A stretch of 64,000 bases of DNA, from positions 423-64,422 of the forward strand of contig CALMMC010000049.1 in NCBI GenBank assembly GCA_937868205.1. Reading direction: 5' to 3'. Shown here piece after piece: positions 1 through 64,000 of this stretch. A model generated the notes under the pieces. It was not told the origin of the DNA and did not search any database. It saw only the letters and a list, made by a program, of their open reading frames with translations. This stretch comes from an uncultured bacterium. Its GTDB lineage: Bacteria; Acidobacteriota; Aminicenantia; Aminicenantales; UBA4085. Within the stretch, counting starts at the first letter, position 1; the number at the start of each line of letters is the position of its first letter. Position numbers and translations under genes: made by a program.

Positions 1-263
1 AGGAGGGTGATGATCTCCTCGATTTTCTTCTCTTGGTCGGTCCGCCCCCTCCGCGTCAGGGAGTCGCGGACGCAAGATCGGAGATGTCGTTCAAGGATAC
101 GCTCCTCGACCCGGGCAAGGGCCGCCGAGACGGAGGCAAGCTGGGTCAGGATATCGACGCAGTAGCGGCGTTCCTCGATCATCTTCTGGACGCCCCGGAC
201 CTGGCCTTCGATGCGGCGCAGCCGGACCAGTTCGTCGGTATGGAACGGGTGAGCGTGGGTCAT
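1..263 (-). CDS. CsoR/RcnR/FrmR-family metal-sensing transcriptional repressor (C-terminus runs off the window edge)
   Basis: Reverse-strand translation from the ATG (rc of cat 261-263) reads MTHAHPFHTDELVRLRRIEGQVRGVQKMIEERRYCVDILTQLASVSAALARVEERILEHLRSCVRD... with no stop before position 1. The length and the C...H...C spacing are typical of DUF156 CsoR-like repressors. It is absent from the ORF track because it has no in-window stop. Confidence 0.65.
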   Translation of the reverse strand, partial: MTHAHPFHTDELVRLRRIEGQVRGVQKMIEERRYCVDILTQLASVSAALARVEERILERHLRSCVRDSLTRRGRTDQEKKIEEIITL

Positions 264-327
264 GTCTCCAAGCCTCCACTTCATAATATATATACCCCCA
301 GGGGGTATGTCAAGCTGATCCCCTCTG

Positions 328-587
328 AAATCAGAACCTGTTTATCCATTTCCCCAATTAAATCGGTACCTGTTAATTAAATCGGTACCTGTTTAACCAT
401 TTCCTTATTTTCCCCGGCTTATTGAATCGGTCAATCGGTACCTGTTTATCCATTTCCCCTTTCCACCGGATCAGGCGGAAAACACGGAAATGGTTGACCA
501 GGTGCAAATTTCAGGTGCAATTTTCGGCCTCGCTATTCTCGTCTTTCCCCGGCTTATTAAATCAGTACCTGTTTAACCATTTCCTCA
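328..587. repeat. REP cluster upstream of the RAYT: at least six copies/variants of the core AATCGGTACCTGTTTAWCCATTTCC (forward) and its reverse complement
   Basis: Copies sit at about 328-355, 361-375 (partial), 379-404, 433-457, 486-510 (inverted) and 559-584. The higher-order unit ccccggcttattaaatcRgtacctgtttaaccatttcc occurs twice. Confidence 0.85.
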
Positions 588-674
588 TTGCCGGCCGGAT
601 TTCCCCCGAAATGAGAATATTTCAAATCGCGGGACGTCTTTTTCATTGAATCCCGCGATTCCCGGAGACCAAAG

Positions 675-1349
675 ATGCCTCCCTTTAAGCGCATTGTCGC
701 CGTCAACCGCCCGCACCATATCACCAACCGGGGAAACCGCCGGCAAACCATTTTTTTCAGCGATGAGGACAGGAAGGTCTACCTCGGCCTTCTTGGCTGG
801 CATGCGGACAAGTACGGACTCAAATTTTGGGCCTATTGCCTGATGCACAACCATATTCATCTTATCGCGGTGCCGGAAAATCCCGAGAGCATGTCTCTGA
901 CCATTCGGGAGACCCATCGGAAATATTCCTCCTACATCAATATTCTCATGAATTGGAAAGGCACGCTTTGGCAGAGGCGTTTTTATTCGTTTCCTCTAGA
1001 AGACGCCCATTTGTACCGGGCGCTTCGTTATGTCGAGAATAATCCGGTTCGGGCCGGGATCGTTAAAAAAGCGGAGGAATACCGCTGGTCAAGCGCGCCG
1101 GCCCATGTGTTCGGCCGTCGAGACGGCTTGCTCTCCCCCAACGGGCTCGGCATCAAAAGGAATAACTGGAGGGCTTACCTCAGAGAACAGGAGGAAGAAG
1201 CCGAAATCAAGGATATCCGCGCCCGGTCGTTAACCGGCCGGCCCCTGGGCGGAGATGAATTCATCGCCGAGCTCGAGCAATCCCTGGATCTTGAGCTCCG
1301 GCATAAAAAGCCGGGCCGGAAAAAATCTGACGCGAACGGAAAGCCTTAA
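675..1349 (+). mobile_element. REP-associated tyrosine transposase (RAYT, IS200/Y1-HUH-like TnpA_REP)
   Basis: The 224-aa ORF carries the HUH motif (YCLMHNHIHLIAVPE) and a downstream catalytic-Tyr region (RYVENNPVRAG). It resembles the Y1 transposase/RAYT family and is flanked on both sides by inverted REP repeats. Confidence 0.85.
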
Positions 1350-1366
1350 AGGAAATCATCCCTTAT

Positions 1367-1514
1367 CCATTCGGCACCTGTCATTCGGTACCTGTTTATC
1401 CATTTCCCCTTTCCACCGAATCAGACGGGAAAACACGGAAATGGTTGACCAGGTACGGATTTGGTTAGAATTTATGTCCAGGAAACAGGGAAATGGTTAA
1501 ACAGGTTCCGAATT
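1367..1514. repeat. REP cluster downstream of the RAYT (forward copy 1383-1407; inverted copies 1437-1461 and 1488-1514)
   Basis: Same core as the upstream cluster. The segment ttccaccgRatcagRcgggaaaacacggaaatggttgaccaggt is near-identical to 458-503. The last copy overlaps the mnmA stop codon. Confidence 0.85.
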
Positions 1515-2645
1515 ATTGAGGACCCGGGAAATGGTCCCGCCGCCCAAAACGGCGTCCCCCTCATAGAAAACGGCCGCCTGCCCGGGAGTGATCGCCCTCT
1601 GCGGTCGGGCGAACTCGACGATCACGCTTTTCCTCGGTCCGGGGAAAAGCGTCGCCGGCTCTCCCTCGTGCCGCGAACGGATTTTGACATCCGCCGCCCG
1701 CGGTCCGTCGATCCCCGCGATCGCAACCCAGTTGACGCCGGCGACGGCGAAACGCGATTTGAGAAGAGCCTCGTCCGGCCCGGCGACGATTGTGTTGGCC
1801 GCTGCGTCCAGCGCAAGGACATAAAGCGGGCGCGGAGCGGCGATGCCCATCCCCTTCCGCTGGCCGATCGTGTAATTCAGGAATCCCTGGTGGCATCCGA
1901 TGATCTTGCCCTTTCCGTCGACGATATGTCCCGGCCGGAATGCACCGGGAATCCGTCCGCGCAGAAACGCGGCATAGTCGTCGCCTGGAATGAAACAGAT
2001 TTCCTGGCTTTCGGATTTCCGGGCGACGTGCAGTCTGAAACGCGCGGCCAAATCCCGGACTTCGGTTTTTTTCATCCCGCCCAGCGGGAAAATCGTCCGG
2101 GCCAGCGCCTCCTGGGGCAGGGCATAAAGGAAATACGACTGGTCCTTGCCGGTATCGACTCCCTTAAGAAGGCGCCAACGGCCGCTTTTCCCGTCGAAGT
2201 CGACACGAGCGTAATGGCCGGTCGCGATCTTCGCCGCTCCGAGCCGTTTCGCCCGGCCGAGCAATGGGCCGAACTTGACGAACCGGTTGCACCTCACACA
2301 GGGATTGGGCGTCCGTCCCCGGACATACTCGGCGACGAAATCCGCGACCACTGTCCGGTCGAACCGCCGCCGGAGATTCACGACGGCGTGGGGAATGCCC
2401 AAGTCGGCCGCTACCCGGGCGGCTTCCCGGGCGGCCGCGCCGCCGCCGCAGCTCCGGCCGTCGGCTTTCCCGCCGCATCCCTCCTCCTCTTTCCCCTCCC
2501 CTTCCCGTCCGGAGAAAAGATCCAGCGTGACGCCGGAAACCTTCCAGCCCTGCTCCCTCAAGACGGCCGCGGCCACGGAGGAATCGACCCCGCCTGACAT
2601 GGCGACGACGACGGCTTCAGGGCGGCTTGCGGCTTTTTCGGTCAT
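1497..2645 (-). CDS. mnmA: tRNA-specific 2-thiouridylase MnmA
   Basis: N-terminal PP-loop SGGVDSS, the conserved RTPNPCVRCN motif, and a C-terminus aligning end-to-end with E. coli MnmA (…TPGQAAVFYEGDAVLGGGTI). Confidence 0.9.
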   Translation of the reverse strand: MTEKAASRPEAVVVAMSGGVDSSVAAAVLREQGWKVSGVTLDLFSGREGEGKEEEGCGGKADGRSCGGGAAAREAARVAADLGIPHAVVNLRRRFDRTVVADFVAEYVRGRTPNPCVRCNRFVKFGPLLGRAKRLGAAKIATGHYARVDFDGKSGRWRLLKGVDTGKDQSYFLYALPQEALARTIFPLGGMKKTEVRDLAARFRLHVARKSESQEICFIPGDDYAAFLRGRIPGAFRPGHIVDGKGKIIGCHQGFLNYTIGQRKGMGIAAPRPLYVLALDAAANTIVAGPDEALLKSRFAVAGVNWVAIAGIDGPRAADVKIRSRHEGEPATLFPGPRKSVIVEFARPQRAITPGQAAVFYEGDAVLGGGTISRVLNNSEPV

Positions 2646-2739
2646 CGGTGGTTATGTTATATTATGTTATATTAGAAGGCGGCGGTCATTTTAACACTCT
2701 TTCCGACCGGGCTCCAGGCCGCTCGACTCGACGGAAATA

Positions 2740-3999
2740 ATGCGAAATACGACGCTGCGGACGACGGCGGCCCTCGTAAGATACCATGCCCAGGTCGGCT
2801 CCCGCGTCGCCATCCGGGCTCTCGCCCCCGTTCTCGCCTCAGCCTTCGGCCTCTTTTATCTCCTCCGCCCCGAGCTCTACATCATGCTTGCCCGCCGTCT
2901 TTTCGCCGAGGCCGAGCCGATCGCCCGCGGTCTTCTCATAACCGCCGCGCTTTTGGCCGCGGCCGCCGCAGCCCGAAAATCCGTTTGTTTCGGGCTGGGC
3001 GGATGGCTCCGCAGCCTCCCCGTCGGCGGGAGGGCTCATCGGCGGGCGGCCGTCTTCGCCATCACCCTGGCCGAAACGCCGATCACCTTTTTACTGTTCG
3101 CCTCCTTCTTTGTCGGGACGCGGGATCTTCGCCCTCCTTATCTCCTCGAGGCGGCCGGGCTCTTGCTGGCTTCCGCGGCCGCGGCGGCCGCGGTCGTCCC
3201 GGCGAAAAACAAGTTTTGGCGGGTCGTCATCGGGGCGGCAGCCGCCGTCTTGGCGGGTTCAGGAAATCCGGCCTATTTTGGGATCTCGATCCCCGTTTTT
3301 CTGGCTGTCGATTATCTCGGCGGTCCGTTCGAAAAAATCCGAGCCGGGACGGGCCGGCGGAAATGGATGTTCCCGATTCGTTTCCCGGCGTTGATCGGCG
3401 TGCGGGCGCTCGGACTCTCCGGCTGGTCGGGATATTTTCCGGCCGGGGCGGTCATCGGAATGACCGCTCTCTTCCTTAATAACAACGTTCTGTCCGATCA
3501 TCTCCGGGAAGCGGCCATGCGGACGGGAGGGGCGCTGAGCGCGGCGGTTTTCCTGGCGTTTACAGCCGGATTTCTCGTCGCCGTCCGCGCGCCCTGGCCA
3601 TGGAGCCGGTCTTGGCCGCGCTCGGCCCGACACCGGATTCTATCCGACGCTCTCTTTCTCGGGCTCCCGGCGTTACTTCTGGCTGTCCCCCTGCAGTGGA
3701 TCGGCTGGGCGGCCGTCTGGGGAGCCGCATCGTTTCTGCCGGCGGGAGCGACAAGAGCGGCCGGGGCGGTCAACGCGCCCCGGGAAAGCCGGTCGAAAAT
3801 ATTGGGGACGCTCTTGCTGGAAGGCGGGTTGGCCGCGGTCGTTTATGGACTGTGGACCGAAGCCGGCATTGCTTTCCTTTTTCTTACGCCGCTCCTCGTC
3901 GAGACCGCCGCCCGGCGGGAGCAGACGCTGAAAGTCACAGCCTGGGATGAGATGCATCACGACGCCGTCGGCGATCCCGGCTCTTGGAGCTCGATATGA
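2740..3999 (+). CDS. Polytopic Ala-rich integral membrane protein, probable permease partner of the downstream ABC ATPase
   Basis: Multiple hydrophobic segments; 16-nt overlap with the following ABC ATPase gene. No recognisable family, and the start codon is uncertain. Confidence 0.4.
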   Translation: MRNTTLRTTAALVRYHAQVGSRVAIRALAPVLASAFGLFYLLRPELYIMLARRLFAEAEPIARGLLITAALLAAAAAARKSVCFGLGGWLRSLPVGGRAHRRAAVFAITLAETPITFLLFASFFVGTRDLRPPYLLEAAGLLLASAAAAAAVVPAKNKFWRVVIGAAAAVLAGSGNPAYFGISIPVFLAVDYLGGPFEKIRAGTGRRKWMFPIRFPALIGVRALGLSGWSGYFPAGAVIGMTALFLNNNVLSDHLREAAMRTGGALSAAVFLAFTAGFLVAVRAPWPWSRSWPRSARHRILSDALFLGLPALLLAVPLQWIGWAAVWGAASFLPAGATRAAGAVNAPRESRSKILGTLLLEGGLAAVVYGLWTEAGIAFLFLTPLLVETAARREQTLKVTAWDEMHHDAVGDPGSWSSI

Positions 4000-4688
4000 T
4001 TCGATTCGAAAACATCTTCTTCGGCTACGAGAAAAACGTTCCGGTTTTTCAGGAGTTGAATCTCGACCTGGACGCGGGGCTGACGCTGCTTTTGGGACCG
4101 AACGGGTCGGGCAAGACGACCCTTCTAAAGATGGCCGCGGGCGTGGAAAAGCCCGATCGGGGCACGGTCCGGGTCGACGGAAAAGATCTTTGGAAAAACG
4201 AAGTCGCAGCCCGAAGGGAAATCGCCTACCTGCCCGAGCATCCCGATCTAACGCCCTATGCCTCCATCCGGGAGATCGTCCGGTTCGTCTGCCGGCTGCG
4301 CGGCGAACCGGTCCCCCGCGGAGAAGAAGCCCTGGCGACGCTGGACATGGACCGCGTGGCCGGCCGCTCAGTCCGGGAGCTTTCGCAGGGACAGCGGCGC
4401 CGGGCCGTGCTGGCCGCGGCGATGATCGGCCGGCCGAAGCACCTCCTGTTGGACGAGCCGCTGGAAGCGATGGACCGGCGGATGCGGGACGACATCATGA
4501 TTTGGATCGAAAGCCGGATCAAGGACGGGGCGGCGGCCGTCATCGTTTCCCACGACCTTGATCCGTTTTCCGTTCTGGCGACCTCGGCGGTTGGGTTGAA
4601 GGAAGGCCGGCCCGAACCACATCCCGAGCTTCCGGCTGAAGCGGCGGAACGGCACAAAATCCTCGAGCGGCTTGCCCGCGGTCTTTGA
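3984..4688 (+). CDS. ABC transporter ATP-binding protein
   Basis: Walker A GPNGSGKTT, ABC signature LSQGQRRR, Walker B LLLDEP. Confidence 0.85.
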   Translation: MELDMIRFENIFFGYEKNVPVFQELNLDLDAGLTLLLGPNGSGKTTLLKMAAGVEKPDRGTVRVDGKDLWKNEVAARREIAYLPEHPDLTPYASIREIVRFVCRLRGEPVPRGEEALATLDMDRVAGRSVRELSQGQRRRAVLAAAMIGRPKHLLLDEPLEAMDRRMRDDIMIWIESRIKDGAAAVIVSHDLDPFSVLATSAVGLKEGRPEPHPELPAEAAERHKILERLARGL

Positions 4689-4728
4689 TATTGAATTTAG
4701 GGACGCCCTCTCCGTCATCATTAATTAT

Positions 4729-4924
4729 TAATCGGTACCTGGTTAACTATTTCCGTATTTCTTCTCCCCCGAACTCATGAGACGGGAAAAAGCAATCTTG
4801 ATAAGGAATTATCATGAGTTGTTTCCAGATGGAATCGAGAAAATGGTTAACCAGGCTGGAATTTGGAATTTGCCCACGGAGGAAGCCGGTGGAAACAGGG
4901 AAATGGTTAAACAGGTTCCGATTT
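4729..4924. repeat. REP doublet/triplet (forward 4729-4754; inverted 4837-4864 and 4898-4924)
   Basis: Same REP core. The segment ggaaacagggaaatggttaaacaggttccga is identical to 1481-1511. Confidence 0.8.
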
Positions 4925-5033
4925 GCCGGCTCCAGGTTGATTTACTTGATGAAAAAGGGAAGATGGGTCTTGTGTCACGAAAAAGCATTTGCTAAAATGA
5001 TCTGCGTATTCTTATCCTTCAAGGAGCTCCACA

Positions 5034-5786
5034 ATGTCCGGTCATTCTAAATGGGCGTCCATCAAGCATAAAAAAGGCGCCGCCGACGCCAAGCGCGGCA
5101 AAGTCTTCACGAAAATCATCCGGGAAATCGCCGTTGCCGCCAGGGCCGGCGGGGGCGAACCGGACAAAAATCCGCGTCTGCGAAAGGCGATCCAGGACGC
5201 CAAGAACGCCAACATGCCCGCCGACAACATCAAGCGGGCCATCCAGAAGGGAACCGGACAATTGGAAGGCGTGTCCTACGAGGAAGCCATATTCGAAGGG
5301 TACGGACCGGGCGGCGTGGCTATTTATCTCACTGTGCTGACCGACAACCGCAACCGAACCGTTTCCGAAATCCGCCACATCTTCACAAAAAACGGCGGCC
5401 AGATCGGAACCCAAGGCTGCGTCGCCTTCCGTTTCAAACGGGGCGGCACGATCGACATCGAAAAAGCCGCGGTCGCCGAAGAGAAGCTCATGGAAATCGC
5501 CTTGAACGCCGGAGCGGAAGACATCACCGACGAAGGCGACATGTGGGAAGTCATCACTTCCCCCGACAAGTTCGACGCGGTATTGGAGGCGATCAAGAAA
5601 GAAGGAGTCGAGATCGTCGAGGCGACCAACGGCTACATCCCCGAGGACTACACCAAGGTCGAGGGCAAGCAGGCCCACCAAACCCTCAAGCTCGTCGAGG
5701 AGCTCGAGGACCACGATGATGTCCAGACCGTCGCGTCCAACTTCGACATCTCGCCGGAGGATCTCGCCTCGTACGAAAGCTCCTGA
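5034..5786 (+). CDS. yebC: YebC/PmpR-family transcriptional regulator
   Basis: MSGHSKWASIKHKKG…NMPADNIKRAI is the canonical YebC N-terminus. It sits in conserved synteny immediately upstream of ruvC. Confidence 0.9.
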   Translation: MSGHSKWASIKHKKGAADAKRGKVFTKIIREIAVAARAGGGEPDKNPRLRKAIQDAKNANMPADNIKRAIQKGTGQLEGVSYEEAIFEGYGPGGVAIYLTVLTDNRNRTVSEIRHIFTKNGGQIGTQGCVAFRFKRGGTIDIEKAAVAEEKLMEIALNAGAEDITDEGDMWEVITSPDKFDAVLEAIKKEGVEIVEATNGYIPEDYTKVEGKQAHQTLKLVEELEDHDDVQTVASNFDISPEDLASYESS

Positions 5787-5791
5787 TTTTC

Positions 5792-6310
5792 GTGCCGGGC
5801 CACAAGCCCATGCGGATACTCGGGATCGATCCCAGCAGCGTCGCGACCGGATACGGGATCGTTCAATCCGACGGAAACGATTCCCAGGTTCTCGCTTACG
5901 GCGCGATCAAGCCGTCCCGCAAAGCCGCCCTTCCCATCCGGCTCCTCGAAATTAAAACCGGGCTTGAACGCCTGATCTCAGCCTACAATCCAGAAGAAAT
6001 CGCGATCGAAAATCCTTTTTTCGGCCTCAATATCAAGACAGCGATCACTTTGGGCCAAGTCCGCGGGGCGGTTTTGGTCGCCGTCGCCTCGGCTTCCCTC
6101 CCCCTCTTCGAATATTCCCCTCGCGAGATCAAGAAGGCCGTGACCGGATACGGTCAGGCGGAAAAAACCCAAGTCGGGATCATGATTCGGGCCCTTCTCC
6201 GGATCGACGATGACGCCATGGAGGAGGATGCCTCCGACGCCCTCGCCTGCGCCTTCTGCCACCTCAATACGCGGCTGGCGAAAAAGAACCTGGAGGAGAT
6301 GAAAATCTGA
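5792..6310 (+). CDS. ruvC: Crossover junction endodeoxyribonuclease RuvC
   Basis: The MRILGIDPSSVATGYGIV N-terminal catalytic Asp region and overall length match RuvC. The true start may be the internal Met at 5810. Confidence 0.9.
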   Translation: MPGHKPMRILGIDPSSVATGYGIVQSDGNDSQVLAYGAIKPSRKAALPIRLLEIKTGLERLISAYNPEEIAIENPFFGLNIKTAITLGQVRGAVLVAVASASLPLFEYSPREIKKAVTGYGQAEKTQVGIMIRALLRIDDDAMEEDASDALACAFCHLNTRLAKKNLEEMKI

Positions 6311-6374
6311 CGGCCGCGGCCGCGGCCGGCCTCATTTCGGCGCCTGGTCCGCCTTTTCCCTTTTTCCGGAGGAG

Positions 6375-6510
6375 ATATTCAGTACCTGGTTATCCATTTC
6401 CTTATTATCAGCTTTCATCCGCCTGGAAAAAATCCTTGATAGGATTACATATTTATCGTCAGATGCACCGGACGGAAAGAAATGCGGAAATGGTTGAACA
6501 GGTACCGATT
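6375..6510. repeat. REP inverted doublet (forward 6375-6401, inverted 6486-6510)
   Basis: atattcagtacctggttatccatttcc … ggaaatggttgaacaggtaccgatt. Confidence 0.8.
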
Positions 6511-6524
6511 GATCAACACTCCGG

Positions 6525-7607
6525 TTAGACCGCGAACCGGAAATTGATGATATCCCCGTCCTGGACCTGATACTCCTTGCCCTCCAGCCGGAGCGTCCCC
6601 CGCGTCCGGCATTCGGCCATCGATCCGGCCGCGATGAATTCGCTGAAAGGCACGACCTCCGCACGGATGAAGCCGCGCTCGATGTCGGAATGGATCTCCC
6701 CCGCCGCGGCCAGGGCCTTCGTCCCGTCCCGGATCGTCCAAGCCTTGACTTCGTCCTGTCCAACCGTGAAAAACGACAACAGCCCCATCAGCCGGTAAGT
6801 GGCGGCGATGAGTTTCTCCCGGGCCGGCCGCGTGATCCCGTAATCCGCCAAAAAGGCTTTGAGCTCCGCGTTCGGCAACTCGCGCAATTCCATCTCGATC
6901 CGGGCCGAAAGCCCGATGACGGCTGTATTCGCCTGCTCCGCCCAGCCGGCAAACGGGGCGAGAACCTCGCCTTCACGGCGGATGTCTTCTTCGTCCAGAT
7001 TGACGGCCACGATCAGCGGCTTCTGCGTCAAGAATCGGTACCCGCGGATCAGGAGCTCCTCGTCCGGCTTGAACTCGAGGAGCCGGAGCGGACGCTCCGC
7101 CTCCAGGTGGGCCCGGCAGGTTTTCAGCACGGCCAGCTCGCGGACATCCCGATCGCTTTTTTTGGCCGCAATCTCCTTTTCCAGACGATCGAAGCGTTTC
7201 TCGATGACGGCCAAATCGCTCAGGAGAAACTCCGTTTCCGCGTCCCGAAGATCGCGGACCGGATCGACGGATTCCCTCGGATGCGGAACCGCCGGGTCTC
7301 CAAAGGCTCGGACAACCAGAAGCAGCGCGTCGACGGTCCGGAGTTTCCCCAAGAACTGCTCGCTGAAGCCGGTTTTACGGCCGTCCCCCGCCGCCACTCC
7401 GGCCAACTCGGAGAATTCGATCGTCGCCTGAATTTTTTTCTTCGGCTTGTAGATCTCGGCCAAGCGGTCGACCCGGTCGTCCGGAACCTTGACTACGGCC
7501 ACGGGCTCGGCCCCGTGAGCCGCGGCCTCCGCCGGCGCCATCCCGGTCAAGGCGGCGAAAAGAACGGTCTTGCCGGAAAGAGGCGGACCAACAAGGCAGA
7601 TTTTCAC
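6525..7607 (-). CDS. ychF: Ribosome-binding ATPase YchF/Ola1
   Basis: P-loop GPPLSGKT. The C-terminal TGS domain aligns with E. coli YchF (…AWTIRDGTKA…GFIRAEV…QVQDGDIINFRF). Confidence 0.9.
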   Translation of the reverse strand: MKICLVGPPLSGKTVLFAALTGMAPAEAAAHGAEPVAVVKVPDDRVDRLAEIYKPKKKIQATIEFSELAGVAAGDGRKTGFSEQFLGKLRTVDALLLVVRAFGDPAVPHPRESVDPVRDLRDAETEFLLSDLAVIEKRFDRLEKEIAAKKSDRDVRELAVLKTCRAHLEAERPLRLLEFKPDEELLIRGYRFLTQKPLIVAVNLDEEDIRREGEVLAPFAGWAEQANTAVIGLSARIEMELRELPNAELKAFLADYGITRPAREKLIAATYRLMGLLSFFTVGQDEVKAWTIRDGTKALAAAGEIHSDIERGFIRAEVVPFSEFIAAGSMAECRTRGTLRLEGKEYQVQDGDIINFRFAV

Positions 7608-7682
7608 AATGATCTCTCTTTAAAATGAATCCGTTCGACTAATGTTCAGAATACGTTTTTCCCCGGTTTTTTTCAAGAAATG

Positions 7683-7873
7683 AATCGGCACCTGTTCAAC
7701 CATTTTCCTATTCCCATTCATCTTCGAATGAGAGTATTTCGGGAAAAGGGCCAATATGGCCGCCGGCGCCGCAGGCAAAAGCAAATCCGGAAATGGATAA
7801 CCAGGTACCGATTTCGAGATTTCGAAATGAGGAAATGGATAAACAGGTACCGATTTAACGGGGACCGATTTCG
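7683..7873. repeat. REP cluster (forward 7683-7708; inverted 7787-7811 and 7829-7853; partial 7861-7873)
   Basis: Same core, with GGTACC retained in the two inverted copies. Confidence 0.8.
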
Positions 7874-7918
7874 CCGGAAATATCGCGGGAAAAACGATTT
7901 CGGGGGGAAAGGCCTCCG

Positions 7919-8524
7919 CTAGCGCCCGGCGCAGCCCTGATCGGTCCTCACCAGCCGGGTCGCGTCGAATCCCATCTCCTCGCAGCGGCCGATGATCTGC
8001 TGGTACAAGCTCTCGTCGATCGACGGCGTGCGGGCCAGGATCCACAGGTAATCGCGGTTGGGGGCCCCGACGACGACATGGCTGTAGTCCTCGGGCAATT
8101 CCAGAATCCAGTAATCCCCGCGGAAAGGCCAGAAAAATTGAACGCGGAGCTTGGCATTGCCCGTTCCCTCCACGACAAAGGCTTTCCCCCTGGCGACTTT
8201 GATCTCGCCCTCGGCCGAATCCTTCCGGCAGGAATTGACGACCCGGACATACCCCTTGTCCGTCATCTCATATTCGGCCTTGGAACAATGGCACCCCTTC
8301 TGAAACTTTTGGGGAAAGGCGGCGATCTCGTACCATGTCCCCATATACCTTTGCAGGTCGACATAGGCGACCGTTTCCAGGGCGGGAACACCGGCCGTTC
8401 CCGCCGTTTTCGCTTCACTCCCTCTCGCCGTCCCGGGCCCGTCTTCCGAAGCCGCGGCCTCCGCCGCGCCCACGGTAACGGCGAAAAACCCCAAAGCAGC
8501 TAGAATAATGATGATATCCTTCAT
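7919..8524 (-). CDS. blc: Bacterial lipocalin (Blc-like) with signal peptide
   Basis: Lipocalin SCR1 motif YMGTWYEIA. The start is chosen at MKDIIIIL (GGGAGG RBS upstream); the ORF track gives a longer alternative from 8560. Confidence 0.8.
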   Translation of the reverse strand: MKDIIIILAALGFFAVTVGAAEAAASEDGPGTARGSEAKTAGTAGVPALETVAYVDLQRYMGTWYEIAAFPQKFQKGCHCSKAEYEMTDKGYVRVVNSCRKDSAEGEIKVARGKAFVVEGTGNAKLRVQFFWPFRGDYWILELPEDYSHVVVGAPNRDYLWILARTPSIDESLYQQIIGRCEEMGFDATRLVRTDQGCAGR

Positions 8525-8606
8525 GTTGTTATTATCCTCCCGATTCCGCCCGCGTTTCAAGCGTTATTGACAGGCCCGGCCGCTCCGGCTATAACTCGGA
8601 AGGATA

Positions 8607-9041
8607 ATGAAAATCCTCTTCGTCTGTTACGCAAACCTGTGCCGGAGCCCCCTGGCCGAGGCGATCTCCGAGTCCGAGTTCTCCGGCCGGATCGAAGCCC
8701 GGAGCGCCGGCGTCGCCCCCGCCCCCGGCCGTCCTTTCGAGGAGGCAGTCGATGTCGCCCGAAGGTTCTACAAGCGGAACATCTCCCGCCACCGGACGCG
8801 CCATGTCCTCGACTTTTCGCTCCAGGACTTCGACTACATTATCGGCATGGATTCGAACGTCTTCATGCAATTGACGGCGATGTCCGAAATTCCGAAGGAG
8901 AAACTCTACGGTTGGGAAATCCCCGACCCGGCCGGCCTAGGCGTGGAAACCTACGAGAAAGCCGCCCGCTTGATCGAACGGGAGATCGAACATTTTCTCG
9001 AGTTCCGGGAGCGGGAAGCCTACGAAGCCGGCTCTTCCTGA
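8607..9041 (+). CDS. Low-molecular-weight phosphotyrosine phosphatase / ArsC-like (LMWPc family)
   Basis: P-loop ILFVCYANLCRSPLAEAI (CX5R); 144 aa. Confidence 0.75.
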   Translation: MKILFVCYANLCRSPLAEAISESEFSGRIEARSAGVAPAPGRPFEEAVDVARRFYKRNISRHRTRHVLDFSLQDFDYIIGMDSNVFMQLTAMSEIPKEKLYGWEIPDPAGLGVETYEKAARLIEREIEHFLEFREREAYEAGSS

Positions 9042-9136
9042 GCCCCCCGACGGCCTGATGGCAGAAGATCAAGCCGCCGGCGGCCAAAGAGAACAGAGAA
9101 CGACGAACAAAACGCGGTGATCATAACAAGAGAAAA

Positions 9137-10411
9137 ATGAAAGAGGAGAACGCCATGGCCCTGGACCTCGAACGCGTCCGTCATCAATTCCCCGCCCTCG
9201 CCGGCAACGCCGTTTTTCTGGACAACCCCGGGGGCACCCAGGTCGTCAAGAACTGTCTCGACCGGATGCTCGACTATCTCATCGAGGCCAACGCCAACCA
9301 CGACGGCGCCTTCAAAACGAGCCGCGAGTCGGACGCCCTGGCCGCCCGCGCCCGCCAGGCCGCGGCCGATTTTCTCAACGCCCGCCCCGAAGAAGTCGTC
9401 TTTGGGGCGAACATGACGACCCTGACCTTTCATCTTTCGCGCTCCCTCGCTCCGCGCCTCGGCCCCGGCGATTCCCTCGTCGTCACCCGTCTTGACCACG
9501 ACGCCAACATTTCGCCCTGGCTTCTCCTGGCCCGCGACCGGGGGGCCGAAATCCTCTGGGTCGATTTCCATCCCGAAGACGGCACCCTCGACTTGGCGGA
9601 TCTCGACCGGGCCTTGGAGAAAAAACCCAAGCTCATCGCCGTCAGCTACGCCAGCAACGCCCTCGGGACGATCAATCCCGTGGCCGATATCGCCGCCCGG
9701 GCCCGGGCGGCCGGGGCGCTTGTCTTCGTCGACGCCGTCCATTACGCCCCCCACGGGCCGATCGACGCGGCCGCCCTCGGCTGCGACTTCCTGGCCTGCT
9801 CGGCGTACAAGTTCTTCGGTCCCCATCTCGGCCTTCTCTATGGGCGGCGGGAACTCCTGGAGGAGCTTCCGGCCTATAAAGTCCGGCCGGCCGACGACAG
9901 GGTCCCTTTCCGATTCGAGACGGGGACGCCCAACTTCGAGGCGCTCGCCGGCCTGCTCGGGACGATCGAGTATCTCGAGGAGCTCGGAACACGCTTCGGC
10001 GAGGATCCCGAGGCCGAGCCGGCCGACGATCCGTCCGGACGGAAGCGGAAGCTCCGCCGGGCGGCGGCGGCCGTCCGGGCCCATGAGCGGACGCTGGCCG
10101 CGGCCATGTTCGAAACGCTCCAAGCGATCCCCTCGATGAAAATCTTCGGGCTCACGGACCCGGCCCGCTTCGACGAACGCGTCGCGACCTTCTCATTCCG
10201 CCTGGGGGACGTCCCCCCGCGGCGGATCGCCGAGGAGCTGGACCGCGACGGGATCTATGCCTGGGACGGGCACTACTATGCCCTCGAGACGGTTCGGCGC
10301 CTCGGCCTCGAGGACAAGGGCGGCATGCTCCGGGTCGGGGCCGTCCATTACAACACTCTCGAAGACATCGCCCGGCTCGGCCGGTCGCTGGCCCGGATCG
10401 CCAAGGCCTGA
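9137..10411 (+). CDS. Class V aminotransferase, cysteine desulfurase-like (SufS/CsdA-related)
   Basis: Fold-type I PLP enzyme with the SAYKFFGPHLG lysine motif; overall similarity to cysteine desulfurase family proteins. Confidence 0.8.
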   Translation: MKEENAMALDLERVRHQFPALAGNAVFLDNPGGTQVVKNCLDRMLDYLIEANANHDGAFKTSRESDALAARARQAAADFLNARPEEVVFGANMTTLTFHLSRSLAPRLGPGDSLVVTRLDHDANISPWLLLARDRGAEILWVDFHPEDGTLDLADLDRALEKKPKLIAVSYASNALGTINPVADIAARARAAGALVFVDAVHYAPHGPIDAAALGCDFLACSAYKFFGPHLGLLYGRRELLEELPAYKVRPADDRVPFRFETGTPNFEALAGLLGTIEYLEELGTRFGEDPEAEPADDPSGRKRKLRRAAAAVRAHERTLAAAMFETLQAIPSMKIFGLTDPARFDERVATFSFRLGDVPPRRIAEELDRDGIYAWDGHYYALETVRRLGLEDKGGMLRVGAVHYNTLEDIARLGRSLARIAKA

Positions 10412-10548
10412 ATTTTTTTCGGGACGTCGGCGGAAGAATCATCAATCCGCCGCGGATCTGGTCAGAGAGCGATTCGCCCCGGCGGCCGAAACGTCCGGCG
10501 CCGGATGCTTCCGTGCAGATGTGGTGAACCCGGAACAGGTCTCCCGGA

Positions 10549-10690
10549 TCAGGTCTTTTCGGCCAGCCGGCGAAAGCTTCGATTGAGGGCGATGAACCAC
10601 AGTGACCAGCCGAGGTGCATGATTCTCTGCTTGGCGCCGATCCAGGGGCCGAGAGTATCCGGCATATACGCCGTTCGTTGTGGTAAAATA
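10549..10690 (-). pseudogene. C-terminal remnant of a native high-GC DUF998 gene
   Basis: Reverse-strand translation FILPQRTAYMPDTLGPWIGAKQRIMHLGWSLWFIALNRSFRRLAEKT* aligns with the C-terminus of the adjacent intact DUF998 ORF (…ILPGYFGLKQRFLYAGWTVWSVYLSFRFLKLSAK*). It is cut off by an in-frame stop exactly at the AT-rich junction. Confidence 0.55.
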
Positions 10691-10705
10691 AATTAAAAGA
10701 AGACT

Positions 10706-11281
10706 ATGAGAATAAAATATTTATTAATTTTTGGATTGTTAAGTCCGTTGGTTTTTTGGATTACGACAATTCTTTGCGGATTACGACTTGAAGGATATAA
10801 TCATTTTACCTGGTTGGTAAGTGAATTAGGAGCATTAGGGACCAGGACACAGGTTATTTTTACATTCGGATTAGTTTTAAGTTCCATCCTTAATTTTGTT
10901 TTCGTTATTGGTTCATTTAAATTTTGTAAAATGAGGCAATTGAATCTGATTCCTGTGATATTCCTATTGTTTTATTCTTTCCTTGCGGGACCAGCTCTAT
11001 TTCCAATGCCTTTGAGACTGCATGGTATTGTTGGAATCCCTTTTCCTCTGATAATGTTTGCTCCGATCGTGAGCCTCATTTTCTGGAGAAAGAAGGAGTA
11101 TCAGGTAAAAATAAGAGTGATAGCCATCATTAGTTTCCTGATTATGCTATTGGGATTTTTAATTTATTTTCCGAATATCCTGCCTGGATATTTCGGATTA
11201 AAACAAAGATTTTTATATGCAGGCTGGACTGTTTGGTCTGTTTATTTGAGCTTCAGGTTTTTGAAATTAAGTGCGAAATAA
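10706..11281 (+). CDS. DUF998-family membrane protein encoded in a roughly 600-bp low-G+C cassette
   Basis: A 191-aa multi-TM ORF. By eye the segment is about one-third G+C against flanks in the high 60s, with sharp compositional boundaries near 10690 and 11290. Confidence 0.75.
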   Translation: MRIKYLLIFGLLSPLVFWITTILCGLRLEGYNHFTWLVSELGALGTRTQVIFTFGLVLSSILNFVFVIGSFKFCKMRQLNLIPVIFLLFYSFLAGPALFPMPLRLHGIVGIPFPLIMFAPIVSLIFWRKKEYQVKIRVIAIISFLIMLLGFLIYFPNILPGYFGLKQRFLYAGWTVWSVYLSFRFLKLSAK

Positions 11282-11384
11282 CTCAAGTGAACTGGAGGAC
11301 ATCCCCGATCTGGCATTTACCCTGCGGGCTGACCGGGGTGTCGGAATGACCCCTCCCGATTAATATTGCGTTGGTGTCAGGTCT

Positions 11385-11506
11385 TACATTAAACATTTGG
11401 AACCCAGGTGGCTGTAGTCGCCCAGCCGGGCGGCGCAGAGAAATATCGTTCCCCAAAACAACAGGACCGCCAGGATGCCTGCATCGAGCCATCGGCTTTT
11501 ATTCAT
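11385..11506 (-). pseudogene. N-terminal remnant of the same native DUF998 gene
   Basis: Reverse-strand translation MNKSRWLDAGILAVLLFWGTIFLCAARLGDYSHLGSKCLM*. The core LLFWGTIFLCAARLGDYSHL parallels LVFWITTILCGLRLEGYNHF of the intact gene; it is truncated after about 40 codons. Confidence 0.55.
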
Positions 11507-11556
11507 GGGGGCGATATTCCCTTGAACGTTCATTCGGAAACAAGACGAGCGAGATC

Positions 11557-12123
11557 CTATTTCCTTTGGCTCCACAGCCGGTCGCGGGTCTTGACCCGGA
11601 AATATCCCCGGCCGACGGCCCGGATGTCCTCCACCGAATAGAACGCCTCGGGCCGGCATTGACGGACCGTCTCGATGACCCGGGGCAGATTGACCCGGTC
11701 GAGGACCAAGAAGATGATCTTGACCTTCCCGCTTTTTCCCTCTCCGTCGATGCAGGTCACGCCGTGCTTTTCCTCCCGGAGGCGTTCGACGAGCGCGTCC
11801 GCATTGTTCGGAGTGATGACCCGGAGAAGGACGTTCCCCACGGCCAGTTTTTCCTCGATCCGCATGCCGACGTAGGTCCCCATGGCGAAGCCGGCCCCGT
11901 AGGCCAGGTAATAAAAAGGATTGGTCAGGTTCTGCATGATCTGGGTGATGGCCACCAGCCAGATAATAACCTCGAAAAAACCCAGAAGCGGGGCTAGAAG
12001 CCGCCGGCCCTTCGAGATGAAGATGATCCGCATCGTCTGGAGGCTGACGTCGAAGATGCGGGCCGTGAAAATCAGCAGGGGAAGAATCACCCATTTGAAG
12101 AGGTCGAAATTCAGGAATTCCAT
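11557..12123 (-). CDS. UPF0316/DUF2179-family membrane protein (YitT-like)
   Basis: MEFLNFDLFKWVILPLLIFTARIFDVSLQTMRIIFISKG… matches the DUF2179 pattern. The start is chosen at MEFLNF; the longer ORF-track version carries an R-rich upstream extension. Confidence 0.65.
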   Translation of the reverse strand: MEFLNFDLFKWVILPLLIFTARIFDVSLQTMRIIFISKGRRLLAPLLGFFEVIIWLVAITQIMQNLTNPFYYLAYGAGFAMGTYVGMRIEEKLAVGNVLLRVITPNNADALVERLREEKHGVTCIDGEGKSGKVKIIFLVLDRVNLPRVIETVRQCRPEAFYSVEDIRAVGRGYFRVKTRDRLWSQRK

Positions 12124-12137
12124 CGCCGCCTTCCTCC

Positions 12138-12515
12138 TCACTCCGCGGGCCGGGTTCCGGCGGCCGCGGACCATTTTGCCCGGAGGGCCGGGTCGTCCAG
12201 CCTCTTGACCAGCACGCCCCCGACGACCGGCCGCGCTTGGAAGACCGTCTTTTTTCCTGTGTGCGCTTCCGGAGAGATGACGTCGACGGCCAAGAGGCAA
12301 CCGTCGCTGAATTTCTCCTTGGGGGCCGGAAGCGGCGTTCCGGCCAGGTCGGCCGCCGACCGGATGCTGAAGCAGGGATCATGGGCGATCCGCGGCTCGG
12401 CCGGCGGCCGGAAGGGCGTCGTTTCCGCGGCCGAGGCGGCGGGAAAAAGAGCGGGCGTAATCAGGAAGATGCGGCAAAAGCGGGCGATCATGACGTCCTC
12501 CGGGGAATATTTCAA
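12138..12515 (-). CDS. Hypothetical secreted protein (signal peptide), immediately upstream of the UPF0316 gene
   Basis: The ORF has an N-terminal hydrophobic signal-like segment MIARFCRIFLITPALFPAASAAE. There is no recognisable domain; weakly supported. Confidence 0.35.
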   Translation of the reverse strand: MKYSPEDVMIARFCRIFLITPALFPAASAAETTPFRPPAEPRIAHDPCFSIRSAADLAGTPLPAPKEKFSDGCLLAVDVISPEAHTGKKTVFQARPVVGGVLVKRLDDPALRAKWSAAAGTRPAE

Positions 12516-12571
12516 CTGAGTCTATTTTATGTTTCGCGTGAGTATTTCTCAATCCCGGCGCATGGCCGGTC

Positions 12572-12650
12572 AATTCGGAACCTGTTTATCCATTTCCATA
12601 TTTCAACAGGTTCAGATTTAAATCGGGAAATGGATAAACAGGTTCAGATT
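12572..12650. repeat. REP inverted doublet (forward 12572-12597, inverted 12626-12650)
   Basis: aattcggaacctgtttatccatttcc … ggaaatggataaacaggttcagatt. The inverted copy overlaps the PiT stop codon. Confidence 0.8.
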
Positions 12651-13644
12651 AAAATAGGATGCCGAAGAACTCGTACAAAAGGCCGGCGCAGAGGGCGCTC
12701 ATCGGGATCGTCAAAATCCAAGCCCAGACGATCTTGATCGTCACCTGCCACTTGACCGCGGCCGCGTTCTTGGCCGCTCCGACGCCGGCCACGGCCCCGG
12801 TGATGACATGGGTCGTCGAGACGGGAACCCCCATGTGAGTGGCTGTGAAGATGGAGACGGCGCTGGCCGCCTCGGCGCAGAATCCGTCGATGGGTTTAAG
12901 CTTGACGATCCGCTGGCCCATCGTCTTGACGATCCGCCATCCCCCCGAAAGCGTGCCCAAGGCGATCGCCGTGTGAGCCGAGAGGACGATCCACAAGGGG
13001 ATGTGGAATTCCTTCATGTGTCCCGAGGTGAACATCAGGCCGGCGATGAGACCCATCGTCTTCTGGGCGTCGTTTCCGCCGTGGCCGAGGCTATAGAGAG
13101 CGGCCGAGGCGAATTGCAGGCGCTTGGCCCAGACATCGACGACGGCCATCGGCCGCTTGTGAACGATCCAGGTCGTCACGACCTTGAGGACGATCCCGAA
13201 GATCATCCCGAGCAAAGGGGCCAGGACGATAAACACCGCGATTTTCACCCAGCCGGAAACGATGACGACCTTGAAGCCGGCCTTGGCCACAGCCGCCCCG
13301 AGATATCCGCCCATCAGGGAGTGGGAGGAGCTCGAGGGCAGTCCCCAGTACCAGGTCAGGATGTTCCAGGAGACGGCTCCCAGAAGCCCGCAGAGAATGA
13401 CCATCGGGTCGACGACGGAAATGTCGATCAAGCCGGTTCCGATGGTTTTAGCCACGGCCGTGCCGAAGATCAGAAAGGCCACGAAATTGAAGAACGCGGC
13501 CCAGATGACGGCTTGCTTGGGGCTGAGCACCCGCGTTGAGACGATCGTCGCGACCGAGTTGGCCGCGTCGTGCAGGCCGTTGGTGAAATCAAAAATGAGG
13601 GCGATGGCGATGATGAAGGCGATGAAACCGAAGCTGGACTCCAT
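12649..13644 (-). CDS. Inorganic phosphate transporter, PiT family
   Basis: The GNDAQKTMG / GLHDAANS signature pair of PHO4/PiT. The start is chosen at MESSFGF. Confidence 0.85.
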   Translation of the reverse strand: MESSFGFIAFIIAIALIFDFTNGLHDAANSVATIVSTRVLSPKQAVIWAAFFNFVAFLIFGTAVAKTIGTGLIDISVVDPMVILCGLLGAVSWNILTWYWGLPSSSSHSLMGGYLGAAVAKAGFKVVIVSGWVKIAVFIVLAPLLGMIFGIVLKVVTTWIVHKRPMAVVDVWAKRLQFASAALYSLGHGGNDAQKTMGLIAGLMFTSGHMKEFHIPLWIVLSAHTAIALGTLSGGWRIVKTMGQRIVKLKPIDGFCAEAASAVSIFTATHMGVPVSTTHVITGAVAGVGAAKNAAAVKWQVTIKIVWAWILTIPMSALCAGLLYEFFGILF

Positions 13645-13649
13645 CGGAG

Positions 13650-14276
13650 TCAGCTGCCCTTGACGACGATGCCCTCGACCGTGTTGCTCATGTACTGGAA
13701 GACGTCCATGATCCGCTCCAAGGTGATCAGGATGTCCTTCCACTTCATCAGCTCGATCGGGTCCTTCTCCTCTTTAAACAGCTGGCGGAGGGTCCGGTGG
13801 TAGATCACGTCGCCCTCGTCCTCCAGGTCATGGATCTCCCGGATCTCCTTCCAGATCTCGTCCGTGTACTTCTGCTTGTCGAACGTCTCCTTGACCAGGG
13901 CGATCAAAGCGGCGGTCGCCCTCCCGATCAGCCGGGCGAACTCGTCGATGAACGGGCGCTTCTCGGTTACTTCGTAGAGGTAGACGTTATGGAGGGTGTT
14001 TTCCAGAAGATCGATGATGTCGTCGTACTCATGGATCAGGCGGTAGATGTCTTCCCGGTCGAACGGGGTGATGAAGCTCTTGTTGATGAGGTTGATGATC
14101 CCATGGGTGATATCATCCGCCCGGTGTTCGATTTCCTTGGATTTCTGCCAATATTTCTCGAAATCGCGGAATTCGACGGAAAATGTGTGAAAGACATCGG
14201 CGATTTCGGCAAGGCAGACCGACATTTCCTCGAAGTGCTCGGCGAACGCGGGGGCTTTGGGAAGAAGAAATTTCAT
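13650..14276 (-). CDS. DUF47-family protein (PhoU-like PiT accessory protein)
   Basis: Typical DUF47 architecture and its conserved pairing with PiT. Confidence 0.85.
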   Translation of the reverse strand: MKFLLPKAPAFAEHFEEMSVCLAEIADVFHTFSVEFRDFEKYWQKSKEIEHRADDITHGIINLINKSFITPFDREDIYRLIHEYDDIIDLLENTLHNVYLYEVTEKRPFIDEFARLIGRATAALIALVKETFDKQKYTDEIWKEIREIHDLEDEGDVIYHRTLRQLFKEEKDPIELMKWKDILITLERIMDVFQYMSNTVEGIVVKGS

Positions 14277-14756
14277 GATGACGCCTTGGGAAAAATGAGA
14301 AATATAAATGCGGCGGAGGGGGATTGCGACGGAAGACGGACAGCCATGAGGGAGTCACTATATCCGACGCGGCGGCGGAAATCAAATCAAGCGCCTCGCG
14401 CCGGGACCGGCGCATTTTCCGCCCTTCGGAACCCGCGTCCCGCGTTCTCCGCATAGAAGATAAGGGAGGGGGTTATCCGGTTCAAACGCGAACTCCGGGA
14501 AGACGGTTGTCTCATTCGAAGCGGAGCCTGCGGAAACCGCCCGAGACCAGGGATCGGATGGATCTCGACCTCCGGATCAACGGCTTCACGGGGCCGCCGG
14601 AAATTCAGCGGCAACCGCGCGTCCGACGATCCTCCCGCCGGAGAACGATCCCCCCATCGGCCGTTTTTCGAGCCTCCCGCGTCCTCTTTTCAATCGTGCG
14701 CGACACGGGTTTCCGTCCGGTCGACAGGCCCGGGACGATGTGCTATATAAGACCCT

Positions 14757-16199
14757 ATGTCCGCGAACGACGGTTATCCCCCCGCCGGGGGCGCCTCCGA
14801 AGCCGCCCGCGAGAAAAGCGCGGCCGCAAAAAGCTCCGTTATTGCTGCCGTTTTTCTCACCGGCATGAAGATCGTCGTCGGCCTGGCCACCGGCTCGCTG
14901 GGCATCCTGGCCGAGGCGGCCCATTCGGCCTTGGACCTGGTCGCCGCGGCCATGACCCTCATCGCCGTCCGCGTCTCCAGCCGGCCGGCCGATCAAACCC
15001 ACACCTATGGTCACGGCAAGATCGAAAACCTGTCGGCCATGCTGGAGACGGCCCTTCTGCTCATCACCTGCGTCTGGATCGTCATCGAGGCCGTCCGGCG
15101 GCTTTTTTTCCAGGACGTTCCCGTCGAAGCGTCGCCGTGGGCGTTCCTGGTCATGGCCGTGTCGATCGTCATCGATCTGTCCCGCTCCCGGGTCCTGGCC
15201 CGGGCGGCCAAAAAACACCACAGCCAGGCCCTCGAAGCCGACGCCCTTCATTTCTCGACCGACGTCTGGTCCTCTTCCGTCGTCATCCTCGGCCTTCTCC
15301 TGGTCAAGCTGTCCGGCCTGCTCGACGTCCCTTGGCTGGCCAAGGCCGACGCCGTCGCCGCCTTGGGAGTCTCGGCCATCGTCGTCCTCGTCAGCCTGAA
15401 GCTCGGCAAAAAAACGATCACCGACCTTCTCGACGGCGTGCCGGCCGATCTGCGCGAGGCCGTCGTCCGGGCGGCCCATGTCCCCGGCGTGATCGAAGTC
15501 GACCGGGCCCGCATCCGGCGCTCCGGCCCGGAGATCTTCGTCGACGTCGTTCTCTTCGTCAGCCGCCACGCCGCCTTCGAGCACGCCCATGACATCTCCA
15601 ACGAGGCCAAGAACTCGATCCGACGCGCCCTGGGCCTTCCCGACGCGGACATCATCGTCCATGTCGCTCCGAGCCGGGACGAAACCCGCGACATGGTCGA
15701 GCACATCCGGGACATCGCCGCCCGGCTCGACCTGGCCGCCCATGAAATCCGCTTCTTCGAAGCCGACGGCCGGCCGGCCCTCGACCTGCATCTTGAAATC
15801 CGCGGGGCGGCGAACGTGGCCGACGCCCACGCCCGGGCCTCCGCGTTCGAGGAGGCCGTCCATGCCGCCGTTCCCGGGCTCGACCGGATTTTCACCCACT
15901 TGGAACCGGTCGGCGGCCAAGCCTTCATCGCCCCCCTTCCTCCGGGCGAGGACCGGGCCATCCGCCGGCGGATCGCTGAGCTGTCCGAGGAGATGGGGAT
16001 CGTCTGCGATCCGCACCACATCTTGATCGAGGAGACCGTCGGGGAAGTCTGCGTCTCCTTTCACTGCAGCGTCGATCCCGCCACGCCCCTGGCCGAGGCC
16101 CATAAGTTCAGCGAGCGATTCGAGATGGCCCTCCGGCGCGACATTCCGCGCGTCGGCCGGGTCTTGATCCACATCGAGCCGCCGGAACCGGCCGGGTAA
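14757..16199 (+). CDS. Cation diffusion facilitator (CDF) transporter with an extended, apparently duplicated cytoplasmic C-terminal domain
   Basis: TM core with HSALDLV…HTYGHGK motifs. The protein is 480 aa with two consecutive CTD-like segments. Confidence 0.8.
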   Translation: MSANDGYPPAGGASEAAREKSAAAKSSVIAAVFLTGMKIVVGLATGSLGILAEAAHSALDLVAAAMTLIAVRVSSRPADQTHTYGHGKIENLSAMLETALLLITCVWIVIEAVRRLFFQDVPVEASPWAFLVMAVSIVIDLSRSRVLARAAKKHHSQALEADALHFSTDVWSSSVVILGLLLVKLSGLLDVPWLAKADAVAALGVSAIVVLVSLKLGKKTITDLLDGVPADLREAVVRAAHVPGVIEVDRARIRRSGPEIFVDVVLFVSRHAAFEHAHDISNEAKNSIRRALGLPDADIIVHVAPSRDETRDMVEHIRDIAARLDLAAHEIRFFEADGRPALDLHLEIRGAANVADAHARASAFEEAVHAAVPGLDRIFTHLEPVGGQAFIAPLPPGEDRAIRRRIAELSEEMGIVCDPHHILIEETVGEVCVSFHCSVDPATPLAEAHKFSERFEMALRRDIPRVGRVLIHIEPPEPAG

Positions 16200-16287
16200 C
16201 TCCGCTATTCCGCCCGGTTCCGTCCCAAATTTCCCCGCGTTGACTTCGGCCAAGCCTATGTGTTAATAAGCGGCAAACGGAGGCAAC

Positions 16288-17631
16288 ATGGCATCTCGAG
16301 GTAAGTGGAGCTCACACGTCGGCTTTATCCTTGCCGCCGCTGGTTCGGCCGTCGGCCTGGGCAACATCTGGCGTTTCCCTTATCTCGCCGGAAAGAACGG
16401 GGGCGCGCTATTCGTGCTGATCTATATCGCCTGCGTGATCGTTCTGGGGCTGCCGGTCATGCTGGCTGAGCTCTCCCTCGGCCGGGCCACGGGAAAAAAC
16501 GCGGTCGGGGCGTTCCGGGCGATCCGGCCGGGGACGAAATGGCATTGGATCGGTTACTTGAATGTGGTCACGGCGGTGATGGTCCTCTCCTTCTATTCGG
16601 TGATCGCCGGCTGGACGCTGGGCTACTTTGTCAAGACGTTGGGCGGAACGTTTAAATCGACCGGAAAAGACGATGTCGTCGCCGTCTTCAGCCGGTTCAT
16701 CGCTTCGCCGGGACTGCAACTGCTGTTGCTCGCGATATTCATCTTCCTGACCGTTTCCATCGTCAGCAAGGGCGTCTCAGCCGGCCTGGAGAAATTTTCG
16801 AAAGTGATGATGCCGGCGCTGTTCGCGATCCTTATCCTGCTCATGGTTTATTCGCTGACCCTGCCCGGGGCCGAGAGGGGGTTGGCGTTCTACCTGAAGC
16901 CGGACTTCTCGGAAATCAACGGTCGGGTGTTTCTGGAGGCAATGGGACAGGCTTTCTTCAGCCTCAGCCTGGGGATGGGAGCCATGCTGACCTACGGATC
17001 CTACTTGAGCAAGAAAGAAAAGCTGGTCGCCTCGGCCGCCTGGGTGGCGGTTATCGACACTTCAGTCGCCCTCCTGGCCGGCTTCATCATTTTTCCGGCC
17101 TTGTTTTCACAGAACATGGCGCCAGACCAGGGTCCCGGGCTGGTGTTCGCCATCCTTCCGGTGATCTTCGGCAAAATCCCCGGAGGCACGCTGTTTGGGG
17201 CCTTTTTTTTCGTCATGCTGGCCTTGGCCGCCTTGACCTCGACCATCTCCCTCCTCGAGATTCCGGTGTCCTTCCTCATCGACGAGAAGAAATTGACTCG
17301 CCGCCGGGCCGCATGGCTGATGGGGGGAGCGGCTCTCCTGTTCGGCATTCCCTCGTCCCTCTCCGGCGGCAGCGTGAAATTCTTCAGTCGCCTGCCTGCG
17401 TTTCACATCGATTTTCTTTCGCTGTGGGACAAGGTTTGGGGGAATATCTCCGTGAGCGTCGGCTCCCTCTTGATCGCCCTTTTCGTGGTACATGTCTGGA
17501 AGACGGACAAGGCTCTCGCAGAGATCTCCGCCGAAGGCGCCGGCTTTCGTTTGGCGCGGATCTGGATCCTAGCAATCAAGTACGTCTGCCCGCTGTTGAT
17601 CCTCGTAGTCCTCGTCAGCCAGTTCATTTGA
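16288..17631 (+). CDS. Sodium-dependent transporter, SNF/NSS family
   Basis: N-terminal GFILAAAGSAVGLGNIWRFPY signature. Confidence 0.85.
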   Translation: MASRGKWSSHVGFILAAAGSAVGLGNIWRFPYLAGKNGGALFVLIYIACVIVLGLPVMLAELSLGRATGKNAVGAFRAIRPGTKWHWIGYLNVVTAVMVLSFYSVIAGWTLGYFVKTLGGTFKSTGKDDVVAVFSRFIASPGLQLLLLAIFIFLTVSIVSKGVSAGLEKFSKVMMPALFAILILLMVYSLTLPGAERGLAFYLKPDFSEINGRVFLEAMGQAFFSLSLGMGAMLTYGSYLSKKEKLVASAAWVAVIDTSVALLAGFIIFPALFSQNMAPDQGPGLVFAILPVIFGKIPGGTLFGAFFFVMLALAALTSTISLLEIPVSFLIDEKKLTRRRAAWLMGGAALLFGIPSSLSGGSVKFFSRLPAFHIDFLSLWDKVWGNISVSVGSLLIALFVVHVWKTDKALAEISAEGAGFRLARIWILAIKYVCPLLILVVLVSQFI

Positions 17632-17651
17632 AGTCCGACGAACCGGACACC

Positions 17652-18236
17652 TTATAGCCGTTTTGCGGCCAGCTCGCCGAGAAACGCGTCGAGCTCCTCG
17701 GCCAGGATCTCCGAGATCACCCCGGCCAGGAGGCCGGCGTCTTTCTCCGCCAGCGGCTCGAGCCGGTCAAAGGTCCGGGCGGCGATCAGCGCGCCGGAGA
17801 CCGGGTCGACCACTTCCAGGGACATCGCCAGCCGGCCGTACCAGCGATCCACCCGGTCTTCCTCCTCGATGCGGAAAATCTTGATCCTCAAGGTCCAGTC
17901 GGCCGGTTCCTTCCCCGGCTCCATCTCGATCCTCCGGAACCTCCGTCCCGCGACGAGCCGGTCCCGGATCATGTCCCGAACAAGCCGGGAGGGCCGTTCG
18001 GCCCAAAAGTTATAGGCGTAATAGTTGATTTCCGTCGGCGAGATCCGGTAGACGATCCGGAAGTCGTCATAGATCCCCTCGACGACCGGCCGGTCGAGAA
18101 ACAAAGTCCGGTCAAAGGCCGGCCCGGCCGGGCCGGAGACCGGGACCCCCAGGTCGAAATAACGCTTGGCGTGAGCGGCGAAGCAACCCGCGCCGGCCAG
18201 GATGACGGCGGCAAGAAGCCATGCTTTTTTCATCAC
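17652..18236 (-). CDS. ABC-type transport auxiliary lipoprotein (PqiC/YmbA-like, DUF330)
   Basis: Signal peptide plus lipobox (AGAGCFA), length about 190 aa, positioned downstream of mlaD in the same operon. Confidence 0.65.
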   Translation of the reverse strand: MMKKAWLLAAVILAGAGCFAAHAKRYFDLGVPVSGPAGPAFDRTLFLDRPVVEGIYDDFRIVYRISPTEINYYAYNFWAERPSRLVRDMIRDRLVAGRRFRRIEMEPGKEPADWTLRIKIFRIEEEDRVDRWYGRLAMSLEVVDPVSGALIAARTFDRLEPLAEKDAGLLAGVISEILAEELDAFLGELAAKRL

Positions 18237-19177
18237 TTCTTTTCCTTTTTGCTTCGAATAAGCATCATGGGATCCTCGGCCAGGGTCCGGGCGAGAGCGG
18301 AGAGGTTATCCACGGCCACCCCCAGGTTCTCGACCGTCCGGCGGAGGTCGGACTGCTGGATCATCAAGACGTTCTCGATCGTCTTGAGACTCGCGTTCGC
18401 TTCGGCGATGAACGACTCGAGGTTGGTCAGGACCTTGCCCATCTCCTCCTCGGAAAAGCGCTGATTGATGTTGTCGAGGATCGAGCCGCCCTTGGCGTCC
18501 AGAGTCCCCGTCAGGGCGGACAGATCCTCGGTGATCTTCCGGAGGTTCTCGGTGACCTCGCCGAACTCGAGGGAGGCTTTCTCGATATTGTCGATGGCCC
18601 CGGTCAAGTTCATCTCCTTGCTTTCGAGGACGCGGGAGACCACTTCGGTGCTCCGGTGCCAGGCGGTCAGAACCTGGTCGATCTTGGCCCGGTTCTCCGC
18701 GTTGAGGAGCTCGTTGACGCTTTTGATCGCTCCCTCGATGTTGGCCACGATGTCCTCGGCCCTCTCCCCCAAGCCGCGGGCCGGAGGGATCTCCCCGCCG
18801 GGCGCGAGAAGGGGGGAATCCGAACTCCCGCCGGAAAGCTCGATGAACTTCTGTCCGGTGATCCCCGTTATCGTCAACGTCGCCGTCATGTCCTGCTTCA
18901 CCGGGAACTCCCGGACGATGCCGATCTCGACAAGGATGGAGCTCAAGTCGTCGGGATTGACGCGGATTTCCCGGACCTTTCCGACATCCACTCCCTGATA
19001 CTTGACCGAAGCGCCGACGGAGAGGCCGTTGACCGATGCTCCCTTGATGTTGATCGTGTAGGGCAGGCCCTTATTCCGGAAAGCCGGGACAATGAGCATC
19101 CCGGCCAGAAAAAGAAGCAGCGCGACCGAGACGACCCAAAAGATCCCCAAGCGCGTTTTTTGTTCTTTAGTCAGCAT
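18233..19177 (-). CDS. mlaD: MlaD/Mce-family substrate-binding protein
   Basis: N-terminal TM followed by an Mce domain (…ASVKYQGVDVGKV…). A 4-nt overlap with the upstream gene indicates an operon. Confidence 0.8.
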   Translation of the reverse strand: MLTKEQKTRLGIFWVVSVALLLFLAGMLIVPAFRNKGLPYTINIKGASVNGLSVGASVKYQGVDVGKVREIRVNPDDLSSILVEIGIVREFPVKQDMTATLTITGITGQKFIELSGGSSDSPLLAPGGEIPPARGLGERAEDIVANIEGAIKSVNELLNAENRAKIDQVLTAWHRSTEVVSRVLESKEMNLTGAIDNIEKASLEFGEVTENLRKITEDLSALTGTLDAKGGSILDNINQRFSEEEMGKVLTNLESFIAEANASLKTIENVLMIQQSDLRRTVENLGVAVDNLSALARTLAEDPMMLIRSKKEKK

Positions 19178-19913
19178 GACGGTCCGTCCTCAGGAAGAAA
19201 GATCGCAGATATTCATCCTCCGACGCCTCCATCTCCGCCAACGTCCCGTCGAAATGGATCCCGTCGCCGCGGAGGAGGAGGATGCGGTCGGCGATCCGCC
19301 CGATCGACCGCAGCTCGTGCGTCACGGCGACGAACGTCACCCCGCGGGATCTCTGGAGCGAGCGGAGGAGGTCGTCCAGCCCCAAGGCGGTGAGAGGATC
19401 AAGACCGGCCGACGGCTCGTCGCAGAAGACGATCTCCGGCCCGAGGACCATCGACCGGGCGAGGGCTCCCCGCTTCCGCATTCCGCCCGAAAGCTCGAAC
19501 GGGTACTTGTGGTCGGCCCCGACCAAGCCGACCATCCCCAGGACCTCGCGGACGCGGTCGGCCTCGGCCGTCCAGGGGGTCTCGGGCCGGTGGATCCGGA
19601 TGGGCAGGGCGACATTCTCGTAGAGGGTCAAGGAATTCAGCAGGGCGTTGTTTTGGTAAAGGACGCCGATCCGCCGATACAGGGCGCCCAGGATGCGCTC
19701 GGAGTCATAGTCGATCCGCTCCTCCCCCCAGTAGACGTCGCCGCGAAGCGGCCGGGTCAGCCCGATCAGGGTTTTGAGAAGCGTCGATTTCCCCGATCCG
19801 CTCTCCCCGACGATCACCGTGATCCGGCCGGGAGGCAGGGTGAAATTCAGATTCCGGAGAATCGTCTCTCTTCCGTACCCGACGTCGAGGTCGACCGCCC
19901 GTATGTTTTCCAT
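19167..19913 (-). CDS. mlaF: ABC transporter ATP-binding protein MlaF-like
   Basis: Walker A GESGSGKST, ABC signature LSGGMRKR, Walker B FCDEP. Confidence 0.85.
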   Translation of the reverse strand: MENIRAVDLDVGYGRETILRNLNFTLPPGRITVIVGESGSGKSTLLKTLIGLTRPLRGDVYWGEERIDYDSERILGALYRRIGVLYQNNALLNSLTLYENVALPIRIHRPETPWTAEADRVREVLGMVGLVGADHKYPFELSGGMRKRGALARSMVLGPEIVFCDEPSAGLDPLTALGLDDLLRSLQRSRGVTFVAVTHELRSIGRIADRILLLRGDGIHFDGTLAEMEASEDEYLRSFFLRTDRHAD

Positions 19914-19919
19914 GATCTC

Positions 19920-20669
19920 TTAGTAGAGGATGAAGGCGAACACGCAATCGAGGCCGATGATCAGGGAAATGGCCAGGACGACCGACTCGGTCGTGGCCTT
20001 CCCCACGCCCTCGGCCCCCCGCTCGATGAAGAAGCCCTTGAATCCCGCCCCGACGACGACGGCCCAGCCGAAAACAAGGGTCTTGACGATTCCCACCAGG
20101 AAATCGCTCAAGGTCACAATGTCGAAGACCTTCCGGAGGAAGACGGCCGGAGGCGTGCCCAAGGCGACCTGGGCGACGAGGACGCCGCCGGCCACGCCGA
20201 CGGTATCGGCCATCGCCACCAGAAGCGGCACGACCAGGGTGATCGCGATCAGGCGCGGGGCCATCAGAAACTTCTCCGGAACGATGCCCATCGTCCGGAG
20301 GGCGTCGATCTCGTCCATGACCTTCATCGTCGAAATCTCGGCCGTGATGGATGCCCCGACCTTGCCCGCCAGCATGATCCCGGTCATGAGCGGGACAAGC
20401 TCCTTGATCATCGCCAGGCCGATAAGGTCGGCCAGGTAGATGTCCGCCCCGAAGAGCCGCAGTTGGGCGGCCGAGGTGAGCGAGATCGTGACGCCGACAA
20501 GAAACGTGATCAGGGCGACGATCGGAAAGGACTTGTAGCCCATGACATAGAACTGCTGAACCACCGATCCGGGCAAAACCCCCCGCCGGGATCCGAGGTA
20601 CTGGGCGGTATAGTGGAGCTCGTCGGCAAGGAGACTGAAAAAGCGCCTGAATTCCTCCTTCAGTCTCAT
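19920..20669 (-). CDS. mlaE: ABC transporter permease MlaE-like
   Basis: MlaE/YrbE family architecture. It is the first gene of the mlaEFD operon on the minus strand. Confidence 0.85.
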   Translation of the reverse strand: MRLKEEFRRFFSLLADELHYTAQYLGSRRGVLPGSVVQQFYVMGYKSFPIVALITFLVGVTISLTSAAQLRLFGADIYLADLIGLAMIKELVPLMTGIMLAGKVGASITAEISTMKVMDEIDALRTMGIVPEKFLMAPRLIAITLVVPLLVAMADTVGVAGGVLVAQVALGTPPAVFLRKVFDIVTLSDFLVGIVKTLVFGWAVVVGAGFKGFFIERGAEGVGKATTESVVLAISLIIGLDCVFAFILY

Positions 20670-20768
20670 GCCGTCTCCCGCATTGGAAGGTTTATTATAC
20701 CTTAAATTGACCGACCGGCGACGAGTCTGTTACATTGTCCTGGAAACGCCATCCTTCGGAGGTCCGCT

Positions 20769-22094
20769 ATGAAAAAAGCCGTCGCCGCGGGCGCCGTGAT
20801 TCTCTTCGCCGGCGCCGCCCTCCTCTCCGCCTCGTTCCGGAAGGAGGACATCAAAGTCCACCGGCTCGATAACGGGCTGAAGATCCTTCTCCTCGAGCAT
20901 CACACGATCCCCAACATCGCCCTGTACACGTATTACCGCGTCGGGTCGCGCAACGAGCGGCCCGGCCTGACCGGGGTCTCCCATTTCATCGAGCACATGA
21001 TGTTCAACGGCTCCCCCAAGGTCCCGCCGGGAGAGTTCGACCGGAGGATGGAATTCGCCGGCGGCTCGAACAACGCCTCGACCAGCCAGGACCGGACGGG
21101 ATACACCGATTGGATTCCCGCGGCCGCCTTGGAAGAGATGCTCGAGATGGAAGCCGACCGGATGCAGGACGCGACGTTCGATTCCGAGGTCCTCGAGTCG
21201 GAGCGCCAAGTCATCGCCTCCGAGCGGCGGATGGGCGTGGACAACGACAACGACGCCATTCTCTCTGAAAACGTCCAGGCGACGGCCATCATGGCCCATC
21301 CCTACCACTGGGACGTCATCGGCTGGATGAGCGACATCCAGGGCTGGCGGCGGGACGAAATCATCGCCTATTACAAGACCTATTACGCCCCCAACAACGC
21401 CGTCCTGATCCTCGTCGGCGACTTCGCCGAGGCCCGGGCCCTCGAGCTGATCCGGAAATACTTCGGACCGATCCCGTCCGGCCCGACGCCGCCGGCCGTC
21501 GTCACCGTCGAGCCGCCGCAGATGGGCCCCAAGCGCGTGTTCATCCAACGCGACGCCCAGGTCCCCTCCTTCCAGGCCGTTTGGCACGCCCCGGCCGTCC
21601 ATGATCCCGGATCCATTCCCATGGACATCCTGGGCCGGGTTCTCCTCCGCGGTGAAAGCAGCCGCCTCTACCGGCGCCTGGTCCGGCAGGAGCAGCTGGC
21701 GAGCAGCGTTTTCGGCGGGGCGAGCCGGACCATCGACCCCTATCTCTTCGCCGTGCACGTCAAGCCCAAGCCGGGCGCCGACTTGGCCCGGATCGAGGCG
21801 GTGATCGAGGAAGAGCTGGCCAAGATCAAGAAGGAAGGCCTGGCCGATTCCGAGATCCAAAAGGTTCTGAACGCCGTCCGGAGCGATTTTTACCGGAGCC
21901 TCCAGACCATCGCCGGCAAGGCTTACCAGCTGGCCGAGACCGAAACAGCCTACGGCGGATTCGAGAGAATGTTCACCCTGATGGACGATTACGCGGCCGT
22001 CACCAACGCCAAGATCATCGAGGCCGCCAATCAATACTTCACCGACGACAACAAGACCGTTGGAACGCTCGTTCCCGAAGGAGGCCGGAAATGA
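20769..22094 (+). CDS. M16-family zinc peptidase (pitrilysin-like), catalytic subunit, with signal peptide
   Basis: Inverted zinc-binding motif HFIEHMMFNGS (HxxEH). Confidence 0.85.
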   Translation: MKKAVAAGAVILFAGAALLSASFRKEDIKVHRLDNGLKILLLEHHTIPNIALYTYYRVGSRNERPGLTGVSHFIEHMMFNGSPKVPPGEFDRRMEFAGGSNNASTSQDRTGYTDWIPAAALEEMLEMEADRMQDATFDSEVLESERQVIASERRMGVDNDNDAILSENVQATAIMAHPYHWDVIGWMSDIQGWRRDEIIAYYKTYYAPNNAVLILVGDFAEARALELIRKYFGPIPSGPTPPAVVTVEPPQMGPKRVFIQRDAQVPSFQAVWHAPAVHDPGSIPMDILGRVLLRGESSRLYRRLVRQEQLASSVFGGASRTIDPYLFAVHVKPKPGADLARIEAVIEEELAKIKKEGLADSEIQKVLNAVRSDFYRSLQTIAGKAYQLAETETAYGGFERMFTLMDDYAAVTNAKIIEAANQYFTDDNKTVGTLVPEGGRK

Positions 22095-23479
22095 AATCCC
22101 GGATGAGCCTTCTCTGCCTTTCGGCCGCGGTTTTCCTGGCCGCCTCGGCGGCCGGAGCGGCCTTCAAGCTGCCCGTCCCGGAAAAGCTCACCTTGAAGAA
22201 CGGGATCGTCGTCTATTACCTGAAGACGGCCGAAGTCCCCATGGTCAGCTTCCGCCTTTATCTCAAGGGCGCCGGCTCCGCCCAGGAGCCCTCCGCCTTC
22301 GAAGGCATCGCCGGGATGACGGCCGACCAGATCATGAAGGGAACCCCGGCCATGGGCGCTGAAGCCGTGGCCGAAGCCCTCGATTTCCTCGGCGCCCGGG
22401 CCGGAGTTTCGGCGGCCGATGAATACGCCTCCCTCAGCGCCGAGTGCCTGTCGGAGCATTTTCCCAGAGTCCTGGACATCGCCGCGGCCTGCCTGAAGGA
22501 ACCGGCGTTCCTGGAGGACGAGTTCAAAAAAGCCCGCGACATCCGGCTGAACGAGCTGAAAAGCAGCAAGGACAACCCGGGCCGGGCCGTCCGGTATTAT
22601 TTCCTCAAAGCCTATTTCGGAACGCATCCGCTCGGTCATTTCCCCTCGGGGACGGACGAATCCCTGGTCAAGATGACCGCGGCCGACGTCCGGGATTATT
22701 ACCGGACGTATTACGGGCCCAAGGGAGCGATCGGGGCCCTGGTCGGCGATATCGAAAAGAAGCAGGCCCTCGTCCTTCTCAACGCCGCCCTCGGCGGCTG
22801 GAAGGGAGCTGACGTCCCGGTCACGGCGACCCCTCCCCTCCCCGAGCCGCGCGGGGCGAAGCTTCTTCTCGTCGACAAGCCCGACGCCACCCAGGCTTAC
22901 TGGATCCTGGGCGCTCCCGGCCACGCCCTGGGGGACAAGATCACTCCGCAGGCGGCGGTCATGAACACGCTCTTCGGCGGCCGCTTCACCTCTTGGCTTT
23001 CCACCGAAATGCGGATCAAGCGCGGCTTGACCTATGGGGCGAACAGCAGCCTCCAACCCTACCGGATCGGCGGCTTGTTCCAAGCCGCGTCGTATACCCG
23101 GAACGAAAAAATCGGCGAGATGCTCGACCTTCTCTTCGACCTGCTCCGGAAAGCCGGCCGGGACGGATTCACGCCCGCGGAGGTCGAAAGCTCGCGCAAT
23201 TATATCCAGGGGCAATTCCCGCCGACCCTCGAGACGAACGGCGCCAAGGCCAACGCGTACGTCCAACTGGCTTATTTCAACCTCGGGTTCGATTACTACG
23301 ACCGGTATTTGGCCGGCGTCAAGACGACGAGCCCGGAGGCGGCCAAGGCGGCGGCGGCCCGGCTGATTCCAGCGGACGATTACGTCCTGGTCGTCGTCGG
23401 CAAGGCCGACGAGATCCGGGACCAGTTGAAAAAATTCGGGGCCTGGACGGAAAAGAAGATCTCCGATCCCGGATTCTGA
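22091..23479 (+). CDS. M16-family peptidase, non-catalytic partner subunit
   Basis: M16 fold but no HxxEH motif. A 4-nt overlap with the upstream M16 gene suggests a heterodimer pair. Confidence 0.8.
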   Translation: MKSRMSLLCLSAAVFLAASAAGAAFKLPVPEKLTLKNGIVVYYLKTAEVPMVSFRLYLKGAGSAQEPSAFEGIAGMTADQIMKGTPAMGAEAVAEALDFLGARAGVSAADEYASLSAECLSEHFPRVLDIAAACLKEPAFLEDEFKKARDIRLNELKSSKDNPGRAVRYYFLKAYFGTHPLGHFPSGTDESLVKMTAADVRDYYRTYYGPKGAIGALVGDIEKKQALVLLNAALGGWKGADVPVTATPPLPEPRGAKLLLVDKPDATQAYWILGAPGHALGDKITPQAAVMNTLFGGRFTSWLSTEMRIKRGLTYGANSSLQPYRIGGLFQAASYTRNEKIGEMLDLLFDLLRKAGRDGFTPAEVESSRNYIQGQFPPTLETNGAKANAYVQLAYFNLGFDYYDRYLAGVKTTSPEAAKAAAARLIPADDYVLVVVGKADEIRDQLKKFGAWTEKKISDPGF

Positions 23480-23486
23480 GCCTCTA

Positions 23487-23590
23487 AGGAGACGCCATAC
23501 GGATTCCCCTCATTTTCCGGATCGTTCTCCCGGGTTTCGGAAGAAACAAAAAGAGGTTCAAAGGTATTGTGTCTCCTCAATTCTTGCTTT
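23487..23590 (+). repeat. Copy 1 of a roughly 100-nt intergenic element (ggagacRccatac…ttttccgga…aggtattgtgtctcc), forming the 5' leader of the OMP gene
   Basis: Near-identical blocks recur at 24342-24448 and 24523-24578. The terminal inverted repeat ggagac/gtctcc encloses the element. Confidence 0.7.
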
Positions 23591-23625
23591 TCGGGGAGCG
23601 GCCCCGGGGATAAACAGGTGAACAA

Positions 23626-24327
23626 ATGACGCGCGCCATGAAAACACTCTCCTCCGCCTTGATCTTAACGTTCGTCCTCGCCGCCGCGGCCGGAGCCGCG
23701 CCGCCCGAATTCCAATTCGGACTGGCCTTCAATCCCGCCCTTCCGCAGGGCGGATTCCATGACGTCCTCGGACGGACGATCTGGGGCGGCTCGTTCCAGT
23801 TTGCCTTCCGGCCCTCGGGCAGTCCGGTTCTCCTCGGAACATCGCTGGGCTTTGGAATCTACGGCTTCGATTCCTGGCAGGATTGGCCGGGGATCCTCGA
23901 TCCCGACGTGCTCGTCGACATCCGGACGACCAACGCCGTCCTGGCCTGGAACGTGTTCCTTCGTCTCCAGCCGGCGCGCGGCCTCATTCGACCCTACCTC
24001 GACGTCTTCGCCGGGCTGCATCTTCTGACCACGGATACGCGGATCGGAGACGGGGACGACGACGGCTCCGGCGGCTTCAGCGTCAATAACGCCGCGGACA
24101 CGGCCTTCGCCTGCGGCGCCGGCGCGGGCGTCATGCTTCCGGTCGTCCGTTTTGTTCACCGGGACGGCCGTCCGGCCGCGGCCATCAACCTGGATCTCGG
24201 AGCCCGTTATGCCTTCGGCGGCCGGGCGGATTACTTGGTCAAAACGGACCGCCACGGCGTTTTCGACGAGCGGACGTCGCGCACCGACCTGCTCATCCTC
24301 AACGCCGGGCTGTCCTTCTGCTTCTGA
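23626..24327 (+). CDS. Outer-membrane beta-barrel protein (OmpW/OmpA-like porin family), signal peptide
   Basis: Signal peptide, alternating amphipathic beta-strands, C-terminal aromatic residue (…LSFCF). Confidence 0.55.
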   Translation: MTRAMKTLSSALILTFVLAAAAGAAPPEFQFGLAFNPALPQGGFHDVLGRTIWGGSFQFAFRPSGSPVLLGTSLGFGIYGFDSWQDWPGILDPDVLVDIRTTNAVLAWNVFLRLQPARGLIRPYLDVFAGLHLLTTDTRIGDGDDDGSGGFSVNNAADTAFACGAGAGVMLPVVRFVHRDGRPAAAINLDLGARYAFGGRADYLVKTDRHGVFDERTSRTDLLILNAGLSFCF

Positions 24328-24341
24328 CCCGCGGCTGTTCA

Positions 24342-24578
24342 AAAGGGAGACACCATACCCATCCCCCCGATTTTCCGGAACGTTCCCCCGAGTTTCAGAA
24401 AAAAGAAAAATGGAGTTCACAAGGATTGTCTTTCCGAATTTCTTCAGAGGCTTGTTTTTCATCTGATCTCCGCGTTTCCTCCTCGCCCGGAACGGCAAGG
24501 ATTCGATGGCCTTGACATCGGAGGAACCGGAAGAGGCGAAATTGGATTCATAGGTATTGTGTCTCCCAATTTCTTCCG
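24342..24578 (+). repeat. Copy 2 (24342-24448) and partial copy 3 (24523-24578) of the same leader element, upstream of the C69 peptidase gene
   Basis: gggagacaccatacccatccccccgattttccggaacgttcc… and …cataggtattgtgtctcccaatttcttcc. Confidence 0.7.
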
Positions 24579-24603
24579 TTATAGTATCCGTCCGGAGGAA
24601 TCC

Positions 24604-26388
24604 ATGAAATACAAACCCGCCCTTTTCGCCGTTTTGACCGCCGTCCTCTTGACGCTCGGCGGAGCGATGGGACACGGAGTGCAGGCCCGGGCCGCGAATC
24701 CGGATGATCCGGCCGGCTGCCCGACCTGCCTGGACTTCAATCCCCGTCTCGAAGCCTGTACCGTCATTCTGGTCGGCAAGAACGCCTCGACCGACGGGTC
24801 GGTTATGACGACCCACACCTGCGACTGCGGCCTGTGCGACTGGACCTTCCGCCGCGTTCCGGCCAAGGACCACCAGCCGGGCGAAATGCGCCGGATTTTC
24901 TACTCCGATCAGTTCGGGACCTGGCCGCCCGACCTCGGCCTCAAGTGGGACCGCGTCCCCGTGGACGGCTTCACCGGCCTGGAAATTCCCGAAGTCCCCC
25001 ATACGTACGGCTACATCCTGGGCGCCTTCGGCTACATGAACGACAAGCAGGTCTCCATCGGCGAGTCGACCATCGGGAACGTGGAGAAGCTGGAGAACAA
25101 CACCCCGGCCCCGAAATTCGACATCACCATGCTGACCATCATGGCCATGGAGCGCGGCGGGACCGCCCGCGAGGCCATCCAGGTCATGGGCTCGCTGGCC
25201 GAGAAATACGGCTACGGGCATACCGACTCCGGTGAAATGCTGGCCGTGGCCGATCCCAACGAAGTCTGGCTCTTCGAAATCTTCCCTGTCGGCGCCCTGT
25301 GGACGCCGGCCAGCGGCAAACCCGGCGCGGTCTGGTGCGCCCAGCGCGTCCCCGACGACCACGTTTCGGTCTGCCCCAACGAGTCCCGGATCGGCGAGAT
25401 CGACCTGAACAACAAGGATTACTTCATGGCCTCGCCGAACGTCATCCAGCTGGCGATCGACCAGAAGCTTTTCGATCCCAAGAGCGGCAAGCCTTTCAAC
25501 TGGAAAAAGGCTTACTCCCCCAACGACGTCAGCGCCGCCTCGACCGCCGGAGCCCGCGTCCGGCTGTGGCGGTTCTTCAACCTCGTCGCTCCTTCCCTCA
25601 ACCTCGGCCCCGAGACCAACAACATGGACTTCCCCTTCTCGGTCAAGCCCGAGAAGAAGCTTTCCGTCCAGGACGTCATGAACATGACCCGGGACAAGTG
25701 CGAAGGCACGGTCTTCGACCCGGCCCGCGGCCTGCAGGGCGGACCCTTCTCCAACCCGAATTTCCTCCCCTACGGCTTCAAGCTGGACGACAAGGCTTAC
25801 AACACGCCGCGGATCATCGGCGTCAACCGGGCCGAGTACGTGACCGTGACCCAGGCCCGGAAAGGCTTGCCCGACCCGATCGGCGGAATCGTCTGGCTGG
25901 CCATGGGCTTCCAGGATACCTCCTGCTTCATGCCCCTTTACAACGGCATCACCGAGATTCCCCGCGGGCTCCAGATCGGCGATCATTTCGAGTTCAGCCG
26001 CGAGGCGACCCGCTGGGCCTTTGATTACGTGGACTTCCACACCCAGGTCGTGTACTCCCACGCCATCCAGGACGTCCGGGCCGCCCAGCAGAAGTACGAG
26101 GCGCCGGCCGTCGTCCGGACCCCCATGGTCGATAAGTACGCCCTGGAGCTCTACCAGAAAGACCCGGCCGCGGCCGCCCAATACCTGACCGATTACTGCC
26201 TGAACAACATCGCCGCCGTGACCGACGCTTGGTGGAAGCTGGGCGATATGCTCATGGTCAAATACAACAAGCTCTGGATCTACGACGTGAAGGCCCGGAA
26301 GCGCGCTCCCTTGCTCTTCCCCGACTGGTATCTCCGCCTTCTGGTCGAGCAGAACAAGCTCACCCCGAAGGAGACCGACGAACACTGA
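24604..26388 (+). CDS. C69-family dipeptidase (secreted), Cys-nucleophile Ntn-hydrolase
   Basis: Signal peptide, then CTVILVGKNASTDGS, typical of peptidase C69. The start is chosen at MKYKPALF. Confidence 0.75.
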   Translation: MKYKPALFAVLTAVLLTLGGAMGHGVQARAANPDDPAGCPTCLDFNPRLEACTVILVGKNASTDGSVMTTHTCDCGLCDWTFRRVPAKDHQPGEMRRIFYSDQFGTWPPDLGLKWDRVPVDGFTGLEIPEVPHTYGYILGAFGYMNDKQVSIGESTIGNVEKLENNTPAPKFDITMLTIMAMERGGTAREAIQVMGSLAEKYGYGHTDSGEMLAVADPNEVWLFEIFPVGALWTPASGKPGAVWCAQRVPDDHVSVCPNESRIGEIDLNNKDYFMASPNVIQLAIDQKLFDPKSGKPFNWKKAYSPNDVSAASTAGARVRLWRFFNLVAPSLNLGPETNNMDFPFSVKPEKKLSVQDVMNMTRDKCEGTVFDPARGLQGGPFSNPNFLPYGFKLDDKAYNTPRIIGVNRAEYVTVTQARKGLPDPIGGIVWLAMGFQDTSCFMPLYNGITEIPRGLQIGDHFEFSREATRWAFDYVDFHTQVVYSHAIQDVRAAQQKYEAPAVVRTPMVDKYALELYQKDPAAAAQYLTDYCLNNIAAVTDAWWKLGDMLMVKYNKLWIYDVKARKRAPLLFPDWYLRLLVEQNKLTPKETDEH

Positions 26389-26416
26389 TCCCGGCGGAGA
26401 TCCGAAGATTTCCGAT

Positions 26417-26451
26417 CCCCGCCCTCCATTCGGAGGGCGGGGATTTTTTTT
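26417..26451 (+). terminator. Rho-independent terminator
   Basis: ccccgccctcc-attc-ggagggcgggg followed by an 8-T run. Confidence 0.8.
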
Positions 26452-26463
26452 AGGAGGGCGTCC

Positions 26464-27102
26464 ATGAGAGGACGATGGATGCAGGCGGCGGCCTGGCTTC
26501 TTCTATCAGCCGCCGGAGCGGCCCAAACCCCGCCGGCGTCCTCCGCGCCTCCCGGCCCGCTCGAGCGGCCGGTCCTGTTGATCATCGATGTCCAGAACTT
26601 CTATTTCGAGGGCGGAACGCTCCCCCTGGCCGGAAGCGTCAAGGCCTCGCTTCAAGCAAAGACGCTTTTAGAGTCGTTCCGGGCGAAAAACCTCCCGGTG
26701 ATCCATGTCGCCCATATGCCCAAGGAAAAACCGGCCGCCCCCGACCCGCTGTACTCTTTCCATCCCAACGTCGCCCCGCGGCCCGGCGAGGCTGTCGTCA
26801 TCAAACACTACGCCGACGCCTTCCGGGAAACGGATCTCCTGGACCGTCTCCGGGCGCTGCGGGCCGAAACCCTCGTCATCTGCGGGATGCAGACGCACAT
26901 GTGCGTCGAAGCCGCCGTCCGGCATGCCGCCGACACCGGCTTCCGGGTCGTCCTGGCCGAGGATGCCTGCGCGACGCGCGACTTGAAATACAAGCGCACG
27001 ACGGTCCCGGCCGCCTCGGTCCAGGCGGCCGTCCTGGCGGCCCTGAACGGCACGTACGCGAAAATCGCCGCGGCCGCCGAGATCGCGGCCGCCCTCAAGT
27101 GA
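26464..27102 (+). CDS. Isochorismatase-family cysteine hydrolase, secreted
   Basis: LLIIDVQN…, the Asp-Lys-Cys triad context (…VICGMQTHMCVE…), and a signal peptide. Confidence 0.8.
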   Translation: MRGRWMQAAAWLLLSAAGAAQTPPASSAPPGPLERPVLLIIDVQNFYFEGGTLPLAGSVKASLQAKTLLESFRAKNLPVIHVAHMPKEKPAAPDPLYSFHPNVAPRPGEAVVIKHYADAFRETDLLDRLRALRAETLVICGMQTHMCVEAAVRHAADTGFRVVLAEDACATRDLKYKRTTVPAASVQAAVLAALNGTYAKIAAAAEIAAALK

Positions 27103-27106
27103 CCGG

Positions 27107-28357
27107 ATGAAGCCCCCGGCGAAGCTTTTCGGCTGGCTGCGCGACGCCCCGCCCGCCTCGCGCCGGTCGCTGCTGGCCGCCTCGCTGGGGTGGATGCTCG
27201 ATTCCTTCGATGTCATGCTCTACTCCATGGTCCTGGCTTACTTGATGAAGGACCTGGGCATGAGCAAGGCCACGGCCGGATTGATGGGCTCGATCACCCT
27301 GGTCGCCTCGGCCGCCGGCGGGGTGATTTTCGGCCTCGTGGCCGACCGGATGGGCCGGACGCTCGCCCTCCGGGCTAGCATCTTGATCTACTCCATTTTC
27401 ACCGCGGCCTGCGGCCTGGCCTCGTCCGTTCCGATGCTGGCCGTTTTCCGGGTGTTTCTCGGCCTGGGCATGGGCGGGGAATGGGCCAGCGGGGCGGCTC
27501 TCGTTTCCGAAACCTGGCCGGCCGAGCACCGGGGGAAAGCCCTCGGCGTCATGCAGAGCTCCTGGGCCGTCGGCTACGCCCTGGCCGCGCTGGTCACGGC
27601 CGTCATCTACCCTTGGCTCGGCTGGCGGGCCGTCTTTTTCTTCGGGGTTCTCCCGGCCCTCCTGGTGTTCTGGATTCAGACGAAGGTCGAAGAGCCGGCC
27701 ATCTGGGTGGAGCACCGGGAGCGGGAAGCGAAGGCCGAGACCGCGCGGCCGTCCATCCGCTCCATCATCCGGGGCCGCCTCCTGGGAACGACCGTCCTGA
27801 TCACGATCATGAACGCGGCCACTCTGTTCGGCTGGTGGGGGCTCAACCTCTGGATCCCCGGCTACCTCTCTCTTTCCCGGGACCAGGGCGGAATCGGCCT
27901 GTCTCCCCGGCACATGTCGTCCCTGGTCATCTTCATGCAGGCCGGGATGTTCCTGGGCTACCTGACGTACGGGTACATCAGCGACCGGCTCGGGCGGAAG
28001 CGGACGTACATCGCCTTCCTCCTCTGCGCCGCCGTCCTCATCATCGCCTACTCGGGGGTTCGGACGCCGACAGCCCTGTTGTTCCTGGGCCCCTTCGTGG
28101 CCTTCTTCGGGACGGGCTACTTTTCCGGATTCGGCGCCCTTTCGGCCGAGCTCTACCCGACGTCCATCCGGGCGACGCTCCAGGGATTCACTTACAATAT
28201 CGGCCGAGTCGTCTCGGCCGTGGCCCCCTTGGTCATCGGCTCGCTGGCCCAGACGAAGGGCTTCGGAACGGCCTTCCTGCTGGTCGCCGCGGCCTTCCTC
28301 TTCGCCGCGGCCATGTGGATCTGGATTCCCGAAACGCGCGGCCGGGCGCTGGCTTAG
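27107..28357 (+). CDS. MFS transporter
   Basis: 12-TM architecture with a GxxxDRxGRR-like motif (GLVADRMGRT). Confidence 0.85.
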   Translation: MKPPAKLFGWLRDAPPASRRSLLAASLGWMLDSFDVMLYSMVLAYLMKDLGMSKATAGLMGSITLVASAAGGVIFGLVADRMGRTLALRASILIYSIFTAACGLASSVPMLAVFRVFLGLGMGGEWASGAALVSETWPAEHRGKALGVMQSSWAVGYALAALVTAVIYPWLGWRAVFFFGVLPALLVFWIQTKVEEPAIWVEHREREAKAETARPSIRSIIRGRLLGTTVLITIMNAATLFGWWGLNLWIPGYLSLSRDQGGIGLSPRHMSSLVIFMQAGMFLGYLTYGYISDRLGRKRTYIAFLLCAAVLIIAYSGVRTPTALLFLGPFVAFFGTGYFSGFGALSAELYPTSIRATLQGFTYNIGRVVSAVAPLVIGSLAQTKGFGTAFLLVAAAFLFAAAMWIWIPETRGRALA

Positions 28358-28424
28358 GCCGCCCTTTTTGTGCGTTCTAATTCGTTCTCCTCAACCAAGA
28401 AAAGAGGACCGGCGATGGAAAACC

Positions 28425-28452
28425 GCCCGGAAAGGCGGGCCTTTTCCCTCGA
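28425..28452 (+). terminator. Possible weak intrinsic terminator after the MFS gene
   Basis: ccgcccg-gaaagg-cgggc, then cttttcc; short stem and a poor T-tract. Confidence 0.3.
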
Positions 28453-28603
28453 AGGCCGTTTTTTTACGTTCAAGTCTGATTCGTTACATTCCAGGGCCCT
28501 GGGAAAACTCCCCGGCAGACGGCTTTTCTCCGTTATTTCTCGGGAAGGCCGATTGGCACGGCGCTTGCTGTTTCAATCTTGGAAGAAAAGGAATAATCCG
28601 AAC

Positions 28604-30070
28604 ATGCGCGGAACGAGATCTCTCGCCGCCGTCCTGATCGGCCTGTCCCTCGTCCTTGCGCCTCTCCGGGGGCGGGCCGAGACCGATCCCCTCAAGGAGG
28701 CCTGGAACCGCCTGCCCGCGGCCGAGAAGCATTTCCAGAAAGGACTGCGGGAATTCCAGGCCGGCCGGTACGCCGCGGCCGCGGGGGCGTTCCGGAAAAC
28801 CATCGATGCCCTCCCCCGGCACGCCTATGCCTCCTACTACCTGGCCAACATCGCCTATGTCCAGGGGGACTTTCAAAACGCCTTGGCCGACATGGAGCGG
28901 TCGCTTCGAGACCTGGACTTCATGCGGGATCTCAACACTTATGCCGTCGCCAAGCAAAGTCAGACGATCGATTCGTACCGGCAGATGCTCGACTCTGAAT
29001 GGGAGAACGCCCCCGACTGCCGGTCCCAGCGCGAAATCGAATCTCTGACCGACGAGATCGCCACTGAGAAAAACAAGCTGGAGGTCCGGACGGCCGCCGA
29101 GGACGCCTCCCGTTTGTCCCAGCGCGCCCATTTCCTTTATTTCCTGGGCAATATCCGCTTCCAGCTGAAGCAATTCCCCGAGGCCTTGGACGCTTACCAA
29201 AAAGCGCTCGACCTCAATCCCCGCCACGTCAGCGCGGTCAACAACGCGGCCGCGGTCCGGTACATGGCCGGCGACCCGCAGGGCGCCCTGGACCAGCTGG
29301 ACGAGGGAGCCCGGGCGGGCGTGGGCGGCCATCTGAACTTGAAGCTCAAGCATCTCATCCTCGAAGCCCTGGGTCGGCCGACGGAAGGCGTTCTCCAAGA
29401 GGATCTCTCGGCCGCCGGTCCCGGGGCGGACCTGGGCGTCGTCCGGTTCGCTCTCGCCTTCAACGGCGGAGACCCGCTTTTACCGCCCCTCTACGAGAAC
29501 GGTTACGTCGTGTTCAGCCGGACGTCCCGGCAGGCGATCCTCGTCGACCCGGGGGTCGAGGATCCCCGCATCGCCGAGTTGATCGCCCGGAACCATCTCG
29601 AGGTCAAAGCCGTCTTCAACACGCACAACCACGACGACCACGCGGCCGCCGACAAGGTTTACGCCGCCCTCTACAAAGCCCCGGTCTATCTTTCTCCCAA
29701 GGAAGAGAAACGGACGGACCGCCCGGCGGTCCGTCCCATCGGCGACGGCGAAACCATCTCTTTCGAAGGATTCACGGTCCAGGCCCTGCTCACGCCCGGC
29801 CACACGGCCGGAAGCACGTGCTTTTTAATCGGGGGATATCTCTTCTCGGGCGACACCCTGCTGGCGGATGATATCGGGTCTCCGGCCGGCGGCAACGACC
29901 GGCAGCGGGCGGACGCCCGGAGCGGCCTGGTCCGGGTCATCCGAGAGAAGCTTCTGTCCCTGGACGGCCGGACGCGCGTCTGTCCCGGCCACGGAAAGAC
30001 GACGACCATCGCCGCCGAAGCGGCCGGCAATCCATTTTTAAAGAATCAGCCCGCCGATCTGAATCGCTGA
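28604..30070 (+). CDS. Secreted TPR-repeat protein fused to an MBL-fold metallo-hydrolase domain
   Basis: Signal peptide (MRGTRSLAAVLIGLSLVLAPL), TPR-like helical repeats, then HNHDDHAAAD…TPGHTAGS metallo-beta-lactamase motifs. Confidence 0.7.
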   Translation: MRGTRSLAAVLIGLSLVLAPLRGRAETDPLKEAWNRLPAAEKHFQKGLREFQAGRYAAAAGAFRKTIDALPRHAYASYYLANIAYVQGDFQNALADMERSLRDLDFMRDLNTYAVAKQSQTIDSYRQMLDSEWENAPDCRSQREIESLTDEIATEKNKLEVRTAAEDASRLSQRAHFLYFLGNIRFQLKQFPEALDAYQKALDLNPRHVSAVNNAAAVRYMAGDPQGALDQLDEGARAGVGGHLNLKLKHLILEALGRPTEGVLQEDLSAAGPGADLGVVRFALAFNGGDPLLPPLYENGYVVFSRTSRQAILVDPGVEDPRIAELIARNHLEVKAVFNTHNHDDHAAADKVYAALYKAPVYLSPKEEKRTDRPAVRPIGDGETISFEGFTVQALLTPGHTAGSTCFLIGGYLFSGDTLLADDIGSPAGGNDRQRADARSGLVRVIREKLLSLDGRTRVCPGHGKTTTIAAEAAGNPFLKNQPADLNR

Positions 30071-30972
30071 TAACGCTCTTCCAGGCGTTCCCGGTCCGGC
30101 CGCTCCTCCATCCGCCGCGGGAGATTCAGGATCTTCCCTTGAAATCCCTGCAACCCGTGGAGGAGCATGGGGCCGTCCTTTTCCTGGAGAACGTCATCCC
30201 TGATTTCCACGTAATAATCCGGTCGAATCCCTAAAATATCGCTGTCGAAAGCTTTATGATGAATCGCGCACATGGCCAGACCGTTATTCACGGCCGGGAT
30301 ACCGCTTGGATGCTTGTCTTCCAAGATATGCGCCGCTTCAAGAAGCTCATGATGCCTCAACCGGCATATCGCGCACGAATACTGATAGGCTCTTAGGACG
30401 CGGGCGCGAAAGGCGTTTTGATGAATCCTCCGCTGGATCTCGACCGTGATATAACGCCGATGGAAATCTTCCACGGAAGGAGGATTTGATCTTTCTTTTA
30501 CGATCGCCTTCTGGTCATCGGCGATGACGCTGAAAAACAGCTTTTCCGGGTCATCGCCGACAATGAATACCGGCCAAATCGGTTCATACCATCCCGGTTC
30601 CACTCCATAAAAATAAATGAGCGGAATTCCTCTATTCATCGCCTTCCGCAACCCCGCATTATCCGGATGCGAGGGATTGTGCCCGCGGTATCGATAGAGA
30701 ATGATCCCGGTTTCCGTCGACCGGTCGTCGTAGGGACGCGGTTTTCCCGGGATCTCCGGAACCGTCAAGATGCTGATCGGGATTTCAGGGAGAATTTTTG
30801 GCTTGAAGATTCCCTGCGGTCCGACAAGGGGAACGCGGACACCCTCAAAATTGAATCCCTTCGCGAGGACGTTCCGCGGGATCGCCCGGCCGTAGTGACG
30901 AAGTTGTTCGATTAAAAAGGCGGAAGCCGCCTGGCGGACTTTTCGATCGAGATCAATCTCTCTATAGATCAT
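30046..30972 (-). CDS. HNH endonuclease (HNH_2-type) with an N-terminal SRA-like/PUA-superfamily reader domain; putative modification-dependent (type IV) restriction enzyme
   Basis: C-terminal YSCAICRLRHHELLEAAHILE…NNGLAMCAIHHKAFD. N-terminal YDDRSTETGIILYRYRGHNPSHPDNAGLRKAMNRGIPLIYFYG…PVFIV resembles the SRA YDD/Y.G/N.AL/PV.V pattern. The gene lies in a visibly lower-G+C segment. Confidence 0.6.
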   Translation of the reverse strand: MIYREIDLDRKVRQAASAFLIEQLRHYGRAIPRNVLAKGFNFEGVRVPLVGPQGIFKPKILPEIPISILTVPEIPGKPRPYDDRSTETGIILYRYRGHNPSHPDNAGLRKAMNRGIPLIYFYGVEPGWYEPIWPVFIVGDDPEKLFFSVIADDQKAIVKERSNPPSVEDFHRRYITVEIQRRIHQNAFRARVLRAYQYSCAICRLRHHELLEAAHILEDKHPSGIPAVNNGLAMCAIHHKAFDSDILGIRPDYYVEIRDDVLQEKDGPMLLHGLQGFQGKILNLPRRMEERPDRERLEERYQRFRSAG

Positions 30973-31928
30973 CCGAGAAACCTGTTTTCATTATGCCAGA
31001 GAAGCATCTGTCTTGAGGGGCGATCTTCCTCTGTTTGCGGATAATGATTAAGGCGCCGGCCGTGGAACGGATAATAAGACCGCCCGTTGGCGAATTCTTC
31101 CTTCAATCGCCGGCTGATTTCAATCCGGAATTCCGGAGTCACGGTGATATATCCCCGGTCGAAAAGGCGGTGGAAATCGCTTCGGAGAAGCAACCCGTTG
31201 CTCACTTCATGCGGACCCTCTTCCCCATACGGCTTGATATGAGCGGCTTCCAGGGCGGGCAAGGAATGCTCTTCCGTAATGGCGCACGAACGGGCATAAG
31301 CGTCGGTCACGGCCACCTGAAACGCCCCTTGACCGAGTCGAGGCCGGATGACGGATTCCTTGCCGTAACGGGCTCTTTCCTCCTCCACCCGCCGTGTATC
31401 CAGATAAAGATCGGACAGGCCTTGCCTGGCCAAGCCTTCCTGGACGTTTTTCCAGATAAACCGGCCGGCGTCCGTGCCCAGCTCATACCCCTTGGCTTTT
31501 CCCCGGACGATCGACGCTTTCCATTCGGGCGCCGGAAACCACATCGATTCCTCGAAGAAAAACGGCTGGGTCAGAATGATGCATCCGATTTTGAAATCCT
31601 CGTGAGGATCGTTTTCAATTCTTCGGTAAGGGAGCAATCTCCGCCGCATGTCCGAAAAGGAAGAGGCCCCGTTTCGGATATCGAAGGCTTCCCAAGCCAG
31701 GCTGATCGGCAGAGTCGAAAAAGATGAAAAAACGCCTCCCCCGGCGATCACATCCCTCTGCCGCGTTCTTTGACTCCGATGGAGCTTGAAAAGGAACAAA
31801 TCTCCTTTTCCGATCGCCCGGAAGGAGGCGCTTGAAGACGGCTGCCAGAAGTTGACTTCGTCAATGCCGCGAATTCCGCGTAAAAAATCAAACCAGTTTT
31901 GATCCGTAATCCCGGCATAAATCCTCAT
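30969..31928 (-). CDS. HNH endonuclease (HNH_2-type) with an N-terminal EVE/ASCH-like PUA-superfamily domain; second putative type IV restriction nuclease
   Basis: C-terminal YARSCAITEEHSLPALEAAHIKPYGEEGPHEVSNGLLLRSDFHRLFD. N-terminal MRIYAGITDQNWFDFL…EVNFWQP…IGKGDLFLFKLHRS…VIAGGGVF resembles EVE domains. There is a 4-nt overlap with the downstream HNH gene; an alternative start lies at 31967. Confidence 0.6.
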   Translation of the reverse strand: MRIYAGITDQNWFDFLRGIRGIDEVNFWQPSSSASFRAIGKGDLFLFKLHRSQRTRQRDVIAGGGVFSSFSTLPISLAWEAFDIRNGASSFSDMRRRLLPYRRIENDPHEDFKIGCIILTQPFFFEESMWFPAPEWKASIVRGKAKGYELGTDAGRFIWKNVQEGLARQGLSDLYLDTRRVEEERARYGKESVIRPRLGQGAFQVAVTDAYARSCAITEEHSLPALEAAHIKPYGEEGPHEVSNGLLLRSDFHRLFDRGYITVTPEFRIEISRRLKEEFANGRSYYPFHGRRLNHYPQTEEDRPSRQMLLWHNENRFLG

Positions 31929-32059
31929 CGAACGTGATTCCCTGAACCGTCGGCGGCAATATAACAAGGCCGGGCGGGGATGGCAAGGCCCCCTTTCTCC
32001 GCGCGGCGAGTAAACGCCGGATGGCGCCCGAACGGTTACAGGGTGAGAAAGGAGCTCAT

Positions 32060-32579
32060 CATGAAAAAACCCGTATTGATCGCAGCCGTGGCGGCCGCGG
32101 TTCTTTTAACCGCCTCTCCCCTCCTCCGGGGATCGGAAACCGGCCCCGAAGCGACCGTCGCCAAGATCCGGGACCGGATTCTGGCTCCGGATTTCAAGCC
32201 TGACGGCATCGAGAAGGACCTGATTGAAATCCTGAACGTCTCTCTCGCGATCCTGCCTGAAAAGGAATACGCCGAGGAATTCCGGTCCAAGATCGCCTGG
32301 GTCAAGGATTCGTTCGCGGACGAGCATTTGTTCGCCGATAAAATCCGCCAGTATCTCGGAATCGCCTATGCCCTCGTTTCCGACGGGACGAGCTGGCGTC
32401 TCCCCGAAGAGCTCCAGCGTCCCTATCCGGGCGAACCGGCGTCCATCAAACGGGCGACGGCGGTCTGCGGCCGGCTTCTCGAATCGGCCTTGGCTGAAAT
32501 GAAAGCCGGAAACAACGAAAAAGCGGCCGGCTGCCTTATCGGCTTCGTCCTCCTCGTCATCACCCCCATCGAAGCCTGA
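32060..32579 (+). CDS. Hypothetical secreted protein
   Basis: Signal peptide MKKPVLIAAVAAAVLLTASPLL; no recognisable domain. Confidence 0.4.
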
Positions 32580-32663
32580 GACGGGAACGGGGAGGCGGTC
32601 GGTACCGGCAGGATTGATTTCCCGGTCCGCCTCAAATACATTGGGGAAGTCAAGCCGGCCGAA

Positions 32664-33212
32664 ATGGGAAATCCCGCGTTCGATTACGATTCGCTGATCA
32701 AACCGCTGGAGCCCCGAATGATGCGGACGATCTGGCGGATCCTCCGGGAGAAGCCGGCGGCCGAGGACGCTCTCCAGGACGCCCTGGCCGTCATCTGGAA
32801 AAAGCGCGGGACGGTGGCCCGGCACCCCAATCCCCCGGCGCTCATCCTCCGCATCACGATTGCCTCGGCCGTGGATAGTCTGCGGAAGACGCGGCGGCGC
32901 CTCCGCCACGAGGTCCCCGGCCTTCCGAAAGACCGGAGAGCGGACGATTCCGCCGACCCGGCCGCGGGAAAGGCGGAAGAACGCCGGTTCAGACCGGCGA
33001 TTCTCCAAGCCGTCGGACGCCTCCCCAAACGCCAGGCGGAAGCGGTCCTCCTGCGGATCATCGAGGAACTTTCCTACGAGGAGATCGCCCGGGCCATGGG
33101 CTGCACCGAGGCGACGGCCCGCGTCCACGTCATGCGGGGGAAAGCCGCCCTGGCCCGGCGGCTGGCCCGTTTCCGTCCGGATCCGGCCCGTCAACCCGGG
33201 CTGAAGGAATAA
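32664..33212 (+). CDS. RNA polymerase sigma-70 factor, ECF subfamily
   Basis: Region 2 (…EDALQDALAVIWKK…) and region 4 HTH (…LSYEEIARAMGCTEATARVHVMRG…). Confidence 0.85.
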   Translation: MGNPAFDYDSLIKPLEPRMMRTIWRILREKPAAEDALQDALAVIWKKRGTVARHPNPPALILRITIASAVDSLRKTRRRLRHEVPGLPKDRRADDSADPAAGKAEERRFRPAILQAVGRLPKRQAEAVLLRIIEELSYEEIARAMGCTEATARVHVMRGKAALARRLARFRPDPARQPGLKE

Positions 33213-33228
33213 GACAAGAGAGGCTGTC

Positions 33229-33585
33229 ATGAGGGCAAAACGATTTGAAGACGCGGATCTGGAGCGCCTCCTGAGGGACGCTCTCCCTGACGACCTCCCG
33301 GACGAAGCCGCCGCCGGGATGCGGGACCGGATCGCCGCCTTTCGGACCGCGGCGGCGAAGGAAGAACGGGGTCCGGCGGTCTCCTTCATCCTCGCCCGGA
33401 AGGGAGCCTGGGCCGTCTTGGCGTTGGCCCTGTTGATCGCCGGCGCTCTTCTCCAGGGCTTCCAATCCCCCAGCCCGCTGGCAAAAAAAATCGCGTTCCT
33501 CAAAAACAAGCTATCGAATTCGGAGCCCGCCCGTCCGGCCGATATCGACGGGGGAATCCGGATCCCCGGCCTGAAGGAGGGTTGA
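33229..33585 (+). CDS. Putative membrane-anchored anti-sigma factor
   Basis: A small protein with a single TM segment, directly downstream of the ECF sigma and overlapping (ATGA) the next gene. Confidence 0.4.
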   Translation: MRAKRFEDADLERLLRDALPDDLPDEAAAGMRDRIAAFRTAAAKEERGPAVSFILARKGAWAVLALALLIAGALLQGFQSPSPLAKKIAFLKNKLSNSEPARPADIDGGIRIPGLKEG

Positions 33586-34595
33586 CCATGAACGAACACG
33601 ACAAGAACCGGGTCCGCGGCCGGGCCGCCGTCCGGTGGTTGATCGCCGCGGCTTTCATCGCGGGCGTCGCCCTCTCGGGGCTTTTCGCCGGGATGGCGAA
33701 CCGGGCGGGTTTATTTTTCCTCTTCCTGGGGACGGCCGCCTCGGTCCTGACGGGTTTTTCCCGGTCCGAAATCCGGGAGGCGTTCCGGCTCGCGGCCGGA
33801 AAATCCGGAACGCCGGAAGCCCGGCGAGAGGCCGCGTCCTTCTGGGAGGCGGCCGCCCGCAACGCCTGGGCTCTCGGCGTCATGGGAAGCCTGCTGAACT
33901 TCACCGTCGTTCTCGGCGGCGGAAGCGGCGGGATCGCCGATATCAGCGACCGGATGATCCAATCGTTCATTGTCACTTTTTACGGCCTCGTCCTGGCCGT
34001 TCTCTTGCTGGTCCCGGCTATGAAGATCTCAGGTCTTGCCGGAAACGGGGAGCCCGGCCCGGGTCCGAGGCCGTCCCGCGGCGGGCCCTTTCTCTTCGAA
34101 CGGGTGACGGGCTATGTCCTCTTCGCCGTTGTTCTCGGACTGACCGTCCTGTCCCTCGTTCGAAGCGTCCCGCCCGGCGGCCCGCTGTCCGCGGCCGAAG
34201 TCATGCTCCATGGCCCGGCGGCCCTCTTCATTTTCGGCGGATCGATCGCCCTGGCCCTTTTCCTGGGAACCGGAAGAGGGGCCTGGACGTTCGGATTCGG
34301 AATGACGGGCCTCGCCGCCCTTTTTCTCGGCTTGATTCAAACGATGTTCGGATTCGTCCACACGGACATCAAGGAGATCTCCGCGGCCATCGCCTTCATC
34401 ATTTCGTCTTCCCTCTATGCTCTTCTCGGTCTGGTTCTCGTCGCCGCCCCCCTGGAAGACCGCAAGCGGCCGGACGGGGGGGATCAGCCGGGGAGGCTCA
34501 GCCGAGTCCTGTGGATGGCTTTCCCGTTCGTGGCCTTCATCTTCCTCGTCCTGAGCTGGATCTTGGTCATCACGCCAATGAAAAGAACCGGCTGA
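33582..34595 (+). CDS. Integral membrane protein with two MotA/TolQ/ExbB-like segments
   Basis: Two repeats of a hydrophobic G-rich block followed by polar-loop TM pairs (…GSLLNFTVVLGGGSGGIADISDRMIQSFIVTFYGLVLAV… and …GLAALFLGLIQTMFGFVHTDIKEISAAIAFIISSSLYALLGLV…). The family assignment is tentative. Confidence 0.35.
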   Translation: MTMNEHDKNRVRGRAAVRWLIAAAFIAGVALSGLFAGMANRAGLFFLFLGTAASVLTGFSRSEIREAFRLAAGKSGTPEARREAASFWEAAARNAWALGVMGSLLNFTVVLGGGSGGIADISDRMIQSFIVTFYGLVLAVLLLVPAMKISGLAGNGEPGPGPRPSRGGPFLFERVTGYVLFAVVLGLTVLSLVRSVPPGGPLSAAEVMLHGPAALFIFGGSIALALFLGTGRGAWTFGFGMTGLAALFLGLIQTMFGFVHTDIKEISAAIAFIISSSLYALLGLVLVAAPLEDRKRPDGGDQPGRLSRVLWMAFPFVAFIFLVLSWILVITPMKRTG

Positions 34596-34687
34596 GCCGC
34601 GTTCCTCCTCCGAAAGCCGCGGCCGTTTGATTGATTTTCCCCGGCCGTTGATATAATCATATCCCATCCCCCGAGGAGGCTCCCGCC

Positions 34688-35629
34688 ATGAAGCGCCGCG
34701 ACTTCGTCTCCAAGGGCCTCGGCACCGCCGCGGCCGTTTCCCTTCCCTTCCTCGGAACGGCCGGACGGCCTCTTTCCGCCGGCCGCGAGTCCGCCCCGCC
34801 CCCCGACGGCGGAACCAGCCGCTTCAAGCTCGGTTACGCCCCGCCCTTCGGCCTGTTCAAGGCCCACGCCGGGGACGACCCGGCCGCCCAAATCCGCTTC
34901 TGCGCCGACGAGGGCTTCACGGCGATGTTCGACAACGGCCTCATGGGCCGGCCGGCCGCCCAGCAGGAGCTGATCTCCCGGGAGCTGGCCGCCCGCGGCA
35001 TGAAGCTCGGCCCGTTCGTCCTTTATTCCGATTTCGGGGTCAAGTCGTTCGTCCTCCGGGACAAGGACGTCCGGGCGATGCTCGTCGAACGGATGAAAAA
35101 GGGCGTGGAGACGATGAAGCGGACCGGCTGCGCCCAAGCCCTCGTCGTTCCGGGGCGCTTCGACGAAAGCCTCGCCTGGGAATACCAGACGGCCAACGTC
35201 GTCGACAACCTCCGGGCCTGCCTGGACGTCTGCCGCCCGGCCGGCCTCGTCCTCGTGCTCGAGCCCCTCAATCCCAAGGACCACCCGGGCCTGTTCCTGA
35301 CCAGGATTCCCCAAGCCTATGCCCTCTGCCGGGCGGTCGACGATCCCCACTGCAAGATCCTCGACGACCTGTATCATCAGCAGATCACCGAGGGCAACCT
35401 CATCCCCAATATCGAGGCCGCCTGGAGCGAGATCGCCGCTTTCCACGTCGGCGACAGCCCCGGCCGTAAGGAGCCGACGACCGGGGAGATCAACTACCGG
35501 AACATCTTCAAATGGATTCACGGCAAGGGATACCAGGGTGTCCTTTGCCTGGAGCACGGCCTCAGCCGCCCCGGCAAGGAAGGCGAGCGGGCGGTCATCG
35601 AGGCCTACCGGGCCTGCGACGCGTTCTAA
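34688..35629 (+). CDS. Tat-exported xylose-isomerase-like TIM-barrel protein (sugar phosphate isomerase/epimerase, hydroxypyruvate isomerase-like)
   Basis: Twin-arginine signal MKRRDFVSKGLGTAAAV; AP endonuclease 2/xylose isomerase-like barrel motifs (…VLEPLN…, …LCLEHG…). Confidence 0.8.
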   Translation: MKRRDFVSKGLGTAAAVSLPFLGTAGRPLSAGRESAPPPDGGTSRFKLGYAPPFGLFKAHAGDDPAAQIRFCADEGFTAMFDNGLMGRPAAQQELISRELAARGMKLGPFVLYSDFGVKSFVLRDKDVRAMLVERMKKGVETMKRTGCAQALVVPGRFDESLAWEYQTANVVDNLRACLDVCRPAGLVLVLEPLNPKDHPGLFLTRIPQAYALCRAVDDPHCKILDDLYHQQITEGNLIPNIEAAWSEIAAFHVGDSPGRKEPTTGEINYRNIFKWIHGKGYQGVLCLEHGLSRPGKEGERAVIEAYRACDAF

Positions 35630-35665
35630 CCGTCCTCGGGTCGTCTCGACAAAGGAGGAAACGCC

Positions 35666-36934
35666 ATGAGCTTGAGCAAGAACATCACCCGCCGCGATTT
35701 CATCAAGACGACCGCCGCCGCCTCCCTGGCCGCGGCCATTCCCGGAAACCTCGGCTTGTTCGCCGCCGGATCGGACGCCCTTCGGATCGGCGTCATCGGC
35801 TGCGGCGGCCGCGGAACCGGAGCGGCGATCAATTGCCTCGAGGCCGCCGAGGGAATCGAAATCGTCGCCCTCGGCGACTTGGTCCCGGACCGGATCGAAT
35901 CCTCATACCGGAAGCTCATGGAAAAATTCCCGGACCGGGTCCGCGTCCCGGCCGGCAACCGGTTCACCGGCTTCGACAACCATCTCAAGGTCTGCGCCCT
36001 TCCCGAAGTCAACCTGATCGTCACCGCCGCCCCGCCCGGCTTCCGGCCGATTCACCTGAAAGCCGCGGTCGAGGCCGGCAAGCATGTCTTCATGGAGAAG
36101 CCCGTGGCCGTCGACCCGGCCGGCGTCCGCGCGGTGATCGCCTCCTCCGAGGCGGCCGCGGCTAAGGGATTGGCCGTCGTCGCCGGCACCCAGCGCCGCC
36201 ACCAGAAAAGCTACCTCGAGCTCATGCGGCGGATCCGGGACGGGCAGATCGGCGAGATCGTCGGGGCCCAGTGCTACTGGAACCAAGGGGATCTCTGGGT
36301 CAAGCTCCCGGAGCCCGGGATGAGCGAAATGGAGTGGCAGTGCCGCAATTGGCTCTACTTCACCTGGACGTCCGGCGACCATATCGTCGAGCAGCACGTC
36401 CACAACATCGACGTGGTCAACTGGGCGATCGGCGCCCTCCCGAAGAACATCGTCGGGATGGGCGGCCGCGAAGTCCGGAAAGCCCCCGAGTACGGCAACA
36501 TCTACGATCATTTCGCCGTCGAGTTCGAGTATCCGAACGGCGTCCGGGTCGCCAGCTACTGCCGTCAGACCGAGGGCTGCGCCGACCGGGTGGAGGAGCG
36601 GATCATCGGGACGAAAGGCACGGCCTTCGGCTACGGCGAGATCAAGGGCGAGAAGCCCTGGACATTCGAAGGTCCGGAGCCCGATCCCTATGTCCAGGAA
36701 CACGCCGACTTGGTCGCCTCGATCCGGGCGGGAACGCCGCTGAATGAGGGCCGGCGGATCGCCGAGAGCACGATGTGCGCGATCATCGGCCGGATGAGCG
36801 CCTACACCGGACGGGCGATCTCCTGGGATTGGGCGATGAACGCCTCGAAGCTCGACCTGTCGCCGGCCCGGTACGAGTTCGGCCCCAACCCGGTCGATCC
36901 CGTGGCCGTCCCCGGGAAGACGCCGCTTATTTAA
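35666..36934 (+). CDS. Tat-exported Gfo/Idh/MocA-family NAD(P)-dependent oxidoreductase
   Basis: Tat signal RRDFIKTTAAASLA; Rossmann motif GVIGCGGRG; C-terminal alpha/beta domain. Confidence 0.85.
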   Translation: MSLSKNITRRDFIKTTAAASLAAAIPGNLGLFAAGSDALRIGVIGCGGRGTGAAINCLEAAEGIEIVALGDLVPDRIESSYRKLMEKFPDRVRVPAGNRFTGFDNHLKVCALPEVNLIVTAAPPGFRPIHLKAAVEAGKHVFMEKPVAVDPAGVRAVIASSEAAAAKGLAVVAGTQRRHQKSYLELMRRIRDGQIGEIVGAQCYWNQGDLWVKLPEPGMSEMEWQCRNWLYFTWTSGDHIVEQHVHNIDVVNWAIGALPKNIVGMGGREVRKAPEYGNIYDHFAVEFEYPNGVRVASYCRQTEGCADRVEERIIGTKGTAFGYGEIKGEKPWTFEGPEPDPYVQEHADLVASIRAGTPLNEGRRIAESTMCAIIGRMSAYTGRAISWDWAMNASKLDLSPARYEFGPNPVDPVAVPGKTPLI

Positions 36935-36959
36935 GCTCGGACGCGGACCGGGGAAGGCT

Positions 36960-37667
36960 CTACCGGATGACCCGGCCGCGGACAAAGCCGATGGAGACCC
37001 CGCCGCTTCCGGTTGATTCCAGGATCACATCGCCGCCGACGTCGTCGATCTCGATATCGCCGGAGCCGTCGTCGACCGTGACGCTTCCGCCGATCCCGGT
37101 GATCGTCATCGACCCTGAGCCGTCGTCGATCCGGAGGCCGCCGGTCACGTCCCGGATATCGATATCGCCGGAGCCGTCATCCACGCGCACGTCGCCCTCG
37201 ACGCCTCTGACCGTGATGTCTCCCGAGCCGTCCTCGATCGAGACGTCGCCCCGGATGTTGACGACCGCCATCGATCCGGATCCATCGTCCACGGCCAGGT
37301 CGATTGTCTTGGGCACGCGGACGGTCAGGTTGCAGAGCGCGTCGCCGGAGAACCGGCGGGGAAAGCCGTCGAATTGGAAATAGCCTTTCAGGACGGCTCT
37401 CTCCCCGATCTTTTCGAGGGAAAACCGCAGGTGATTGTCCATGAAATCCTCGACCCGATCCTTGCCGGCTCCACGGATGATGATCTCGGCGTCGACTTCG
37501 ATGGAAGACAGGCCTTCCACGCCCTCGATCCTCAGGCTTCCCGCCCCGGCGTTGACTTCGAGGGCGCGGATCCCCTCCGCCGGGAGCGTCAGGCTTTTTT
37601 CGACCTGATAAGAGAAGGCCGGCGCGGCCAAAAGCAAAAGACAAAGCGCATACGGCATTTTCTTCAT
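36960..37667 (-). CDS. DUF4097-family beta-helical repeat protein (putative adhesin), secreted
   Basis: Signal peptide, then about 10 tandem roughly 20-aa repeats (VDDGSGDIEIDDVGGDV…, IDDGSGSMTITGIGGSV…). Confidence 0.65.
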   Translation of the reverse strand: MKKMPYALCLLLLAAPAFSYQVEKSLTLPAEGIRALEVNAGAGSLRIEGVEGLSSIEVDAEIIIRGAGKDRVEDFMDNHLRFSLEKIGERAVLKGYFQFDGFPRRFSGDALCNLTVRVPKTIDLAVDDGSGSMAVVNIRGDVSIEDGSGDITVRGVEGDVRVDDGSGDIDIRDVTGGLRIDDGSGSMTITGIGGSVTVDDGSGDIEIDDVGGDVILESTGSGGVSIGFVRGRVIR

Positions 37668-37810
37668 GAGACAAACCTCCTGAGCGATTTCAAAAGGGAA
37701 GACGAAAATCTCCATTAAAAGGTTCGCTGGAAGCCCGGGAGGGCTTGGCCTCGGACCATTTCTCCCATTATAATCATCTCTGCTTTTACCTGCGCGGAAA
37801 GGAGAGAGCC

Positions 37811-39115
37811 ATGCCGAAAACGTCTGATTCCACCCGAAACGAGCGGCAGGAAGCCCTCAAGGGCATCATCAAGGATCTTCACGCCGGAGCCACGGTCAAG
37901 GATCTCCGCAAGCGTTTCGCCGTTCTCATCAAGGACACGTCGGCCGAGGAGATCGCCGATATGGAAAACGCCCTCATCCAGGAGGGTTTCCCGGTGGAGG
38001 AAATCCAACGCCTGTGCGAGGTTCACGCCGAGGTCTTCGACAAATCGCTCCGGAAAGCCGGCAAGCCATCGAAAATCCCGGGACACCCGGTCCACACGTA
38101 TCTTGAGGAGAACCGGGAAGCCCGGCGCCGGCTCAAGGACATGAAGCGGGCCTTGAAAAAGATCAAGGAGAACCGCCCGGGAGACCGGGAAATCGAGGCC
38201 TTCCGGGAGCGGTTCGAGGCTTTCCGGGAAATCGAAAAGCATTACGCCCGGAAGGAAAACCAGCTCTTCCCGCCTCTCGAAGCGACGGGATTCACCGGCC
38301 CGACCAAGGTCATGTGGGGAAAGCACGATGAAATCCGGGCCCACCTCAAGTCGGCCGCCGACCTCTTGGCCGCCGGCGATTGGGCCGGCCTAAAAGAGCG
38401 GTTCGGAACGCTCGCCTCCGCGGTCAAGAAAATGATGTTTCTCGAGGAACGGATTCTATTCCCGACCTCGGCTCGCAAGCTCAAGACATCCGACTGGGTC
38501 CGGATCAAAAACGGCGAACCGGCGATCGGCTATGCTTGGATCAAGCCCTCGGCCGTGTGGGATGCCCGCCTGGCCGAATCGATGAGCGCCCCGGCGGCCG
38601 AGCCGGCGCCGTCCGCCCCGGCCGCGCCTTCCCGCGGAGCGGAGAAATTATCCGCCGGCGGCGAAGGTCCGGCCGCCTCCGGGATCGGTCCGGCCCTCGA
38701 AACCATCCGCTTGTCCCAGGGGCGCCTGACGCCCGAGCAGATCGATCTGATGCTCCGCCGGCTCCCCGTGGACATCACTTTCGTCGACGAAAACGACCGC
38801 GTCGCTTACTACTCGGACGGGCCGGAACGGATTTTTCCCCGCAGCCCCGAAGTCATCGGCCGCAAGGTCCAGAACTGCCATCCGCCCAAGAGCGTCCACA
38901 TCGTCAACGAGATCGTCCAAGCGTTTAAGGAGGGGACGAATGACGTCGCCGAATTCTGGATCCAGCGGGAAGGCGGGCCGTTCATCCACATCCGCTATTT
39001 CGCCGTCCGCGACGAGGCCGGCTCCTATCGCGGAACCATCGAGGTGTCCCAGGACATCGCCCCGCTCCGGGCCCTCCAGGGCGAGCGGCGGCTCTTGAAT
39101 TGGGAGATGCTTTGA
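37811..39115 (+). CDS. DUF438 - hemerythrin-like - PAS domain protein (putative O2/NO/redox sensor)
   Basis: DUF438 N-terminus (…EEIADMENALIQEGFPVEEIQRLCEVHAEVF…), HHE-type hemerythrin helices, C-terminal PAS. The start is chosen at MPKTSDS. Confidence 0.75.
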   Translation: MPKTSDSTRNERQEALKGIIKDLHAGATVKDLRKRFAVLIKDTSAEEIADMENALIQEGFPVEEIQRLCEVHAEVFDKSLRKAGKPSKIPGHPVHTYLEENREARRRLKDMKRALKKIKENRPGDREIEAFRERFEAFREIEKHYARKENQLFPPLEATGFTGPTKVMWGKHDEIRAHLKSAADLLAAGDWAGLKERFGTLASAVKKMMFLEERILFPTSARKLKTSDWVRIKNGEPAIGYAWIKPSAVWDARLAESMSAPAAEPAPSAPAAPSRGAEKLSAGGEGPAASGIGPALETIRLSQGRLTPEQIDLMLRRLPVDITFVDENDRVAYYSDGPERIFPRSPEVIGRKVQNCHPPKSVHIVNEIVQAFKEGTNDVAEFWIQREGGPFIHIRYFAVRDEAGSYRGTIEVSQDIAPLRALQGERRLLNWEML

Positions 39116-39148
39116 AAACGCCGGCGTTCCGGCTAGAATAAGCGTTAG

Positions 39149-39625
39149 ATGAACGGGCCGGAACAAACGACCGAACCGACCCGCCGCCGACGGCGCGGAC
39201 CGGCCGTCCTTCTTTTCGCCCTGGCCGGGGCGGCCGCCGGGCTGGGCGGATTCACTTTCTTTTTCGCCCAGGGCGCGTCCTACCTCAAGGACGATCCGAA
39301 AATCTGCATGAACTGCCACATCATGCGGAGCCATTTCGACGACTGGAACCGGGCCTCCCACAAGGCCGTCGCCGTCTGCAACGACTGCCATACGCCGCCC
39401 GGCTTCCTCGGCCACTGGACGGTCAAGGGAATCAACGGCTTTAATCACGGGAAGGCGTTCACGACCGGCGACTTCCACGAGCCGATCCGCATCCGGCCGT
39501 TGAACAAGCGGGTCCTGCTGGACAACTGCCGGCGCTGCCACGAGCCGGTCATCGAGCGGATGCGGACGAACAGCCGGGGCGAGGAAGCCGACTGCAGCCG
39601 CTGCCACCGGAACGCCGGACACTGA
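39149..39625 (+). CDS. nrfH: Cytochrome c nitrite reductase small subunit NrfH (NapC/NirT tetraheme family)
   Basis: N-terminal TM plus four CxxCH motifs (CMNCH, CNDCH, CRRCH, CSRCH). Confidence 0.85.
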   Translation: MNGPEQTTEPTRRRRRGPAVLLFALAGAAAGLGGFTFFFAQGASYLKDDPKICMNCHIMRSHFDDWNRASHKAVAVCNDCHTPPGFLGHWTVKGINGFNHGKAFTTGDFHEPIRIRPLNKRVLLDNCRRCHEPVIERMRTNSRGEEADCSRCHRNAGH

Positions 39626-39641
39626 CGACGAAGGAGATCGG

Positions 39642-40952
39642 ATGATGGAAACGAAGCGTCCGCGGAAGAACGCGCTTTTGTACGGGGCGGCTTTCCTGGC
39701 AACGGCCGCGGTCATCGCCGGCGTCCTCGCCCTTCTCTTCAACGTCCGAACCCGGCGGGAGGAGGCGTACCGCTATCCCTTGAAGGTCGTCGAAATCAAG
39801 GACGGCGAGATCGATCCGGCCGTCTGGGGGAAAAACTTTCCCCTCGAGTACGATACGTTCGTCCGGACGCGGGAGAATTACGGCCGGACGTTCCACGGCG
39901 GATCGGAGCGCTTCAGCCGGATCGACGAGATCCCCGCGGCCAAGCGGCTCTGGGCGGGCTATGCCTTCAGCGTCGAGTACAATGAGGAGCGGGGTCACTT
40001 CTTCGCCCTGACCGACCAGAAGATGACCCGCCGGGTCCGGGAATTCGATCAGCCCGGAGCCTGCGCCAACTGCCACTCGGGCAAGGCTCCGGCCCTGATC
40101 CGGGAGATGGGCTGGGAGGCATTCAATAAAACGCCGTACAAAGAGCTCTCCCCCAAACTCCGCCACGGCTCGGTCTGCGCCGACTGCCACGACCCCAAGA
40201 CAATGGAGCTGGTCATCACCCGCCCGGCTTTCAAGAAAGCCATGGCCGCGGCCGGCGTCGACTTGGCCAAGGCGACCCGCCAGGACATGCGGACCTACGT
40301 CTGCGCCCAGTGCCACGTCGAATACTACTTTTACGGGGAGAACAAGGAACTGACTTTCCCCTGGGCCAAGGGCCGGACGATCGAGGCGATCGAAGCCTGC
40401 TACGATGAAAACGGCCACGTCGACTGGGTCAACGCGGAAACCGGGGCGGCCATGCTCAAGGTCCAGCATCCCGAGTTCGAAACGTGGGGCACCGGGCTCC
40501 ACGCCAAGTCCGGGGTGGCCTGCGCCGACTGCCACATGCCGTATGTCCGGGCCGGAAGCGTGAAGGTTTCCGACCACTGGATCCGCAGCCCCCTGACGAA
40601 CATCGCCGCCGCCTGCCAAGCCTGCCATCCCCGGCCCGAGGAGGAATTAAAATCCCGGGTCAAGGACATCCAGGACAAGACGGCGGGCCTTCTGCGGAAG
40701 ACGGAAACGGCCTTGCTTGCGGCCATGGACGCGATCATCAAGGCCAAGGCGGCCGGCGTTCCGGACGAGCGCTTGTCCGCTTCCCGGGCTCTGATCCGGC
40801 GCGGCCAGCTGCGCTGGGATTTCGTCTTTTCCGAGAACGGGACAGGCTTTCACAGCCCCCAAGAGGCCGCCCGCGTCCTGGCCGAGGCGATCGATTTCGC
40901 CCGGCAGGCGGAATTGGCCGCCGCCCTGCTCGCTCCGGCCGGAATCCGCTGA
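39642..40952 (+). CDS. nrfA: Ammonia-forming pentaheme cytochrome c nitrite reductase NrfA (CxxCH active-site variant)
   Basis: Five CxxCH motifs (CANCH, CADCH, CAQCH, CADCH, CQACH). The first heme is CxxCH rather than the CxxCK of canonical NrfA. Overall NrfA-like length and motif order. Confidence 0.85.
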   Translation: MMETKRPRKNALLYGAAFLATAAVIAGVLALLFNVRTRREEAYRYPLKVVEIKDGEIDPAVWGKNFPLEYDTFVRTRENYGRTFHGGSERFSRIDEIPAAKRLWAGYAFSVEYNEERGHFFALTDQKMTRRVREFDQPGACANCHSGKAPALIREMGWEAFNKTPYKELSPKLRHGSVCADCHDPKTMELVITRPAFKKAMAAAGVDLAKATRQDMRTYVCAQCHVEYYFYGENKELTFPWAKGRTIEAIEACYDENGHVDWVNAETGAAMLKVQHPEFETWGTGLHAKSGVACADCHMPYVRAGSVKVSDHWIRSPLTNIAAACQACHPRPEEELKSRVKDIQDKTAGLLRKTETALLAAMDAIIKAKAAGVPDERLSASRALIRRGQLRWDFVFSENGTGFHSPQEAARVLAEAIDFARQAELAAALLAPAGIR

Positions 40953-41143
40953 CGATCCGCGCCGCGGCTCGGGGCAAGACCCGCCCGCCTCGTTCTTTCC
41001 GGCCAGGGGGCGAAGGATTTTCAGTCCTAACGACGGGCGTCGTTTTCGCGATCATTAAGCTGAATCCGCACGATTTTCCGATTCCTATAAAGAAAAGGAT
41101 TTAAAGGAAATACAGGGAACTAAAAAAAAATATTAAATTTCTC

Positions 41144-41171
41144 TTGACACGCGTAACCTTTGCGTTATTAT
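41144..41171 (+). promoter_or_regulatory. Near-consensus sigma70 promoter (TTGACA, 16-nt spacer, TATTAT) followed by a TATGAC-N9-GTCATA palindrome (41181-41201)
   Basis: ttgaca at 41144-41149 and tattat at 41166-41171, inside an AT-rich roughly 200-bp block. The palindrome immediately downstream of the -10 is operator-like. Confidence 0.6.
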
Positions 41172-41212
41172 ATATAACGTTTATGACACTATTTGAGTCA
41201 TAGGGGTTAACA

Positions 41213-41281
41213 ATGAGCAATTTCAAAATGTTGGTTTTAGTGGTCGTCGTGATCTTTCTTTCGATGCTTGTGATCGGTTGA
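41213..41281 (+). CDS. 22-codon hydrophobic small ORF (MSNFKMLVLVVVVIFLSMLVIG)
   Basis: AGGGG Shine-Dalgarno 8 nt upstream of the ATG. It lies downstream of the strong promoter, and the peptide is a single TM-length hydrophobic helix. Confidence 0.35.
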   Translation: MSNFKMLVLVVVVIFLSMLVIG

Positions 41282-41303
41282 GTCCCTCCGAGGAAACAGG
41301 AAC

Positions 41304-41777
41304 ATGAAAAGGAGACTTCCCATGACCCCGGCAAGCAAAATCGACGAATTCGAGCGGACGTACCGCGGCGTCTATTCCCGGTTCGTCATCGTTTTTCTCG
41401 TTTTCTCCGCGGCTTGGCTGGTCCGTTTCATCGTCCGGACCATCGGCACGCTCCCCGAATGGCTGGACATCGGTTTCGCGGTGATCCTCATCCTGACCCT
41501 CCCCGCCCAGTTTTACAGCGTCGTCCGCTTGAGCGCGCTTCGCAAGCGCGGCCAAGCCGACGCGGAGCTGGGCGTCCTGTTCACGGATGAGAGGATTCAA
41601 GCCCACGGCAAGGCCGCCTGGATGTACGGATTCATCGCCATGGCCTCCGTCCTCGCCGTCCTCGGCGCCATTTCCGTCTTCGCCGACCTCAAGGACACGA
41701 ACGCCGTCATCTTCACGGCCCTCTGGGCCGGCTTCGGAGCATACCACTTGTCCTTCGTCCTCATGGAAAGGCGCTGA
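41304..41777 (+). CDS. DUF2178-like small membrane protein
   Basis: A 157-aa protein with 3-4 TM segments, immediately upstream of and co-oriented with an XRE regulator, the typical DUF2178/YozG pairing. Confidence 0.5.
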   Translation: MKRRLPMTPASKIDEFERTYRGVYSRFVIVFLVFSAAWLVRFIVRTIGTLPEWLDIGFAVILILTLPAQFYSVVRLSALRKRGQADAELGVLFTDERIQAHGKAAWMYGFIAMASVLAVLGAISVFADLKDTNAVIFTALWAGFGAYHLSFVLMERR

Positions 41778-41778
41778 C

Positions 41779-42003
41779 GTGGGCGGCGAGGAGCTCCGCA
41801 ACACGATCCGCGTCCAGCGGGCGATCAAGGACTGGACCCAGGAGGAGCTGGCCCGCCGGGTCGGCGTCACCCGGAAAACGATCAATACCATCGAAAACGC
41901 CGTTTTCGTCCCCTCCACCGTCCTGGCCCTGAAAATCGCCCGGGCTTTCGGAGTGAAGGTCGAGGACGTTTTCCAGCTGGCCGACGCGCCGCCCGAATCC
42001 TGA
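41779..42003 (+). CDS. XRE-family (Cro/C1-type) HTH transcriptional regulator, YozG-like
   Basis: HTH LRNTIRVQRAIKDWTQEELARRVGVTRKTINTIENAVFVPSTVLALKIARAFGVKVEDVF. The likely start is the GTG at 41779, right after the upstream stop. Confidence 0.75.
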   Translation: MGGEELRNTIRVQRAIKDWTQEELARRVGVTRKTINTIENAVFVPSTVLALKIARAFGVKVEDVFQLADAPPES

Positions 42004-42220
42004 GGCCCGGGAACCGAAAATCCAGGCTCGAGGCTGAGGCCGCAGACCGAACACCTCCGTGATCAAACAGCCGGAGCGGGAGCGGAGCGCGCCGTCGGCG
42101 GCTCATCCGGCCGCATCGGGGACGCGCCGAGCGAGCCGGCTCTCCCCAAAACGAAGAACGATCCCCGGCCGCTGAACTCAAGGGCCTCGAATCGGCGCCC
42201 GAGGCCTTGCCGGCGATTCC

Positions 42221-42249
42221 TTGACACAATCCCCCGCCGGCGATACGAT
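42221..42249 (+). promoter_or_regulatory. Sigma70-like promoter (TTGACA, 17 nt, TACGAT) for the C1 peptidase gene
   Basis: ttgaca at 42221-42226 and tacgat at 42244-42249, about 50 nt upstream of the start codon. Confidence 0.5.
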
Positions 42250-42297
42250 CTTTTTCCTCCGATGCCTTTTTTAATTCCACCCGCAACGAGGTGCCGC

Positions 42298-43533
42298 ATG
42301 TTCAGAAAAAAAACCATCCTCGGCCTGCTGGCCGCGTCGCTGCTTCTCGCCGCTTCCGCCGCCGCTCAGGACAAGCCGAAAGATAAAGGGATTTTCATCG
42401 AGCCCAAGAATCCCTTCTGGGAGGAAATCGCCAGGACGACCGGAGAATTCGGAAAGGCCCGGCCGGCCCCTCCCCGCCGGACGTTCATGGTCGACCTGGC
42501 CGGATTCGCCGTCCCGAAAAGCTTGGACGGCTTCAAGACGGCTTGGCATAATCCGCCGGTCTCCCAGGGGAACACGAACACCTGCTGGAGCTTCGCCACG
42601 ACCGCCTTCTTCGAATCCGAGATCTACCGGATCCACGGAAAGAAAGTCCGGCTCTCGGAGATGTTCACGGTCTACGCCGAATACCTGGAGCGGACGAAGC
42701 GGTTCATCCGCGAGCGGGGGGATTCCTACGTGGCCGAGGGATCCGAGGGCAACGCCGTCACCCGGAATTGGAAGATTTACGGCTGCATGCCCTGGGAGGC
42801 CTTCTCCGGGCTGAAGCCGGGCCAAAAATTCCATGATCATTCCAAGCTCATCGAGGAAGTCAAGGCCTACCTCGACCATGTCAAGACCGCCGGCGCCTGG
42901 AACGAGGCCGCCGCCCTCGAGACGGTCCGGGCCATTCTCGGCGCCCACATGGGCACCCCGCCGGAGAAGTTCACGGTCGAGGGACGGGAATACACGCCCC
43001 GGACCTACCTGCGGGACTGCCTGAAGATCAATCCCGACGATTACGTCGACGTTGTGTCCTACCTGCAGCAGCCCTTCGGCCCGAACGTCGAGTACGAAGT
43101 GCCGGACAACTGGTGGCACAGCAAGGATTACGTGAACGTCCCCCTCGACACCTTCATGAAGATCCTCAAGAAGGGCCTGGCCGCCGGCTTCACGATGAGC
43201 ATCGGCGGGGACATCTCCGAGCCGGGCAAGAACGCGGAGAAAAAAGTCCACATGATCCCGACGTTCGACATCCCCGCGGAATTCATCGACGACAACGCCC
43301 GGCAGTACCGCTTCGGCAACGGGACGACGACCGACGACCACGGCATCCACCTCATCGGATACAAGGAGGACGGGGGGCGGCTCTGGTTCCTGGCCAAGGA
43401 CTCCGGATCGAGCGCCTTCAACTTCGATCCCAAGGGCTATTACTTTCTGACCGAGGAGTACCTCAAGCTGAAGATCATGGATTTCATGGTTCACAAGAGC
43501 GTCCTCGAGGGCCTCGTGGAGGGGAGCCGCTGA
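42298..43533 (+). CDS. Papain-family cysteine peptidase C1B (aminopeptidase C / bleomycin hydrolase-like), secreted
   Basis: Catalytic QGNTNTCWSFAT (Gln/Cys) and DDHGIHLIGY (His); signal peptide after MFRKKTIL. Confidence 0.8.
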   Translation: MFRKKTILGLLAASLLLAASAAAQDKPKDKGIFIEPKNPFWEEIARTTGEFGKARPAPPRRTFMVDLAGFAVPKSLDGFKTAWHNPPVSQGNTNTCWSFATTAFFESEIYRIHGKKVRLSEMFTVYAEYLERTKRFIRERGDSYVAEGSEGNAVTRNWKIYGCMPWEAFSGLKPGQKFHDHSKLIEEVKAYLDHVKTAGAWNEAAALETVRAILGAHMGTPPEKFTVEGREYTPRTYLRDCLKINPDDYVDVVSYLQQPFGPNVEYEVPDNWWHSKDYVNVPLDTFMKILKKGLAAGFTMSIGGDISEPGKNAEKKVHMIPTFDIPAEFIDDNARQYRFGNGTTTDDHGIHLIGYKEDGGRLWFLAKDSGSSAFNFDPKGYYFLTEEYLKLKIMDFMVHKSVLEGLVEGSR

Positions 43534-43534
43534 G

Positions 43535-44320
43535 ATGGCCTTGAACCTCCAGGGAAAAACGATCCTGGTGACGGGCGCCTCCAGCGGCCTGGGTCTCGCC
43601 CTCAGCCGGCTCCTGGCCGAGGAGAATGTCAACCTGGCCTTGCTGGCCCGGCGGGACGACGTCCTTCGCCGGACGGCGGCTGAGCTTCAGCACTCGGGGA
43701 GCGCCGTCCTTCCCGTCAAGTGCGACGTCTCCAAGCGGGAGGAGATCCAGGCCGCTTACCGGGAAGTCCGATCCCGGTTCGGGGGCGTCGACATCGCCAT
43801 CCTCAACGCCGGGGTGTCCGGCCGGGGCGGTATGAATCTCTTCGACGTCGGAGCCGCCCGGACCATGTTCGACGTCAACGTGTTCGGAGTCGTCGATTTC
43901 CTCGGCGAGCTTCTGCCCGATTTCAAAAAGCGGGGATCGGGGACCATCGTCGGCGTCTCCAGCCTGTCCGACAGCCGGGCGGTCCCCCGCAACGGATTTT
44001 ACTGCGCCAGCAAGTCCGCGGTGTCGTTGATCCTGGATGCTCTCCGGATCGAGCTCAAGCCTCGGGGGATCAAGGTCGTCACCGTCAAGCCGGGGTTCGT
44101 CAAGACGCCCATGACCGACGGCAACGACTTCAAGATGCCGTTCATCGTTTCAGCCGAGAAGGCCGCGGCCGTCATCGTCAAGGGCCTGAAAAAAGAAAAG
44201 ACGTACATCCGGTTCCCCTTCCTCATGCGGGTCAGCGCCTGGGTCCTCAAGCTGATGCCGAATTTTCTCTACGAGATTTTCGCCGCCCGGGTGAAAAGCG
44301 GCGCGGAGAACAAAAAATAA
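43535..44320 (+). CDS. SDR-family short-chain dehydrogenase/reductase
   Basis: TGASSGLG cofactor motif and the YCASKSA catalytic YxxxK. Confidence 0.85.
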   Translation: MALNLQGKTILVTGASSGLGLALSRLLAEENVNLALLARRDDVLRRTAAELQHSGSAVLPVKCDVSKREEIQAAYREVRSRFGGVDIAILNAGVSGRGGMNLFDVGAARTMFDVNVFGVVDFLGELLPDFKKRGSGTIVGVSSLSDSRAVPRNGFYCASKSAVSLILDALRIELKPRGIKVVTVKPGFVKTPMTDGNDFKMPFIVSAEKAAAVIVKGLKKEKTYIRFPFLMRVSAWVLKLMPNFLYEIFAARVKSGAENKK

Positions 44321-44346
44321 AAACGCCGGTTAAGGAAGAGCCGCCC

Positions 44347-44979
44347 ATGCGTTCACGTCTCAAAACCGCAATCCTCGCGGCCCTCGTCATCCTGGCCGCG
44401 GGGCTCCTTTCAAGCTGCGCCGCCCTGGAGCCGTTCCTCTCCGCCCTTTCGAATCTCCAGCGGCTTCAATTCCGGCTGGCCGACGTCTCCGATTTTTCGG
44501 TCCTGGGCATCCGGATCGAGGGCAAATCCGCCCTGAACGATTTCAGCGTCATGGACGGAGTCAAGCTCGTCCAGGGATTCACGGCCAAACGCCTGCCGGC
44601 GGAATTCGTCCTCCGCGTCGAGGTCCGCAATCCCAACGACGGCACGGGCGGATCGCCCCGGACCGTCTCCACGCTGACCGGCTTGGAAAGCCGCCTCCTC
44701 ATCGACGGCACGCCGACGGTCATCGGCAATATCGACCAGGCGATTGAGATCCCCGGGACGGGCCGAAACACCGTCATCCCCATCCGGATGACGATCGATC
44801 TCTACGAATTCTTCGCGGCCAAGGGTTACGAGGGGCTCCTCAACCTCGCCCTGGCCTTGGGCGGGGCTGAACGCGATCCCGCCCGCGTCGCCCTCGACGC
44901 CCAGCCCACGGTCACCACTCCCCTGGGCCCGATCGTCTATCCCGGCCGGATCACGATCATCGACGCAGAATTCCGCTGA
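44347..44979 (+). CDS. Lipoprotein of unknown function
   Basis: Signal peptide plus lipobox (LLSSC), AGGAAG RBS, about 210 aa. Possibly LEA14/WHy-like; weak. Confidence 0.5.
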   Translation: MRSRLKTAILAALVILAAGLLSSCAALEPFLSALSNLQRLQFRLADVSDFSVLGIRIEGKSALNDFSVMDGVKLVQGFTAKRLPAEFVLRVEVRNPNDGTGGSPRTVSTLTGLESRLLIDGTPTVIGNIDQAIEIPGTGRNTVIPIRMTIDLYEFFAAKGYEGLLNLALALGGAERDPARVALDAQPTVTTPLGPIVYPGRITIIDAEFR

Positions 44980-45036
44980 GTCCGGAAGGCCGGGCGGAGA
45001 GGGGAAACGCCCGAAGGCCGACGAAATCGCCGGCGC

Positions 45037-46881
45037 TTATTTCAGCCGGACGTCGTCGATCTCGAGCCAAAACGGGCCGGGCGCCGTCGTCGCCCCGATG
45101 GCGATCCCCAGGATGTCAAAGCCCTCGAGCCCGATCTTCTCGAACGGAAGGACGACTTCCTTCCATTCCGGACCGGCCGGAAAGAAGGCGATCTTCGGGA
45201 TGAAGCCCGAGCTCTGGGCATAAATCATGACGGCAAACGTCTTCCCCTCGCCCCTGGCCCAAAAGCTCAGGGCTTTTTTCGAGGAAAGATTGGCCGGAGT
45301 GAACGGCGCCCGGCCCGGCGAGAAGAGAGCCGAAGCCCAGCGGATCGACCCCGTCTCGGAGATCTCTCCCTCGATTTTCAGGGCCCGGGCGCTGCCCTCG
45401 GCTCCTCCATCCACGGTCGAAAGCTCGGCCCGGGACTTGCCGCCCATGAGGGAATCCGTGGACGCCGTCCAACCGGACCCGAACCGGGCGGAAACGGCGC
45501 CGTCCTCGAAATCGCTGATCAGGCCGTCCCCCAGCCCTTCCGGGGCCGGGGCGTTTTTCTGGTTTTCCCTCGCCCGCCTGGCTTCCGCGGCCGCGCTCCG
45601 CCAGGACTCCCGATCGATCCGAAGTCCGTCCTTCCAAACACCGACGATGGCCCGGGTCGCCTTGATTTCAACGGTCGGATCACCCTCGACCAGGAGAAGG
45701 TCGGCCCGGCTCCCCGGCGCGATCCGGCCTCTCCCCCCGAGGTCGAATAAAGCGGCCGGGATTGAGGTGGCGCTTCGAAGGGCTTCGAGAGGCGTCAAGC
45801 CCGCCTTGACCAGGAGAGCGAGCTCGCCGTGAAGAGCCGCTCCGAAAGCCGTCCCCGGATTGGAGGTATCGGTCCCGGCCAAAATCGGCACGCCGGCCGT
45901 CCGGAGCTCGCGGAGCGTCCGTTCGGCCGCGGCATAAGCGCCCGGGGCGGACCGGAAGGGCATCGTCTGGCCGAGCGTCTGGAGGTCCTCGGGCCGAAGA
46001 TAAGGGGACAGGCCGGCGTCGGAGGCGACGCCGGCCGGGTCGGGAGAACCGTTCATCGCGGCCAGGACGGTCAAGGTGGGAATGATGAAGGCCTTGCGCG
46101 AGGCCGCGAGCCGTCCGAAATCCGGGTCGAACGCGTCGTCAAAATGAAGATGGGCCAATCCGTCGGCTCCATCCTCCAGGGCTTCCCGGCACTGCCGCAA
46201 GGTCGCGGCGTGGACGACCGTCCGCCTGCCCCTGGCCCGGGCCGCGGCGATGAGGGCGGCTTCCGTCTCCCGCGTAATCGCCGGGATCGCGCGGCCGTAG
46301 GTCGATCCGTCGTCGCGGATGATCTTGATGAAATCCGAGCCCTCGGCGAGCCGGGCGTCGACCCAGGCCTGGGCCTCGCCGGGAGCGGTCAAAGCCGGGA
46401 CCTTGACGCCGTACTCCGTCCCATGCCCTCCGGGCGCGGTCGCTAAAATCCCGCTCGAGACGAGGTGAGCCATGGGCCGGAATCCCGCCGCCTGAGCCTT
46501 CTTTTGAGCCGAGACGAACTCGGCTGAAGTAAACATGTCTACGAGGACGGTCACCCCGAAGACGGCTGCCTCCCGGAGTCCGCTTTCATCCCAGACATGG
46601 ACGTGGGAATCGATGAGCCCGGGAAGCAGCGTCCGCCCCGCCCCGTCGACGATCTCGGCCCCGGCGGGAACGGCCGCCTCCGTTCCGACGGCGGTGATCC
46701 TCCCCCCCTCGACGACGACCGTCGCCGCGGGGATGACTTTTTCTCCGTCGAAAATCCGGACGTTGATAAAGGCCGTCGATCCGGCTTCATTCCCGGCCGG
46801 ACCGGGGACGGGCTCGGACGCGCGGACAGACGCGCCGATCAAGACCGCGGCCCCGAGAACCGCTATCGCTGTTTTTTTCAT
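45037..46881 (-). CDS. Secreted amidohydrolase-family metallo-hydrolase with an extra C-terminal beta-rich domain
   Basis: LPGLIDSHVHV metal-binding motif, signal peptide, and a roughly 200-aa C-terminal extension. Confidence 0.8.
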   Translation of the reverse strand: MKKTAIAVLGAAVLIGASVRASEPVPGPAGNEAGSTAFINVRIFDGEKVIPAATVVVEGGRITAVGTEAAVPAGAEIVDGAGRTLLPGLIDSHVHVWDESGLREAAVFGVTVLVDMFTSAEFVSAQKKAQAAGFRPMAHLVSSGILATAPGGHGTEYGVKVPALTAPGEAQAWVDARLAEGSDFIKIIRDDGSTYGRAIPAITRETEAALIAAARARGRRTVVHAATLRQCREALEDGADGLAHLHFDDAFDPDFGRLAASRKAFIIPTLTVLAAMNGSPDPAGVASDAGLSPYLRPEDLQTLGQTMPFRSAPGAYAAAERTLRELRTAGVPILAGTDTSNPGTAFGAALHGELALLVKAGLTPLEALRSATSIPAALFDLGGRGRIAPGSRADLLLVEGDPTVEIKATRAIVGVWKDGLRIDRESWRSAAAEARRARENQKNAPAPEGLGDGLISDFEDGAVSARFGSGWTASTDSLMGGKSRAELSTVDGGAEGSARALKIEGEISETGSIRWASALFSPGRAPFTPANLSSKKALSFWARGEGKTFAVMIYAQSSGFIPKIAFFPAGPEWKEVVLPFEKIGLEGFDILGIAIGATTAPGPFWLEIDDVRLK

Positions 46882-47045
46882 GCTTCGCCCTTTCCATCCC
46901 GCTTGTCATCCGGCGGGGTGTGCCGGTATTTTATCATATTGTCCGCCCCCTCCCGGCGCTGATTGCATTCGCGGCCGCCTTTGGTTATGATTTTTTCTTC
47001 AGGTCCGTCCAGCCGGGCTGGAAAAACGGGAATAAGGGAGACACC

Positions 47046-47564
47046 ATGAAGAAAACCGTCCTTTTCATCCTTCTGGCTGCGGCCGGCGCCGGCTTCGGTC
47101 TCGGACAGGACGTCGTCGTCAAGGACCAAACGCCGTTCGTTTACGCCTACATCGAATGCACCGGCTCGTATTCGCTGATTTCCGCGAAAATCGGCGAGTT
47201 CATGAATGAATATTTCAGCCAAGGCTTGGGATCCTTCACCGGGGTGATGGCCATGTACCTCAACGCCCCCGGCGAGGTTCCGGAGGCCGAGCTGAAGTGG
47301 CGGATCGGCATGCCGATCGGCGCGGACGTCACGCCCCAAGAGCCCCTCCGGAAAGACGAATTCGCTTATCCCAAGGTCGCCTCGTGCCTTCACGTCGGTC
47401 CCTACGACAAGGTCGGCGAAGCCTACCAAAAAATCGGGGCTTATCTCGAACGGAACGGATGGAAAGCCGCGGGGCCGCCGGTGGAATTCTATCTGAATGA
47501 TCCCGGACAAGTCCCGCCCGAAAAGCTCGAGACCGAAATCCTCATCCCCGTCGAGAAAAAGTAG
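47046..47564 (+). CDS. Secreted GyrI-like small-molecule-binding domain protein
   Basis: Signal peptide MKKTVLFILLAAAGAG; AraC-effector-binding/GyrI-like fold pattern. Tentative. Confidence 0.5.
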   Translation: MKKTVLFILLAAAGAGFGLGQDVVVKDQTPFVYAYIECTGSYSLISAKIGEFMNEYFSQGLGSFTGVMAMYLNAPGEVPEAELKWRIGMPIGADVTPQEPLRKDEFAYPKVASCLHVGPYDKVGEAYQKIGAYLERNGWKAAGPPVEFYLNDPGQVPPEKLETEILIPVEKK

Positions 47565-47721
47565 GCCGCCCGGAACATCTCCCGGCACCGCCGCCGGAAG
47601 GGGGGACGGCGTTCCGATCCCGACATCCGATTCCCCCAAGACGCGATTTTCCGCGGCCGAAGGGTTTTCAGAAACCTCCAAATGAATATAATAGGGGGCG
47701 TTCGGAATTCTCGACAGGCGG

Positions 47722-49110
47722 ATGGATATGACCGATTTTGGGTCCAAGAAAAACGATCCCGCCGTTTCGCGACGGTCCTTTTTGAAAACTTCGGCGGCCG
47801 CCGGACTGGGCGCGGCCGTCGGGGGCGCCCTTCTCGCCCGGCCGTCTCCGGACCCGGCCTCCTCCCAGGCTGAATCCCCGGGGCGGCCCGGCGATCTTCC
47901 CGTCGCTCTCATCGGCGCGGGGGAACAGGGCCGCGTCCTCATGGAATCGTGCCTCCGGATCCCCGGGATCCGCATCGCCGCGGTCTGCGACATCTGGTCC
48001 TACAGCCAGCAATACGCCCGGGGCTACCTCCGCAAGTATGGTCAGGATCCGGCGGTCTACGAGGACTACCGCGACCTGCTGGCCAAGGAGAAGGGCCTGG
48101 CCGCGGCGATCGTAGCCACGCCCGACTGGCTTCATGCCGAACAAACCAACGCCTGCCTGGAAAACGGTCTTCATGTCTACTGCGAAAAGGAGATGTCCAA
48201 TTCCCTCGAGAAAGCCCGGACGATGGTCGAAACGGCCCGGCGGACGGGGCGTCTCCTCCAAATCGGCCACCAGCGCCGGTCCAACCCGCGCTATCTTCAC
48301 GCCATCGACCGGCTGATCCGGGACAAGAAGCTCCTCGGCCGGGTCGGCCTGGCCTACGCCCAGTGGAACCGCTCCAAGGCCGACCTTCTCGGCTGGCCGA
48401 AGACCTATCCCATCGATCCGGCCAAGCTGCAGGCCTACGGCTACGCCGATATGACCGAGTTCCGCAACTGGCGCTGGTATAAAAAATTCGGCGGCGGACC
48501 GATCGTCGATCTCGGATCTCACCAGATCGACCTGTTCGCCTGGGTCTTCGGCTGCAACCCGAGCGCGGTCTTCGCCTCCGGCGGGGTGGATTACTACAAG
48601 GGCCGGGAATGGTTCGACAACGTCATGGCCGTCTACGAGTTCCAGACGGCCGAGGGCGCGGCCCGGGCCATGTACCAAGTCCAGACGACGACGAAATACG
48701 GCGGCTTCTACGAAGTCTTCATGGGCGACGACGGGGCGATCCAGATTTCCGAGGTCGCCCAGCGCGGCAACTGGGCCCTCCGGGAGGCCCACGCCCCGGA
48801 GTGGGACTCGCTGGTCAAGGAAGGGCTGCTCCTCTCCGAGGCGCCGGTCATCCAGAAAGTCGACACGAAGAACATTTTCGTCGACGTCCGGGTCACGGCC
48901 GAGGCGGGGCGCTGGCCGTTCCCCGTCGACCTGGCCAAGCCGGCCCACCAGCCCCATCTCGAAAACTTTTTCGACGCCATCCGCCGCGGCACGGCCTTGA
49001 CCTGCCCGGCCTCGCTGGCTTATGAAAGCGCCGTGGCCGTTCTGAAGGTCAACGAGGCCGTCCGGACGAAATCCCTCGTCCGCTTCCGGCCGGGGGACTT
49101 CAAAGCCTGA
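47722..49110 (+). CDS. Tat-exported Gfo/Idh/MocA-family oxidoreductase (second copy in the window)
   Basis: Tat signal SRRSFLKTSAAAGLGAAV; Rossmann GAGEQG; Gfo/Idh/MocA C-terminal domain. Confidence 0.8.
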   Translation: MDMTDFGSKKNDPAVSRRSFLKTSAAAGLGAAVGGALLARPSPDPASSQAESPGRPGDLPVALIGAGEQGRVLMESCLRIPGIRIAAVCDIWSYSQQYARGYLRKYGQDPAVYEDYRDLLAKEKGLAAAIVATPDWLHAEQTNACLENGLHVYCEKEMSNSLEKARTMVETARRTGRLLQIGHQRRSNPRYLHAIDRLIRDKKLLGRVGLAYAQWNRSKADLLGWPKTYPIDPAKLQAYGYADMTEFRNWRWYKKFGGGPIVDLGSHQIDLFAWVFGCNPSAVFASGGVDYYKGREWFDNVMAVYEFQTAEGAARAMYQVQTTTKYGGFYEVFMGDDGAIQISEVAQRGNWALREAHAPEWDSLVKEGLLLSEAPVIQKVDTKNIFVDVRVTAEAGRWPFPVDLAKPAHQPHLENFFDAIRRGTALTCPASLAYESAVAVLKVNEAVRTKSLVRFRPGDFKA

Positions 49111-49114
49111 ATCC

Positions 49115-51481
49115 ATGTCCGCCGTCAAGCCTTCGCGTTTTTCAGGCCGGGCACGGGCCTTCGCCGGACCGGTTCTGGCCGCCGCGGCCGCGGTTGTTTT
49201 CATCCTGGCCCCGGCTGAGGCCGAGACTCCGCCGAAATGGGCCGGAAGCCGGACCCCGGCCGTCCACCGGATTCCTCTCAATGACGAATTCGGCCAGAAG
49301 ATCATCCCCTCGGAACCCAATCCCCTCCCCTTCTCGGCCCGGACGACCTGCGCCCCCTGCCATGATTACGAAACGGTCAAGACCGGCCGGCATTTCAACG
49401 CCGCGTCTCCGGACGCGCCCGCCGGACGGCCGGGAGAGCCGTGGATTTGGCTGGACGAGCGCACCGGAACCCAGATCCCGCTTTCCGAGCGGTCCTGGAA
49501 GGGCGTGTTCAAGCCGGCCGACCTCGGCCTCTCGTCGTGGGATCTGACGCTTCTTTTCGGCCGTCATTTTCCCGGCGGCGGTCCGGCCGAACCCGAACCG
49601 GAGGATGAAACGCCGGACTCGCGCTGGTCCGTCTCGGGCAAGGCGGAAATCAACTGCCTCGGCTGCCACAGCGCCTCCGGCATCCAGAACCACTCCGAGT
49701 GGGCCAAGCAGATCCTACGGGAAAATCTCCGCTGGGCGGCGACGGCGGCCTCGGGTTTGGGCGAAGTCGGCGGCATCGCCTCGCGGCTGGCCGGGACTTG
49801 GGACATCGCCGACGGTCCCAATCCCGACGATTCGGAATGGGCGGTCGCCCCGTTCGTCAAATACGACCGGGCGCTGTTCGATTCGAAGCACCAGGCGTTT
49901 CTCGACATCGCCTACCCGCCCCGGGATTCTTCCTGCCTGGCCTGCCATTCGGCCGCCCCGGCCGGTTCCCGGAAATTCGACTATGAGGGCGACGTCCACG
50001 GCCAAGCCGGCCTCGCCTGCGCGTCCTGCCACCGCAACGACCTCTCCCACCGCATGATCCGGGGCTACGAAGGCGAAGCCGAGGATGACCCCGCTCTCCT
50101 CTCCGCGGATTTCACCTGCGCGGCCTGCCATCTCGGCCGCGAAAAAGATCAAAACGACCCCCCTCTCCCCGGCCGGATGGGCGCGCCCTATCCCCTCCAC
50201 AAGGGCCTCCCTGAAGTGCATATCGAGCGGCTGGCCTGCACCGTCTGCCATTCGGGCCCGCTTCCGGAGAAAGAAGCCGTCCGCGTCCGCACCGCCCGGG
50301 CCAACCGGCTGGGGATCTTCGGGATCGCCGACTGGTCGACTGATCTTCCGGCGATCGTCGAGCCCGTTTACCTCCGGGACGCCCGCGGCAAGCTGACGCC
50401 CCACCGGATGATGTGGCCGGCCTACTGGGGCGTGAAGGAAGGCGGAAAGAAAACGGGCCCGGTCCGGCCTCTCCGCCCGGCCGAAGTCGAAGCCGCGGCT
50501 GGAGACATCCTGTACCCGGACCGAACCGCCGTCCGGATCCTCGCCGCCCTGCAAAACGCCTCCGGCTTGACGGGCAAGGCCGTCTTGTTCGCGGGGGGAA
50601 AAATCTACGAGCCGAATCTTGACGGCGGCTTGACGGCCGTCGTTCCGGAGGCGGGGACGGCCGTCCCCGCCGGCGACGGTTTCGCCGCGCTCGAAAACGG
50701 GCTTCTTACGCCTTTCGTGCCCGACTTCAACCCGGCCGACTCGGAAACAGCCGCGGAAGCGGAAGGCGCGATCCAAACCGCCCTGGAAGCTCTCTTGCTG
50801 ACCGAGGCCGCCCCCGGCGAACCCGCGCTCCGCTTCAAAGGCTTTCTTTACCGGCTGGTCGATGGATTCCTCGATAAAATGGAAAACGCGGAGGCCGCCG
50901 GGACCGGCCCGGAATGGCTGTGGGCCGCCGGGGAAACCCTCCGGCCGATGCTTTCCGAGGCCGATAAAAACGCCGTTTTAACGCTCACCGGAACGGACCG
51001 GCGCCTGACCGAAACGCATGTCGCCCTTGGCCTGGAAGCCCTGGCCCGCGGCGGCCGGGCGAATGCCGTTTACATCTCGGGAGGAAAGCTTTTCCGCCTC
51101 GACAAGAAAAACCGCCTCGAAGCGCTCGACCATCCGGCCGCCGATCCGGTGGCTTGGCCGGTGGCGCACGAGGTTCGGCCGGCCCGCCAAGCCCTGGGTT
51201 GGAACGGCTGCACGGATTGTCACAGCCTGTCATCGAAATTTTTCTTCGCCCGGGTCGACGGCCAAGGGCCGCTTCGAACCGAGAAGATCTCGCGCCGCCC
51301 GGCCTCGTCCTACATGGGCGTCGACAACCTCTACCACCGGCTGTTCGGCCTGTCCTATGCCGGACGGCCGTATTTCAAGATCCTGCTCGGAGCGGCCGCC
51401 CTGGTCATCGGCGCGGTCCTGCTGGCCGCCCTCGTCCTGGCCGCCGGACGGCTCAGCGGCCTGATCGAAAAAAGGAAATAA
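49115..51481 (+). CDS. Heptaheme c-type cytochrome (788 aa) with a C-terminal membrane anchor
   Basis: Seven CxxCH motifs (CAPCH, CLGCH, CLACH, CASCH, CAACH, CTVCH, CTDCH), a signal peptide, and a C-terminal TM helix. Confidence 0.8.
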   Translation: MSAVKPSRFSGRARAFAGPVLAAAAAVVFILAPAEAETPPKWAGSRTPAVHRIPLNDEFGQKIIPSEPNPLPFSARTTCAPCHDYETVKTGRHFNAASPDAPAGRPGEPWIWLDERTGTQIPLSERSWKGVFKPADLGLSSWDLTLLFGRHFPGGGPAEPEPEDETPDSRWSVSGKAEINCLGCHSASGIQNHSEWAKQILRENLRWAATAASGLGEVGGIASRLAGTWDIADGPNPDDSEWAVAPFVKYDRALFDSKHQAFLDIAYPPRDSSCLACHSAAPAGSRKFDYEGDVHGQAGLACASCHRNDLSHRMIRGYEGEAEDDPALLSADFTCAACHLGREKDQNDPPLPGRMGAPYPLHKGLPEVHIERLACTVCHSGPLPEKEAVRVRTARANRLGIFGIADWSTDLPAIVEPVYLRDARGKLTPHRMMWPAYWGVKEGGKKTGPVRPLRPAEVEAAAGDILYPDRTAVRILAALQNASGLTGKAVLFAGGKIYEPNLDGGLTAVVPEAGTAVPAGDGFAALENGLLTPFVPDFNPADSETAAEAEGAIQTALEALLLTEAAPGEPALRFKGFLYRLVDGFLDKMENAEAAGTGPEWLWAAGETLRPMLSEADKNAVLTLTGTDRRLTETHVALGLEALARGGRANAVYISGGKLFRLDKKNRLEALDHPAADPVAWPVAHEVRPARQALGWNGCTDCHSLSSKFFFARVDGQGPLRTEKISRRPASSYMGVDNLYHRLFGLSYAGRPYFKILLGAAALVIGAVLLAALVLAAGRLSGLIEKRK

Positions 51482-51487
51482 GCCGCC

Positions 51488-52186
51488 ATGACCGTCTTCG
51501 TCATCCTTGCCGCCGTCCTTCCCGCCGCCCTCGTCCTCGTCCTGACGGCGAGGCGTTTTGCGTCCTCGATCCCCGCGGCCGAACCGGCGGAAGAGAGAAG
51601 GCGCCCGGCCCCCGGCGCCTATCTCGGCTGGCTCCGGATGCGGCTCAAAGCCCTGGCCGTCCCTTCCTTTTTCCGGAAAACCTGGGATCTTTGGAACGGC
51701 TGGGCCGAAGCCCGTTACCGGGGCTGGACCAAATGGATTTTCCTCGCCTGGGCGGCCGCTTTCCTCTATCTGGCCGGAAGCGGCCTGTTTTTCGCGATTT
51801 TCGTCCGGCGGGGACTCTACGGCCTGCCGCTTCTGGGGCACGTCATGTCCGGCGGATTGTTCGCCGCCGGCCTGGCCGCCGTCTTGATTCTCCGGGCGGG
51901 CGCCCACGGTTTCGACCGCCGGGAGGAGACCGGCCCCGCGGCGTTCGCCGTCCCGTTCGTTGGAACCATATCCAGGGCAATCGTCCGGAAAACCGTATTC
52001 TGGTGGTTCGCCGCGTTCGGCTTCGTCCAGGTGACGACCGCCCTGGCTTCCATGCTTCCGATGTTCACCTTCAACACCCAGGTCGCGCTTCTCATGATTC
52101 ATCGCTTCTCCGCCCTCGGTCTGACGCTCGCGGCGATCGTCTTTTTCGACCTCATCCTCCCCGACCGGGCCGGCCCGCGGGCATGA
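51488..52186 (+). CDS. Polytopic membrane protein (possible cytochrome b-like/quinone-interacting partner)
   Basis: 5-6 TM helices with several conserved His residues. Its stop overlaps the apbE start. Confidence 0.4.
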   Translation: MTVFVILAAVLPAALVLVLTARRFASSIPAAEPAEERRRPAPGAYLGWLRMRLKALAVPSFFRKTWDLWNGWAEARYRGWTKWIFLAWAAAFLYLAGSGLFFAIFVRRGLYGLPLLGHVMSGGLFAAGLAAVLILRAGAHGFDRREETGPAAFAVPFVGTISRAIVRKTVFWWFAAFGFVQVTTALASMLPMFTFNTQVALLMIHRFSALGLTLAAIVFFDLILPDRAGPRA

Positions 52187-53121
52187 GCGCGCCCCCTTCC
52201 GCCGTCCCCCGCTTCGCCCATGAAGCGATGACGACCCTCTTCGAGATTTTCATCCCCGGGCCGGACGAAATCTACGCCGGACAGGCCGCCCGGGAAGCCT
52301 TCCGGGAAATCGACCGGCTGGAGGCGCGGTTCAACCGCTTCGATCCGGGAAGCGAGATTTCCCGGATCAACCGCCTTCTCCCCGGCGAAGAAACGACCGT
52401 CGGGATCGAAACCTTCGAATGTCTCGCCCTGGCCGAAGCCGTTCGCCTCGAAACCGGCGGAGCATTCGACGCCAACGCGCGGGCCGCCGCCCTGGACGCA
52501 TTCGCGGAAGGCCGGGACGCGAAGCCGGAGCCGGCCCCCTTCGAGCTTCTCGGCGGAGCCGGGTCGTGCCTGGTCCGCCGGCTGGAAGAGGAACGGCCGG
52601 GACATGGGCCGATCGACTTGGACCTGGGCGGCATCGGCAAGGGATACGCCCTGGACCGGGCCGGGCAGCTTCTTTTGACCTGGGGGGTCCCGGACGCTCT
52701 CCTCCACGGGGGGACAAGCACGGTTCTGGCTCTCGGCTCGCCCGCGGCCGCCTCCGGGACGGAGCCGAGCCGCGAATCCTCCGAACGGACGGGATGGCCG
52801 GTCGGGATCGGAGCCGGGTGGCCCGGAGCCCCCGAGCGCGTCTTTCTTTCCGGCCGGGCCCTCAGCGGATCGGGAACCGAGGTCAAGGGCGGGCACATCC
52901 TCGATCCCCGGACGGGGCGGCCGGCCCGGGGAAATCTCGCCGCTTGGGCCTCGGCCCCGACGGCCGCGCTGTCCGACGCCCTTTCCACCGCCTTTTTCGT
53001 CATGACGGCCGACGGCGTCGAAGCCTGCGCCGCCCGGAACCCGGAGATCGGAGCCTGCCTGGTCGTCGCCTACGGCGATGTCCGGATTTTCAATCCGCGC
53101 TTTTTCCCCGCCGGCGGATGA
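52183..53121 (+). CDS. apbE: FAD:protein FMN transferase ApbE
   Basis: ApbE-family motifs (…AMTTLFEIFI…, …DLGGIGKGYALD…). ATGA overlap with the upstream gene. Confidence 0.8.
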   Translation: MSAPPSAVPRFAHEAMTTLFEIFIPGPDEIYAGQAAREAFREIDRLEARFNRFDPGSEISRINRLLPGEETTVGIETFECLALAEAVRLETGGAFDANARAAALDAFAEGRDAKPEPAPFELLGGAGSCLVRRLEEERPGHGPIDLDLGGIGKGYALDRAGQLLLTWGVPDALLHGGTSTVLALGSPAAASGTEPSRESSERTGWPVGIGAGWPGAPERVFLSGRALSGSGTEVKGGHILDPRTGRPARGNLAAWASAPTAALSDALSTAFFVMTADGVEACAARNPEIGACLVVAYGDVRIFNPRFFPAGG

Positions 53122-53213
53122 GGCTCCGCCTGTTCAAAATCCGGACGAAAATCCAGGTTCGCGCTTGAAGGCGCCCGCCTCCCAGGTTATATTAAGAAGT
53201 GAAGGAGTTTCCG

Positions 53214-53894
53214 ATGAAGTCATACGCTCCCGCCGCGGCCTTAGCGGCCGCCCTGCTCATCCTCGTCCCCGTTTACGCCTCCCTGTCCGCCCAGGATTCG
53301 GACAAAGAAGAGCTCAAGCTCAAGCTCCCGAAGCCGATGTTCATCGGAACCCCCCGCAACATCAAAACAGCCAACCTCGAGACGATCACGGGGAAATCCC
53401 GCGGCCCGTTCTTCGTTCCCAAGGGCACCCGCCTGCTTTCGGCCGGGAAAGCCGTCCTTTCCAGCGACATGCAGCCGGTCATCGGCGACTTGGGCTTTGT
53501 CGTCGACGGCGAGAAATCCGGCGAGGACGGGTATTTCGTCGAGCTCGGCCCGGGACGGCAGTGGGTCCAGATCGACCTCGGGAAAACCGCCGCCCTTCAC
53601 GCGATCCTGATCTGGCACTACCACAGCCAGGCCCGGGTATACCGGGACGTCGTCGTCCAAGCCTCCGACGACAAGGATTTCCGCGGCAACGTCCTCACCG
53701 TGTACAACAACGATCATGACAACACCCTCGGCTTCGGTCCGGGCAAGGACAAGGAATACATCGAAACCAACGAAGGCCGCCTGATCGATCCCAAGGGCGC
53801 CGCGGCCCGGTACCTCCGGCTGCATTCGAACGGCAACACTTCGAACGACATGAACCATTACGTCGAAGTAGAGGTCTACGGCATTCTCAAATGA
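53214..53894 (+). CDS. Secreted discoidin/F5-8 type C-like domain protein
   Basis: Signal peptide and a beta-sandwich region (…QWVQIDLGK…LIWHYH…) reminiscent of the F5/8 type C fold. Confidence 0.5.
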   Translation: MKSYAPAAALAAALLILVPVYASLSAQDSDKEELKLKLPKPMFIGTPRNIKTANLETITGKSRGPFFVPKGTRLLSAGKAVLSSDMQPVIGDLGFVVDGEKSGEDGYFVELGPGRQWVQIDLGKTAALHAILIWHYHSQARVYRDVVVQASDDKDFRGNVLTVYNNDHDNTLGFGPGKDKEYIETNEGRLIDPKGAAARYLRLHSNGNTSNDMNHYVEVEVYGILK

Positions 53895-55477
53895 AACGCG
53901 CCGCGCTCGGCGTTCTATTTCTCGCGGCCCTGGCCGCGGCCTTCTTTTTCCGCTTGACCAGCCTGGATCTCCGGCCGATGCATCATGATGAAGCCAACCA
54001 GGCGGTCAAATTCGGCGCGCTTCTGGAACGCGGCGAGTACCGTTACGACAAAACCGACCATCACGGCCCGGCGCTTTACTACCTGACCTTGCCCGCGGCC
54101 AAGGCCGCCGGGCGGGCCAAGCTCGCCGACCTCGACGAAATGCTTCTGCGGACCGTCCCGGCTGTCTTCGGAGGCGCCCTTCTTCTCCTCCTTCTCTTCT
54201 TCGGCCGGAGCCTGGCGGACGAAGCCCGGGCGCTGGCCGCCCTTTTCCTCGCCGTTTCTCCCGCGATGACGTATTACAGCCGATTTTACATCCAGGAGAT
54301 GTGTTTCGCCTTTTTTGTCCTGGGATTCCTGGTCTCCTTGTGGCGGTACCTCGTCCGGCCGGACGGCGGAGGATCTCTTTTCGCCGGCGTCTTCGCCGGC
54401 CTGATGGCCGCGACGAAAGAGACGGCGGTGATCGTGTTCGCCGCGGCCGCCCTGGGCGTGGCCGCCGTCCTGACGCGGGAGAGACTCATCGCCCCGAAAT
54501 CGGACACGCCCATCCGGAGACGCTTTTTCGCCCGGCACTTCATCATTCTCCTCATCGTCGCGGCGGCCGTCGCGGCCGCCTTCTTTTCCTCCTTCGGGTC
54601 TCATCCGGCCGGGATCAAGGACGCCGCCGACGCCCTGAAGATCTACGTGGAAAAAGGGAGCGCCGCCCCGGGGTTCCACGGCCATCCGTTTTTTTATTAT
54701 CTCGGGATCCTGGCCGGCTCCGCCTCCGGGGGACTCGTCTGGACCGAGCTTCTCGTCCTTCTTCTCGGGGCGGCCGGAATGGTTTTCGTTTTCCTCCCCC
54801 ATCGGCGGAGCTTTCTGGACGAAATCCCCGATCCGCTTCCGGTCGACCGCTCTCTCGGCCTTTTCCTCGTCGTCTACACGCTTGCGGCCACGCTGGCTTT
54901 TTCCCTCCTCGGCTACAAAACCCCCTGGAACATGATTCCCTTTTATCTCGGCTGGCTGATTTTTGCCGGGATCGGCGGAATCACGCTGTTCCGGATGATG
55001 AAAACGCTTCCCCTCCGGGCCGCCGTCCTCCTGGTCCTGGCGGCCGGTCTGGGCCATCTCGCCGGACAAAGCCGCCTGGCCTGTGTCCGCTACCCGGCCG
55101 ATCCCCGCAATCCTTACGTCTACGCCCAGACCAGCCCCGATTTCCTGAAGCTTGTCGGACGGGTGGAGGCCCTGGCCGCCGTCCATCCAGAGGGACGGAA
55201 CCTCCTCGTCAAGGTCGTGGCCGAACCTTATGAACAGTGGCCTCTGCCGTGGTATCTCCGGGAGTATAAAACCGTCGGTTATTGGACCGAGGCGGAAGCG
55301 GCGGGGAATCTCGGCGCGGCCGACCTGGTCATTGCCTCCGCCGAGCGGGCCGAGGACGTCGAAAACGCGCTCGGACGACCGTCCATCGTCGAACATTACG
55401 GCCTTCGCCCGGGAGTCCTCCTGACCCTTTTCATTCCTCCCGGCCTCTGGGAGGCGTTCATGAAAAGCCGGGGTTAG
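53891..55477 (+). CDS. GT39/GT83-like membrane glycosyltransferase (TIGR03663/Agl23-like, dolichyl/undecaprenyl-phosphate-sugar dependent)
   Basis: About 10 TM helices with an early DE motif (…PMHHDEANQ…). 4-nt overlap with the upstream gene. Confidence 0.55.
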   Translation: MKRAALGVLFLAALAAAFFFRLTSLDLRPMHHDEANQAVKFGALLERGEYRYDKTDHHGPALYYLTLPAAKAAGRAKLADLDEMLLRTVPAVFGGALLLLLLFFGRSLADEARALAALFLAVSPAMTYYSRFYIQEMCFAFFVLGFLVSLWRYLVRPDGGGSLFAGVFAGLMAATKETAVIVFAAAALGVAAVLTRERLIAPKSDTPIRRRFFARHFIILLIVAAAVAAAFFSSFGSHPAGIKDAADALKIYVEKGSAAPGFHGHPFFYYLGILAGSASGGLVWTELLVLLLGAAGMVFVFLPHRRSFLDEIPDPLPVDRSLGLFLVVYTLAATLAFSLLGYKTPWNMIPFYLGWLIFAGIGGITLFRMMKTLPLRAAVLLVLAAGLGHLAGQSRLACVRYPADPRNPYVYAQTSPDFLKLVGRVEALAAVHPEGRNLLVKVVAEPYEQWPLPWYLREYKTVGYWTEAEAAGNLGAADLVIASAERAEDVENALGRPSIVEHYGLRPGVLLTLFIPPGLWEAFMKSRG

Positions 55478-55536
55478 AGGCCGCGGCCAAGGCTCCGGGT
55501 GGATTCCCCAGCCGGCCGCGCATCCAAGACGGCCGG

Positions 55537-57879
55537 TTACTTCGGCCGCGGCTTGAAGACAAACTCCCGCGGCGGCGCGGCTCCGAGCAGATGCCGGACG
55601 AAATAATCCCAGCGCTTCCGGGTCATGTACGGCTCGCTGCCGAATCCGTGCCCCCGATTGGGGAACAGGATCATGTCGAAATCCTTGTTGGCCGCGATCA
55701 GGGCGTCGACCACGAGAAGAGTCAGGTAGGGCGGAACGTTGTCGTCCATCGTTCCGTGGGTGATCAGGAGCTTTCCTTTCAGGTTGGCGGCGAAGTTCTG
55801 GTTGGCCTGGGAGTCGTAATTCGACGTCCCGTCCGGGCGGCGGACGAGCCGTCCATGCCATTTCTCGCCCCAATCGTCCTCATAGCCGCGGTTGTCATGA
55901 TTGCCGGCTTGAGACACTCCCACCTTGAAGAAATCAGGGTAATGGAACATAGCCGCGGCCGCGGCGTATCCGCCGCCTGAATGGCCGTAAATCCCGGCCC
56001 GGTCCAGATCAATCCAGGGATAGCGCACGGCCAGCTCCTTCATCCCCGCGACCTGATCCGGCAGCGTGTTGTCAGCCATGTTGCCGTAATACGCCTCGTG
56101 GAATTTCTTGGACCGGTTCGGCGTCCCCATCCCGTCGATCTGGACGACGACGAATCCCAGCTCGGCGATCGCCCGGGCGTCCCATCGGCGCGAGGCCGAG
56201 AAGCTCCGGGAGCTCACGCTCCCGCTCTGCGGGCCGGGATAGATGTTGTTCAGGATCGGATATTTCCGGGCCGGATCAAATCCGGTCGGGCGGAACATCA
56301 GTCCGTACAGATCGGTGACGCCGTCGCGGGCCTTGACCGTGAAGGGCGTCGGCGGCGTCCAGCCCGTCTCGAGCAGGGCCGAAATATCGGCTTTTTCAAG
56401 GGTCAGAACGAACCGGCCTTCGGCCGTTCTCAGGACCGTCGTCGGCGGAACGTCCGGGCGGGAAAACGTGTCGATCAGATAGCGGCCCGACGGCGAATAG
56501 ACAACCTCGTGATCCATGTCCTCCGGCGTGAGCAGGACCTTGCCGGTCCCGTCGAAGCCGATCTGATAGATATGCCGGAAGTACGGATCGCGGCCGGATT
56601 CCATCCCCAGGCCGGCGAACGTCAGCCGCCGCTTCTCCGGCTCGACCCGAACGACGCGGGCGGCCCTCCCGGGGCCGGAGGTGATCGGATTTTTCAGCCG
56701 CCCGGTTTCGAGGTCGTAAAGGAAGAGGCGTCCCCAATCCTCGCGCTCGGAAAACCAGATGAATTCGCCGGACTCCGGCAAAAACCGCCAGGCCGACTCC
56801 CCCGCCCCGGATTCGAAAAATGTCTTCGTCGTTTCCTCGAAGACGTCCCGGACCTCGCCCGTCTCGGGATCGGCGACCCGGAGCAGGGCCGAGGAGTGGT
56901 CGCGCGGCGTGGAGACGAACGCCAGCCGGCGCGAATCCCGGCTCCAGGCGACGTCCTCCATCTGTCCGTCGCTGGCTTGGATGTCGTCGGTCACGCTGCC
57001 GCGGCGCGCGTCGGGCGGAACCTTCAAGCGGACGACCCGCGGTCCGTCCAGGTGGACGACGACCCGCTGGATCGTGATCACCGTCTCATCCTCCGGCAGC
57101 GGATACTTCCAAACATGAAGAACGGGCCGGCCGGCTTTCACCTCGACGAGCGGCATTTCGCCCACGCCGCGCTGATCCTGCTGAAACGTGGCGATCTTCC
57201 GCGAATCAGGCGACCAGGCGACGATCGGCCGGTCGCTTTTCGACCAGCCGGCGTTGTCCGTCGCGTAGCCGAAATCCTTGACTCCGTCGAACGTCAACGG
57301 CCGCTCCGTCCCCGTCTCCGTTTCCCGCACCCACAGGTTGTCGCCGCGGAGGAAGGCCTCCAGGCGCCCGTCGGGAGACGCCGCTCCCGGCTCACGCTCT
57401 TTCTCCGGCCGGCCGCCGGGCGGGGCGATCGCCTCGAACGTCATCTTCCGGCCGCGGAGATCGCAGGAATACCGGCGCGCCCCGACGACGAAGGAGATCC
57501 TTTTCCCTCCGTCCATAAACTCGATTTCATTAAACGGCAGGCTCGTCGCGGCGTGCGGCTTGCCCTCGGCCGCCGACAGAGCGGCCGCGACCCGGACGTG
57601 GTCGAACGCCGGCCCGCGGACGCCCCGGGGCGCGTCGACCAGAATGAATTCCGATCCTCCGGCCAGCCGGTTCCGGTACCAGAACCTGTCTCCCGAAAGC
57701 CAGTGCGGCTCGACGGAAGCCCGGAAAACGAGAGACGCGGCCTGGGCCCCGAGGAATCGTTCCGCCCGGGCATAATCGGCGGCGGTGACGACGGGGCGTT
57801 CCGCGGCCGTCGAGGGAAGGGCGGTCAATACGGCGGACAACGCCGCCGCGGCGAGGATCCGGAGCATCCGGTGGGACAT
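55537..57879 (-). CDS. S9-family serine peptidase, dipeptidyl-peptidase IV-like (beta-propeller plus alpha/beta hydrolase), secreted
   Basis: GYGHSGGGY nucleophile elbow; DPP-IV N-terminal propeller region; signal peptide. Confidence 0.85.
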   Translation of the reverse strand: MSHRMLRILAAAALSAVLTALPSTAAERPVVTAADYARAERFLGAQAASLVFRASVEPHWLSGDRFWYRNRLAGGSEFILVDAPRGVRGPAFDHVRVAAALSAAEGKPHAATSLPFNEIEFMDGGKRISFVVGARRYSCDLRGRKMTFEAIAPPGGRPEKEREPGAASPDGRLEAFLRGDNLWVRETETGTERPLTFDGVKDFGYATDNAGWSKSDRPIVAWSPDSRKIATFQQDQRGVGEMPLVEVKAGRPVLHVWKYPLPEDETVITIQRVVVHLDGPRVVRLKVPPDARRGSVTDDIQASDGQMEDVAWSRDSRRLAFVSTPRDHSSALLRVADPETGEVRDVFEETTKTFFESGAGESAWRFLPESGEFIWFSEREDWGRLFLYDLETGRLKNPITSGPGRAARVVRVEPEKRRLTFAGLGMESGRDPYFRHIYQIGFDGTGKVLLTPEDMDHEVVYSPSGRYLIDTFSRPDVPPTTVLRTAEGRFVLTLEKADISALLETGWTPPTPFTVKARDGVTDLYGLMFRPTGFDPARKYPILNNIYPGPQSGSVSSRSFSASRRWDARAIAELGFVVVQIDGMGTPNRSKKFHEAYYGNMADNTLPDQVAGMKELAVRYPWIDLDRAGIYGHSGGGYAAAAAMFHYPDFFKVGVSQAGNHDNRGYEDDWGEKWHGRLVRRPDGTSNYDSQANQNFAANLKGKLLITHGTMDDNVPPYLTLLVVDALIAANKDFDMILFPNRGHGFGSEPYMTRKRWDYFVRHLLGAAPPREFVFKPRPK

Positions 57880-58019
57880 CGGCAGCCTCCTTTTTATCGA
57901 TCGTGGATCATAGCCACGGTCTCGGCGACGGCCCGGGCTGAAAACAGGAGGGCCGTCCGGAAATCCTTGCTATTGTGGCTGTTTTGCCCGAGAAGATCAA
58001 TCGTTCCAAAGGGACAAGG

Positions 58020-58056
58020 ATGAAGATGCCAGGACCGGGCCCGTTTTGATATAATC
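58020..58056 (+). promoter_or_regulatory. Extended -10 promoter (TGATATAAT) for the aldolase gene
   Basis: tgatataat at 58047-58055, about 50 nt upstream of the start. The -35 is weak (tgccag). Confidence 0.5.
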
Positions 58057-58105
58057 TGGGCGATTCAACGCCCGGAAAACCCGGAGCCGTTTCAAGGAGC
58101 CGATC

Positions 58106-59521
58106 ATGTCCAATCAGGTTTGGGACCGCATGTCGAAATCTCTGGAAGGCATCGTGAACATCGAAGAAGCCCGCGTCACCCTCCTCGATGAAAAAAGACT
58201 CCCGGAAACAATGGACGGCTTGATCCAGGAAGCGGTATTCGGCGACCCGGACGTCCAAGCCGCCGCCCGGTGGCTGATCCGGGAGACCGCCCAGGCCGCC
58301 GGCATCCGTCCCGCCTCGATCCATGAGCTGTATGTCGCCCGGGGCCGCGGCCAGATCGAGAAAGCCTTCACTGTTCCGGCAATGAACTTGAGGATGCTGG
58401 CGTATGATTCCGCCCGGGCCGTGTTCCGGGCCGCCAGGACGATCGACTGCGGCGCCTTTATCTTCGAGATCGCCCGGAGCGAGATGGTCTACACGGACCA
58501 GCGCCCGACCGAGTACGTCGCCGCCGTCCTCGCAGCCGCCCTCCGGGAAGGATACCGCGGGCCCGTCTTCATCCAGGGCGACCACTTCCAGGCCGGGGCC
58601 AAAAAATACGCGATCGACCCCGAAGCCGAGGTCCAAGCCATCCGCGACGTGATCGTCGAATCCATCGGCGCGGGGTTCTACAACATCGACATCGACACGT
58701 CCACCCTCGTCGATCTCTCCCTCCCGAAGCTCCATGACCAGCAGAAGAAAAATTTCGAGCTTTGTGCGACCCTGACCCGCTTCATCCGCGACCGCGAACC
58801 CGCCGGGGTGACGATCTCGATCGGCGGCGAAATCGGCGAGGTCGGGCATCAAAACAGCACGGTCGAGGACCTCGACGCCTTCATGGAGGGGTACAACGCC
58901 GCCCGCGGGGCCAAGACGGGGATCAGCAAAATCAGCATCCAGACGGGCACATCGCACGGCGGCGTGGTCCTGCCCGACGGGTCGTTGGCCGATGTAGCCA
59001 TCGATTTCGAGGCCCTCCGGAAGCTGAGCGCCCGGGCCCGGGAGAAGTACGGCATGGGCGGGGCCGTCCAGCACGGCGCCAGCACCCTGCCCGACACGGC
59101 GTTCCACCGGTTCGTCGAGGCCGGGACCTGCGAAGTCCACCTGGCCACCGCCTTCCAAACCCTGATCATGGATCATCCGACCGTCCCCGAGTCGCTCCGG
59201 CTGGAAATGTACGATTGGCTGAAAAAAAACGCGGCCGCGGAGCGCAAGCCCAAGGATTCCGACGCCCAATTCTTCTACAAGCTTCGGAAAAAGGCCGTCG
59301 GACCGTTCAAGAAGCGCTTCTGGGACCTGCCGAGGGAAGCCCGGGAGGAGATCGGAGCGGATCTGGAGAAGAAATTCCAATACCTGTTTGAACAGCTGGG
59401 AATGGCCCGGACCGCCGGCATCGTGAAACGCTTCATCAAGGCGCCGGAAATCCATACTCCCCGGCCCGCCGGCGGCATCCGGAAAGCCAAAACCGAAAAC
59501 GTCGACGGCCTGGCAGACTGA
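58106..59521 (+). CDS. Class II fructose/ketose-bisphosphate aldolase (long-form)
   Basis: Class II aldolase metal-binding motifs (…IQGDHF…, …TSHGG…, …QHGAS…); 471 aa. Confidence 0.8.
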   Translation: MSNQVWDRMSKSLEGIVNIEEARVTLLDEKRLPETMDGLIQEAVFGDPDVQAAARWLIRETAQAAGIRPASIHELYVARGRGQIEKAFTVPAMNLRMLAYDSARAVFRAARTIDCGAFIFEIARSEMVYTDQRPTEYVAAVLAAALREGYRGPVFIQGDHFQAGAKKYAIDPEAEVQAIRDVIVESIGAGFYNIDIDTSTLVDLSLPKLHDQQKKNFELCATLTRFIRDREPAGVTISIGGEIGEVGHQNSTVEDLDAFMEGYNAARGAKTGISKISIQTGTSHGGVVLPDGSLADVAIDFEALRKLSARAREKYGMGGAVQHGASTLPDTAFHRFVEAGTCEVHLATAFQTLIMDHPTVPESLRLEMYDWLKKNAAAERKPKDSDAQFFYKLRKKAVGPFKKRFWDLPREAREEIGADLEKKFQYLFEQLGMARTAGIVKRFIKAPEIHTPRPAGGIRKAKTENVDGLAD

Positions 59522-59561
59522 AGCCCAGGCTGAATCCAAGACTCTCTGCCTCCCGGAAAGC

Positions 59562-59738
59562 GGGCGCACGTCCCCGGAGCGGGGCATTTGTCGCCTCTTC
59601 GCAAATGCCGCGGAGCGGGGCAGAAGCGCCATTCATCGCCTCAGGTCGATCCACCGCCAAAAAGTCCTGGCGCGCACGTCCCCGGAGCGGGGCATTTGTC
59701 GCCTCTTCGCAAATGCCGCGGAGAGGGGCTGAAGCGCG
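59562..59738 (+). repeat. Two tandem roughly 68-nt direct repeats, each containing the hairpin GGCATTTG-N11-CAAATGCC
   Basis: gcgcacgtccccggagcggggcatttgtcgcctcttcgcaaatgccgcggagMggggcWgaagcgc occurs at about 59562-59629 and 59668-59738. Confidence 0.8.
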
Positions 59739-59740
59739 GA

Positions 59741-59957
59741 GGTTATGACGGCCGGAGCGAACATCGTCCGGATTAGGCTTTTCTCGATGCTTGCTTGGGA
59801 AGCCGGCTCGGAAGAAGCCGGCCGAGCGAAGATGTTTGAGCGTCCCGCGCCTTGAACCGTTAAAAGGTCTTCCGGGACGCGAGTTCTTCGCCGCCAAGCC
59901 AGGCCGATCGAGAAAAGCCGTCAAGATCCGGACGCGTGAGCGGAGGCCGTTATAACC
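59741..59957. repeat. Roughly 215-bp long imperfect palindrome (MITE-like element or structured RNA)
   Basis: The outer arms ggttatgacggcc / ggccgttataacc carry one mismatch. Inner complementary blocks pair in the same way: cgtccggat/atccggacg, ggcttttctcgat/atcgagaaaagcc, cgaagatgtttgagcgtcccg/cgggacgcgagttcttcg. Confidence 0.7.
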
Positions 59958-60041
59958 CCGCAATATTTTCTCCCACCGCCGCGTCTTGGGATTTCGGCGG
60001 AGCGGGACCGAAATCCAGCCCCGCTCCGCCTGATTTCCATT

Positions 60042-63000
60042 TTACTTCCGGTTGCCGCGGATCGGATACGGCGGCCGGACCGGCTTCTTGGCCGGCGATT
60101 TAGCCAACTCTTCCATCACGATGGCGATCGCCCGCTCGAGCTGCGGATCACCGCCGGCGGCGACCGCGGCCGGATCCTGTTCAACCTCGATATCCGGCGG
60201 CACGCCCTCGTTTTCGACGATCCAGCCGTCTTCCGTCCAGATGGCCAGGTTGGGTGCGGTGACGTAGCCGCCGTCCATCAGGACCGGGAAGCCGAGCGTC
60301 CCGACCAGGCCGCCCCAGGTGCGTTTCCCGACCAGCGGGCCGATTTTGAACTTGCGGAACATCCACGGCAGGAGGTCTCCGCCGGACCCGGCGGTTTCGT
60401 CGATCAGCATGACCTTGGGTCCTTGGATCGAAGCCCCCGGCGCTTTCATGTCGGCGCCGTGCCGCATGTTCCAATAGCTGATCTCCGGCCGGCGCAGATG
60501 ATCGATGTAATAATCGGCGATCAGGCCGCCGCCGTTGAACCGCTCGTCGACGATGACCGCCTCCTTGTCGGCCTGGGGATAGAAATACCTCTTGAAATAA
60601 GCGAATCCCTGGTACGACGTGTTGGGGACATAGACATAGGCGACCCGTCCGCCGGTGGCATTCTCCACCTTCTTCAGGTTGCCTTCCACCCAGTCGCGGT
60701 TGCGGAGGGCCAGCTCGTTTTCGACCGGCACCGCCCGGACGGTCCGGGCTCCCCGGCCGTCGGGAAGCGGCCCGACCTTCAGCTCGACGAACTTGCCGGC
60801 CTTGTTCTCGAACAAGGCGTAAAGGTTATCCGCCGGAGCCCGCAGATCCCGGCCGTCGACCGCCAGCAGGTAATCCCCCTCGGCCACGTTCAGGCCGGGC
60901 TCGGTCAGGGGCGAGCGCAGGTCGGGATTCCAGTTCAATCCCCCGTAGATTTTCTTGATCCGGTACCGGCCGTTTTCAACGGCGTAATCCGCCCCGAGGA
61001 GTCCGCCCGGAACGGCCCGGTTCGCGGCCAAAAAATCCCCGCCGCCGACCCGGTGGTGGCCGACGCCGAGCTCGGAGCACATCCACTGGATCAGCCGGTT
61101 GAGATCGGCCCGGCAGGACAAGTGCGGCAAAAACACTTCGTATTTTTTCCGCATGGCCTCCCAGTCGGCTCCGTGCATGTTGTCGGCATAGAAGTAATCC
61201 CGGTTGATCCTCCAGGCCTCGGCGAAGATCTGGGCCCATTCCTCTTCCGGAACGACCGGGACGCCGATCTCCCCGACTTGAAGCTGTCCCTGGCCGGCGG
61301 CCGGCTTGGGCTGGAGAGCGGTGAGGAAGAAGGTCTCCGACGGTCCGGAGTACAGGATTTTCTTGCAGTCGAAGGAGAGCGTGTACTGAAAGACGCCGGT
61401 CAAGAGGACCTCGTCCTTGCGGGATTTGAAATCATACCGGTGAAGCAGGCCGCCGCGCGCGGCCGCGGGAGAGCCGATGTCCGGAGGGCCCTCAAGATAA
61501 TAAATCTGTCCGGCTTCGCCCGCTTTCAGGATATCGTAGCTTCCGGGCGGGACAGGCACGGCGACGATCCGCCGTTCGATCCCGTCAAAATCGATCTTGA
61601 CCTCGGCCGCCGGGACCGGGCCCGCGGGCGCGGCCGGAGCGGCCGCCTCCTTCGCCGCGACACCGGGGGCGGATTTGGCGGGCAAGCCCGTCTCCTCGTC
61701 GCTCTCCCGGGCGAGGGGATTGGCCGTGTCCTTGGCCAGGGACACGACATAAATCGAGCTCGTCAGCCGGGCGTCGAACTTGGACAGGTCGAACCATTGA
61801 TTGATCGGACCGGCGTCGGTCGAGGCGAAAAAGTAAAGGAACTTGCCGGAGGCGTCGAAAACCGGGCGGTAGGCCTCGCTCAAACCGTCGGACACGGGGA
61901 AAGACTTGTCCTGGGCGACGGAATAGACGAAGACCCGCTGAAAATACGAGGCGGTGCCCAGGGTATAGGCCAGCCATTTCCCATCGGGCGACCAGGCCGA
62001 AGGACTTTTCCGCCCCCCGAGCTGATAATCGGCCCCGATTTTTTTGATGTTGCCGTTCTCCAGGTCGAGAACGTAAATCGCCCGGGCGTTGTCATGGAAA
62101 GCGATCCGCCGGCCGTCGGGCGACCAGACCGGCGTTTCGTAGAAGCCGGAGCCGGCAAGGGCATAGCTCCGGGGCGTCCCTTTTCCGTCTTGGGGACGGA
62201 CCTCGAGGGCGTATTCCCCGGAGGCATCGGAGAAATAAGAGATCGATTTTCCGTCGGGAGACCAGAGAGGGGACCGTTCATGGGCCCCCGGCGTCCGGGT
62301 CAGGTTGCGGGGATCCCCTTTCTCGGCCGGGACGGTCACGATCTCGCCCCGGAACTCGAAGACGGCCCGGGCCCCGGAGGGCGAGAGCTCGCCGTTGCGG
62401 ATCCACTTGGCCCCCTTGGCCGTCCGCTCCCTGAGCTCGGCCGCGTCGGTCGCGATCCCGATTTGAAGGCGGGTCGAGGCCCCGGAAACGGGGTCAAGGA
62501 GATGAAGAGACCCGGCCTGCTCGTAAATGATCCGGCCGTCTCCGGCCGAGGCGCTGAGAACGGGGAAATCCTCATGGCGGGTCAAGGCCTTGATTTCCCG
62601 GGTCCGGGGGTCGTAGCTGTAAATGTTGAACTCCCCGTCCCGGTCGGACCGAAAGTAGATCTTGTCCCCGATCCACATCGGGCCGGGGTCGTTGCAGCGG
62701 CCCTCGGGCTGGGGGATTTTTTCGTACGACAAGTCGTCGAGGTTGATGATCCAGACGGTTGAATTCGTCCCCCCGCGGTAATGCTTCCACTGGAGAAAGG
62801 CGTCGGACAGGGGATTGGTCGCCAGCTTTTTCCCGTCGGGCGAGTAGACCGCCCGGAAGGCGTTCGGAATCCGGAGCTTTTCCGGGAATCCGCCTTCGAC
62901 GGGAACGGTGAACAACTGCTGGTACCGGCCGGTGAAAACCTGCCGGGCGGACGTGAACAGGACCGCCTTCCCGTCCGGAGTGAAGCCCTGGACGATGTCC

Positions 63001-63332
63001 GCGCCCGGGTGCCAGGTCAGCCGCCGGGGCACGCCGCCGGCGGCCGGGACGACGTAGACATCGGTGTTGCCGTCATACTGGGCGCTGAAGGCGATCAGCC
63101 CGCCGTCGGGCGAGAACGCCGGATTGAATTCGACGCCCAGGTCGGACGTCAGCCGCCGGACGTTTTTCCCGTCGAGGTCGGCCGCCCAGAGGTCATTGGC
63201 GTAATGGAAGGCGAGGCCGCTTTTCCCGACGGCCGGCTGGGTCATCATCCGCGTGTCGCGGACGTCGATCCCGAACCCGAGGGAGACGAAGGCGGCCAGC
63301 ATCGCGGCCGCGCAGCCCGTTCTGATTCTCAT
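60042..63332 (-). CDS. Tricorn protease homologue (beta-propellers plus PDZ plus S41 peptidase)
   Basis: 1096 aa with TolB-like propeller repeats and a C-terminal S41 region (…DERFNGGGL…GSGGD…KRTWGG…). Confidence 0.85.
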   Translation of the reverse strand: MRIRTGCAAAMLAAFVSLGFGIDVRDTRMMTQPAVGKSGLAFHYANDLWAADLDGKNVRRLTSDLGVEFNPAFSPDGGLIAFSAQYDGNTDVYVVPAAGGVPRRLTWHPGADIVQGFTPDGKAVLFTSARQVFTGRYQQLFTVPVEGGFPEKLRIPNAFRAVYSPDGKKLATNPLSDAFLQWKHYRGGTNSTVWIINLDDLSYEKIPQPEGRCNDPGPMWIGDKIYFRSDRDGEFNIYSYDPRTREIKALTRHEDFPVLSASAGDGRIIYEQAGSLHLLDPVSGASTRLQIGIATDAAELRERTAKGAKWIRNGELSPSGARAVFEFRGEIVTVPAEKGDPRNLTRTPGAHERSPLWSPDGKSISYFSDASGEYALEVRPQDGKGTPRSYALAGSGFYETPVWSPDGRRIAFHDNARAIYVLDLENGNIKKIGADYQLGGRKSPSAWSPDGKWLAYTLGTASYFQRVFVYSVAQDKSFPVSDGLSEAYRPVFDASGKFLYFFASTDAGPINQWFDLSKFDARLTSSIYVVSLAKDTANPLARESDEETGLPAKSAPGVAAKEAAAPAAPAGPVPAAEVKIDFDGIERRIVAVPVPPGSYDILKAGEAGQIYYLEGPPDIGSPAAARGGLLHRYDFKSRKDEVLLTGVFQYTLSFDCKKILYSGPSETFFLTALQPKPAAGQGQLQVGEIGVPVVPEEEWAQIFAEAWRINRDYFYADNMHGADWEAMRKKYEVFLPHLSCRADLNRLIQWMCSELGVGHHRVGGGDFLAANRAVPGGLLGADYAVENGRYRIKKIYGGLNWNPDLRSPLTEPGLNVAEGDYLLAVDGRDLRAPADNLYALFENKAGKFVELKVGPLPDGRGARTVRAVPVENELALRNRDWVEGNLKKVENATGGRVAYVYVPNTSYQGFAYFKRYFYPQADKEAVIVDERFNGGGLIADYYIDHLRRPEISYWNMRHGADMKAPGASIQGPKVMLIDETAGSGGDLLPWMFRKFKIGPLVGKRTWGGLVGTLGFPVLMDGGYVTAPNLAIWTEDGWIVENEGVPPDIEVEQDPAAVAAGGDPQLERAIAIVMEELAKSPAKKPVRPPYPIRGNRK

Positions 63333-63349
63333 GATCCTCCTCCTTGACC

Positions 63350-64000
63350 TTATTTTCCGTTGTAAGGCACGCCGGTCTTGATCCAGTCGGCCGCCGGCGC
63401 TCCCTTCAGATAATGATCAAAGAATTCCATCATCTTGATCGAATAATCGAGCTTGTTGGCGTAGATCTTGGGATGGTGGGGTTCGCCCCGGTACTGGAGG
63501 AAGAAGCAATCCTTCCCCAGGCGGCGGAGAGCGAGGTAAAGCTCGATGGATTGATACCAGGGAACAGCCCCGTCTTCGTCGCCGTGCATCAGGAGCAGCG
63601 GCGTCTTGATCCGGTCGGCGAAAAAGACCGGGGAATTCTCGACGTACAAGTCGCGCGCTTCCCAGAGGGACGCTCCGATCCGGCTCTGCTCGCGCTCGTA
63701 CTGGAATTGGCGGGCCATCCCCGACTCCCAGCGGATGCCGCTGTAGGCGCTGGTCATGTTGCCCACCGGGGCGCCGGCGCAGGCGGCGGCGAAGAGATCG
63801 GTCTGGGTGACGACGAAAGCCGTTTCATACCCGCCCCAGGAATGGCCGTGAAGGCCGACGGCCTTCGGATCGGCGAGGCCCATGTCGATGAGCTTCCGGA
63901 CGCCCGGAACGAGGCAATGGACGGCCGACATCCCGGGCCGGCCGACGGTGAACCGGATGTCCGGCAGAAAGACGGCGTAGCCGTGGCCGGCATAAACCGG
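63350..64000 (-). CDS. S9 prolyl-oligopeptidase-family alpha/beta hydrolase (N-terminus beyond the window end)
   Basis: GHSWGGY nucleophile elbow with the Asp/His region (…MHGDEDGAVP…). The ORF has no start within the window. Confidence 0.8.
   Translation of the reverse strand, partial: PVYAGHGYAVFLPDIRFTVGRPGMSAVHCLVPGVRKLIDMGLADPKAVGLHGHSWGGYETAFVVTQTDLFAAACAGAPVGNMTSAYSGIRWESGMARQFQYEREQSRIGASLWEARDLYVENSPVFFADRIKTPLLLMHGDEDGAVPWYQSIELYLALRRLGKDCFFLQYRGEPHHPKIYANKLDYSIKMMEFFDHYLKGAPAADWIKTGVPYNGK

Follow-up and report, generated by a model that had tools for sequence, protein, structure and literature searches.

The 64-kb window analyzed here (the whole stretch of DNA, from an Aminicenantes bacterium with a GC content of about 63%) carries near one end a gene encoding a Y1/HUH protein, surrounded by copies of a short repeat, and this raises the question as to what kind of system the gene and the repeats form together. 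Among the cases in which bacteria keep a transposase together with its miniature elements and inherit them vertically, RAYT/REPIN systems are the best example, and nearly all knowledge of them is derived from Proteobacteria. The initial annotation assigned the locus to this category, and described the host only vaguely as a high-GC lineage.

The repeat unit has a consensus of about 33 nt (AAATCSGWACCTGKTTAWCCATTTCCnnATTTC), which includes a 25-nt core. The 25-mer AATCGGTACCTGTTTAWCCATTTCC gave 16 matches in the window at up to three mismatches, as compared with none in each of 100 dinucleotide shuffles; with the 21-nt core and up to four mismatches, 17 matches were obtained, every one of them between positions 329 and 12650. 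When the degenerate and partial copies listed in Table 1 are added, the figure of at least 18 copies proposed previously for the first 13 kb is exceeded. No unit was found in the remaining part of the window (12651-64000, about 51 kb), even at five mismatches, in line with the previous report that copies are absent beyond about 13 kb. The clusters lie where they had been located in the initial annotation, and all six are intergenic according to the gene calls. ORF-free gaps were unusable as a proxy for intergenic DNA, since spurious ORFs cover nearly everything at 63% GC, and AT-rich segments were used in their place. The suggestion that some copies overlap the stop codons of mnmA and PiT was also borne out: the unit at 1489-1513 encodes the final five codons of mnmA (NSEPV) and its TAA stop, and the unit at 12626-12650 overlaps the stop of the PHO4/PiT gene by 2-3 nt.

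Table 1. Location and composition of the Y1/HUH gene and the repeat clusters in the window
Feature	Position	Strand	Context or composition
Upstream cluster	329-584		divergent csoR-like/RAYT intergenic region
Full units of the upstream cluster	329-353, 380-404, 433-457, 482-506, 560-584	+, +, +, -, +	unit 482-506 degenerate
Half-units of the upstream cluster	361-374, 425-432		degenerate or partial copies at 361-378 and 425-432
Upstream 80-nt doublet	430-511	+	+ unit, 24-nt spacer, - unit; direct copy of 1380-1462
Predicted RAYT (TnpA_REP)-clade Y1/HUH endonuclease gene, TIRYT-like	675-1349	+	224 aa
Downstream cluster	1369-1513		between the convergent RAYT and mnmA genes
Units of the downstream cluster	1369-1382, 1383-1407, 1437-1461, 1489-1513	+, +, -, -	1369-1382 is a half-unit
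Cluster	4730-4923		between an ABC-ATPase gene and yebC; units 4730-4754(+), 4839-4863(-, degenerate), 4899-4923(-)
Doublet	6377-6510		between the convergent ruvC and ychF genes; units 6377-6401(+), 6486-6510(-)
Cluster	7683-7871		between ychF and a lipocalin gene; units 7683-7707(+), 7789-7813(-), 7831-7855(-); half-unit 7857-7871(-)
Near-perfect doublet	12573-12650		upstream of the 3' end of the PiT (PHO4) gene; units 12573-12597(+), 12626-12650(-); partial copy 12605-12619(-)

The unit is not restricted to these few sites. About 31 units are located within 24 kb around the gene, where they form 10 clusters, with no cluster in the next 51 kb, and further units occur in the same arrangements at at least five unlinked regions of the metagenome contigs (an incomplete set, without the L010 contig). 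Judged from the window and these contigs, the copy number appears to amount to tens rather than hundreds, with a strongly patchy distribution. Among the 74 distinct extended copies collected from the window and these contigs, the conserved span is 33 nt, and no GT[AG]G foot (GTAG or GTGG) was found at either end of their consensus. The 21-mer core had no match among viral contigs. A search of 596 Gb of genome contigs with the 18-mer ACCTGKTYAWCCATTTCC yielded at least 112 single matches in unrelated taxa, none accompanied by a second unit; these matches were attributed to chance and are uninformative, the pattern being too short and too degenerate for a collection of this size.

Inverted pairs of units are present in five of the six clusters. 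Some are closely spaced (24-29 nt: 433/482, 1383/1437, and 12573/12626) and others widely spaced (81-144 nt: 6377/6486, 7683/7789, and 4730/4899), so that the inverted arrangement described previously is correct, but the range of 25-80 nt given for it was somewhat too narrow. Single units do not form stem-loops (-1.3 to -2.1 kcal/mol; z -0.5 to -1.9). The inverted doublets fold into hairpins, as had been predicted, with z values ranging from -1.2 (430-511, -12 kcal/mol) through -3.4 (6377-6510) to -8.5 (12573-12650, -22 kcal/mol), and "++ --" quadruplets fold with z values of -8.9 and -10.5. The hairpin-forming elements are thus only the inverted doublets and the quadruplets, and the single units are not palindromes. 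The sole Rfam match, a sub-threshold one of a plant miRNA model to the hairpin at 12.6 kb (27.5 bits vs a cut-off of 101.7), was dismissed as an artefact of long hairpins.

The "+ -" doublets measure about 75-135 nt and the "++ --" quadruplets about 150-250 nt. In many cases an arm begins with a half-unit and contains two units 40-42 nt apart. The idea that half-units might result from nested insertion, a new element entering an existing unit after ...CCTGTTTA, was rejected: no matching 3' remainders were found, as against 20 termini consisting of a half-unit plus a full unit, so that half-units are more plausibly a component of the element terminus.

The near-identical composite blocks noted on the two sides of the gene are real, and larger than was thought: 430-511 and 1380-1462 share about 92% identity in direct orientation, spacer included. 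Repeats do flank the gene, as proposed, but not as a simple inversion, since the flanks combine an 80-nt doublet repeated in direct orientation with single units that are inverted. The arms that can be paired across the gene measure 24-42 nt and show 83-92% complementarity. The upstream cluster also holds a perfect 19-nt tandem duplication (356-374/375-393).

The 224-aa ORF carrying the motif YCLMHNHIHLI was recovered as annotated. The predicted catalytic residues could be located as H60-I61-H62 for the HUH motif and as Y119, within RYVENNP, for the tyrosine; they are invariant among 33 homologues (alignment A1), and conservation extends to W99-Q100, W138-S139-S140, and a C-terminal tail including TGRPLG...GRKK. 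The protein matches Pfam Y1_Tnp (2.7e-12). The NCBIfam model REP_Tyr_transpos (NF047646) scored 67.4 bits, covering residues 6-139 and leaving the C-terminal tail unmatched, as compared with 13.2 bits for the IS200 model (NF033573; cut-off 55). The proposed preference for RAYTs over IS200/IS605 TnpA is therefore upheld, although the score remains below the 80-bit RAYT cut-off. In the PDB, the only meaningful match in sequence was 4ER8 (E. coli TnpA_REP), in which H59/H61 and Y115 are aligned with H60/H62 and Y119. The AF2 model (pLDDT 91) likewise gave 4ER8 as the top Foldseek match (E 1.4e-10), the TnpA proteins of IS608 and ISDra2 giving about 1e-6. Taken together, the sequence comparisons and the modelled fold identify the protein as a RAYT-clade Y1/HUH enzyme rather than an IS200/IS605 TnpA. 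The conserved tail comprises about 80 aa (conserved stretch 150-216) and has no counterpart in E. coli RayT, and no Pfam family was matched by residues 141-224. The full-length family is large, with 493 clusters at 50% identity (E <= 1e-30).

The E. coli TnpA_REP protein recognizes a hairpin together with a GTAG guide, and canonical REPs are usually present in more than 100 copies per genome. If the locus were a classical REP/REPIN-RAYT system, the 25-mer would be a palindrome which folds into a stem-loop and is bound in that form, next to a guide tetranucleotide; such systems are those of E. coli or Pseudomonas (Groups 2/3 of Bertels). The RAYT-like enzyme, the flanking repeats and inverted doublets, and the long-term vertical inheritance described below all agree with this explanation, but it is largely refuted by the absence of a stem-loop in single units. 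The lack of a GT[AG]G foot in the consensus, the score below the RAYT equivalog cut-off, the extra C-terminal tail, and an abundance which appears, in the metagenome contigs, to be moderate rather than in the hundreds also speak against it; we regard it as very improbable. What stands of the REPIN-RAYT label is a RAYT-clade system with a single-copy gene and cognate inverted doublets; the palindromic, footed REP has to be given up. The non-palindromic, footless unit, the sub-cut-off score, and the C-terminal tail point instead to the TIRtron/TIRYT type and to subclass 2.1.

TIRYT genes have been described as being flanked by non-palindromic TIRs belonging to moderately abundant families, which occur in dimers or clusters, and GGGGWSAS is the motif found in the majority of these TIRs, others lacking it (Di Nocera 2013, PMC3733652). 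Most TIRYTs belong to TnpA_Y1 subclass 2.1 (Quentin 2018, PMC6006769), which corresponds to Group 1 (Bertels 2017, PMC5581495). The members of this subclass carry the class 2 signature Y---NP, a proximal tail with an SS motif and a distal C-terminal domain, and have a median length of 238 aa (Quentin 2018, PMC6006769). The NHIH, WQ, and YVENNP motifs of the present protein fit the published table for subclass 2.1 and also for 2.4, and its length, SS motif, and tail architecture are compatible with 2.1 (Quentin 2018). Judging from these motifs and this architecture, it probably belongs to subclass 2.1 (Quentin) or Group 1 (Bertels).

The exact protein was found at a single syntenic place in 10 of 10 assemblies among the matches listed. 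The window contains one copy of the gene, and among the loci identified in the repeat scan, only those of the RAYT region encode the protein, which is absent from the other repeat-bearing contigs. The arrangement csoR-like/gene/mnmA is kept in relatives at 74% and about 64-65% aligned protein identity, and a second conserved locus, lpxD/gene/trxB, is present in two other lineages. Based on these comparisons of the window, assembly loci, and contigs, the gene looks single-copy, vertically inherited, and domesticated.

These data bear on the possibility that 329-1513 is still an autonomous element, either an IS200/IS605-like IS or a mobile TIRtron, with the doublets as MITE-like derivatives and a gene which is not domesticated. 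In lineage L156, the gene is located inside "++ gene --", which mirrors the "++ --" miniature elements, and the occurrence of two gene loci across Aminicenantes implies two or more events of movement or acquisition of the gene; Group 1 is also the most IS-like of the RAYT groups (Bertels 2017, PMC5581495). It is difficult, however, to reconcile an autonomous element with one copy whose locus is unchanged even between lineages sharing as little as 64% protein identity, with the IS200 score far below its cut-off and a Y---NP rather than a Y---Q signature, or with the lack of a neighbouring tnpB (the gene adjoins the csoR-like gene and mnmA) and of the 21-mer in viral contigs. This possibility is therefore held to be very unlikely.

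The repeats vary along with the gene. In each case a lineage-specific variant of the unit flanks the gene in inverted orientation, with 84-97% complementarity, and the lineage's own unit was found to flank the Y1 gene in 7 of the 7 loci examined (in four Aminicenantes lineages, an Omnitrophota MAG, and one further contig). No cross-matches at up to three mismatches were detected among the unit types of the window, L153, and L151. The clade thus provides a series in which one gene occurs at two conserved loci, accompanied by five unit variants, each specific to a lineage and arranged in arms of regular architecture. In the TIRs of relatives L151 (GGGGACAG) and L154 (GGGGACAC), the GGGGWSAS motif is present; the window unit has GGTACCTG at this position. 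Coincidence would not reproduce the association observed at all seven loci, which, together with the fact that no target-site duplications were seen by eye at the element ends, makes it extremely improbable that the repeats are ordinary MITEs with 25-33-nt terminal inverted repeats, depending on a DDE transposase encoded elsewhere and lying near the Y1 gene by chance, even though inverted terminal repeats with variable internal sequences are what such MITEs would show.

Unit-level indels were observed between strains, and also with respect to L133, a relative with 92-93% identity, which has one extra + unit at the 4730-4923 site, an extra unit at the 7683-7871 site, and five units at the 12573-12650 site. 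The strain polymorphisms consist of tandem gain or loss of units, and replication slippage or recombination could be the source of these changes without any transposase. Between close strains, no unambiguous example of an element newly inserted into a formerly empty site was found. At greater distances, one intergenic gap is filled in L156 and empty in the window lineage, and gaps common to lineages hold elements of differing architecture: the ruvC/ychF gap in L156, for example, contains a "++ --" element of a different subfamily. Three 250-nt "++ --" elements located near the gene in L156 share their internal sequence. Strain L002 seemed to have lost the -291 unit, but the site proved to be an assembly gap of Ns and not a deletion. 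The repeats break metagenome assemblies, as shown by this stretch of Ns in the upstream cluster of L002.

The units might also be maintained mainly by selection for some host function, for instance as targets bound by a regulatory or nucleoid protein or as hairpins at transcript ends, with slippage or recombination changing their number; the Y1 protein would then be a sequence-specific binder or processor of the units, or only loosely linked to them, rather than their mobilizer. That the same intergenic gaps are occupied in long-diverged lineages fits this explanation, as do the tandem nature of the strain polymorphisms, the two units overlapping gene ends, the conserved helical tail, which could bind DNA, and the unit spacing of 40-42 nt within arms, which amounts to about four helical turns and would suit binding to double-stranded DNA. 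On the other hand, the unit sequence shifts jointly at all sites in each lineage, tracking the Y1 gene that it flanks; whole 250-nt elements are duplicated with their non-unit internal sequence; the gaps common to lineages hold different architectures; and the invariance of the catalytic HUH and Tyr residues speaks for an enzyme that cuts DNA, against one that only binds it. A host-function origin is consequently considered unlikely.

The explanation which we favor, with a probability of roughly 0.7, is that of a TIRtron/TIRYT-type system, in which a RAYT-clade HUH/Y1 endonuclease uses the unit of about 33 nt as its cognate site and mobilizes non-autonomous inverted elements. The 33-nt unit would be the putative DNA site of the enzyme, and the working elements would be pairs of arms in inverted orientation, which may fold into long hairpins on single-stranded DNA; the gene itself is placed between such arms, which is the TIRtron/REPtron arrangement. 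We infer that the enzyme binds the units, where it would cleave and religate the DNA, so that non-autonomous intergenic elements would be copied, deleted, and homogenized, mostly within or beside existing clusters. Such events at the units would account for the differences in unit number between strains and for the lineage-specific unit sequence. The binding and cleavage proposed here are modelled on E. coli TnpA_REP, whose two recognition features, the hairpin and the GTAG guide, are both missing from the present units.

A tentative and rather doubtful extension of this TIRtron/TIRYT explanation is that the enzyme might act mostly near its own gene, overwriting existing clusters in a gene-conversion-like form of local concerted evolution, rather than spreading elements over the whole genome. 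Local action would explain the concentration of clusters within some 24 kb around the gene and their absence from the following 51 kb, as well as the fact that in long-diverged lineages the same gaps are occupied by units which are uniform within a genome and different between lineages.

The likeness to TIRtrons/TIRYTs lies in a RAYT-like Y1 gene between long non-palindromic inverted repeats, a moderately abundant repeat family in dimers or clusters, a protein longer than classical RAYTs with an SS motif in its tail, and the motifs NH[IV]H, WQ, and Y[IV]E.NP, which are compatible with the subclass 2.1 table. The present system differs in that GGGGWSAS is replaced in the window unit (it is matched in L151 and L154), in that the arms combine a half-unit with a full unit, or two units 40-42 nt apart, and form "++ --" quadruplets, and in its Aminicenantes host, which is absent from the published sets. 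No REP-like sequences were reported for subclass 2.1 (Quentin 2018, PMC6006769), whereas here there is a clear repeat family co-varying with the gene.

With the REPIN-RAYT systems of Pseudomonas and E. coli (Bertels and Rainey 2011, PMC3116915; Nunvar 2010, PMC2817692; TnpA_REP structure 4ER8, Messing 2012, PMC3479197), the locus shares a single-copy, vertically inherited Y1/HUH gene between cognate repeats, inverted doublets forming hairpins in intergenic DNA, BIME-like composite clusters, a repeat sequence proper to each gene lineage, and 4ER8 as the top structural match. As in REPINs, the whole doublet is replicated with its spacer, as seen in the 92% identical blocks beside the gene and in the 250-nt elements of L156. 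The differences lie in the non-palindromic units without a GTAG guide, the C-terminal tail and sub-cut-off RAYT score, and the patchy copies in what appear, from the window and metagenome contigs, to be tens. The HUH/Y1 fold and the catalytic residues are common to the IS200/IS605 TnpA proteins of IS608 and ISDra2, as is presumably a single-strand cut-and-rejoin chemistry without target duplication, but the signature here is Y---NP rather than Y---Q, the IS200 score is low, the gene is single-copy at a fixed locus, and neither tnpB nor small subterminal hairpins are present. In Acidobacteria and Planctomycetes, class 3 TnpA_Y1 genes have been described, for example in Solibacter usitatus with about 600 atypical structures (Quentin 2018, PMC6006769). 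These resemble the present case in their Acidobacteria-related hosts and their atypical non-GTAG repeats accompanying a Y1 gene, and differ from it by a Y----Q signature and a CnGA-footed hairpin, as opposed to Y---NP and units without a hairpin.

Systems of this type are already known, and the present locus is a little-studied variant in a new lineage; the longer TIRYT or subclass 2.1 type to which it is compared is widespread. Its interest is moderate, and resides in the patchy distribution around the gene and in the lineage-specific units occupying the same intergenic gaps. The Aminicenantes series makes the DNA site of a TIRYT-type enzyme directly testable, and could show whether repeat clusters are kept locally. 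If the local action suggested above is true, it would mean that cognate repeat families exist after all for the subclass 2.1 or Group 1 RAYTs, for which an absence of REPs has been reported.

The 25-mer AATCGGTACCTGTTTAWCCATTTCC gave 16 matches at ≤3 mismatches in the 64-kb window, versus none in 100 dinucleotide-preserving shuffles. Its 21-nt core gave 17 matches at ≤4 mismatches, all within 329-12650, and no further matches in the window at ≤5 mismatches. These core matches and additional degenerate or partial copies make up six clusters (see the table), which bears out the repeat family proposed in the initial annotation as well as its location between genes: all six clusters are intergenic according to the genes annotated on identical contigs. 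The composite blocks described on both sides of the transposase gene are real and longer than was thought (430-511 and 1380-1462, approximately 92% identical, in direct orientation), and the overlaps with stop codons hold likewise: the unit at 1489-1513 encodes the final five codons (NSEPV) and the TAA stop of mnmA (1497-2645(-)), and the PiT stop codon shares 2-3 nt with the unit at 12626-12650. Since the C-terminus of MnmA is encoded by a unit, and since the mnmA call in the relative L156 (459 aa versus 382) extends through L156's own units, the 3' end of this housekeeping gene seems to have been reshaped by the repeat. The ABC/yebC gap also contains, in the window lineage, a doubtful 78-aa ORF call (4814-5050). 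In L156, the orthologous gap (14310-16075, corresponding to window 4689-5033) measures 1.7 kb and carries several short paralogous Gly/Cys-rich ORFs (e.g., MNPLMYEKPEMIRLGADQGAGWCIAGSGATLSGGYLYCW...), which may encode small peptides that are secreted or modified.

Repeat clusters and degenerate copies in the window, with the genes flanking each cluster
Feature	Positions	Flanking genes	Location
Cluster	329-584	csoR-like(-)/Y1 gene(+), divergent	intergenic
Cluster	1369-1513	Y1 gene(+)/mnmA(-), convergent	intergenic
Cluster	4730-4923	ABC ATPase(+)/yebC(+)	intergenic
Cluster	6377-6510	ruvC(+)/ychF(-), convergent	intergenic
Cluster	7683-7871	ychF(-)/lipocalin(-)	intergenic
Cluster	12573-12650	unnamed ORF(-)/PiT(-)	intergenic
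Degenerate/partial copies	361-378, 425-432, 1369-1382, 4839-4863, 7857-7871, 12605-12619		

Aligning extended copies from metagenome contigs and the window (74 distinct ones) yielded a conserved span of about 33 nt, (T)TA-AATC[G/C]G[T/A]ACCTG[T/G]TTA[A/T]CCATTTCC-nn-ATTT(C), in which ACCTG and CCATTTCC are almost invariant. Units taken singly do not fold (-1.3 to -2.1 kcal/mol, z -0.5 to -1.9), and the 74-copy consensus has GT[AG]G at neither end. Strictly speaking, the unit is therefore no repetitive extragenic palindrome, and a canonical REP family, for which both a palindrome and a GTAG foot were sought without success, was rejected. Hairpins are formed by inverted units only: the z-scores of the window doublets (inverted "+ -" pairs) range from -1.2 in the degenerate pair beside the Y1 gene to -8.5 at 12573-12650, and the "++ --" quadruplets of other loci reach -8.9 and -10.5. 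A sub-threshold Rfam match to the plant miRNA precursor MIR5185 at 12566-12661(-) (27.5 vs 101.7 bits) was dismissed as an artefact caused by the repeat hairpin, which is nearly perfect there. In 20 distinct copies, a half-unit of 12-16 nt (AATCGGTACCTG..) lies immediately outside the full unit, and its variant matches that of its neighbor. Arms with two full units 40-42 nt apart are frequent, and tandem runs with a 31-32-nt period occur in L134 and in L133, a 92-93% identical relative.

The 224-aa protein encoded at 675-1349 carries a Y1_Tnp domain (2.7e-12) and scores 67.4 bits against the NCBIfam model REP_Tyr_transpos, below the 80-bit cut-off. An IS200/IS605 element was rejected for the window system, the IS200 model giving 13.2 bits versus a cut-off of 55. 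The sole meaningful match in a PDB sequence search was the E. coli TnpA_REP (4ER8), whose HUH histidines align with H60/H62 and whose catalytic tyrosine region aligns with Y119 (RYVENNP). The same structure was the top match (E 1.4e-10, TM 0.75 on the target) of the confident AlphaFold model (pLDDT 91, pTM 0.87), with the IS608 and ISDra2 TnpA behind it (about 1e-6). Among 33 aligned homologues showing identities down to 46%, N59, H60, H62, Y119, E121, N123, P124, S139, S140, and H144 are invariant, as are G188, P190, and G214 in the C-terminal tail, and W99, Q100, and W138 are kept in at least 90%. The tail, in which helices were modeled at 162-170, 175-187, and 194-204, matched no Pfam family. 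As a full-length family it is large, with E ≤1e-30 for 493 representatives of 50%-identity clusters. The named homologues come first from Candidatus Aminicenantes and then, with identities near 50%, from Omnitrophota, Nitrospira, and others.

The exact protein is recorded in 127 blocks of assemblies, and the neighborhood was identical in all 10 places listed for it. The window contains a single copy of the gene, and of the contigs recovered by searching with the repeat, only those from this locus carry it. The order csoR-like, Y1 gene, mnmA is kept in the relatives L153 (74% aligned identity) and L156 (64%), the latter being syntenic with the window over 20 kb, and a different locus, between lpxD and trxB, is common to the Aminicenantes lineages L151 and L152. 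The Y1 gene therefore behaves like a RAYT-type gene that has been domesticated and is rarely relocated, not like an active insertion sequence. L152 carries a PIN-domain toxin pair (1008-1817), inserted between the ATP synthase genes and an epimerase gene, that L151 lacks at this position. A perfect palindrome (ATACCCCCAGGGGGTAT, 292-308) precedes the first repeat unit and lies immediately upstream of the csoR-like gene (start 263, minus strand). It looks like a CsoR-type operator for the divergent copper operon, which comprises the csoR-like gene and those for a copper P-type ATPase and a YHS protein, and similar sequences occur in L153 and L156.

The unit differs from lineage to lineage: AAATCGGTACCTGTTTAWCCATTTCC in the window lineage, AAATCGGTACCTGGTTTACCGTTCCCC in L153, AAATCGGTAGCAGGTCATCCATTCCCC in L156, AAATCGGTGCCAGGTTATCCATTCCC in L152, and AATTCGGGGACAGGTTACCCATTTCCCGAATT in L151. 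At ≤3 mismatches, no window-type units were detected in L153, L156, or L151, nor any of their types in the window lineage. Inverted arms of 29-40 nt with 84-97% complementarity flank the gene in all six related loci, among them L155, on a 7.6-Mb contig, and L154, from an Omnitrophota MAG. This is particularly clear in L156, where the gene lies in a "++ gene --" arrangement (units at 9791, 9831 and 10714, 10753), and three 250-nt "++ --" elements with a common internal sequence occur within 10 kb. A second subfamily, GGTGCCAGGTTACTCGTTTCCC, is present there alongside the gene-flanking one in the same 20 kb (17400-17565, 18740-18850); only one Y1 gene was seen at this locus.

When the window was extended upstream with metagenome contigs, 10 clusters were counted from -11.8 to +11.9 kb of the Y1 gene start, with none in the further 5.4 kb upstream and, as previously reported for the region beyond about 13 kb, none in 12651-64000. 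Taking AT-rich segments as an approximation of intergenic DNA, 6 of 14 carry units in the first 13 kb versus 0 of 22 beyond (Fisher p 0.0015). One AT-rich intergenic stretch without units lies at 41010-41326 (minimum GC 0.26). A strongly AT-rich region, 10619-11578 (minimum GC 0.20 in 80 nt vs about 63% genome-wide), covers the DUF998 gene (10706-11281) and its flanks and may be recently acquired DNA. Window-type units are found on metagenome contigs in five or more unlinked regions, including two that are also dense (5 clusters in 14 kb and 3 in 10.5 kb), and a 666-kb contig has the exact 21-mer at a single site. The family is thus dispersed but patchy; it looks moderately abundant. In the MAG GCA_035342995.1 (L002), an assembly gap (N run, approximately 9680-9770, equivalent to window 354-444) falls exactly in the upstream repeat cluster. 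The units break short-read assemblies, and unit counts from MAGs are therefore underestimates.

Four gaps (ResB/CcsA, DUF2284/AIRS, ruvC/ychF, and ychF/next gene) are occupied in both the window lineage and L156, by elements differing in architecture and each having the lineage's own unit sequence, and the CcsA/DUF2284 gap has an element in L156 but none in the window lineage. Strains differ, in a cluster located 7.3 kb upstream of the Y1 gene, by a 16-nt duplication and one 31-nt unit, and L133 has additional units in the 4.7-, 7.7-, and 12.6-kb clusters. Together, these facts point to continuing replacement or homogenization rather than passive decay. Between close strains, however, no clean new insertion was found, and the small differences among strains could also come from slippage.

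Class 2 TnpA_Y1 proteins are defined by Y---NP, and subclass 2.1 (Bertels Group 1; median 238 aa; SS-motif tail and distal C-terminal domains), described as being without REP-like sequences, includes most of Di Nocera's TIRYTs (Quentin et al., 2018, PMC6006769). TIRtrons are RAYT-like genes flanked by long non-palindromic TIRs, the families of which are moderately abundant and occur in dimers or clusters; GGGGWSAS is common to many TIRs, and Acidobacteria have a distinct group (Di Nocera et al., 2013, PMC3733652). The window system matches this architecture, and the relatives L151 (GGGGACAG) and L154 (GGGGACAC) have GGGGWSAS, whereas the window unit has GGTACCTG at that position. In our literature search, TIRYTs were found only in these two papers, and no paper linking Aminicenantes with tyrosine transposases was retrieved. 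The previous REPIN-RAYT reading stands as regards the kind of system, which most likely works in function like a REPIN-RAYT pair, but a more exact description is a TIRtron/TIRYT-type RAYT system with non-palindromic units. The clean co-varying series across Aminicenantes lineages, the regular architecture of the arms, the patch of clusters around the Y1 gene, and the lineage-specific units in jointly occupied intergenic gaps are the points of moderate interest.

Follow-up and report, generated by a model that had tools for sequence, protein, structure and literature searches.

The replacement of a gene, at its own place, by a foreign homologue is usually inferred from gene trees, and the physical course of the event is rarely visible. 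In Rhs/CDI orphan modules and in pilS or hsdS shufflons, a newcomer of the same family does lie beside a truncated previous allele. These systems share conserved DNA, keep the same direction or are bounded by recombinase-bound inverted repeats, and recur within the locus. Insertions can also be coupled to deletions by SPDIR or homology-facilitated mechanisms; to our knowledge, neither predicts that the target will be a homologue of the cargo. The in situ displacements that we know of were inferred from phylogeny, keep the operon slot and the orientation of the earlier gene, and retain nothing of that gene itself. Work by Omelchenko and colleagues (2003, Genome Biol 4:R55) reportedly treats such xenologous displacement in situ.

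The locus described here lies in a 64-kb stretch of DNA (the window) from an uncultured Aminicenantes bacterium found in sewage and digester samples. In it, an older DUF998-family gene is interrupted by a complete, incoming DUF998 gene on the plus strand, which is antisense to the older gene and to its operon partner DUF2179 (both minus strand). We conclude that the arrangement is probably the fixed footprint of a xenologous gene displacement inside the displaced gene, brought about by illegitimate insertion-deletion and kept by selection.

Layout of the locus and its fixation in the species

The features of the locus are collected in Table 1. GC content is 0.32-0.38 across 10700-11299 and 0.56-0.72 on either side, and the first-pass annotation of this DNA had rightly noted a segment of about 600 bp at one-third G+C in sharp contrast with its flanks. 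It overstated the surroundings as being in the high 60s, as the immediate flanks are in the high 50s to low 60s. By segment, GC is 0.340 in the intact open reading frame (ORF), 0.584 in the C-terminal remnant, 0.578 in the N-terminal remnant, 0.677 in the aminotransferase gene, and 0.584 in the DUF2179 gene. As read from the sequence, the older DUF998 gene shared a strand with DUF2179 and followed immediately after it.

Table 1. Features of the interrupted DUF998 locus, in window coordinates.
Feature	Coordinates	Strand	Description	Evidence
Flanking aminotransferase gene	9137..10411	+	Class-V aminotransferase	Pfam families on record
Lineage-specific block	10412..11556		1145 bp, aminotransferase stop to DUF2179 stop
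3' flank of the disrupted gene	10412..10548	-	137 bp, GC 0.62; missing in relatives
C-terminal remnant	10549..10672	-	Older DUF998 gene, 40 codons (AYMPDTLGPWIGAKQRIMHLGWSLWFIALNRSFRRLAEKT) plus stop; last transmembrane helix	Profile, tblastn
Leader	10673..10705	+	33 bp, donor derived, of the incoming gene	Alignment with donor-type loci
Incoming DUF998 gene	10706..11281	+	Intact, 191 aa, DrmA family, Bacteroidota type, GC 0.34	Pfam
Spacer	11282..11401		About 116-120 bp, GC 0.52, between incoming stop and N-terminal remnant
N-terminal remnant	11402..11506	-	Older DUF998 gene, codons 1-35 (MNKSRWLDAGILAVLLFWGTIFLCAARLGDYSHLG); first transmembrane helix	BLASTP, profile
Gap	11507..11556	-	50 bp, DUF2179 stop to the disrupted gene's start codon; missing in relatives
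Flanking DUF2179 gene	11557..12123	-	DUF2179/DUF5698 (YebE-like); synteny anchor

The arrangement is real and fixed in the species. An identical join occurs without gaps in 23 contigs from separate samples at 99.3-100% identity (2987 bp were compared in 20 of the 23, and the 1145-bp block in the remaining three). These contigs, of up to 0.49 Mb, bear SPAdes-style (NODE_) and MEGAHIT-style (k141_) names and come from ENA, NCBI, JGI, and Logan; in a protein index, the incoming protein is listed in 225 blocks. Variants in the cassette (10724 and 11103) co-occur with variants in the flank (9586, 9644, and 9928) in the same contigs, and at the contig level the orientation is identical in 23/23.

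Remnants and ancestry of the older gene

The first-pass annotation took the two minus-strand fragments for the N and C termini of a DUF998 protein, and our alignments bear this out, indicating that both are true termini from the same subfamily as the intact gene. The N-terminal remnant and residues 10-34 of the intact protein align in register (12/25 identical, BLASTP E 2e-6), and the remnant's ORF (11506..11384, minus strand) continues past the homology to a stop at 11384-11386. The C-terminal remnant gave no match by composition-corrected BLASTP and matched the intact gene by tblastn without composition statistics (37% over 38 aa, E 3.6e-6). A subfamily profile built from 120 members, with 2000 shuffles as the control, scored the N-terminal remnant at 24.1 bits over positions 1-35 (best shuffle, 9.6) and the C-terminal remnant at 29.2 bits over positions 154-191 (best shuffle, 5.6). 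The Pfam DUF998 model matched neither remnant. The HMM alignment that the annotation had proposed as a check therefore succeeds for the intact gene with Pfam and for the remnants with the subfamily profile, but not for the remnants with the Pfam model alone. Most of the invariant subfamily residues are kept, namely, G10, F17, W18, T20, C24, Y31, and H33 in the N-terminal remnant and P156, G164, K166, Q167, R168, G173, W174, and W177 in the C-terminal one; the signature sequences are LLFWGTIFLCAARLGDYSHL and GAKQRIMHLGWSLWFIALNRSF. The C-terminal alignment can apparently be extended into the AT-rich leader (minus strand, 10673-10713), but we discounted this extension, since it runs through a stop codon and the profile score drops from 29.2 to 25.7 bits.

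What is missing from the older gene is its core of about 118 codons (profile positions 36-153), and a six-frame profile scan detected no further DUF998 piece in the block or in the whole window. The earlier description of a core replaced, in inverted orientation, by a full-length foreign homologue stands, with its figure of about 100 codons corrected to about 118. Judged by its remnants, the older gene is host-like in composition (58% GC), with GC3 values of 0.714 (N-terminal) and 0.775 (C-terminal); host genes have 0.82-0.85. The density of variable sites is 0.029-0.037 per bp in the remnants and their flank versus 0.002-0.009 in neighbouring genes, with four within-species variable sites in 137 bp of the 3' flank and four in 109 bp at the N-terminal remnant. 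No further copy of the 3' flank turned up.

Synteny, drawn from DUF2179 homologues at 66-81% identity, bears on how long the older gene had been in place. Six related Aminicenantales have DUF2179 within 25-37 bp of a convergent gene and no DUF998 gene there, so the whole 1145-bp block is lineage specific. At three related loci (L101, L103, and L104), the two stop codons are about 24-35 bp apart, and homology to the window stops exactly at the aminotransferase and DUF2179 stop codons. The gene that had been labelled native or resident is thus not ancestral here but is itself a lineage-specific occupant. Nor did the uninterrupted allele, which the first-pass annotation had proposed to seek in related genomes, turn up in the protein index, in metagenomes, or by phmmer. 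A word-indexed protein search with the joined remnants matched only the remnant ORF itself (P0121), and the three loci that this query retrieved from metagenomes all belong to the species studied here. With the C-terminal remnant as the query, an exhaustive phmmer comparison against 1.84 billion representatives yielded seven partial proteins at ≤62% identity (61-62% for the best) and no intact older gene. When genome contigs were queried with the aminotransferase, the matches listed included Anaerolineales-type homologues at ≤63% identity, and 0/80 of the aminotransferase-homologue loci among the matches listed carried DUF998.

Across DUF2179, at 12138-12491, lies a 117-aa relic in which three pieces of a GtaA-like protein of 697 aa are preserved in collinear order. 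The full protein is intact in a relative (L103), so this lineage does undergo large internal deletions from which remnants of the gene ends survive. We counted this decay by deletion next door in favour of the explanation proposed below.

Origin, function, and junctions of the incoming gene

The intact gene that the first-pass annotation had recognized on the plus strand matches Pfam DUF998 (PF06197) with an E value of 1.4e-15 (score, 57.8 bits; gathering cutoff, 30), over profile positions 2-182 of 184. An AlphaFold2 model of the 191-aa protein is all helical (pLDDT 89.2, pTM 0.85), with long helices at residues 3-27, 49-76, 82-98, 103-134 (broken), 137-154, and 163-190, and the predicted structure fits a membrane protein built from roughly six helices. 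Translation of the ORF from 10 contigs showed it to be intact in 10/10, and the DNA is free of gaps in 23/23 contigs. Within the species the gene has undergone four synonymous changes and one nonsynonymous change, and against donor-type genes its dN/dS is 0.13-0.19. The window's own branch, which is partly that of an unsampled donor lineage, carries 17 synonymous and 7 nonsynonymous codon changes. Amelioration towards host GC has begun; window-specific substitutions run 21 AT-to-GC versus 5 GC-to-AT. With an intact ORF, a purifying pattern, and a confident structure model, the gene looks functional. The DUF998 family has lately been tied to membrane-lipid homeostasis and tolerance of a membrane-active antibiotic: DrmA, a six-helix membrane protein, affects cationic glycolipid levels and daptomycin resistance in Enterococcus (bioRxiv preprint, PMC13370385).

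Composition and closest relatives both indicate that the incoming gene is foreign and of a Bacteroidota-type donor. Its GC3 is 0.335 versus 0.82-0.85 in host genes, and its DNA is 86.7% and 80.9% identical to that of two donor-type loci (L112 and L114, respectively) on contigs with a GC of 0.31-0.35. Its named protein relatives are from Lutibacter, Bacteroidales, and Salinivirgaceae (Bacteroidota). The donor-derived DNA consists of the ORF and the 33-bp leader (10673 to about 11283), with donor homology ending at the stop codon; the left junction is at 10672/10673, and the right junction is somewhere in 11384-11401. The leader (10673-10705) can be aligned with sequence that is conserved upstream of the gene in donor-type loci, the L114 match beginning at 10673, and has zero variable sites in the population. 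It contains TGGTAAAAT at 10681-10689, possibly an extended -10 promoter element. The donors' conserved upstream promoter-like box, TATATTTG, is absent from the window, as is their conserved 3' flank, to which the spacer has no similarity. There is no terminator-like site on the plus strand between 10411 and 10706, and the aminotransferase gene and the incoming gene share a direction, so read-through from the former is a possible source of transcription.

The spacer resembles nothing that we compared it with. The six-frame profile scan detected no trace of DUF998 in it, and it has no Rfam match and no Pfam match on its ORFs; no second copy occurs in the window or in the compared loci, and none was found in plasmid or phage collections (blastn) or in viral contigs (two exact-pattern scans). 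The incoming type of DUF998 gene was likewise not found on plasmids (tblastn), phages, or viral contigs. Spacer folding, as DNA and RNA, is no better than that of shuffles (z-scores of +0.77, +0.30, -0.21, and -0.01); the first two values belong to the single-stranded DNA (-11.5 and -12.5 kcal/mol), which forms no attC-like hairpin. No attC-type core sites could be read at the spacer ends, and there is no integron cassette array within 10 kb. Given that the insert is nearly ORF sized, an mRNA-derived (retro-processed) origin was considered and dropped by inference, as no recognizable boundary marks the start of the insert within the leader, and its end is a stop codon rather than a terminator.

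The junctions (10672/10673 and about 11400) and the block ends were searched for short repeats and recombinase sites, as the first-pass annotation had advised, and hold no inverted or direct repeats beyond chance and no target-site duplication. A 9-nt direct repeat, TCAGGTCTT (at 10549 and 11377), was set aside as a chance match, since about three such pairs are expected in 1.3 kb. Inverted matches are short or AT rich and at the chance level, with a single perfect 14-nt pair that has one arm inside the ORF. Among called genes with Pfam families on record, there is no recombinase, integrase, or invertase within 10 kb on either side, and the only transposase-like gene (Y1_Tnp) is about 9 kb away. 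Neither the terminal inverted repeats, target-site duplication, and adjacent transposase of a transposon, insertion sequence, or MITE nor the bounding inverted repeats, recombinase, and second orientation of an invertible switch or shufflon were seen (the last among 23 contigs). The remnants and the incoming gene are identical at 48/105 (46%) and 51/117 (44%) nucleotides, exact matches between them extend over at most 6 nt, and the longest k-mer common to the cassette and its flanks is 9 nt. Because identity is so low and exact runs so short, the two sequences offer no substrate for homologous recombination or gene conversion between them.

Possible course of the displacement and its closest parallels

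We infer a course of two steps. The lineage would have gained a host-like, high-GC DUF998 gene downstream of DUF2179, between genes that in its relatives are convergent and nearly abut; this gene is known from its remnants, because no intact copy of it was found anywhere. A low-GC, Bacteroidota-type fragment of about 0.61 kb, comprising little beyond a promoterless DUF998 ORF and its 33-bp leader, may then have entered the older gene by illegitimate, homology-independent recombination. The 116-bp filler would have accompanied or followed it, and about 118 central codons would have been lost in the same event or soon afterwards, leaving the first and last transmembrane helices as dead remnants. 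Transcription would probably come by read-through from the aminotransferase gene or from the extended -10-like element in the leader. The new gene presumably supplies the DUF998 function, and purifying selection would retain it during its slow drift to host GC. On this account, landing in a homologue reflects selection and chance rather than any device for targeting. An insertion into a useful gene may persist provided that it carries a functional replacement for what it destroys, and knocking out and replacing the old allele in one step would be favourable if that allele had become a liability. By our own estimate, which is not a measurement, the chance that a random insertion hits one given gene, some 0.6 kb long, is on the order of 1e-4 when the genome spans a few megabases. 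The selection argument reduces this surprise without removing it, because insertions into neutral sites would survive too. The locus records a single historical event and does not establish a mechanism.

The same two kinds of change may have happened in the opposite order, with the older gene decaying by internal deletion and the foreign fragment later landing at or near the scar. The GtaA-like relic, a product of just such terminal-remnant-leaving deletions, and the third-party composition of the 116-bp spacer, which suggests more than one event, speak for this. However, it worsens the coincidence, as a dead gene gives a homologue no selective reason to land there, and the sequence is silent on the order of events; we regard this course as unlikely. 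Alternatively, the 1145-bp composite was built in another genome (another Aminicenantes lineage or a high-GC intermediate) and imported whole by homologous recombination in the flanking genes. The entire block, including its high-GC parts, is missing in six relatives, and its edges are exactly the stop codons of two conserved flanking genes. Yet neither the composite nor the older gene was found in any other carrier, the GC3 of the remnants is host-like, and the insertion of a homologue into a homologue is merely relocated and left unexplained, so that we consider import decidedly unlikely.

Mechanisms that would have guided the insert fare worse. Directed integration into the homologue, by an integron-type cassette, a transposon or MITE, a homing-type element, or homology-guided recombination, would suit the cassette-like layout (a promoterless ORF, a short leader, and a noncoding stretch of about 116 bp) and a target of the same subfamily as the cargo. 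The first-pass annotation had raised a version of it, a cassette targeting its own homologue, but no targeting device was found: the spacer lacks both attC-type core sites and better-than-shuffled folding, there are no terminal repeats beyond chance and no integrase or invertase within 10 kb, the DNA is only 44-46% identical to the target, and the gene is not found on plasmids, phages, or viral contigs. We hold directed integration to be very unlikely. An active or decayed allele switch, of which the decayed form was also put forward at that stage, would use the N-terminal coding regions as inverted repeats. These parts do face each other, and an inversion would fuse the remnant's start and the operon promoter to the foreign body. 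Against this, DNA identity between the arms is 46% and exact matches reach 6 nt at most, no recombinase is nearby, the junctions have no inverted repeats beyond chance, and all 23 contigs have the same orientation. Moreover, the partners are about 24 GC points apart and therefore are not diverged copies of one repeat. Such a switch is hardly credible. The remaining suggestion of that annotation, a metagenomic mis-assembly chimera, would account for a sharp GC step within a contig from a metagenome-assembled genome. We give it next to no credence, as the same join recurs in 23 contigs from separate samples and two assembler styles, cassette single-nucleotide polymorphisms (SNPs) are linked to host-flank SNPs across the join, and the cassette has drifted towards host GC.

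Illegitimate displacement inside the older gene, fixed by selection, remains our preferred explanation. It is improbable, in our judgment, that the landing itself was more than chance, through orientation-independent steering into resident homologues or through a recurrent, strongly selected one-step swap for envelope proteins (DUF998/DrmA). Were it so, the locus would be the first intermediate caught with both stumps of the victim still present.

Compared with known systems, the locus overlaps each of them in part. The gene passes the Pfam threshold for the DUF998/DrmA family, and its modelled all-helical bundle fits the six-helix DrmA; DrmA is known from Enterococcus, whereas the Bacteroidota-type gene here is known from sequence and a structure model. 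Like an integron gene cassette, the insert has a short leader and one ORF that lacks a promoter, with a noncoding stretch of about 100 bp behind it, but the locus lacks an attC-like hairpin, a nearby integrase, and a cassette array. As in Rhs/CDI, pilS, and hsdS systems, truncated remains of an earlier allele adjoin the newcomer, without any of the shared DNA, repeats, recombinase, or recurrence of those systems. SPDIR and homology-facilitated events are alike in that insertion is coupled to deletion, long homology and the signature of a mobile element are both lacking, and the insert may take either orientation. However, SPDIR patches are very short, unlike the insert here, and homology-facilitated events need a one-sided homologous anchor, which this locus does not have.

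Xenologous displacement in situ has in common with this locus that a homologue from a distant phylum takes the place, and presumably the function, of an earlier member of its family. The flanking remnants attest to an earlier homologue at the same place, although no relative carries it. In contrast to the described cases, the victim was not ancestral at the locus, the newcomer does not combine its slot with its orientation, and the invader lies antisense inside the displaced ORF with both termini of the victim surviving. The locus thus records recent gene flow from Bacteroidota to Aminicenantes that became fixed in a sewage and digester bacterium, and its surviving stumps indicate that displacement is possible by direct, homology-independent insertion into the victim, even in reverse, without recombination in the flanks.

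A foreign DUF998 gene between the ends of a second one

We conclude that an ORF-sized DNA fragment of Bacteroidota type now lies, in antisense orientation, where an older DUF998 gene had its central 118 codons. The GC content is 32 to 38% across positions 10700-11299, versus 56 to 72% in the neighboring DNA. The 191-aa protein encoded there matches the Pfam DUF998 family (E 1.4e-15; score 57.8 bits, cutoff 30), and its AlphaFold model is confident and all-helical (pLDDT 89.2, pTM 0.85).

Coordinates and composition of the features discussed
Feature	Position	Strand	Length	GC (%)	Remark
Y1_Tnp gene	~675-1349	+	224 aa		locus L001, 1-644
Aminotransferase gene	9137-10411	+		67.7	flanking gene
Block between flanking stop codons	10412-11556		1145 bp		
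DUF998 C-terminal fragment	10549-10672	-		58.4	
Donor-derived DNA	10673 to ~11283		~611 bp		
TGGTAAAAT	10681-10689	+			17 nt before foreign-gene ATG
Foreign DUF998 ORF	10706-11281	+	191 aa	34.0	
Spacer	11282-11401		~116 bp	52	between foreign gene and N-terminal fragment
DUF998 N-terminal fragment	11402-11506	-		57.8	
DUF2179 gene	11557-12123	-		58.4	flanking gene
GtaA-like relic	12138-12491	-	117 aa		directly upstream of DUF2179
ORF with several CxxCH haem-binding motifs	39642-40952	+	436 aa		one side of AT-rich stretch
AT-rich intergenic stretch	41025-41325		~250-300 bp		GC 0.31-0.41
Hydrophobic ORF	41304-41777	+	157 aa		other side of AT-rich stretch

The older gene is represented by two short minus-strand ORFs, one reading MNKSRWLDAGILAVLLFWGTIFLCAARLGDYSHLGSKCLM from a start at 11506 to its stop codon and the other closing with AYMPDTLGPWIGAKQRIMHLGWSLWFIALNRSFRRLAEKT and a stop codon at 10549. 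The N-terminal fragment aligns in register with the intact protein (residues 10-34 on 10-34, 12/25 identical, E 2e-6 by BLASTP). The C-terminal fragment was missed by Pfam and by composition-corrected BLASTP, and a subfamily profile was therefore built from the 120 closest family members. Against this profile, the N-terminal fragment scores 24.1 bits at positions 1-35 (best of 2000 shuffles, 9.6) and the C-terminal fragment 29.2 bits at positions 154-191 (best of 2000 shuffles, 5.6); the latter is also recovered by tblastn without composition correction (E 3.6e-6). Both keep most subfamily-invariant residues, and six-frame profile scans, run on 10380-11600 and on the entire window, detect no DUF998 piece besides these two and the intact gene. 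Together, these results identify the fragments as parts of another gene from the same subfamily that, judged on the structure model of the intact protein, correspond to its first and last helix; about 118 codons (profile positions 36-153) are missing. The first-pass annotation had taken both fragments for DUF998 termini, and profile, BLASTP, and tblastn agree with it.

The two small ORFs are most likely pseudogene stumps. Variable sites, of which there are few in total, have a density per base of 0.029-0.037 in the remnants and the old 3' flank, versus 0.002 in the DUF2179 gene and 0.009 in the aminotransferase gene. Several public records call the remnants as small genes (11384-11506, 40 or 49 aa, and 10549-10665, 38 aa, both minus strand), and these calls form their own protein cluster (P0121). 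No terminator-like site was found on the minus strand between 11556 and 10459, so transcription of the DUF2179 operon is predicted to cross the N-terminal stump and then run antisense into the foreign gene.

Fixation, donor, and selection

In the population sampled, the arrangement is fixed. A public collection lists the identical 191-aa protein in 225 blocks, with the same neighbors in all 23 contigs read, and a look-up through the DUF2179 neighbor again returned only this arrangement. Of these contigs, 20 match the window without gaps at 99.3-100% identity over 2987 bp, and the remaining three match the 1145-bp block at 99.3-99.9%. These records come from ENA, NCBI, JGI, and Logan, carry SPAdes- and MEGAHIT-style names, and include contigs of up to 0.49 Mb; one source gives the organism as Candidatus Aminicenantes bacterium ADurb.Bin147, and the synteny relatives are labeled Aminicenantales. 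Cassette variants 10724T>C and 11103A>T co-occur with flank variants at 9586, 9644, and 9928 in the same contigs, and thus the cassette evolves as part of the host genome. The inverted foreign homologue reported by the first-pass annotation inside a second DUF998 gene is therefore real; the mis-assembly it had offered as one explanation is rejected, given the same join in 23 contigs with names of both assembler styles and SNPs linked across cassette and flanks. Three same-species records (L097, GCA_035419285.1; L098, GCA_028749155.1; L100, GCA_035372645.1) annotate no gene for the low-GC ORF despite DNA 99.4-100% identical to the window, and the foreign gene is thus absent from some gene catalogues of the species; L100 also leaves the 40-aa remnant unannotated.

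The closest non-self proteins are 75-85% identical to the foreign DUF998, and its named relatives are Bacteroidota (Lutibacter sp. B1, Bacteroidales, Salinivirgaceae). At the DNA level, we compared five donor-type loci (GC 31-35%), with identities to the window gene of 86.7% for L112 and 80.9% for L114. Upstream, all five loci are conserved in a region containing TATATTTG some 50 nt ahead of the ATG; we take this sequence to resemble the Bacteroidota -7 promoter box TAnnTTTG. Four of them (L112, L119, L120, and L121) are also conserved in the 3' flank. Of the upstream region, the window retains just the final 33 nt, from GTTCGTTGTGGT at 10673; past the stop codon, none of the 3' flank is left. 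By these limits of homology, the donor-derived DNA is essentially a promoterless ORF.

The pattern of substitution indicates that this gene has evolved under purifying selection. It is intact in 10 of the 10 contigs translated, and its within-species variation comprises five sites, four synonymous and one giving Q133L. The dN/dS is 0.13-0.19 against donor-type genes (0.10-0.15 among donors), and codons unique to the window copy include 17 synonymous and 7 nonsynonymous changes. Window-specific substitutions run 21 AT-to-GC versus 5 GC-to-AT, and GC3 is 0.335 versus 0.23-0.27 in donors, the pattern to be expected if amelioration in a GC-rich host is at an early stage.

The foreign gene and the upstream aminotransferase gene share one direction, and no terminator-like site was found on the plus strand between 10411 and 10706; thus, we predict that read-through can express the foreign gene. 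In addition, TGGTAAAAT could act as an extended -10 promoter element, judging by its sequence; a promoter consensus scan did not report it because it has no -35 hexamer. Its donor counterparts (TGCAAAAAT in L112 and TGGTCAAAAAAT in L114) fit an extended -10 less well, and this putative promoter might have been gained after transfer.

History of the site and its surroundings

Six related Aminicenantales were found through DUF2179 proteins 66-81% identical to that of the window, and in all six a convergent gene lies within 25-37 bp of the end of the DUF2179 gene. This neighbor is the same aminotransferase in L103 and L104, and L104 also shares with the window the LMWPc and lipocalin genes that come next. 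In the alignments, similarity to the window ends exactly at the two stop codons; the whole 1145 bp, high-GC remnants included, is therefore lineage specific. The remnants have a host-like GC3 (0.71-0.78, versus 0.82-0.85 in host genes and the low value of the foreign gene), so the older gene was either long resident or derived from a high-GC source. The resident gene, called native in the first-pass annotation, is thus host-like in GC3 but not ancestral at this site, being absent from 6/6 relatives. No intact copy of it was found anywhere searched.

The spacer has no match to the donor flanks, to host DNA, or among the plasmid, phage, and viral sequences searched, and no second copy in the window or loci. 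It shows no DUF998 signal in any frame, no Rfam family match, and no fold beyond shuffled controls. Because it is unlike both donor flanks and host DNA, a third source of DNA at the site is possible.

The 117-aa ORF beside the DUF2179 gene (122 aa as called in some strains) is what remains of a 697-aa GtaA-like gene. L103 has, at the same position, a 697-aa protein with DUF4964, DUF5127, and GtaA_6_Hairpin domains, to which the ORF corresponds in three collinear in-frame pieces (residues 8-48, 46-75, and 77-111 on 11-51, 358-387, and 661-695; E 1e-11 to 3e-14). Its interior lost about 306 and 273 codons in two deletions, neither of which disturbed the reading frame or the close junction with the DUF2179 start codon. 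Farther away, a gene for an IS200/IS605-type or REP-associated tyrosine transposase (Y1_Tnp) lies about 9 kb from the block in a lower-GC stretch (0.49-0.54), with no link to the block seen. The sharp AT-rich stretch near 41 kb has no convincing ORF inside and probably serves in regulation rather than representing another foreign gene.

Origin of the arrangement

Several routes to this arrangement can be rejected. Homologous recombination or gene conversion would have had to act on remnants with 46% and 44% DNA identity to the incoming gene and no exact run longer than 6 nt. A switch system, also raised by the first-pass annotation, does not hold up: inverted repeats around the insert do not exceed chance, the 10 kb on each side contain no recombinase, and all 23 contigs have the same orientation. 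The site lacks the terminal repeats and target duplications of a transposon or MITE, as well as the attC-like structure and integrase of an integron cassette. No vector carrying DUF998 was found in the plasmid, phage, and viral collections searched.

We infer instead that the fragment integrated by illegitimate recombination, with insertion and deletion coupled, perhaps while foreign DNA was being taken up. Its orientation would have been arbitrary, the surviving one being codirectional with the aminotransferase gene, and the insertion may have been tolerated or favored for having brought a functional replacement for the DUF998 gene that it destroyed. The older gene may, alternatively, have lost its core before the foreign fragment arrived; the GtaA-like relic next door, with its two large in-frame deletions, indicates that this stretch of the genome has been remodeled repeatedly. 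The chance of a random insertion into one given 0.6-kb gene is roughly 1e-4, estimated for a genome of a few Mb, and selection accounts for the persistence of a homologue-in-homologue insertion but not fully for its occurrence. In Enterococcus, loss of DUF998/DrmA, a six-helix membrane protein, is selected under daptomycin and alters cationic glycolipids (PMC13370385). By analogy, episodic selection on DUF998 alleles is plausible, here only as a lead and not as evidence for Aminicenantes.

Among known concepts, this locus comes nearest to xenologous gene displacement in situ (Omelchenko et al. 2003), sharing with it the foreign origin and the place, but the incoming gene does not take the same slot and orientation. 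In contrast to the usual displacement, the stumps of the victim gene, not normally seen, are present here. Mechanistically, the locus resembles illegitimate integration of foreign DNA, a subject of the SPDIR literature. We regard it as an unusual, well-preserved example of a known evolutionary process rather than as a new system.

What the first reader, a model, noticed from the sequence alone, without database searches (positions are those of the whole stretch)
30046..31967. Low-GC two-gene island encoding tandem HNH nucleases with different putative modified-base reader domains
Two overlapping, co-oriented genes sit in a stretch whose G+C is visibly lower than the flanks. Both end in an HNH_2-type nuclease motif (C.IC…EAAHI…NGL..C..HH..FD). 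The downstream protein has an N-terminal SRA-like segment (YDD…YRYRG…DNAGL…PLIYF…PVFIV). The upstream one has an EVE/ASCH-like PUA-superfamily segment (ITDQNWF…EVNFW…GKGDLFLFKLH…VIAGGGVF). Fusions of PUA-superfamily readers to HNH nucleases are characteristic of type IV restriction enzymes that cut modified (5mC, 5hmC or glucosylated) phage DNA. Two such enzymes with different reader domains in one operon would give broader modification coverage. The cassette is wedged between a convergently overlapping MBL-fold gene and an unrelated hypothetical gene, consistent with horizontal acquisition.
Basis: partly seen in the sequence, partly recalled or inferred. Interest (0 to 1): 0.65.

Follow-up and report, generated by a model that had tools for sequence, protein, structure and literature searches.

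The report
Paired modified-DNA-sensing HNH restriction enzymes
Two back-to-back genes in an Acidobacteria/Aminicenantes-like genome each join a different predicted "modified-base reader" domain to an HNH DNA-cutting domain, so they are most likely ordinary anti-phage type IV restriction enzymes; the modestly new point is that this particular pair recurs in many unrelated bacteria.

Summary
Two co-oriented minus-strand genes (30046-30972, 308 aa; 30969-31928, 319 aa) overlap by ATGA and lie in a G+C dip (0.54 against 0.625). Two corrections apply. The upstream gene starts at 31928, not 31967. Only the downstream protein has the Cys-rich zinc motif.

Both carry Pfam HNH_2 with conserved catalytic residues. 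No Pfam reader-domain model hits either N-terminal domain. AlphaFold models matched by Foldseek place the downstream one with SRA domains (TagI, SUVH5, KRYPTONITE, ScoMcrA) and the upstream one with EVE/ASCH domains (VcaM4I E = 1.8e-7). Activity and specificity are untested.

The insertion is old. Two related genomes carry the cassette between the same orthologous flanking genes, with the same G+C dip.

The pair recurs. About a quarter to a third of each family's members have the other next to them, always co-oriented, in both gene orders, and in at least five separate clades. Some loci add a third HNH gene with another sensor. I found no paper describing this.

Verdict: a new variant of a known kind, of moderate to low interest.

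The parts
31958..31986 (-). Sigma-70-like promoter for the two-gene operon (TTGCCA, 17 nt spacer, TG-extended TATATT)
   Evidence: 10 of 12 matches. It ends 30 nt upstream of the ATG at 31928. This is a consensus match only, not proof of function.
30969..31928 (-). Upstream gene (geneA), 319 aa: PUA-superfamily (EVE/ASCH-like) reader, helical linker and HNH_2 nuclease; predicted type IV restriction endonuclease
   Evidence: ORF. Start codon. P0121 is 100% identical and 319 aa. Pfam HNH_2 E = 5.5e-14. Foldseek best hit is VcaM4I (6yex), E = 1.8e-7.
31479..31928 (-). geneA N-terminal reader domain (about aa 1-150), PUA-like beta-barrel, EVE/ASCH clade
   Evidence: AlphaFold2 pLDDT is about 65-87 per 10-residue block across aa 1-140. 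Foldseek hits: ZmASCH 5y6b E = 4e-3 (probability 1.0), af2351 2kku, PH1033 2hd9, McrB-N 6n0s/6p0g, THYN1 3eop, YTH domains. Invariant aromatic-rich motifs are EVNFWQP, GDxFLFK, IAGGG, W79, F82 and QPFF. No Pfam model matches.
31344..31478 (-). geneA inter-domain helical linker (about aa 151-195)
   Evidence: Predicted helices 153-168 and 175-187, with low confidence at 176-211. In VcaM4I the equivalent linker helix (148-178) auto-inhibits the nuclease (PMC7897488). The same role here is inferred, not shown.
30969..31343 (-). geneA C-terminal HNH_2 nuclease domain without Cys pairs (VcaM4I type); Pfam core at 31140-31286
   Evidence: Pfam HNH_2 covers aa 215-263. Alignment to VcaM4I gives E = 8.3e-8 with the family profile. 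H230 aligns with catalytic H224 of VcaM4I, D257 with D254 and H253 with D250. N244 and D257 are invariant and H253 is at least 90% conserved.
30969..30972 (-). ATGA stop/start overlap coupling the two genes
   Evidence: the sequence reads ...ggATGAtc.... L001/L006 show the same 4-bp overlap (6001-6960 and 6957-7886). In L053/L059, where the order is reversed, the stop-to-stop ORFs (4298-6004 and 6001-6915) also overlap by 4 bp; the true start codons were not checked.
30046..30972 (-). Downstream gene (geneB), 308 aa: SRA-like reader, linker helix and zinc-finger HNH_2 nuclease; predicted type IV restriction endonuclease
   Evidence: ORF. P0001 is 100% identical and named 'HNH endonuclease [Acidobacteria bacterium]'. 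Pfam HNH_2 E = 7.7e-10. Foldseek best hit is TagI (6ghs), E = 1.2e-4.
30508..30972 (-). geneB N-terminal reader domain (about aa 1-155): N-terminal helix plus SRA-like beta-barrel
   Evidence: pLDDT is 79-94 per 10-residue block, except the loop at 70-90. The top 20 Foldseek PDB hits are all SRA or SRA-like proteins. Y81, D83, Y93, Y95, N105 and P117 are invariant. Two Tyr 12 residues apart plus an Asp is the TagI pocket pattern (Tyr55, Tyr67, Asp58; PMC6212794). The domain alone defines 1,491 clusters at 50% identity. Pfam SAD_SRA does not match.
30379..30507 (-). geneB inter-domain linker helix (about aa 156-198)
   Evidence: Predicted long helix 166-198.
30046..30378 (-). geneB C-terminal HNH_2 nuclease domain with a CCCH zinc site (TagI/ScoA3IV type); Pfam core at 30226-30375
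   Evidence: Pfam covers aa 200-249. C200, C203, H215, N230, C235, H238 and H239 are invariant and D243 is at least 90% conserved. In the alignment to TagI, H215 falls on the first His, H239 on the last His and D243 on the metal-binding Asp258.

Best explanation
The two genes form one operon. [quoted passage not shown]

Each protein is predicted to work like the solved enzymes VcaM4I and TagI. The steps are:
1. [quoted passage not shown]
2. A helical linker keeps the nuclease in check until modified DNA is bound.
3. The C-terminal HNH (beta-beta-alpha-metal) domains of a homodimer cut both strands nearby.

The upstream enzyme has an EVE/ASCH-like reader and an HNH domain without a zinc site. 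The downstream enzyme has an SRA-like reader and a CCCH zinc-finger HNH domain. The two readers are unrelated in sequence, so they presumably recognise different modifications or sequence contexts. Together they would then restrict a wider range of modified phage or plasmid DNA.

Shown here: gene structure, HNH_2 membership, conserved catalytic residues, fold-level reader assignments, and recurrent genomic linkage.

Inferred: base flipping, auto-inhibition, homodimer formation, modification dependence, the identity of the modifications, and the defence role.
For: - Both proteins match HNH_2.
- Catalytic His/Asn/His-Asp residues are invariant or nearly invariant in 50-sequence family alignments. 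They align with residues validated experimentally in VcaM4I and TagI.
- Predicted folds: geneB matches TagI, SUVH5, KRYPTONITE and ScoMcrA SRA domains. geneA matches VcaM4I, then ASCH and EVE domains.
- The conserved Y81/D83/Y93 pattern in geneB fits the SRA pocket signature.
- The N-terminal-reader, linker, C-terminal-HNH order is the one described for known PUA-HNH enzymes (PMC6765204; PMC7897488).
- None of the eight flanking genes scanned is a methyltransferase. A crude motif screen of the whole window found none either. This fits modification-dependent rather than modification-protected restriction (PMC6765204).
- The two reader domains show no profile similarity to each other (hhalign probability 0.1%).
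- The pair recurs. Ten of 80 geneA loci have geneB directly adjacent and 17 of 80 have it within 6 kb. Twenty-three of 80 geneB loci have geneA nearby, and 15 of the 39 with at least 1 kb on both sides. All pairs are co-oriented, apart from one extra opposite-strand geneA-type match in L097.
- In cultured hosts the relatives sit among integrases and transposases, as mobile defence genes often do.
Against: - No reader-domain HMM recognises either N-terminal domain, and no sequence search of the PDB does.
- The fold evidence comes from one program run on medium-confidence models (pLDDT 74.6 and 68.9). TM-scores are low (about 0.4-0.55 relative to the target), and for geneB the isolated SRA hits have E = 0.02-0.1.
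- In this window the flanks are housekeeping genes, not a defence island.
- The geneA family is unusually well conserved for a defence gene (mean column identity 75% among the 50 aligned).
- Roughly three quarters of the sampled geneA loci and two thirds of the geneB loci lack the partner, so the pairing is not required for function.
- No activity data exist for either family.
Confidence: 0.65

Rival explanations
1. The two proteins form one heteromeric enzyme. Their homologous HNH domains pair as an A:B heterodimer, so a single nuclease carries two different readers. Cleavage would then depend on two kinds of mark, either both together or either one.
For: - VcaM4I and TagI both dimerise through their HNH domains.
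- The two genes are translationally coupled by an ATGA overlap.
- The adjacency recurs in at least five clades and in both gene orders.
- The C-terminal halves of the two proteins are homologous, at about 34% identity.
Against: - Most members of each family occur without the other, so each must be able to work alone.
- The two HNH domains belong to different subtypes, one with a CCCH zinc site and one without.
- Some loci separate the two genes by 0.7-4.4 kb, or pair geneA with a different HNH gene instead.
- No multimer prediction could be run.
Confidence: 0.1
2. One or both proteins have no defence role. The PUA-like domain might bind a modified or damaged nucleotide in the cell's own DNA or RNA, and the HNH domain might act in repair, RNA processing or genome maintenance.
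For: - ASCH, EVE and YTH domains also bind RNA, and they appear among the fold matches.
- The geneA family is highly conserved.
- The cassette lies among housekeeping genes and has been kept at one locus across species-level divergence.
- Slowly evolving EVE domains tend to occur in non-defence contexts (PMC7641849).
Against: - The best structural matches for the full-length proteins are two proven restriction enzymes with the same domain order.
- The distribution is patchy across phyla and includes mobile contexts on plasmids.
- The genes cluster with further sensor-HNH genes, including a phosphorothioate-sensor type.
- The copy in L018 appears to be decaying.
Confidence: 0.1
3. The HNH nucleases are sequence-specific or non-specific toxins, or homing-type selfish elements. 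On this view the N-terminal domains are ordinary DNA-binding or regulatory domains and not readers of modified bases.
For:
- Some HNH proteins from the same published screen were toxic or acted as nicking enzymes without modification dependence, namely ScoA3II and ScoA3III (PMC6765204).
- G+C is atypical.
Against: - The conserved aromatic and acidic residues sit where reader pockets are expected.
- There is no intein, intron or target-gene context.
- The locus is stable and syntenic across related genomes.
- Hits on viral contigs are few.
Confidence: 0.08

Closest known systems
VcaM4I / TspA15I / CmeDI group of EVE-HNH type IV restriction endonucleases (PDB 6yex; PMC7897488, PMC6765204)
   Same: geneA has the same order of parts: N-terminal PUA-superfamily reader, helical linker, C-terminal HNH_2. 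Its HNH domain lacks Cys pairs, like VcaM4I. The catalytic His and Asp residues align (H230 with H224, D257 with D254). VcaM4I is the best structural match (E = 1.8e-7) and the best PDB sequence match.
   Different: Sequence similarity is confined to the HNH half. Pfam EVE does not recognise the reader domain, and its fold matches ASCH domains as well as EVE domains. One metal-ligand position is swapped (geneA D251/H253 against VcaM4I H248/D250; read). Specificity is unknown.
TagI / ScoA3IV (Sco5333) / MsiJI group of SRA-HNH type IV restriction endonucleases (PDB 6ghs; PMC6212794, PMC4333417)
   Same: geneB has the same architecture. It has a zinc-finger-type HNH_2 domain with the downstream metal-binding Asp (D243, aligned with Asp258 of TagI). 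TagI is its best structural match (E = 1.2e-4). It has a conserved Tyr...Asp...Tyr pattern with the two Tyr 12 residues apart, as in the TagI pocket (Tyr55, Asp58, Tyr67).
   Different: Pfam SAD_SRA does not match any of 50 family members. geneB has an extra N-terminal helix (aa 3-27) and a much shorter segment between the second Tyr and the N-x-G-L helix than in TagI (read). The residue-by-residue pocket correspondence is unverified.
ScoA3V (Sco5330), a PUA-like-HNH enzyme with 6mA-stimulated nicking, and its genomic proximity to ScoA3IV (Sco5333) in Streptomyces coelicolor (PMC6765204)
   Same: This is a PUA-like-HNH gene of a clade separate from EVE, lying a few genes from an SRA-HNH gene. 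That is the nearest published analogue of the two-reader arrangement. The proximity is inferred from the locus-tag numbers.
   Different: In S. coelicolor the two genes are not adjacent or overlapping, and a predicted adenine methyltransferase (Sco5331) is mentioned between them. I could not obtain the ScoA3V sequence, so whether geneA belongs to its group is untested. The paper reports close ScoA3V homologues only in Actinomycetales.
ScoMcrA and the SBD-HNH phosphorothioate-dependent endonucleases (PDB 5zmm; NCBIfam NF045808; PMC7461809)
   Same: They share the HNH_2 C-terminal module. NF045808 matches the C-terminal halves of both proteins. ScoMcrA combines two sensors, SBD and SRA, with one nuclease. 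In some related loci an SBD-HNH-like gene is the third member of the array (L040, L050).
   Different: ScoMcrA places two sensors in one polypeptide. Here two sensors sit on two separate nucleases in one operon. Neither window protein has an SBD, since the NF045808 match covers only model positions 152-284.

Membership tests
HNH_2 nucleases (Pfam PF13391) | Match to the family HMM above the gathering score | tested here: met
   geneB scores 38.9 bits and geneA 52.2 bits, against a cutoff of 21. All 50 of 50 members of each family alignment match.
HNH / beta-beta-alpha-metal nucleases | Catalytic His (general base), structural Asn, and His/Asp metal ligands conserved | tested here: met
   geneB: H215, N230 and H239 are invariant and D243 is at least 90% conserved. 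C200, C203, C235 and H238 form the zinc site. geneA: H230, N244 and D257 are invariant and H253 is at least 90% conserved. These residues align with H224/D250/D254 of VcaM4I and with the first and last His and Asp258 of TagI.
SRA (SAD_SRA / YDG) domain family: geneB N-terminal domain | Recognised by the sequence family model (Pfam PF02182) | tested here: not met
   No hit at E <= 1 for the window protein. No hit at E <= 10 for any of 50 family members. Sequence and profile searches of the PDB give no SRA hit.
SRA domain family: geneB N-terminal domain | SRA-type beta-barrel fold | tested here: met
   The 20 best Foldseek PDB matches are all SRA or SRA-like proteins, with probabilities up to 0.95. 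E-values are modest (1.2e-4 for TagI, including its HNH domain; 0.017-0.1 for isolated SRA domains). TM relative to the target is about 0.4. The model has pLDDT 79-94 per 10-residue block in this domain outside one loop. The evidence comes from a single method.
SRA domain family: geneB N-terminal domain | Flipped-base pocket: two aromatic walls about 12 residues apart plus a carboxylate | tested here: inconclusive
   Y81, D83, Y93 and Y95 are invariant, and the pattern matches Tyr55/Asp58/Tyr67 of TagI. No residue-level structural superposition was available, so the correspondence is unproven.
EVE (PF01878), ASCH (PF04266), YTH and PUA families: geneA N-terminal domain | Recognised by a sequence family model | tested here: not met
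   No such hit at E <= 1, nor at E <= 10 in any of 50 members. The N-terminal domain alone against PDB sequences gives only antibody noise.
PUA superfamily (EVE/ASCH/YTH clade): geneA N-terminal domain | PUA-like beta-barrel fold | tested here: met
   Foldseek hits: VcaM4I E = 1.8e-7; ZmASCH E = 4e-3 (probability 1.0, TM to target 0.54); af2351, PH1033, PH0355, archaeal McrB-N, THYN1, YTHDC1/2 and Mmi1. Model pLDDT is about 65-87 per 10-residue block in this domain. The data do not separate EVE from ASCH.
Type IV (modification-dependent) restriction endonucleases | Cleavage requires or strongly prefers modified DNA | not testable with these tools
   This needs biochemistry or phage and plasmid restriction assays.
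Type IV (modification-dependent) restriction endonucleases | No cognate DNA methyltransferase next to the nuclease gene | tested here: met
   Eight flanking genes within about 3.6 kb on either side are isochorismatase, MFS, TPR-MBL, a hypothetical protein, an ECF sigma factor, a second protein with no Pfam hit (possibly an anti-sigma factor, my guess from its position), MotA/ExbB and AP_endonuc_2. A crude motif screen of the whole window flagged one ORF, which has no Pfam match. The rest of the genome is unseen.
VcaM4I/TagI-type enzymes | Homodimer formed through the HNH domains | not tested

The most novel reading that the evidence does not exclude
The recurrent geneA-geneB pair may be a genuine two-sensor restriction system and not two neighbours. 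The two proteins would co-assemble through their homologous HNH domains into a heterodimer, or otherwise cooperate on the same DNA. Cleavage would then integrate two different DNA marks. More broadly, tandem arrays of HNH_2 genes with swapped sensor domains (EVE/ASCH-like, SRA-like, SBD-like and a fourth unannotated type) would form a modular 'sensor cassette' locus that diversifies by exchanging readers on a common nuclease scaffold.
Probability: 0.1. Interest if true: 0.6.

Novelty: new variant of a known kind. Interest (0 to 1): 0.3.

Why it matters
If the reading is right, it adds two large, unannotated reader-domain families to the set of modification-dependent restriction enzymes. The geneB-type domain alone defines about 1,500 clusters at 50% identity. 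Such enzymes are useful reagents for epigenetic mapping, because the known ones cut 5mC or 5hmC DNA. Readers this divergent could have new specificities, such as 4mC, 6mA or hypermodified bases.

The recurrent co-oriented pairing with a second, unrelated reader suggests selection for stacking sensors against phages that modify their DNA differently. This could be tested directly in culturable carriers or in E. coli.

It does not change how type IV restriction is understood. A specialist would find the proteins expected and the pairing mildly interesting.

Tried and rejected
1. Sequence-level identification of the reader domains failed throughout.
- Pfam at E <= 1 on the window proteins gave nothing.
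- Pfam at E <= 10 on 50 members of each family gave nothing.
- NCBIfam and PADLOC matched only the HNH half.
- phmmer and profile hmmsearch against PDB sequences, with full-length proteins and with the N-terminal domains alone, gave nothing useful. The only 'hits' for the geneA domain were antibody chains, which are noise.

3. An exhaustive HMMER search with the geneB N-terminal domain was meant to reach remote relatives with a recognisable SRA domain. It returned 1,491 clusters, but the 150 listed were still 40-86% identical. Ten with odd lengths or domain positions mostly showed only HNH_2; one showed only a cytidylate-kinase-like domain and two showed no Pfam domain. No bridge to canonical SRA was found.

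4. Recent horizontal acquisition was rejected. There are no flanking repeats, integrase or tRNA, and synteny with L001/L006 and L018 shows inheritance within the clade.

5. A recent tandem duplication as the origin of the pair was rejected. The HNH halves are only about 34% identical and belong to different subtypes, and the N-terminal domains are unrelated.

6. The 122-aa ORF after the Deinococcus geneA homologue is not a geneB remnant.

7. No sequences were held in the supplement of PMC6765204. The relation of geneA to ScoA3V could therefore not be tested.

8. The ORF at 59940-62762, flagged by the methyltransferase motif screen, has no Pfam match and is probably not a methyltransferase.

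Full report
**What is there**

Two minus-strand ORFs occupy 30046..30972 (308 aa, here geneB) and 30969..31967.
- The upstream ORF (geneA) is listed from a TTG at 31967. All close homologues are 317-319 aa and begin at the equivalent of the ATG at 31928.
- A sigma-70-like promoter (TTGCCA, 17 nt, TG-TATATT; 31986..31958) overlaps that TTG and ends 30 nt before the ATG. The gene is therefore 30969..31928, 319 aa.
- The geneA stop and the geneB start overlap as ATGA, which is typical of a co-translated operon.
- The 3' end of geneB overlaps the end of a TPR + metallo-beta-lactamase gene by 25 bp, convergently.

**Composition**

The cassette has G+C of 0.541, against 0.625 for the window. That is the 1.8th percentile of same-size windows. 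GC3 is 0.61-0.62, against 0.73-0.90 in eight neighbouring genes. The dip is real, but it is not the lowest in the window. A patch at about 10.1-12.7 kb is lower.

**Nuclease halves**

Pfam HNH_2 matches both proteins (E = 7.7e-10 and 5.7e-14). NCBIfam's phosphorothioate-restriction model and a PADLOC HNH model match only the C-terminal halves.

In 50-sequence family alignments the catalytic residues are conserved as follows.
- geneB: H215, N230 and H239 are invariant and D243 is at least 90% conserved. A CCCH zinc site (C200, C203, C235, H238) is also invariant.
- geneA: H230, N244 and D257 are invariant and H253 is at least 90% conserved. There are no Cys pairs.

HMMER alignments place these residues on experimentally validated positions.
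- In VcaM4I these are H224, D250 and D254 (PMC7897488).
- In TagI these are the first and last His and Asp258 (PMC6212794).

The two HNH domains are thus of two different subtypes and are about 34% identical to each other.

**Reader halves**

No sequence method recognises either N-terminal domain.

AlphaFold2 models built from the family alignments have medium overall confidence (pLDDT 74.6 and 68.9). Confidence is better in the N-terminal domains.

Foldseek against the PDB gives these results.
- geneB: TagI (SRA-HNH; E = 1.2e-4) is the best match. Nineteen further SRA or SRA-like entries follow: SUVH5, KRYPTONITE, SUVH6, ScoMcrA and SauUSI.
- geneA: VcaM4I (EVE-HNH; E = 1.8e-7) is the best match. 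ASCH domains follow (ZmASCH, E = 4e-3, probability 1.0), then EVE proteins, archaeal McrB N-terminal domains and YTH domains.

geneB has invariant Y81, D83, Y93 and Y95. Two tyrosines 12 residues apart plus an Asp is the pocket pattern of TagI (Tyr55, Asp58, Tyr67). I could not superpose structures, so the residue correspondence is a lead and not a result.

The two readers show no profile similarity to each other (hhalign probability 0.1%).

**Context and history**

The flanks are housekeeping genes: isochorismatase, an MFS transporter, TPR-MBL, a hypothetical secreted protein, an ECF sigma factor, MotA/ExbB and a xylose-isomerase-like TIM barrel. There is no integrase, tRNA, methyltransferase or bounding repeat.

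Two other species-level genomes of the same clade carry the cassette between the same orthologues. These are L001/L006 (GCA_964411395.1) and L018 (an Aminicenantes MAG).

| Feature | Value in L001/L006 and L018 |
|---|---|
| AP_endonuc_2 orthologue | 77-80% identical |
| Isochorismatase orthologue | 73-82% identical |
| geneA | 73-77% identical |
| geneB (L001/L006) | 66% identical |
| Cassette G+C | 0.54 and 0.50, against 0.62 in the flanks |

The insertion therefore predates the split of these lineages and has been inherited vertically since. In L018 the genes are broken by frameshifts, which reflects either decay or assembly indels.

Elsewhere the families are patchy across phyla. They are rare on viral contigs. 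In cultured hosts they lie among integrases and transposases on large plasmids. That pattern fits mobile defence genes.

**The pair recurs**

| Sample | Loci with the partner gene |
|---|---|
| 80 genomes chosen for a geneA relative | 17 have a geneB-type gene within 6 kb; 10 are directly adjacent |
| 80 metagenome loci chosen for a geneB relative | 23 have a geneA-type domain nearby |
| The 39 of those with at least 1 kb on both sides | 15 have a geneA-type domain nearby |

- Adjacent pairs are always co-oriented. Both orders occur: 19 with geneA first and 12 with geneB first.
- On a geneA tree the paired state appears in at least five separate clades. Each clade has its own fixed order.
- Some loci hold three HNH_2 genes. 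The third has an SBD-like (phosphorothioate-sensor) N-terminal domain (L040, L050). In L013, L014 and L004 the HNH_2 gene that follows geneA has another unannotated N-terminal domain, which is homologous to that of L073.
- The linkage is therefore frequent and repeatedly assembled, but not obligate. Most members of either family stand alone (for example L002).

**Mechanism**

The best-supported reading (confidence about 0.65) is two independent homodimeric type IV restriction endonucleases of the VcaM4I and TagI kinds. They would be co-expressed from one promoter, and each would read a different DNA modification by base flipping and cut nearby.

Base flipping, linker auto-inhibition, dimerisation, modification dependence and the target marks are all inferred from the solved relatives and from the published screen of PUA-HNH fusions (PMC6765204).

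Three rivals remain: an A:B heterodimer (about 0.1), a non-defence role (about 0.1), and modification-independent nucleases (about 0.08).

**Comparison with what is known**

PUA-superfamily-HNH fusions are an established class of modification-dependent enzymes. The published groups are EVE-HNH, SRA-HNH and the separate ScoA3V clade. In *S. coelicolor*, ScoA3V (Sco5330) and ScoA3IV (Sco5333) lie a few genes apart.

What differs here:
- Both readers fall outside the Pfam reader families.
- The two genes form a tight operon.
- That operon recurs widely.

None of the papers I could search mentions such tandem pairs. The library is incomplete and REBASE could not be consulted.

**Verdict**

This is a new variant of a known kind. 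Interest is 0.3.

Noticed in passing
L040:5527-6501, L050:1614-2570; L013:1010-1996, L014:1422-2411, L004:6968-7957, L073:10658-11620(-): Relatives of geneA are sometimes followed by other HNH_2 genes with different N-terminal domains. One type matches the phosphorothioate-sensing restriction model NF045808 over its full length (128 bits, below the cutoff of 180). Another type, of 320-329 aa, has an unannotated domain with motifs GIYKP...NRSLF...PVLVIV...YRILGLA. That domain is homologous between L013/L014/L004 and L073 (hhalign probability 96.5%). Together these look like arrays of sensor-swapped HNH nucleases.
   Followed up: partly
L018:6001-7923: At the syntenic locus of a related Aminicenantes MAG, the geneB copy is split over three reading frames and geneA has a frameshifted C-terminal tail. 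This is either a decaying pseudogene pair or indel errors in the assembly.
   Followed up: partly
window 10100-12700: A second stretch has G+C lower than the cassette (0.51-0.52). It encodes small, very hydrophobic proteins, for example 10706-11281 (191 aa) and 11557-12300 on the minus strand. It is unrelated to the finding.
   Followed up: partly
window 26464-35629 compared with L001:3616-9060: The interval between the orthologous AP_endonuc_2 and isochorismatase genes differs in content between genomes. The window has TPR-MBL, MFS, an ECF sigma factor, a protein with no Pfam hit that may be an anti-sigma factor, and MotA/ExbB. L001 has an NHL-repeat protein instead. Only the HNH pair is shared, so this is a variable region around a retained cassette.
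   Followed up: partly
L041:430-1233: A geneA relative (55% identity over residues 1-278) lies on a 2.8-kb contig assigned to a Promethearchaeota (Asgard archaeon) MAG. This is either cross-domain transfer or a binning error.
   Followed up: no
P0376 (388 aa); P0356 (297 aa): The geneB-type N-terminal domain appears once next to a cytidylate-kinase-like domain (PF13189) in place of HNH. It appears once downstream of an HNH_2 core in the same predicted protein. These could be true fusions or merged gene calls of tandem genes.
   Followed up: no
window 59940-62762 (+): A 940-aa stop-to-stop ORF has no Pfam match. It was flagged only because it contains NPPY-like and FxGxG strings far apart. It may be a spurious frame in G+C-rich DNA or an unknown protein.
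   Followed up: partly
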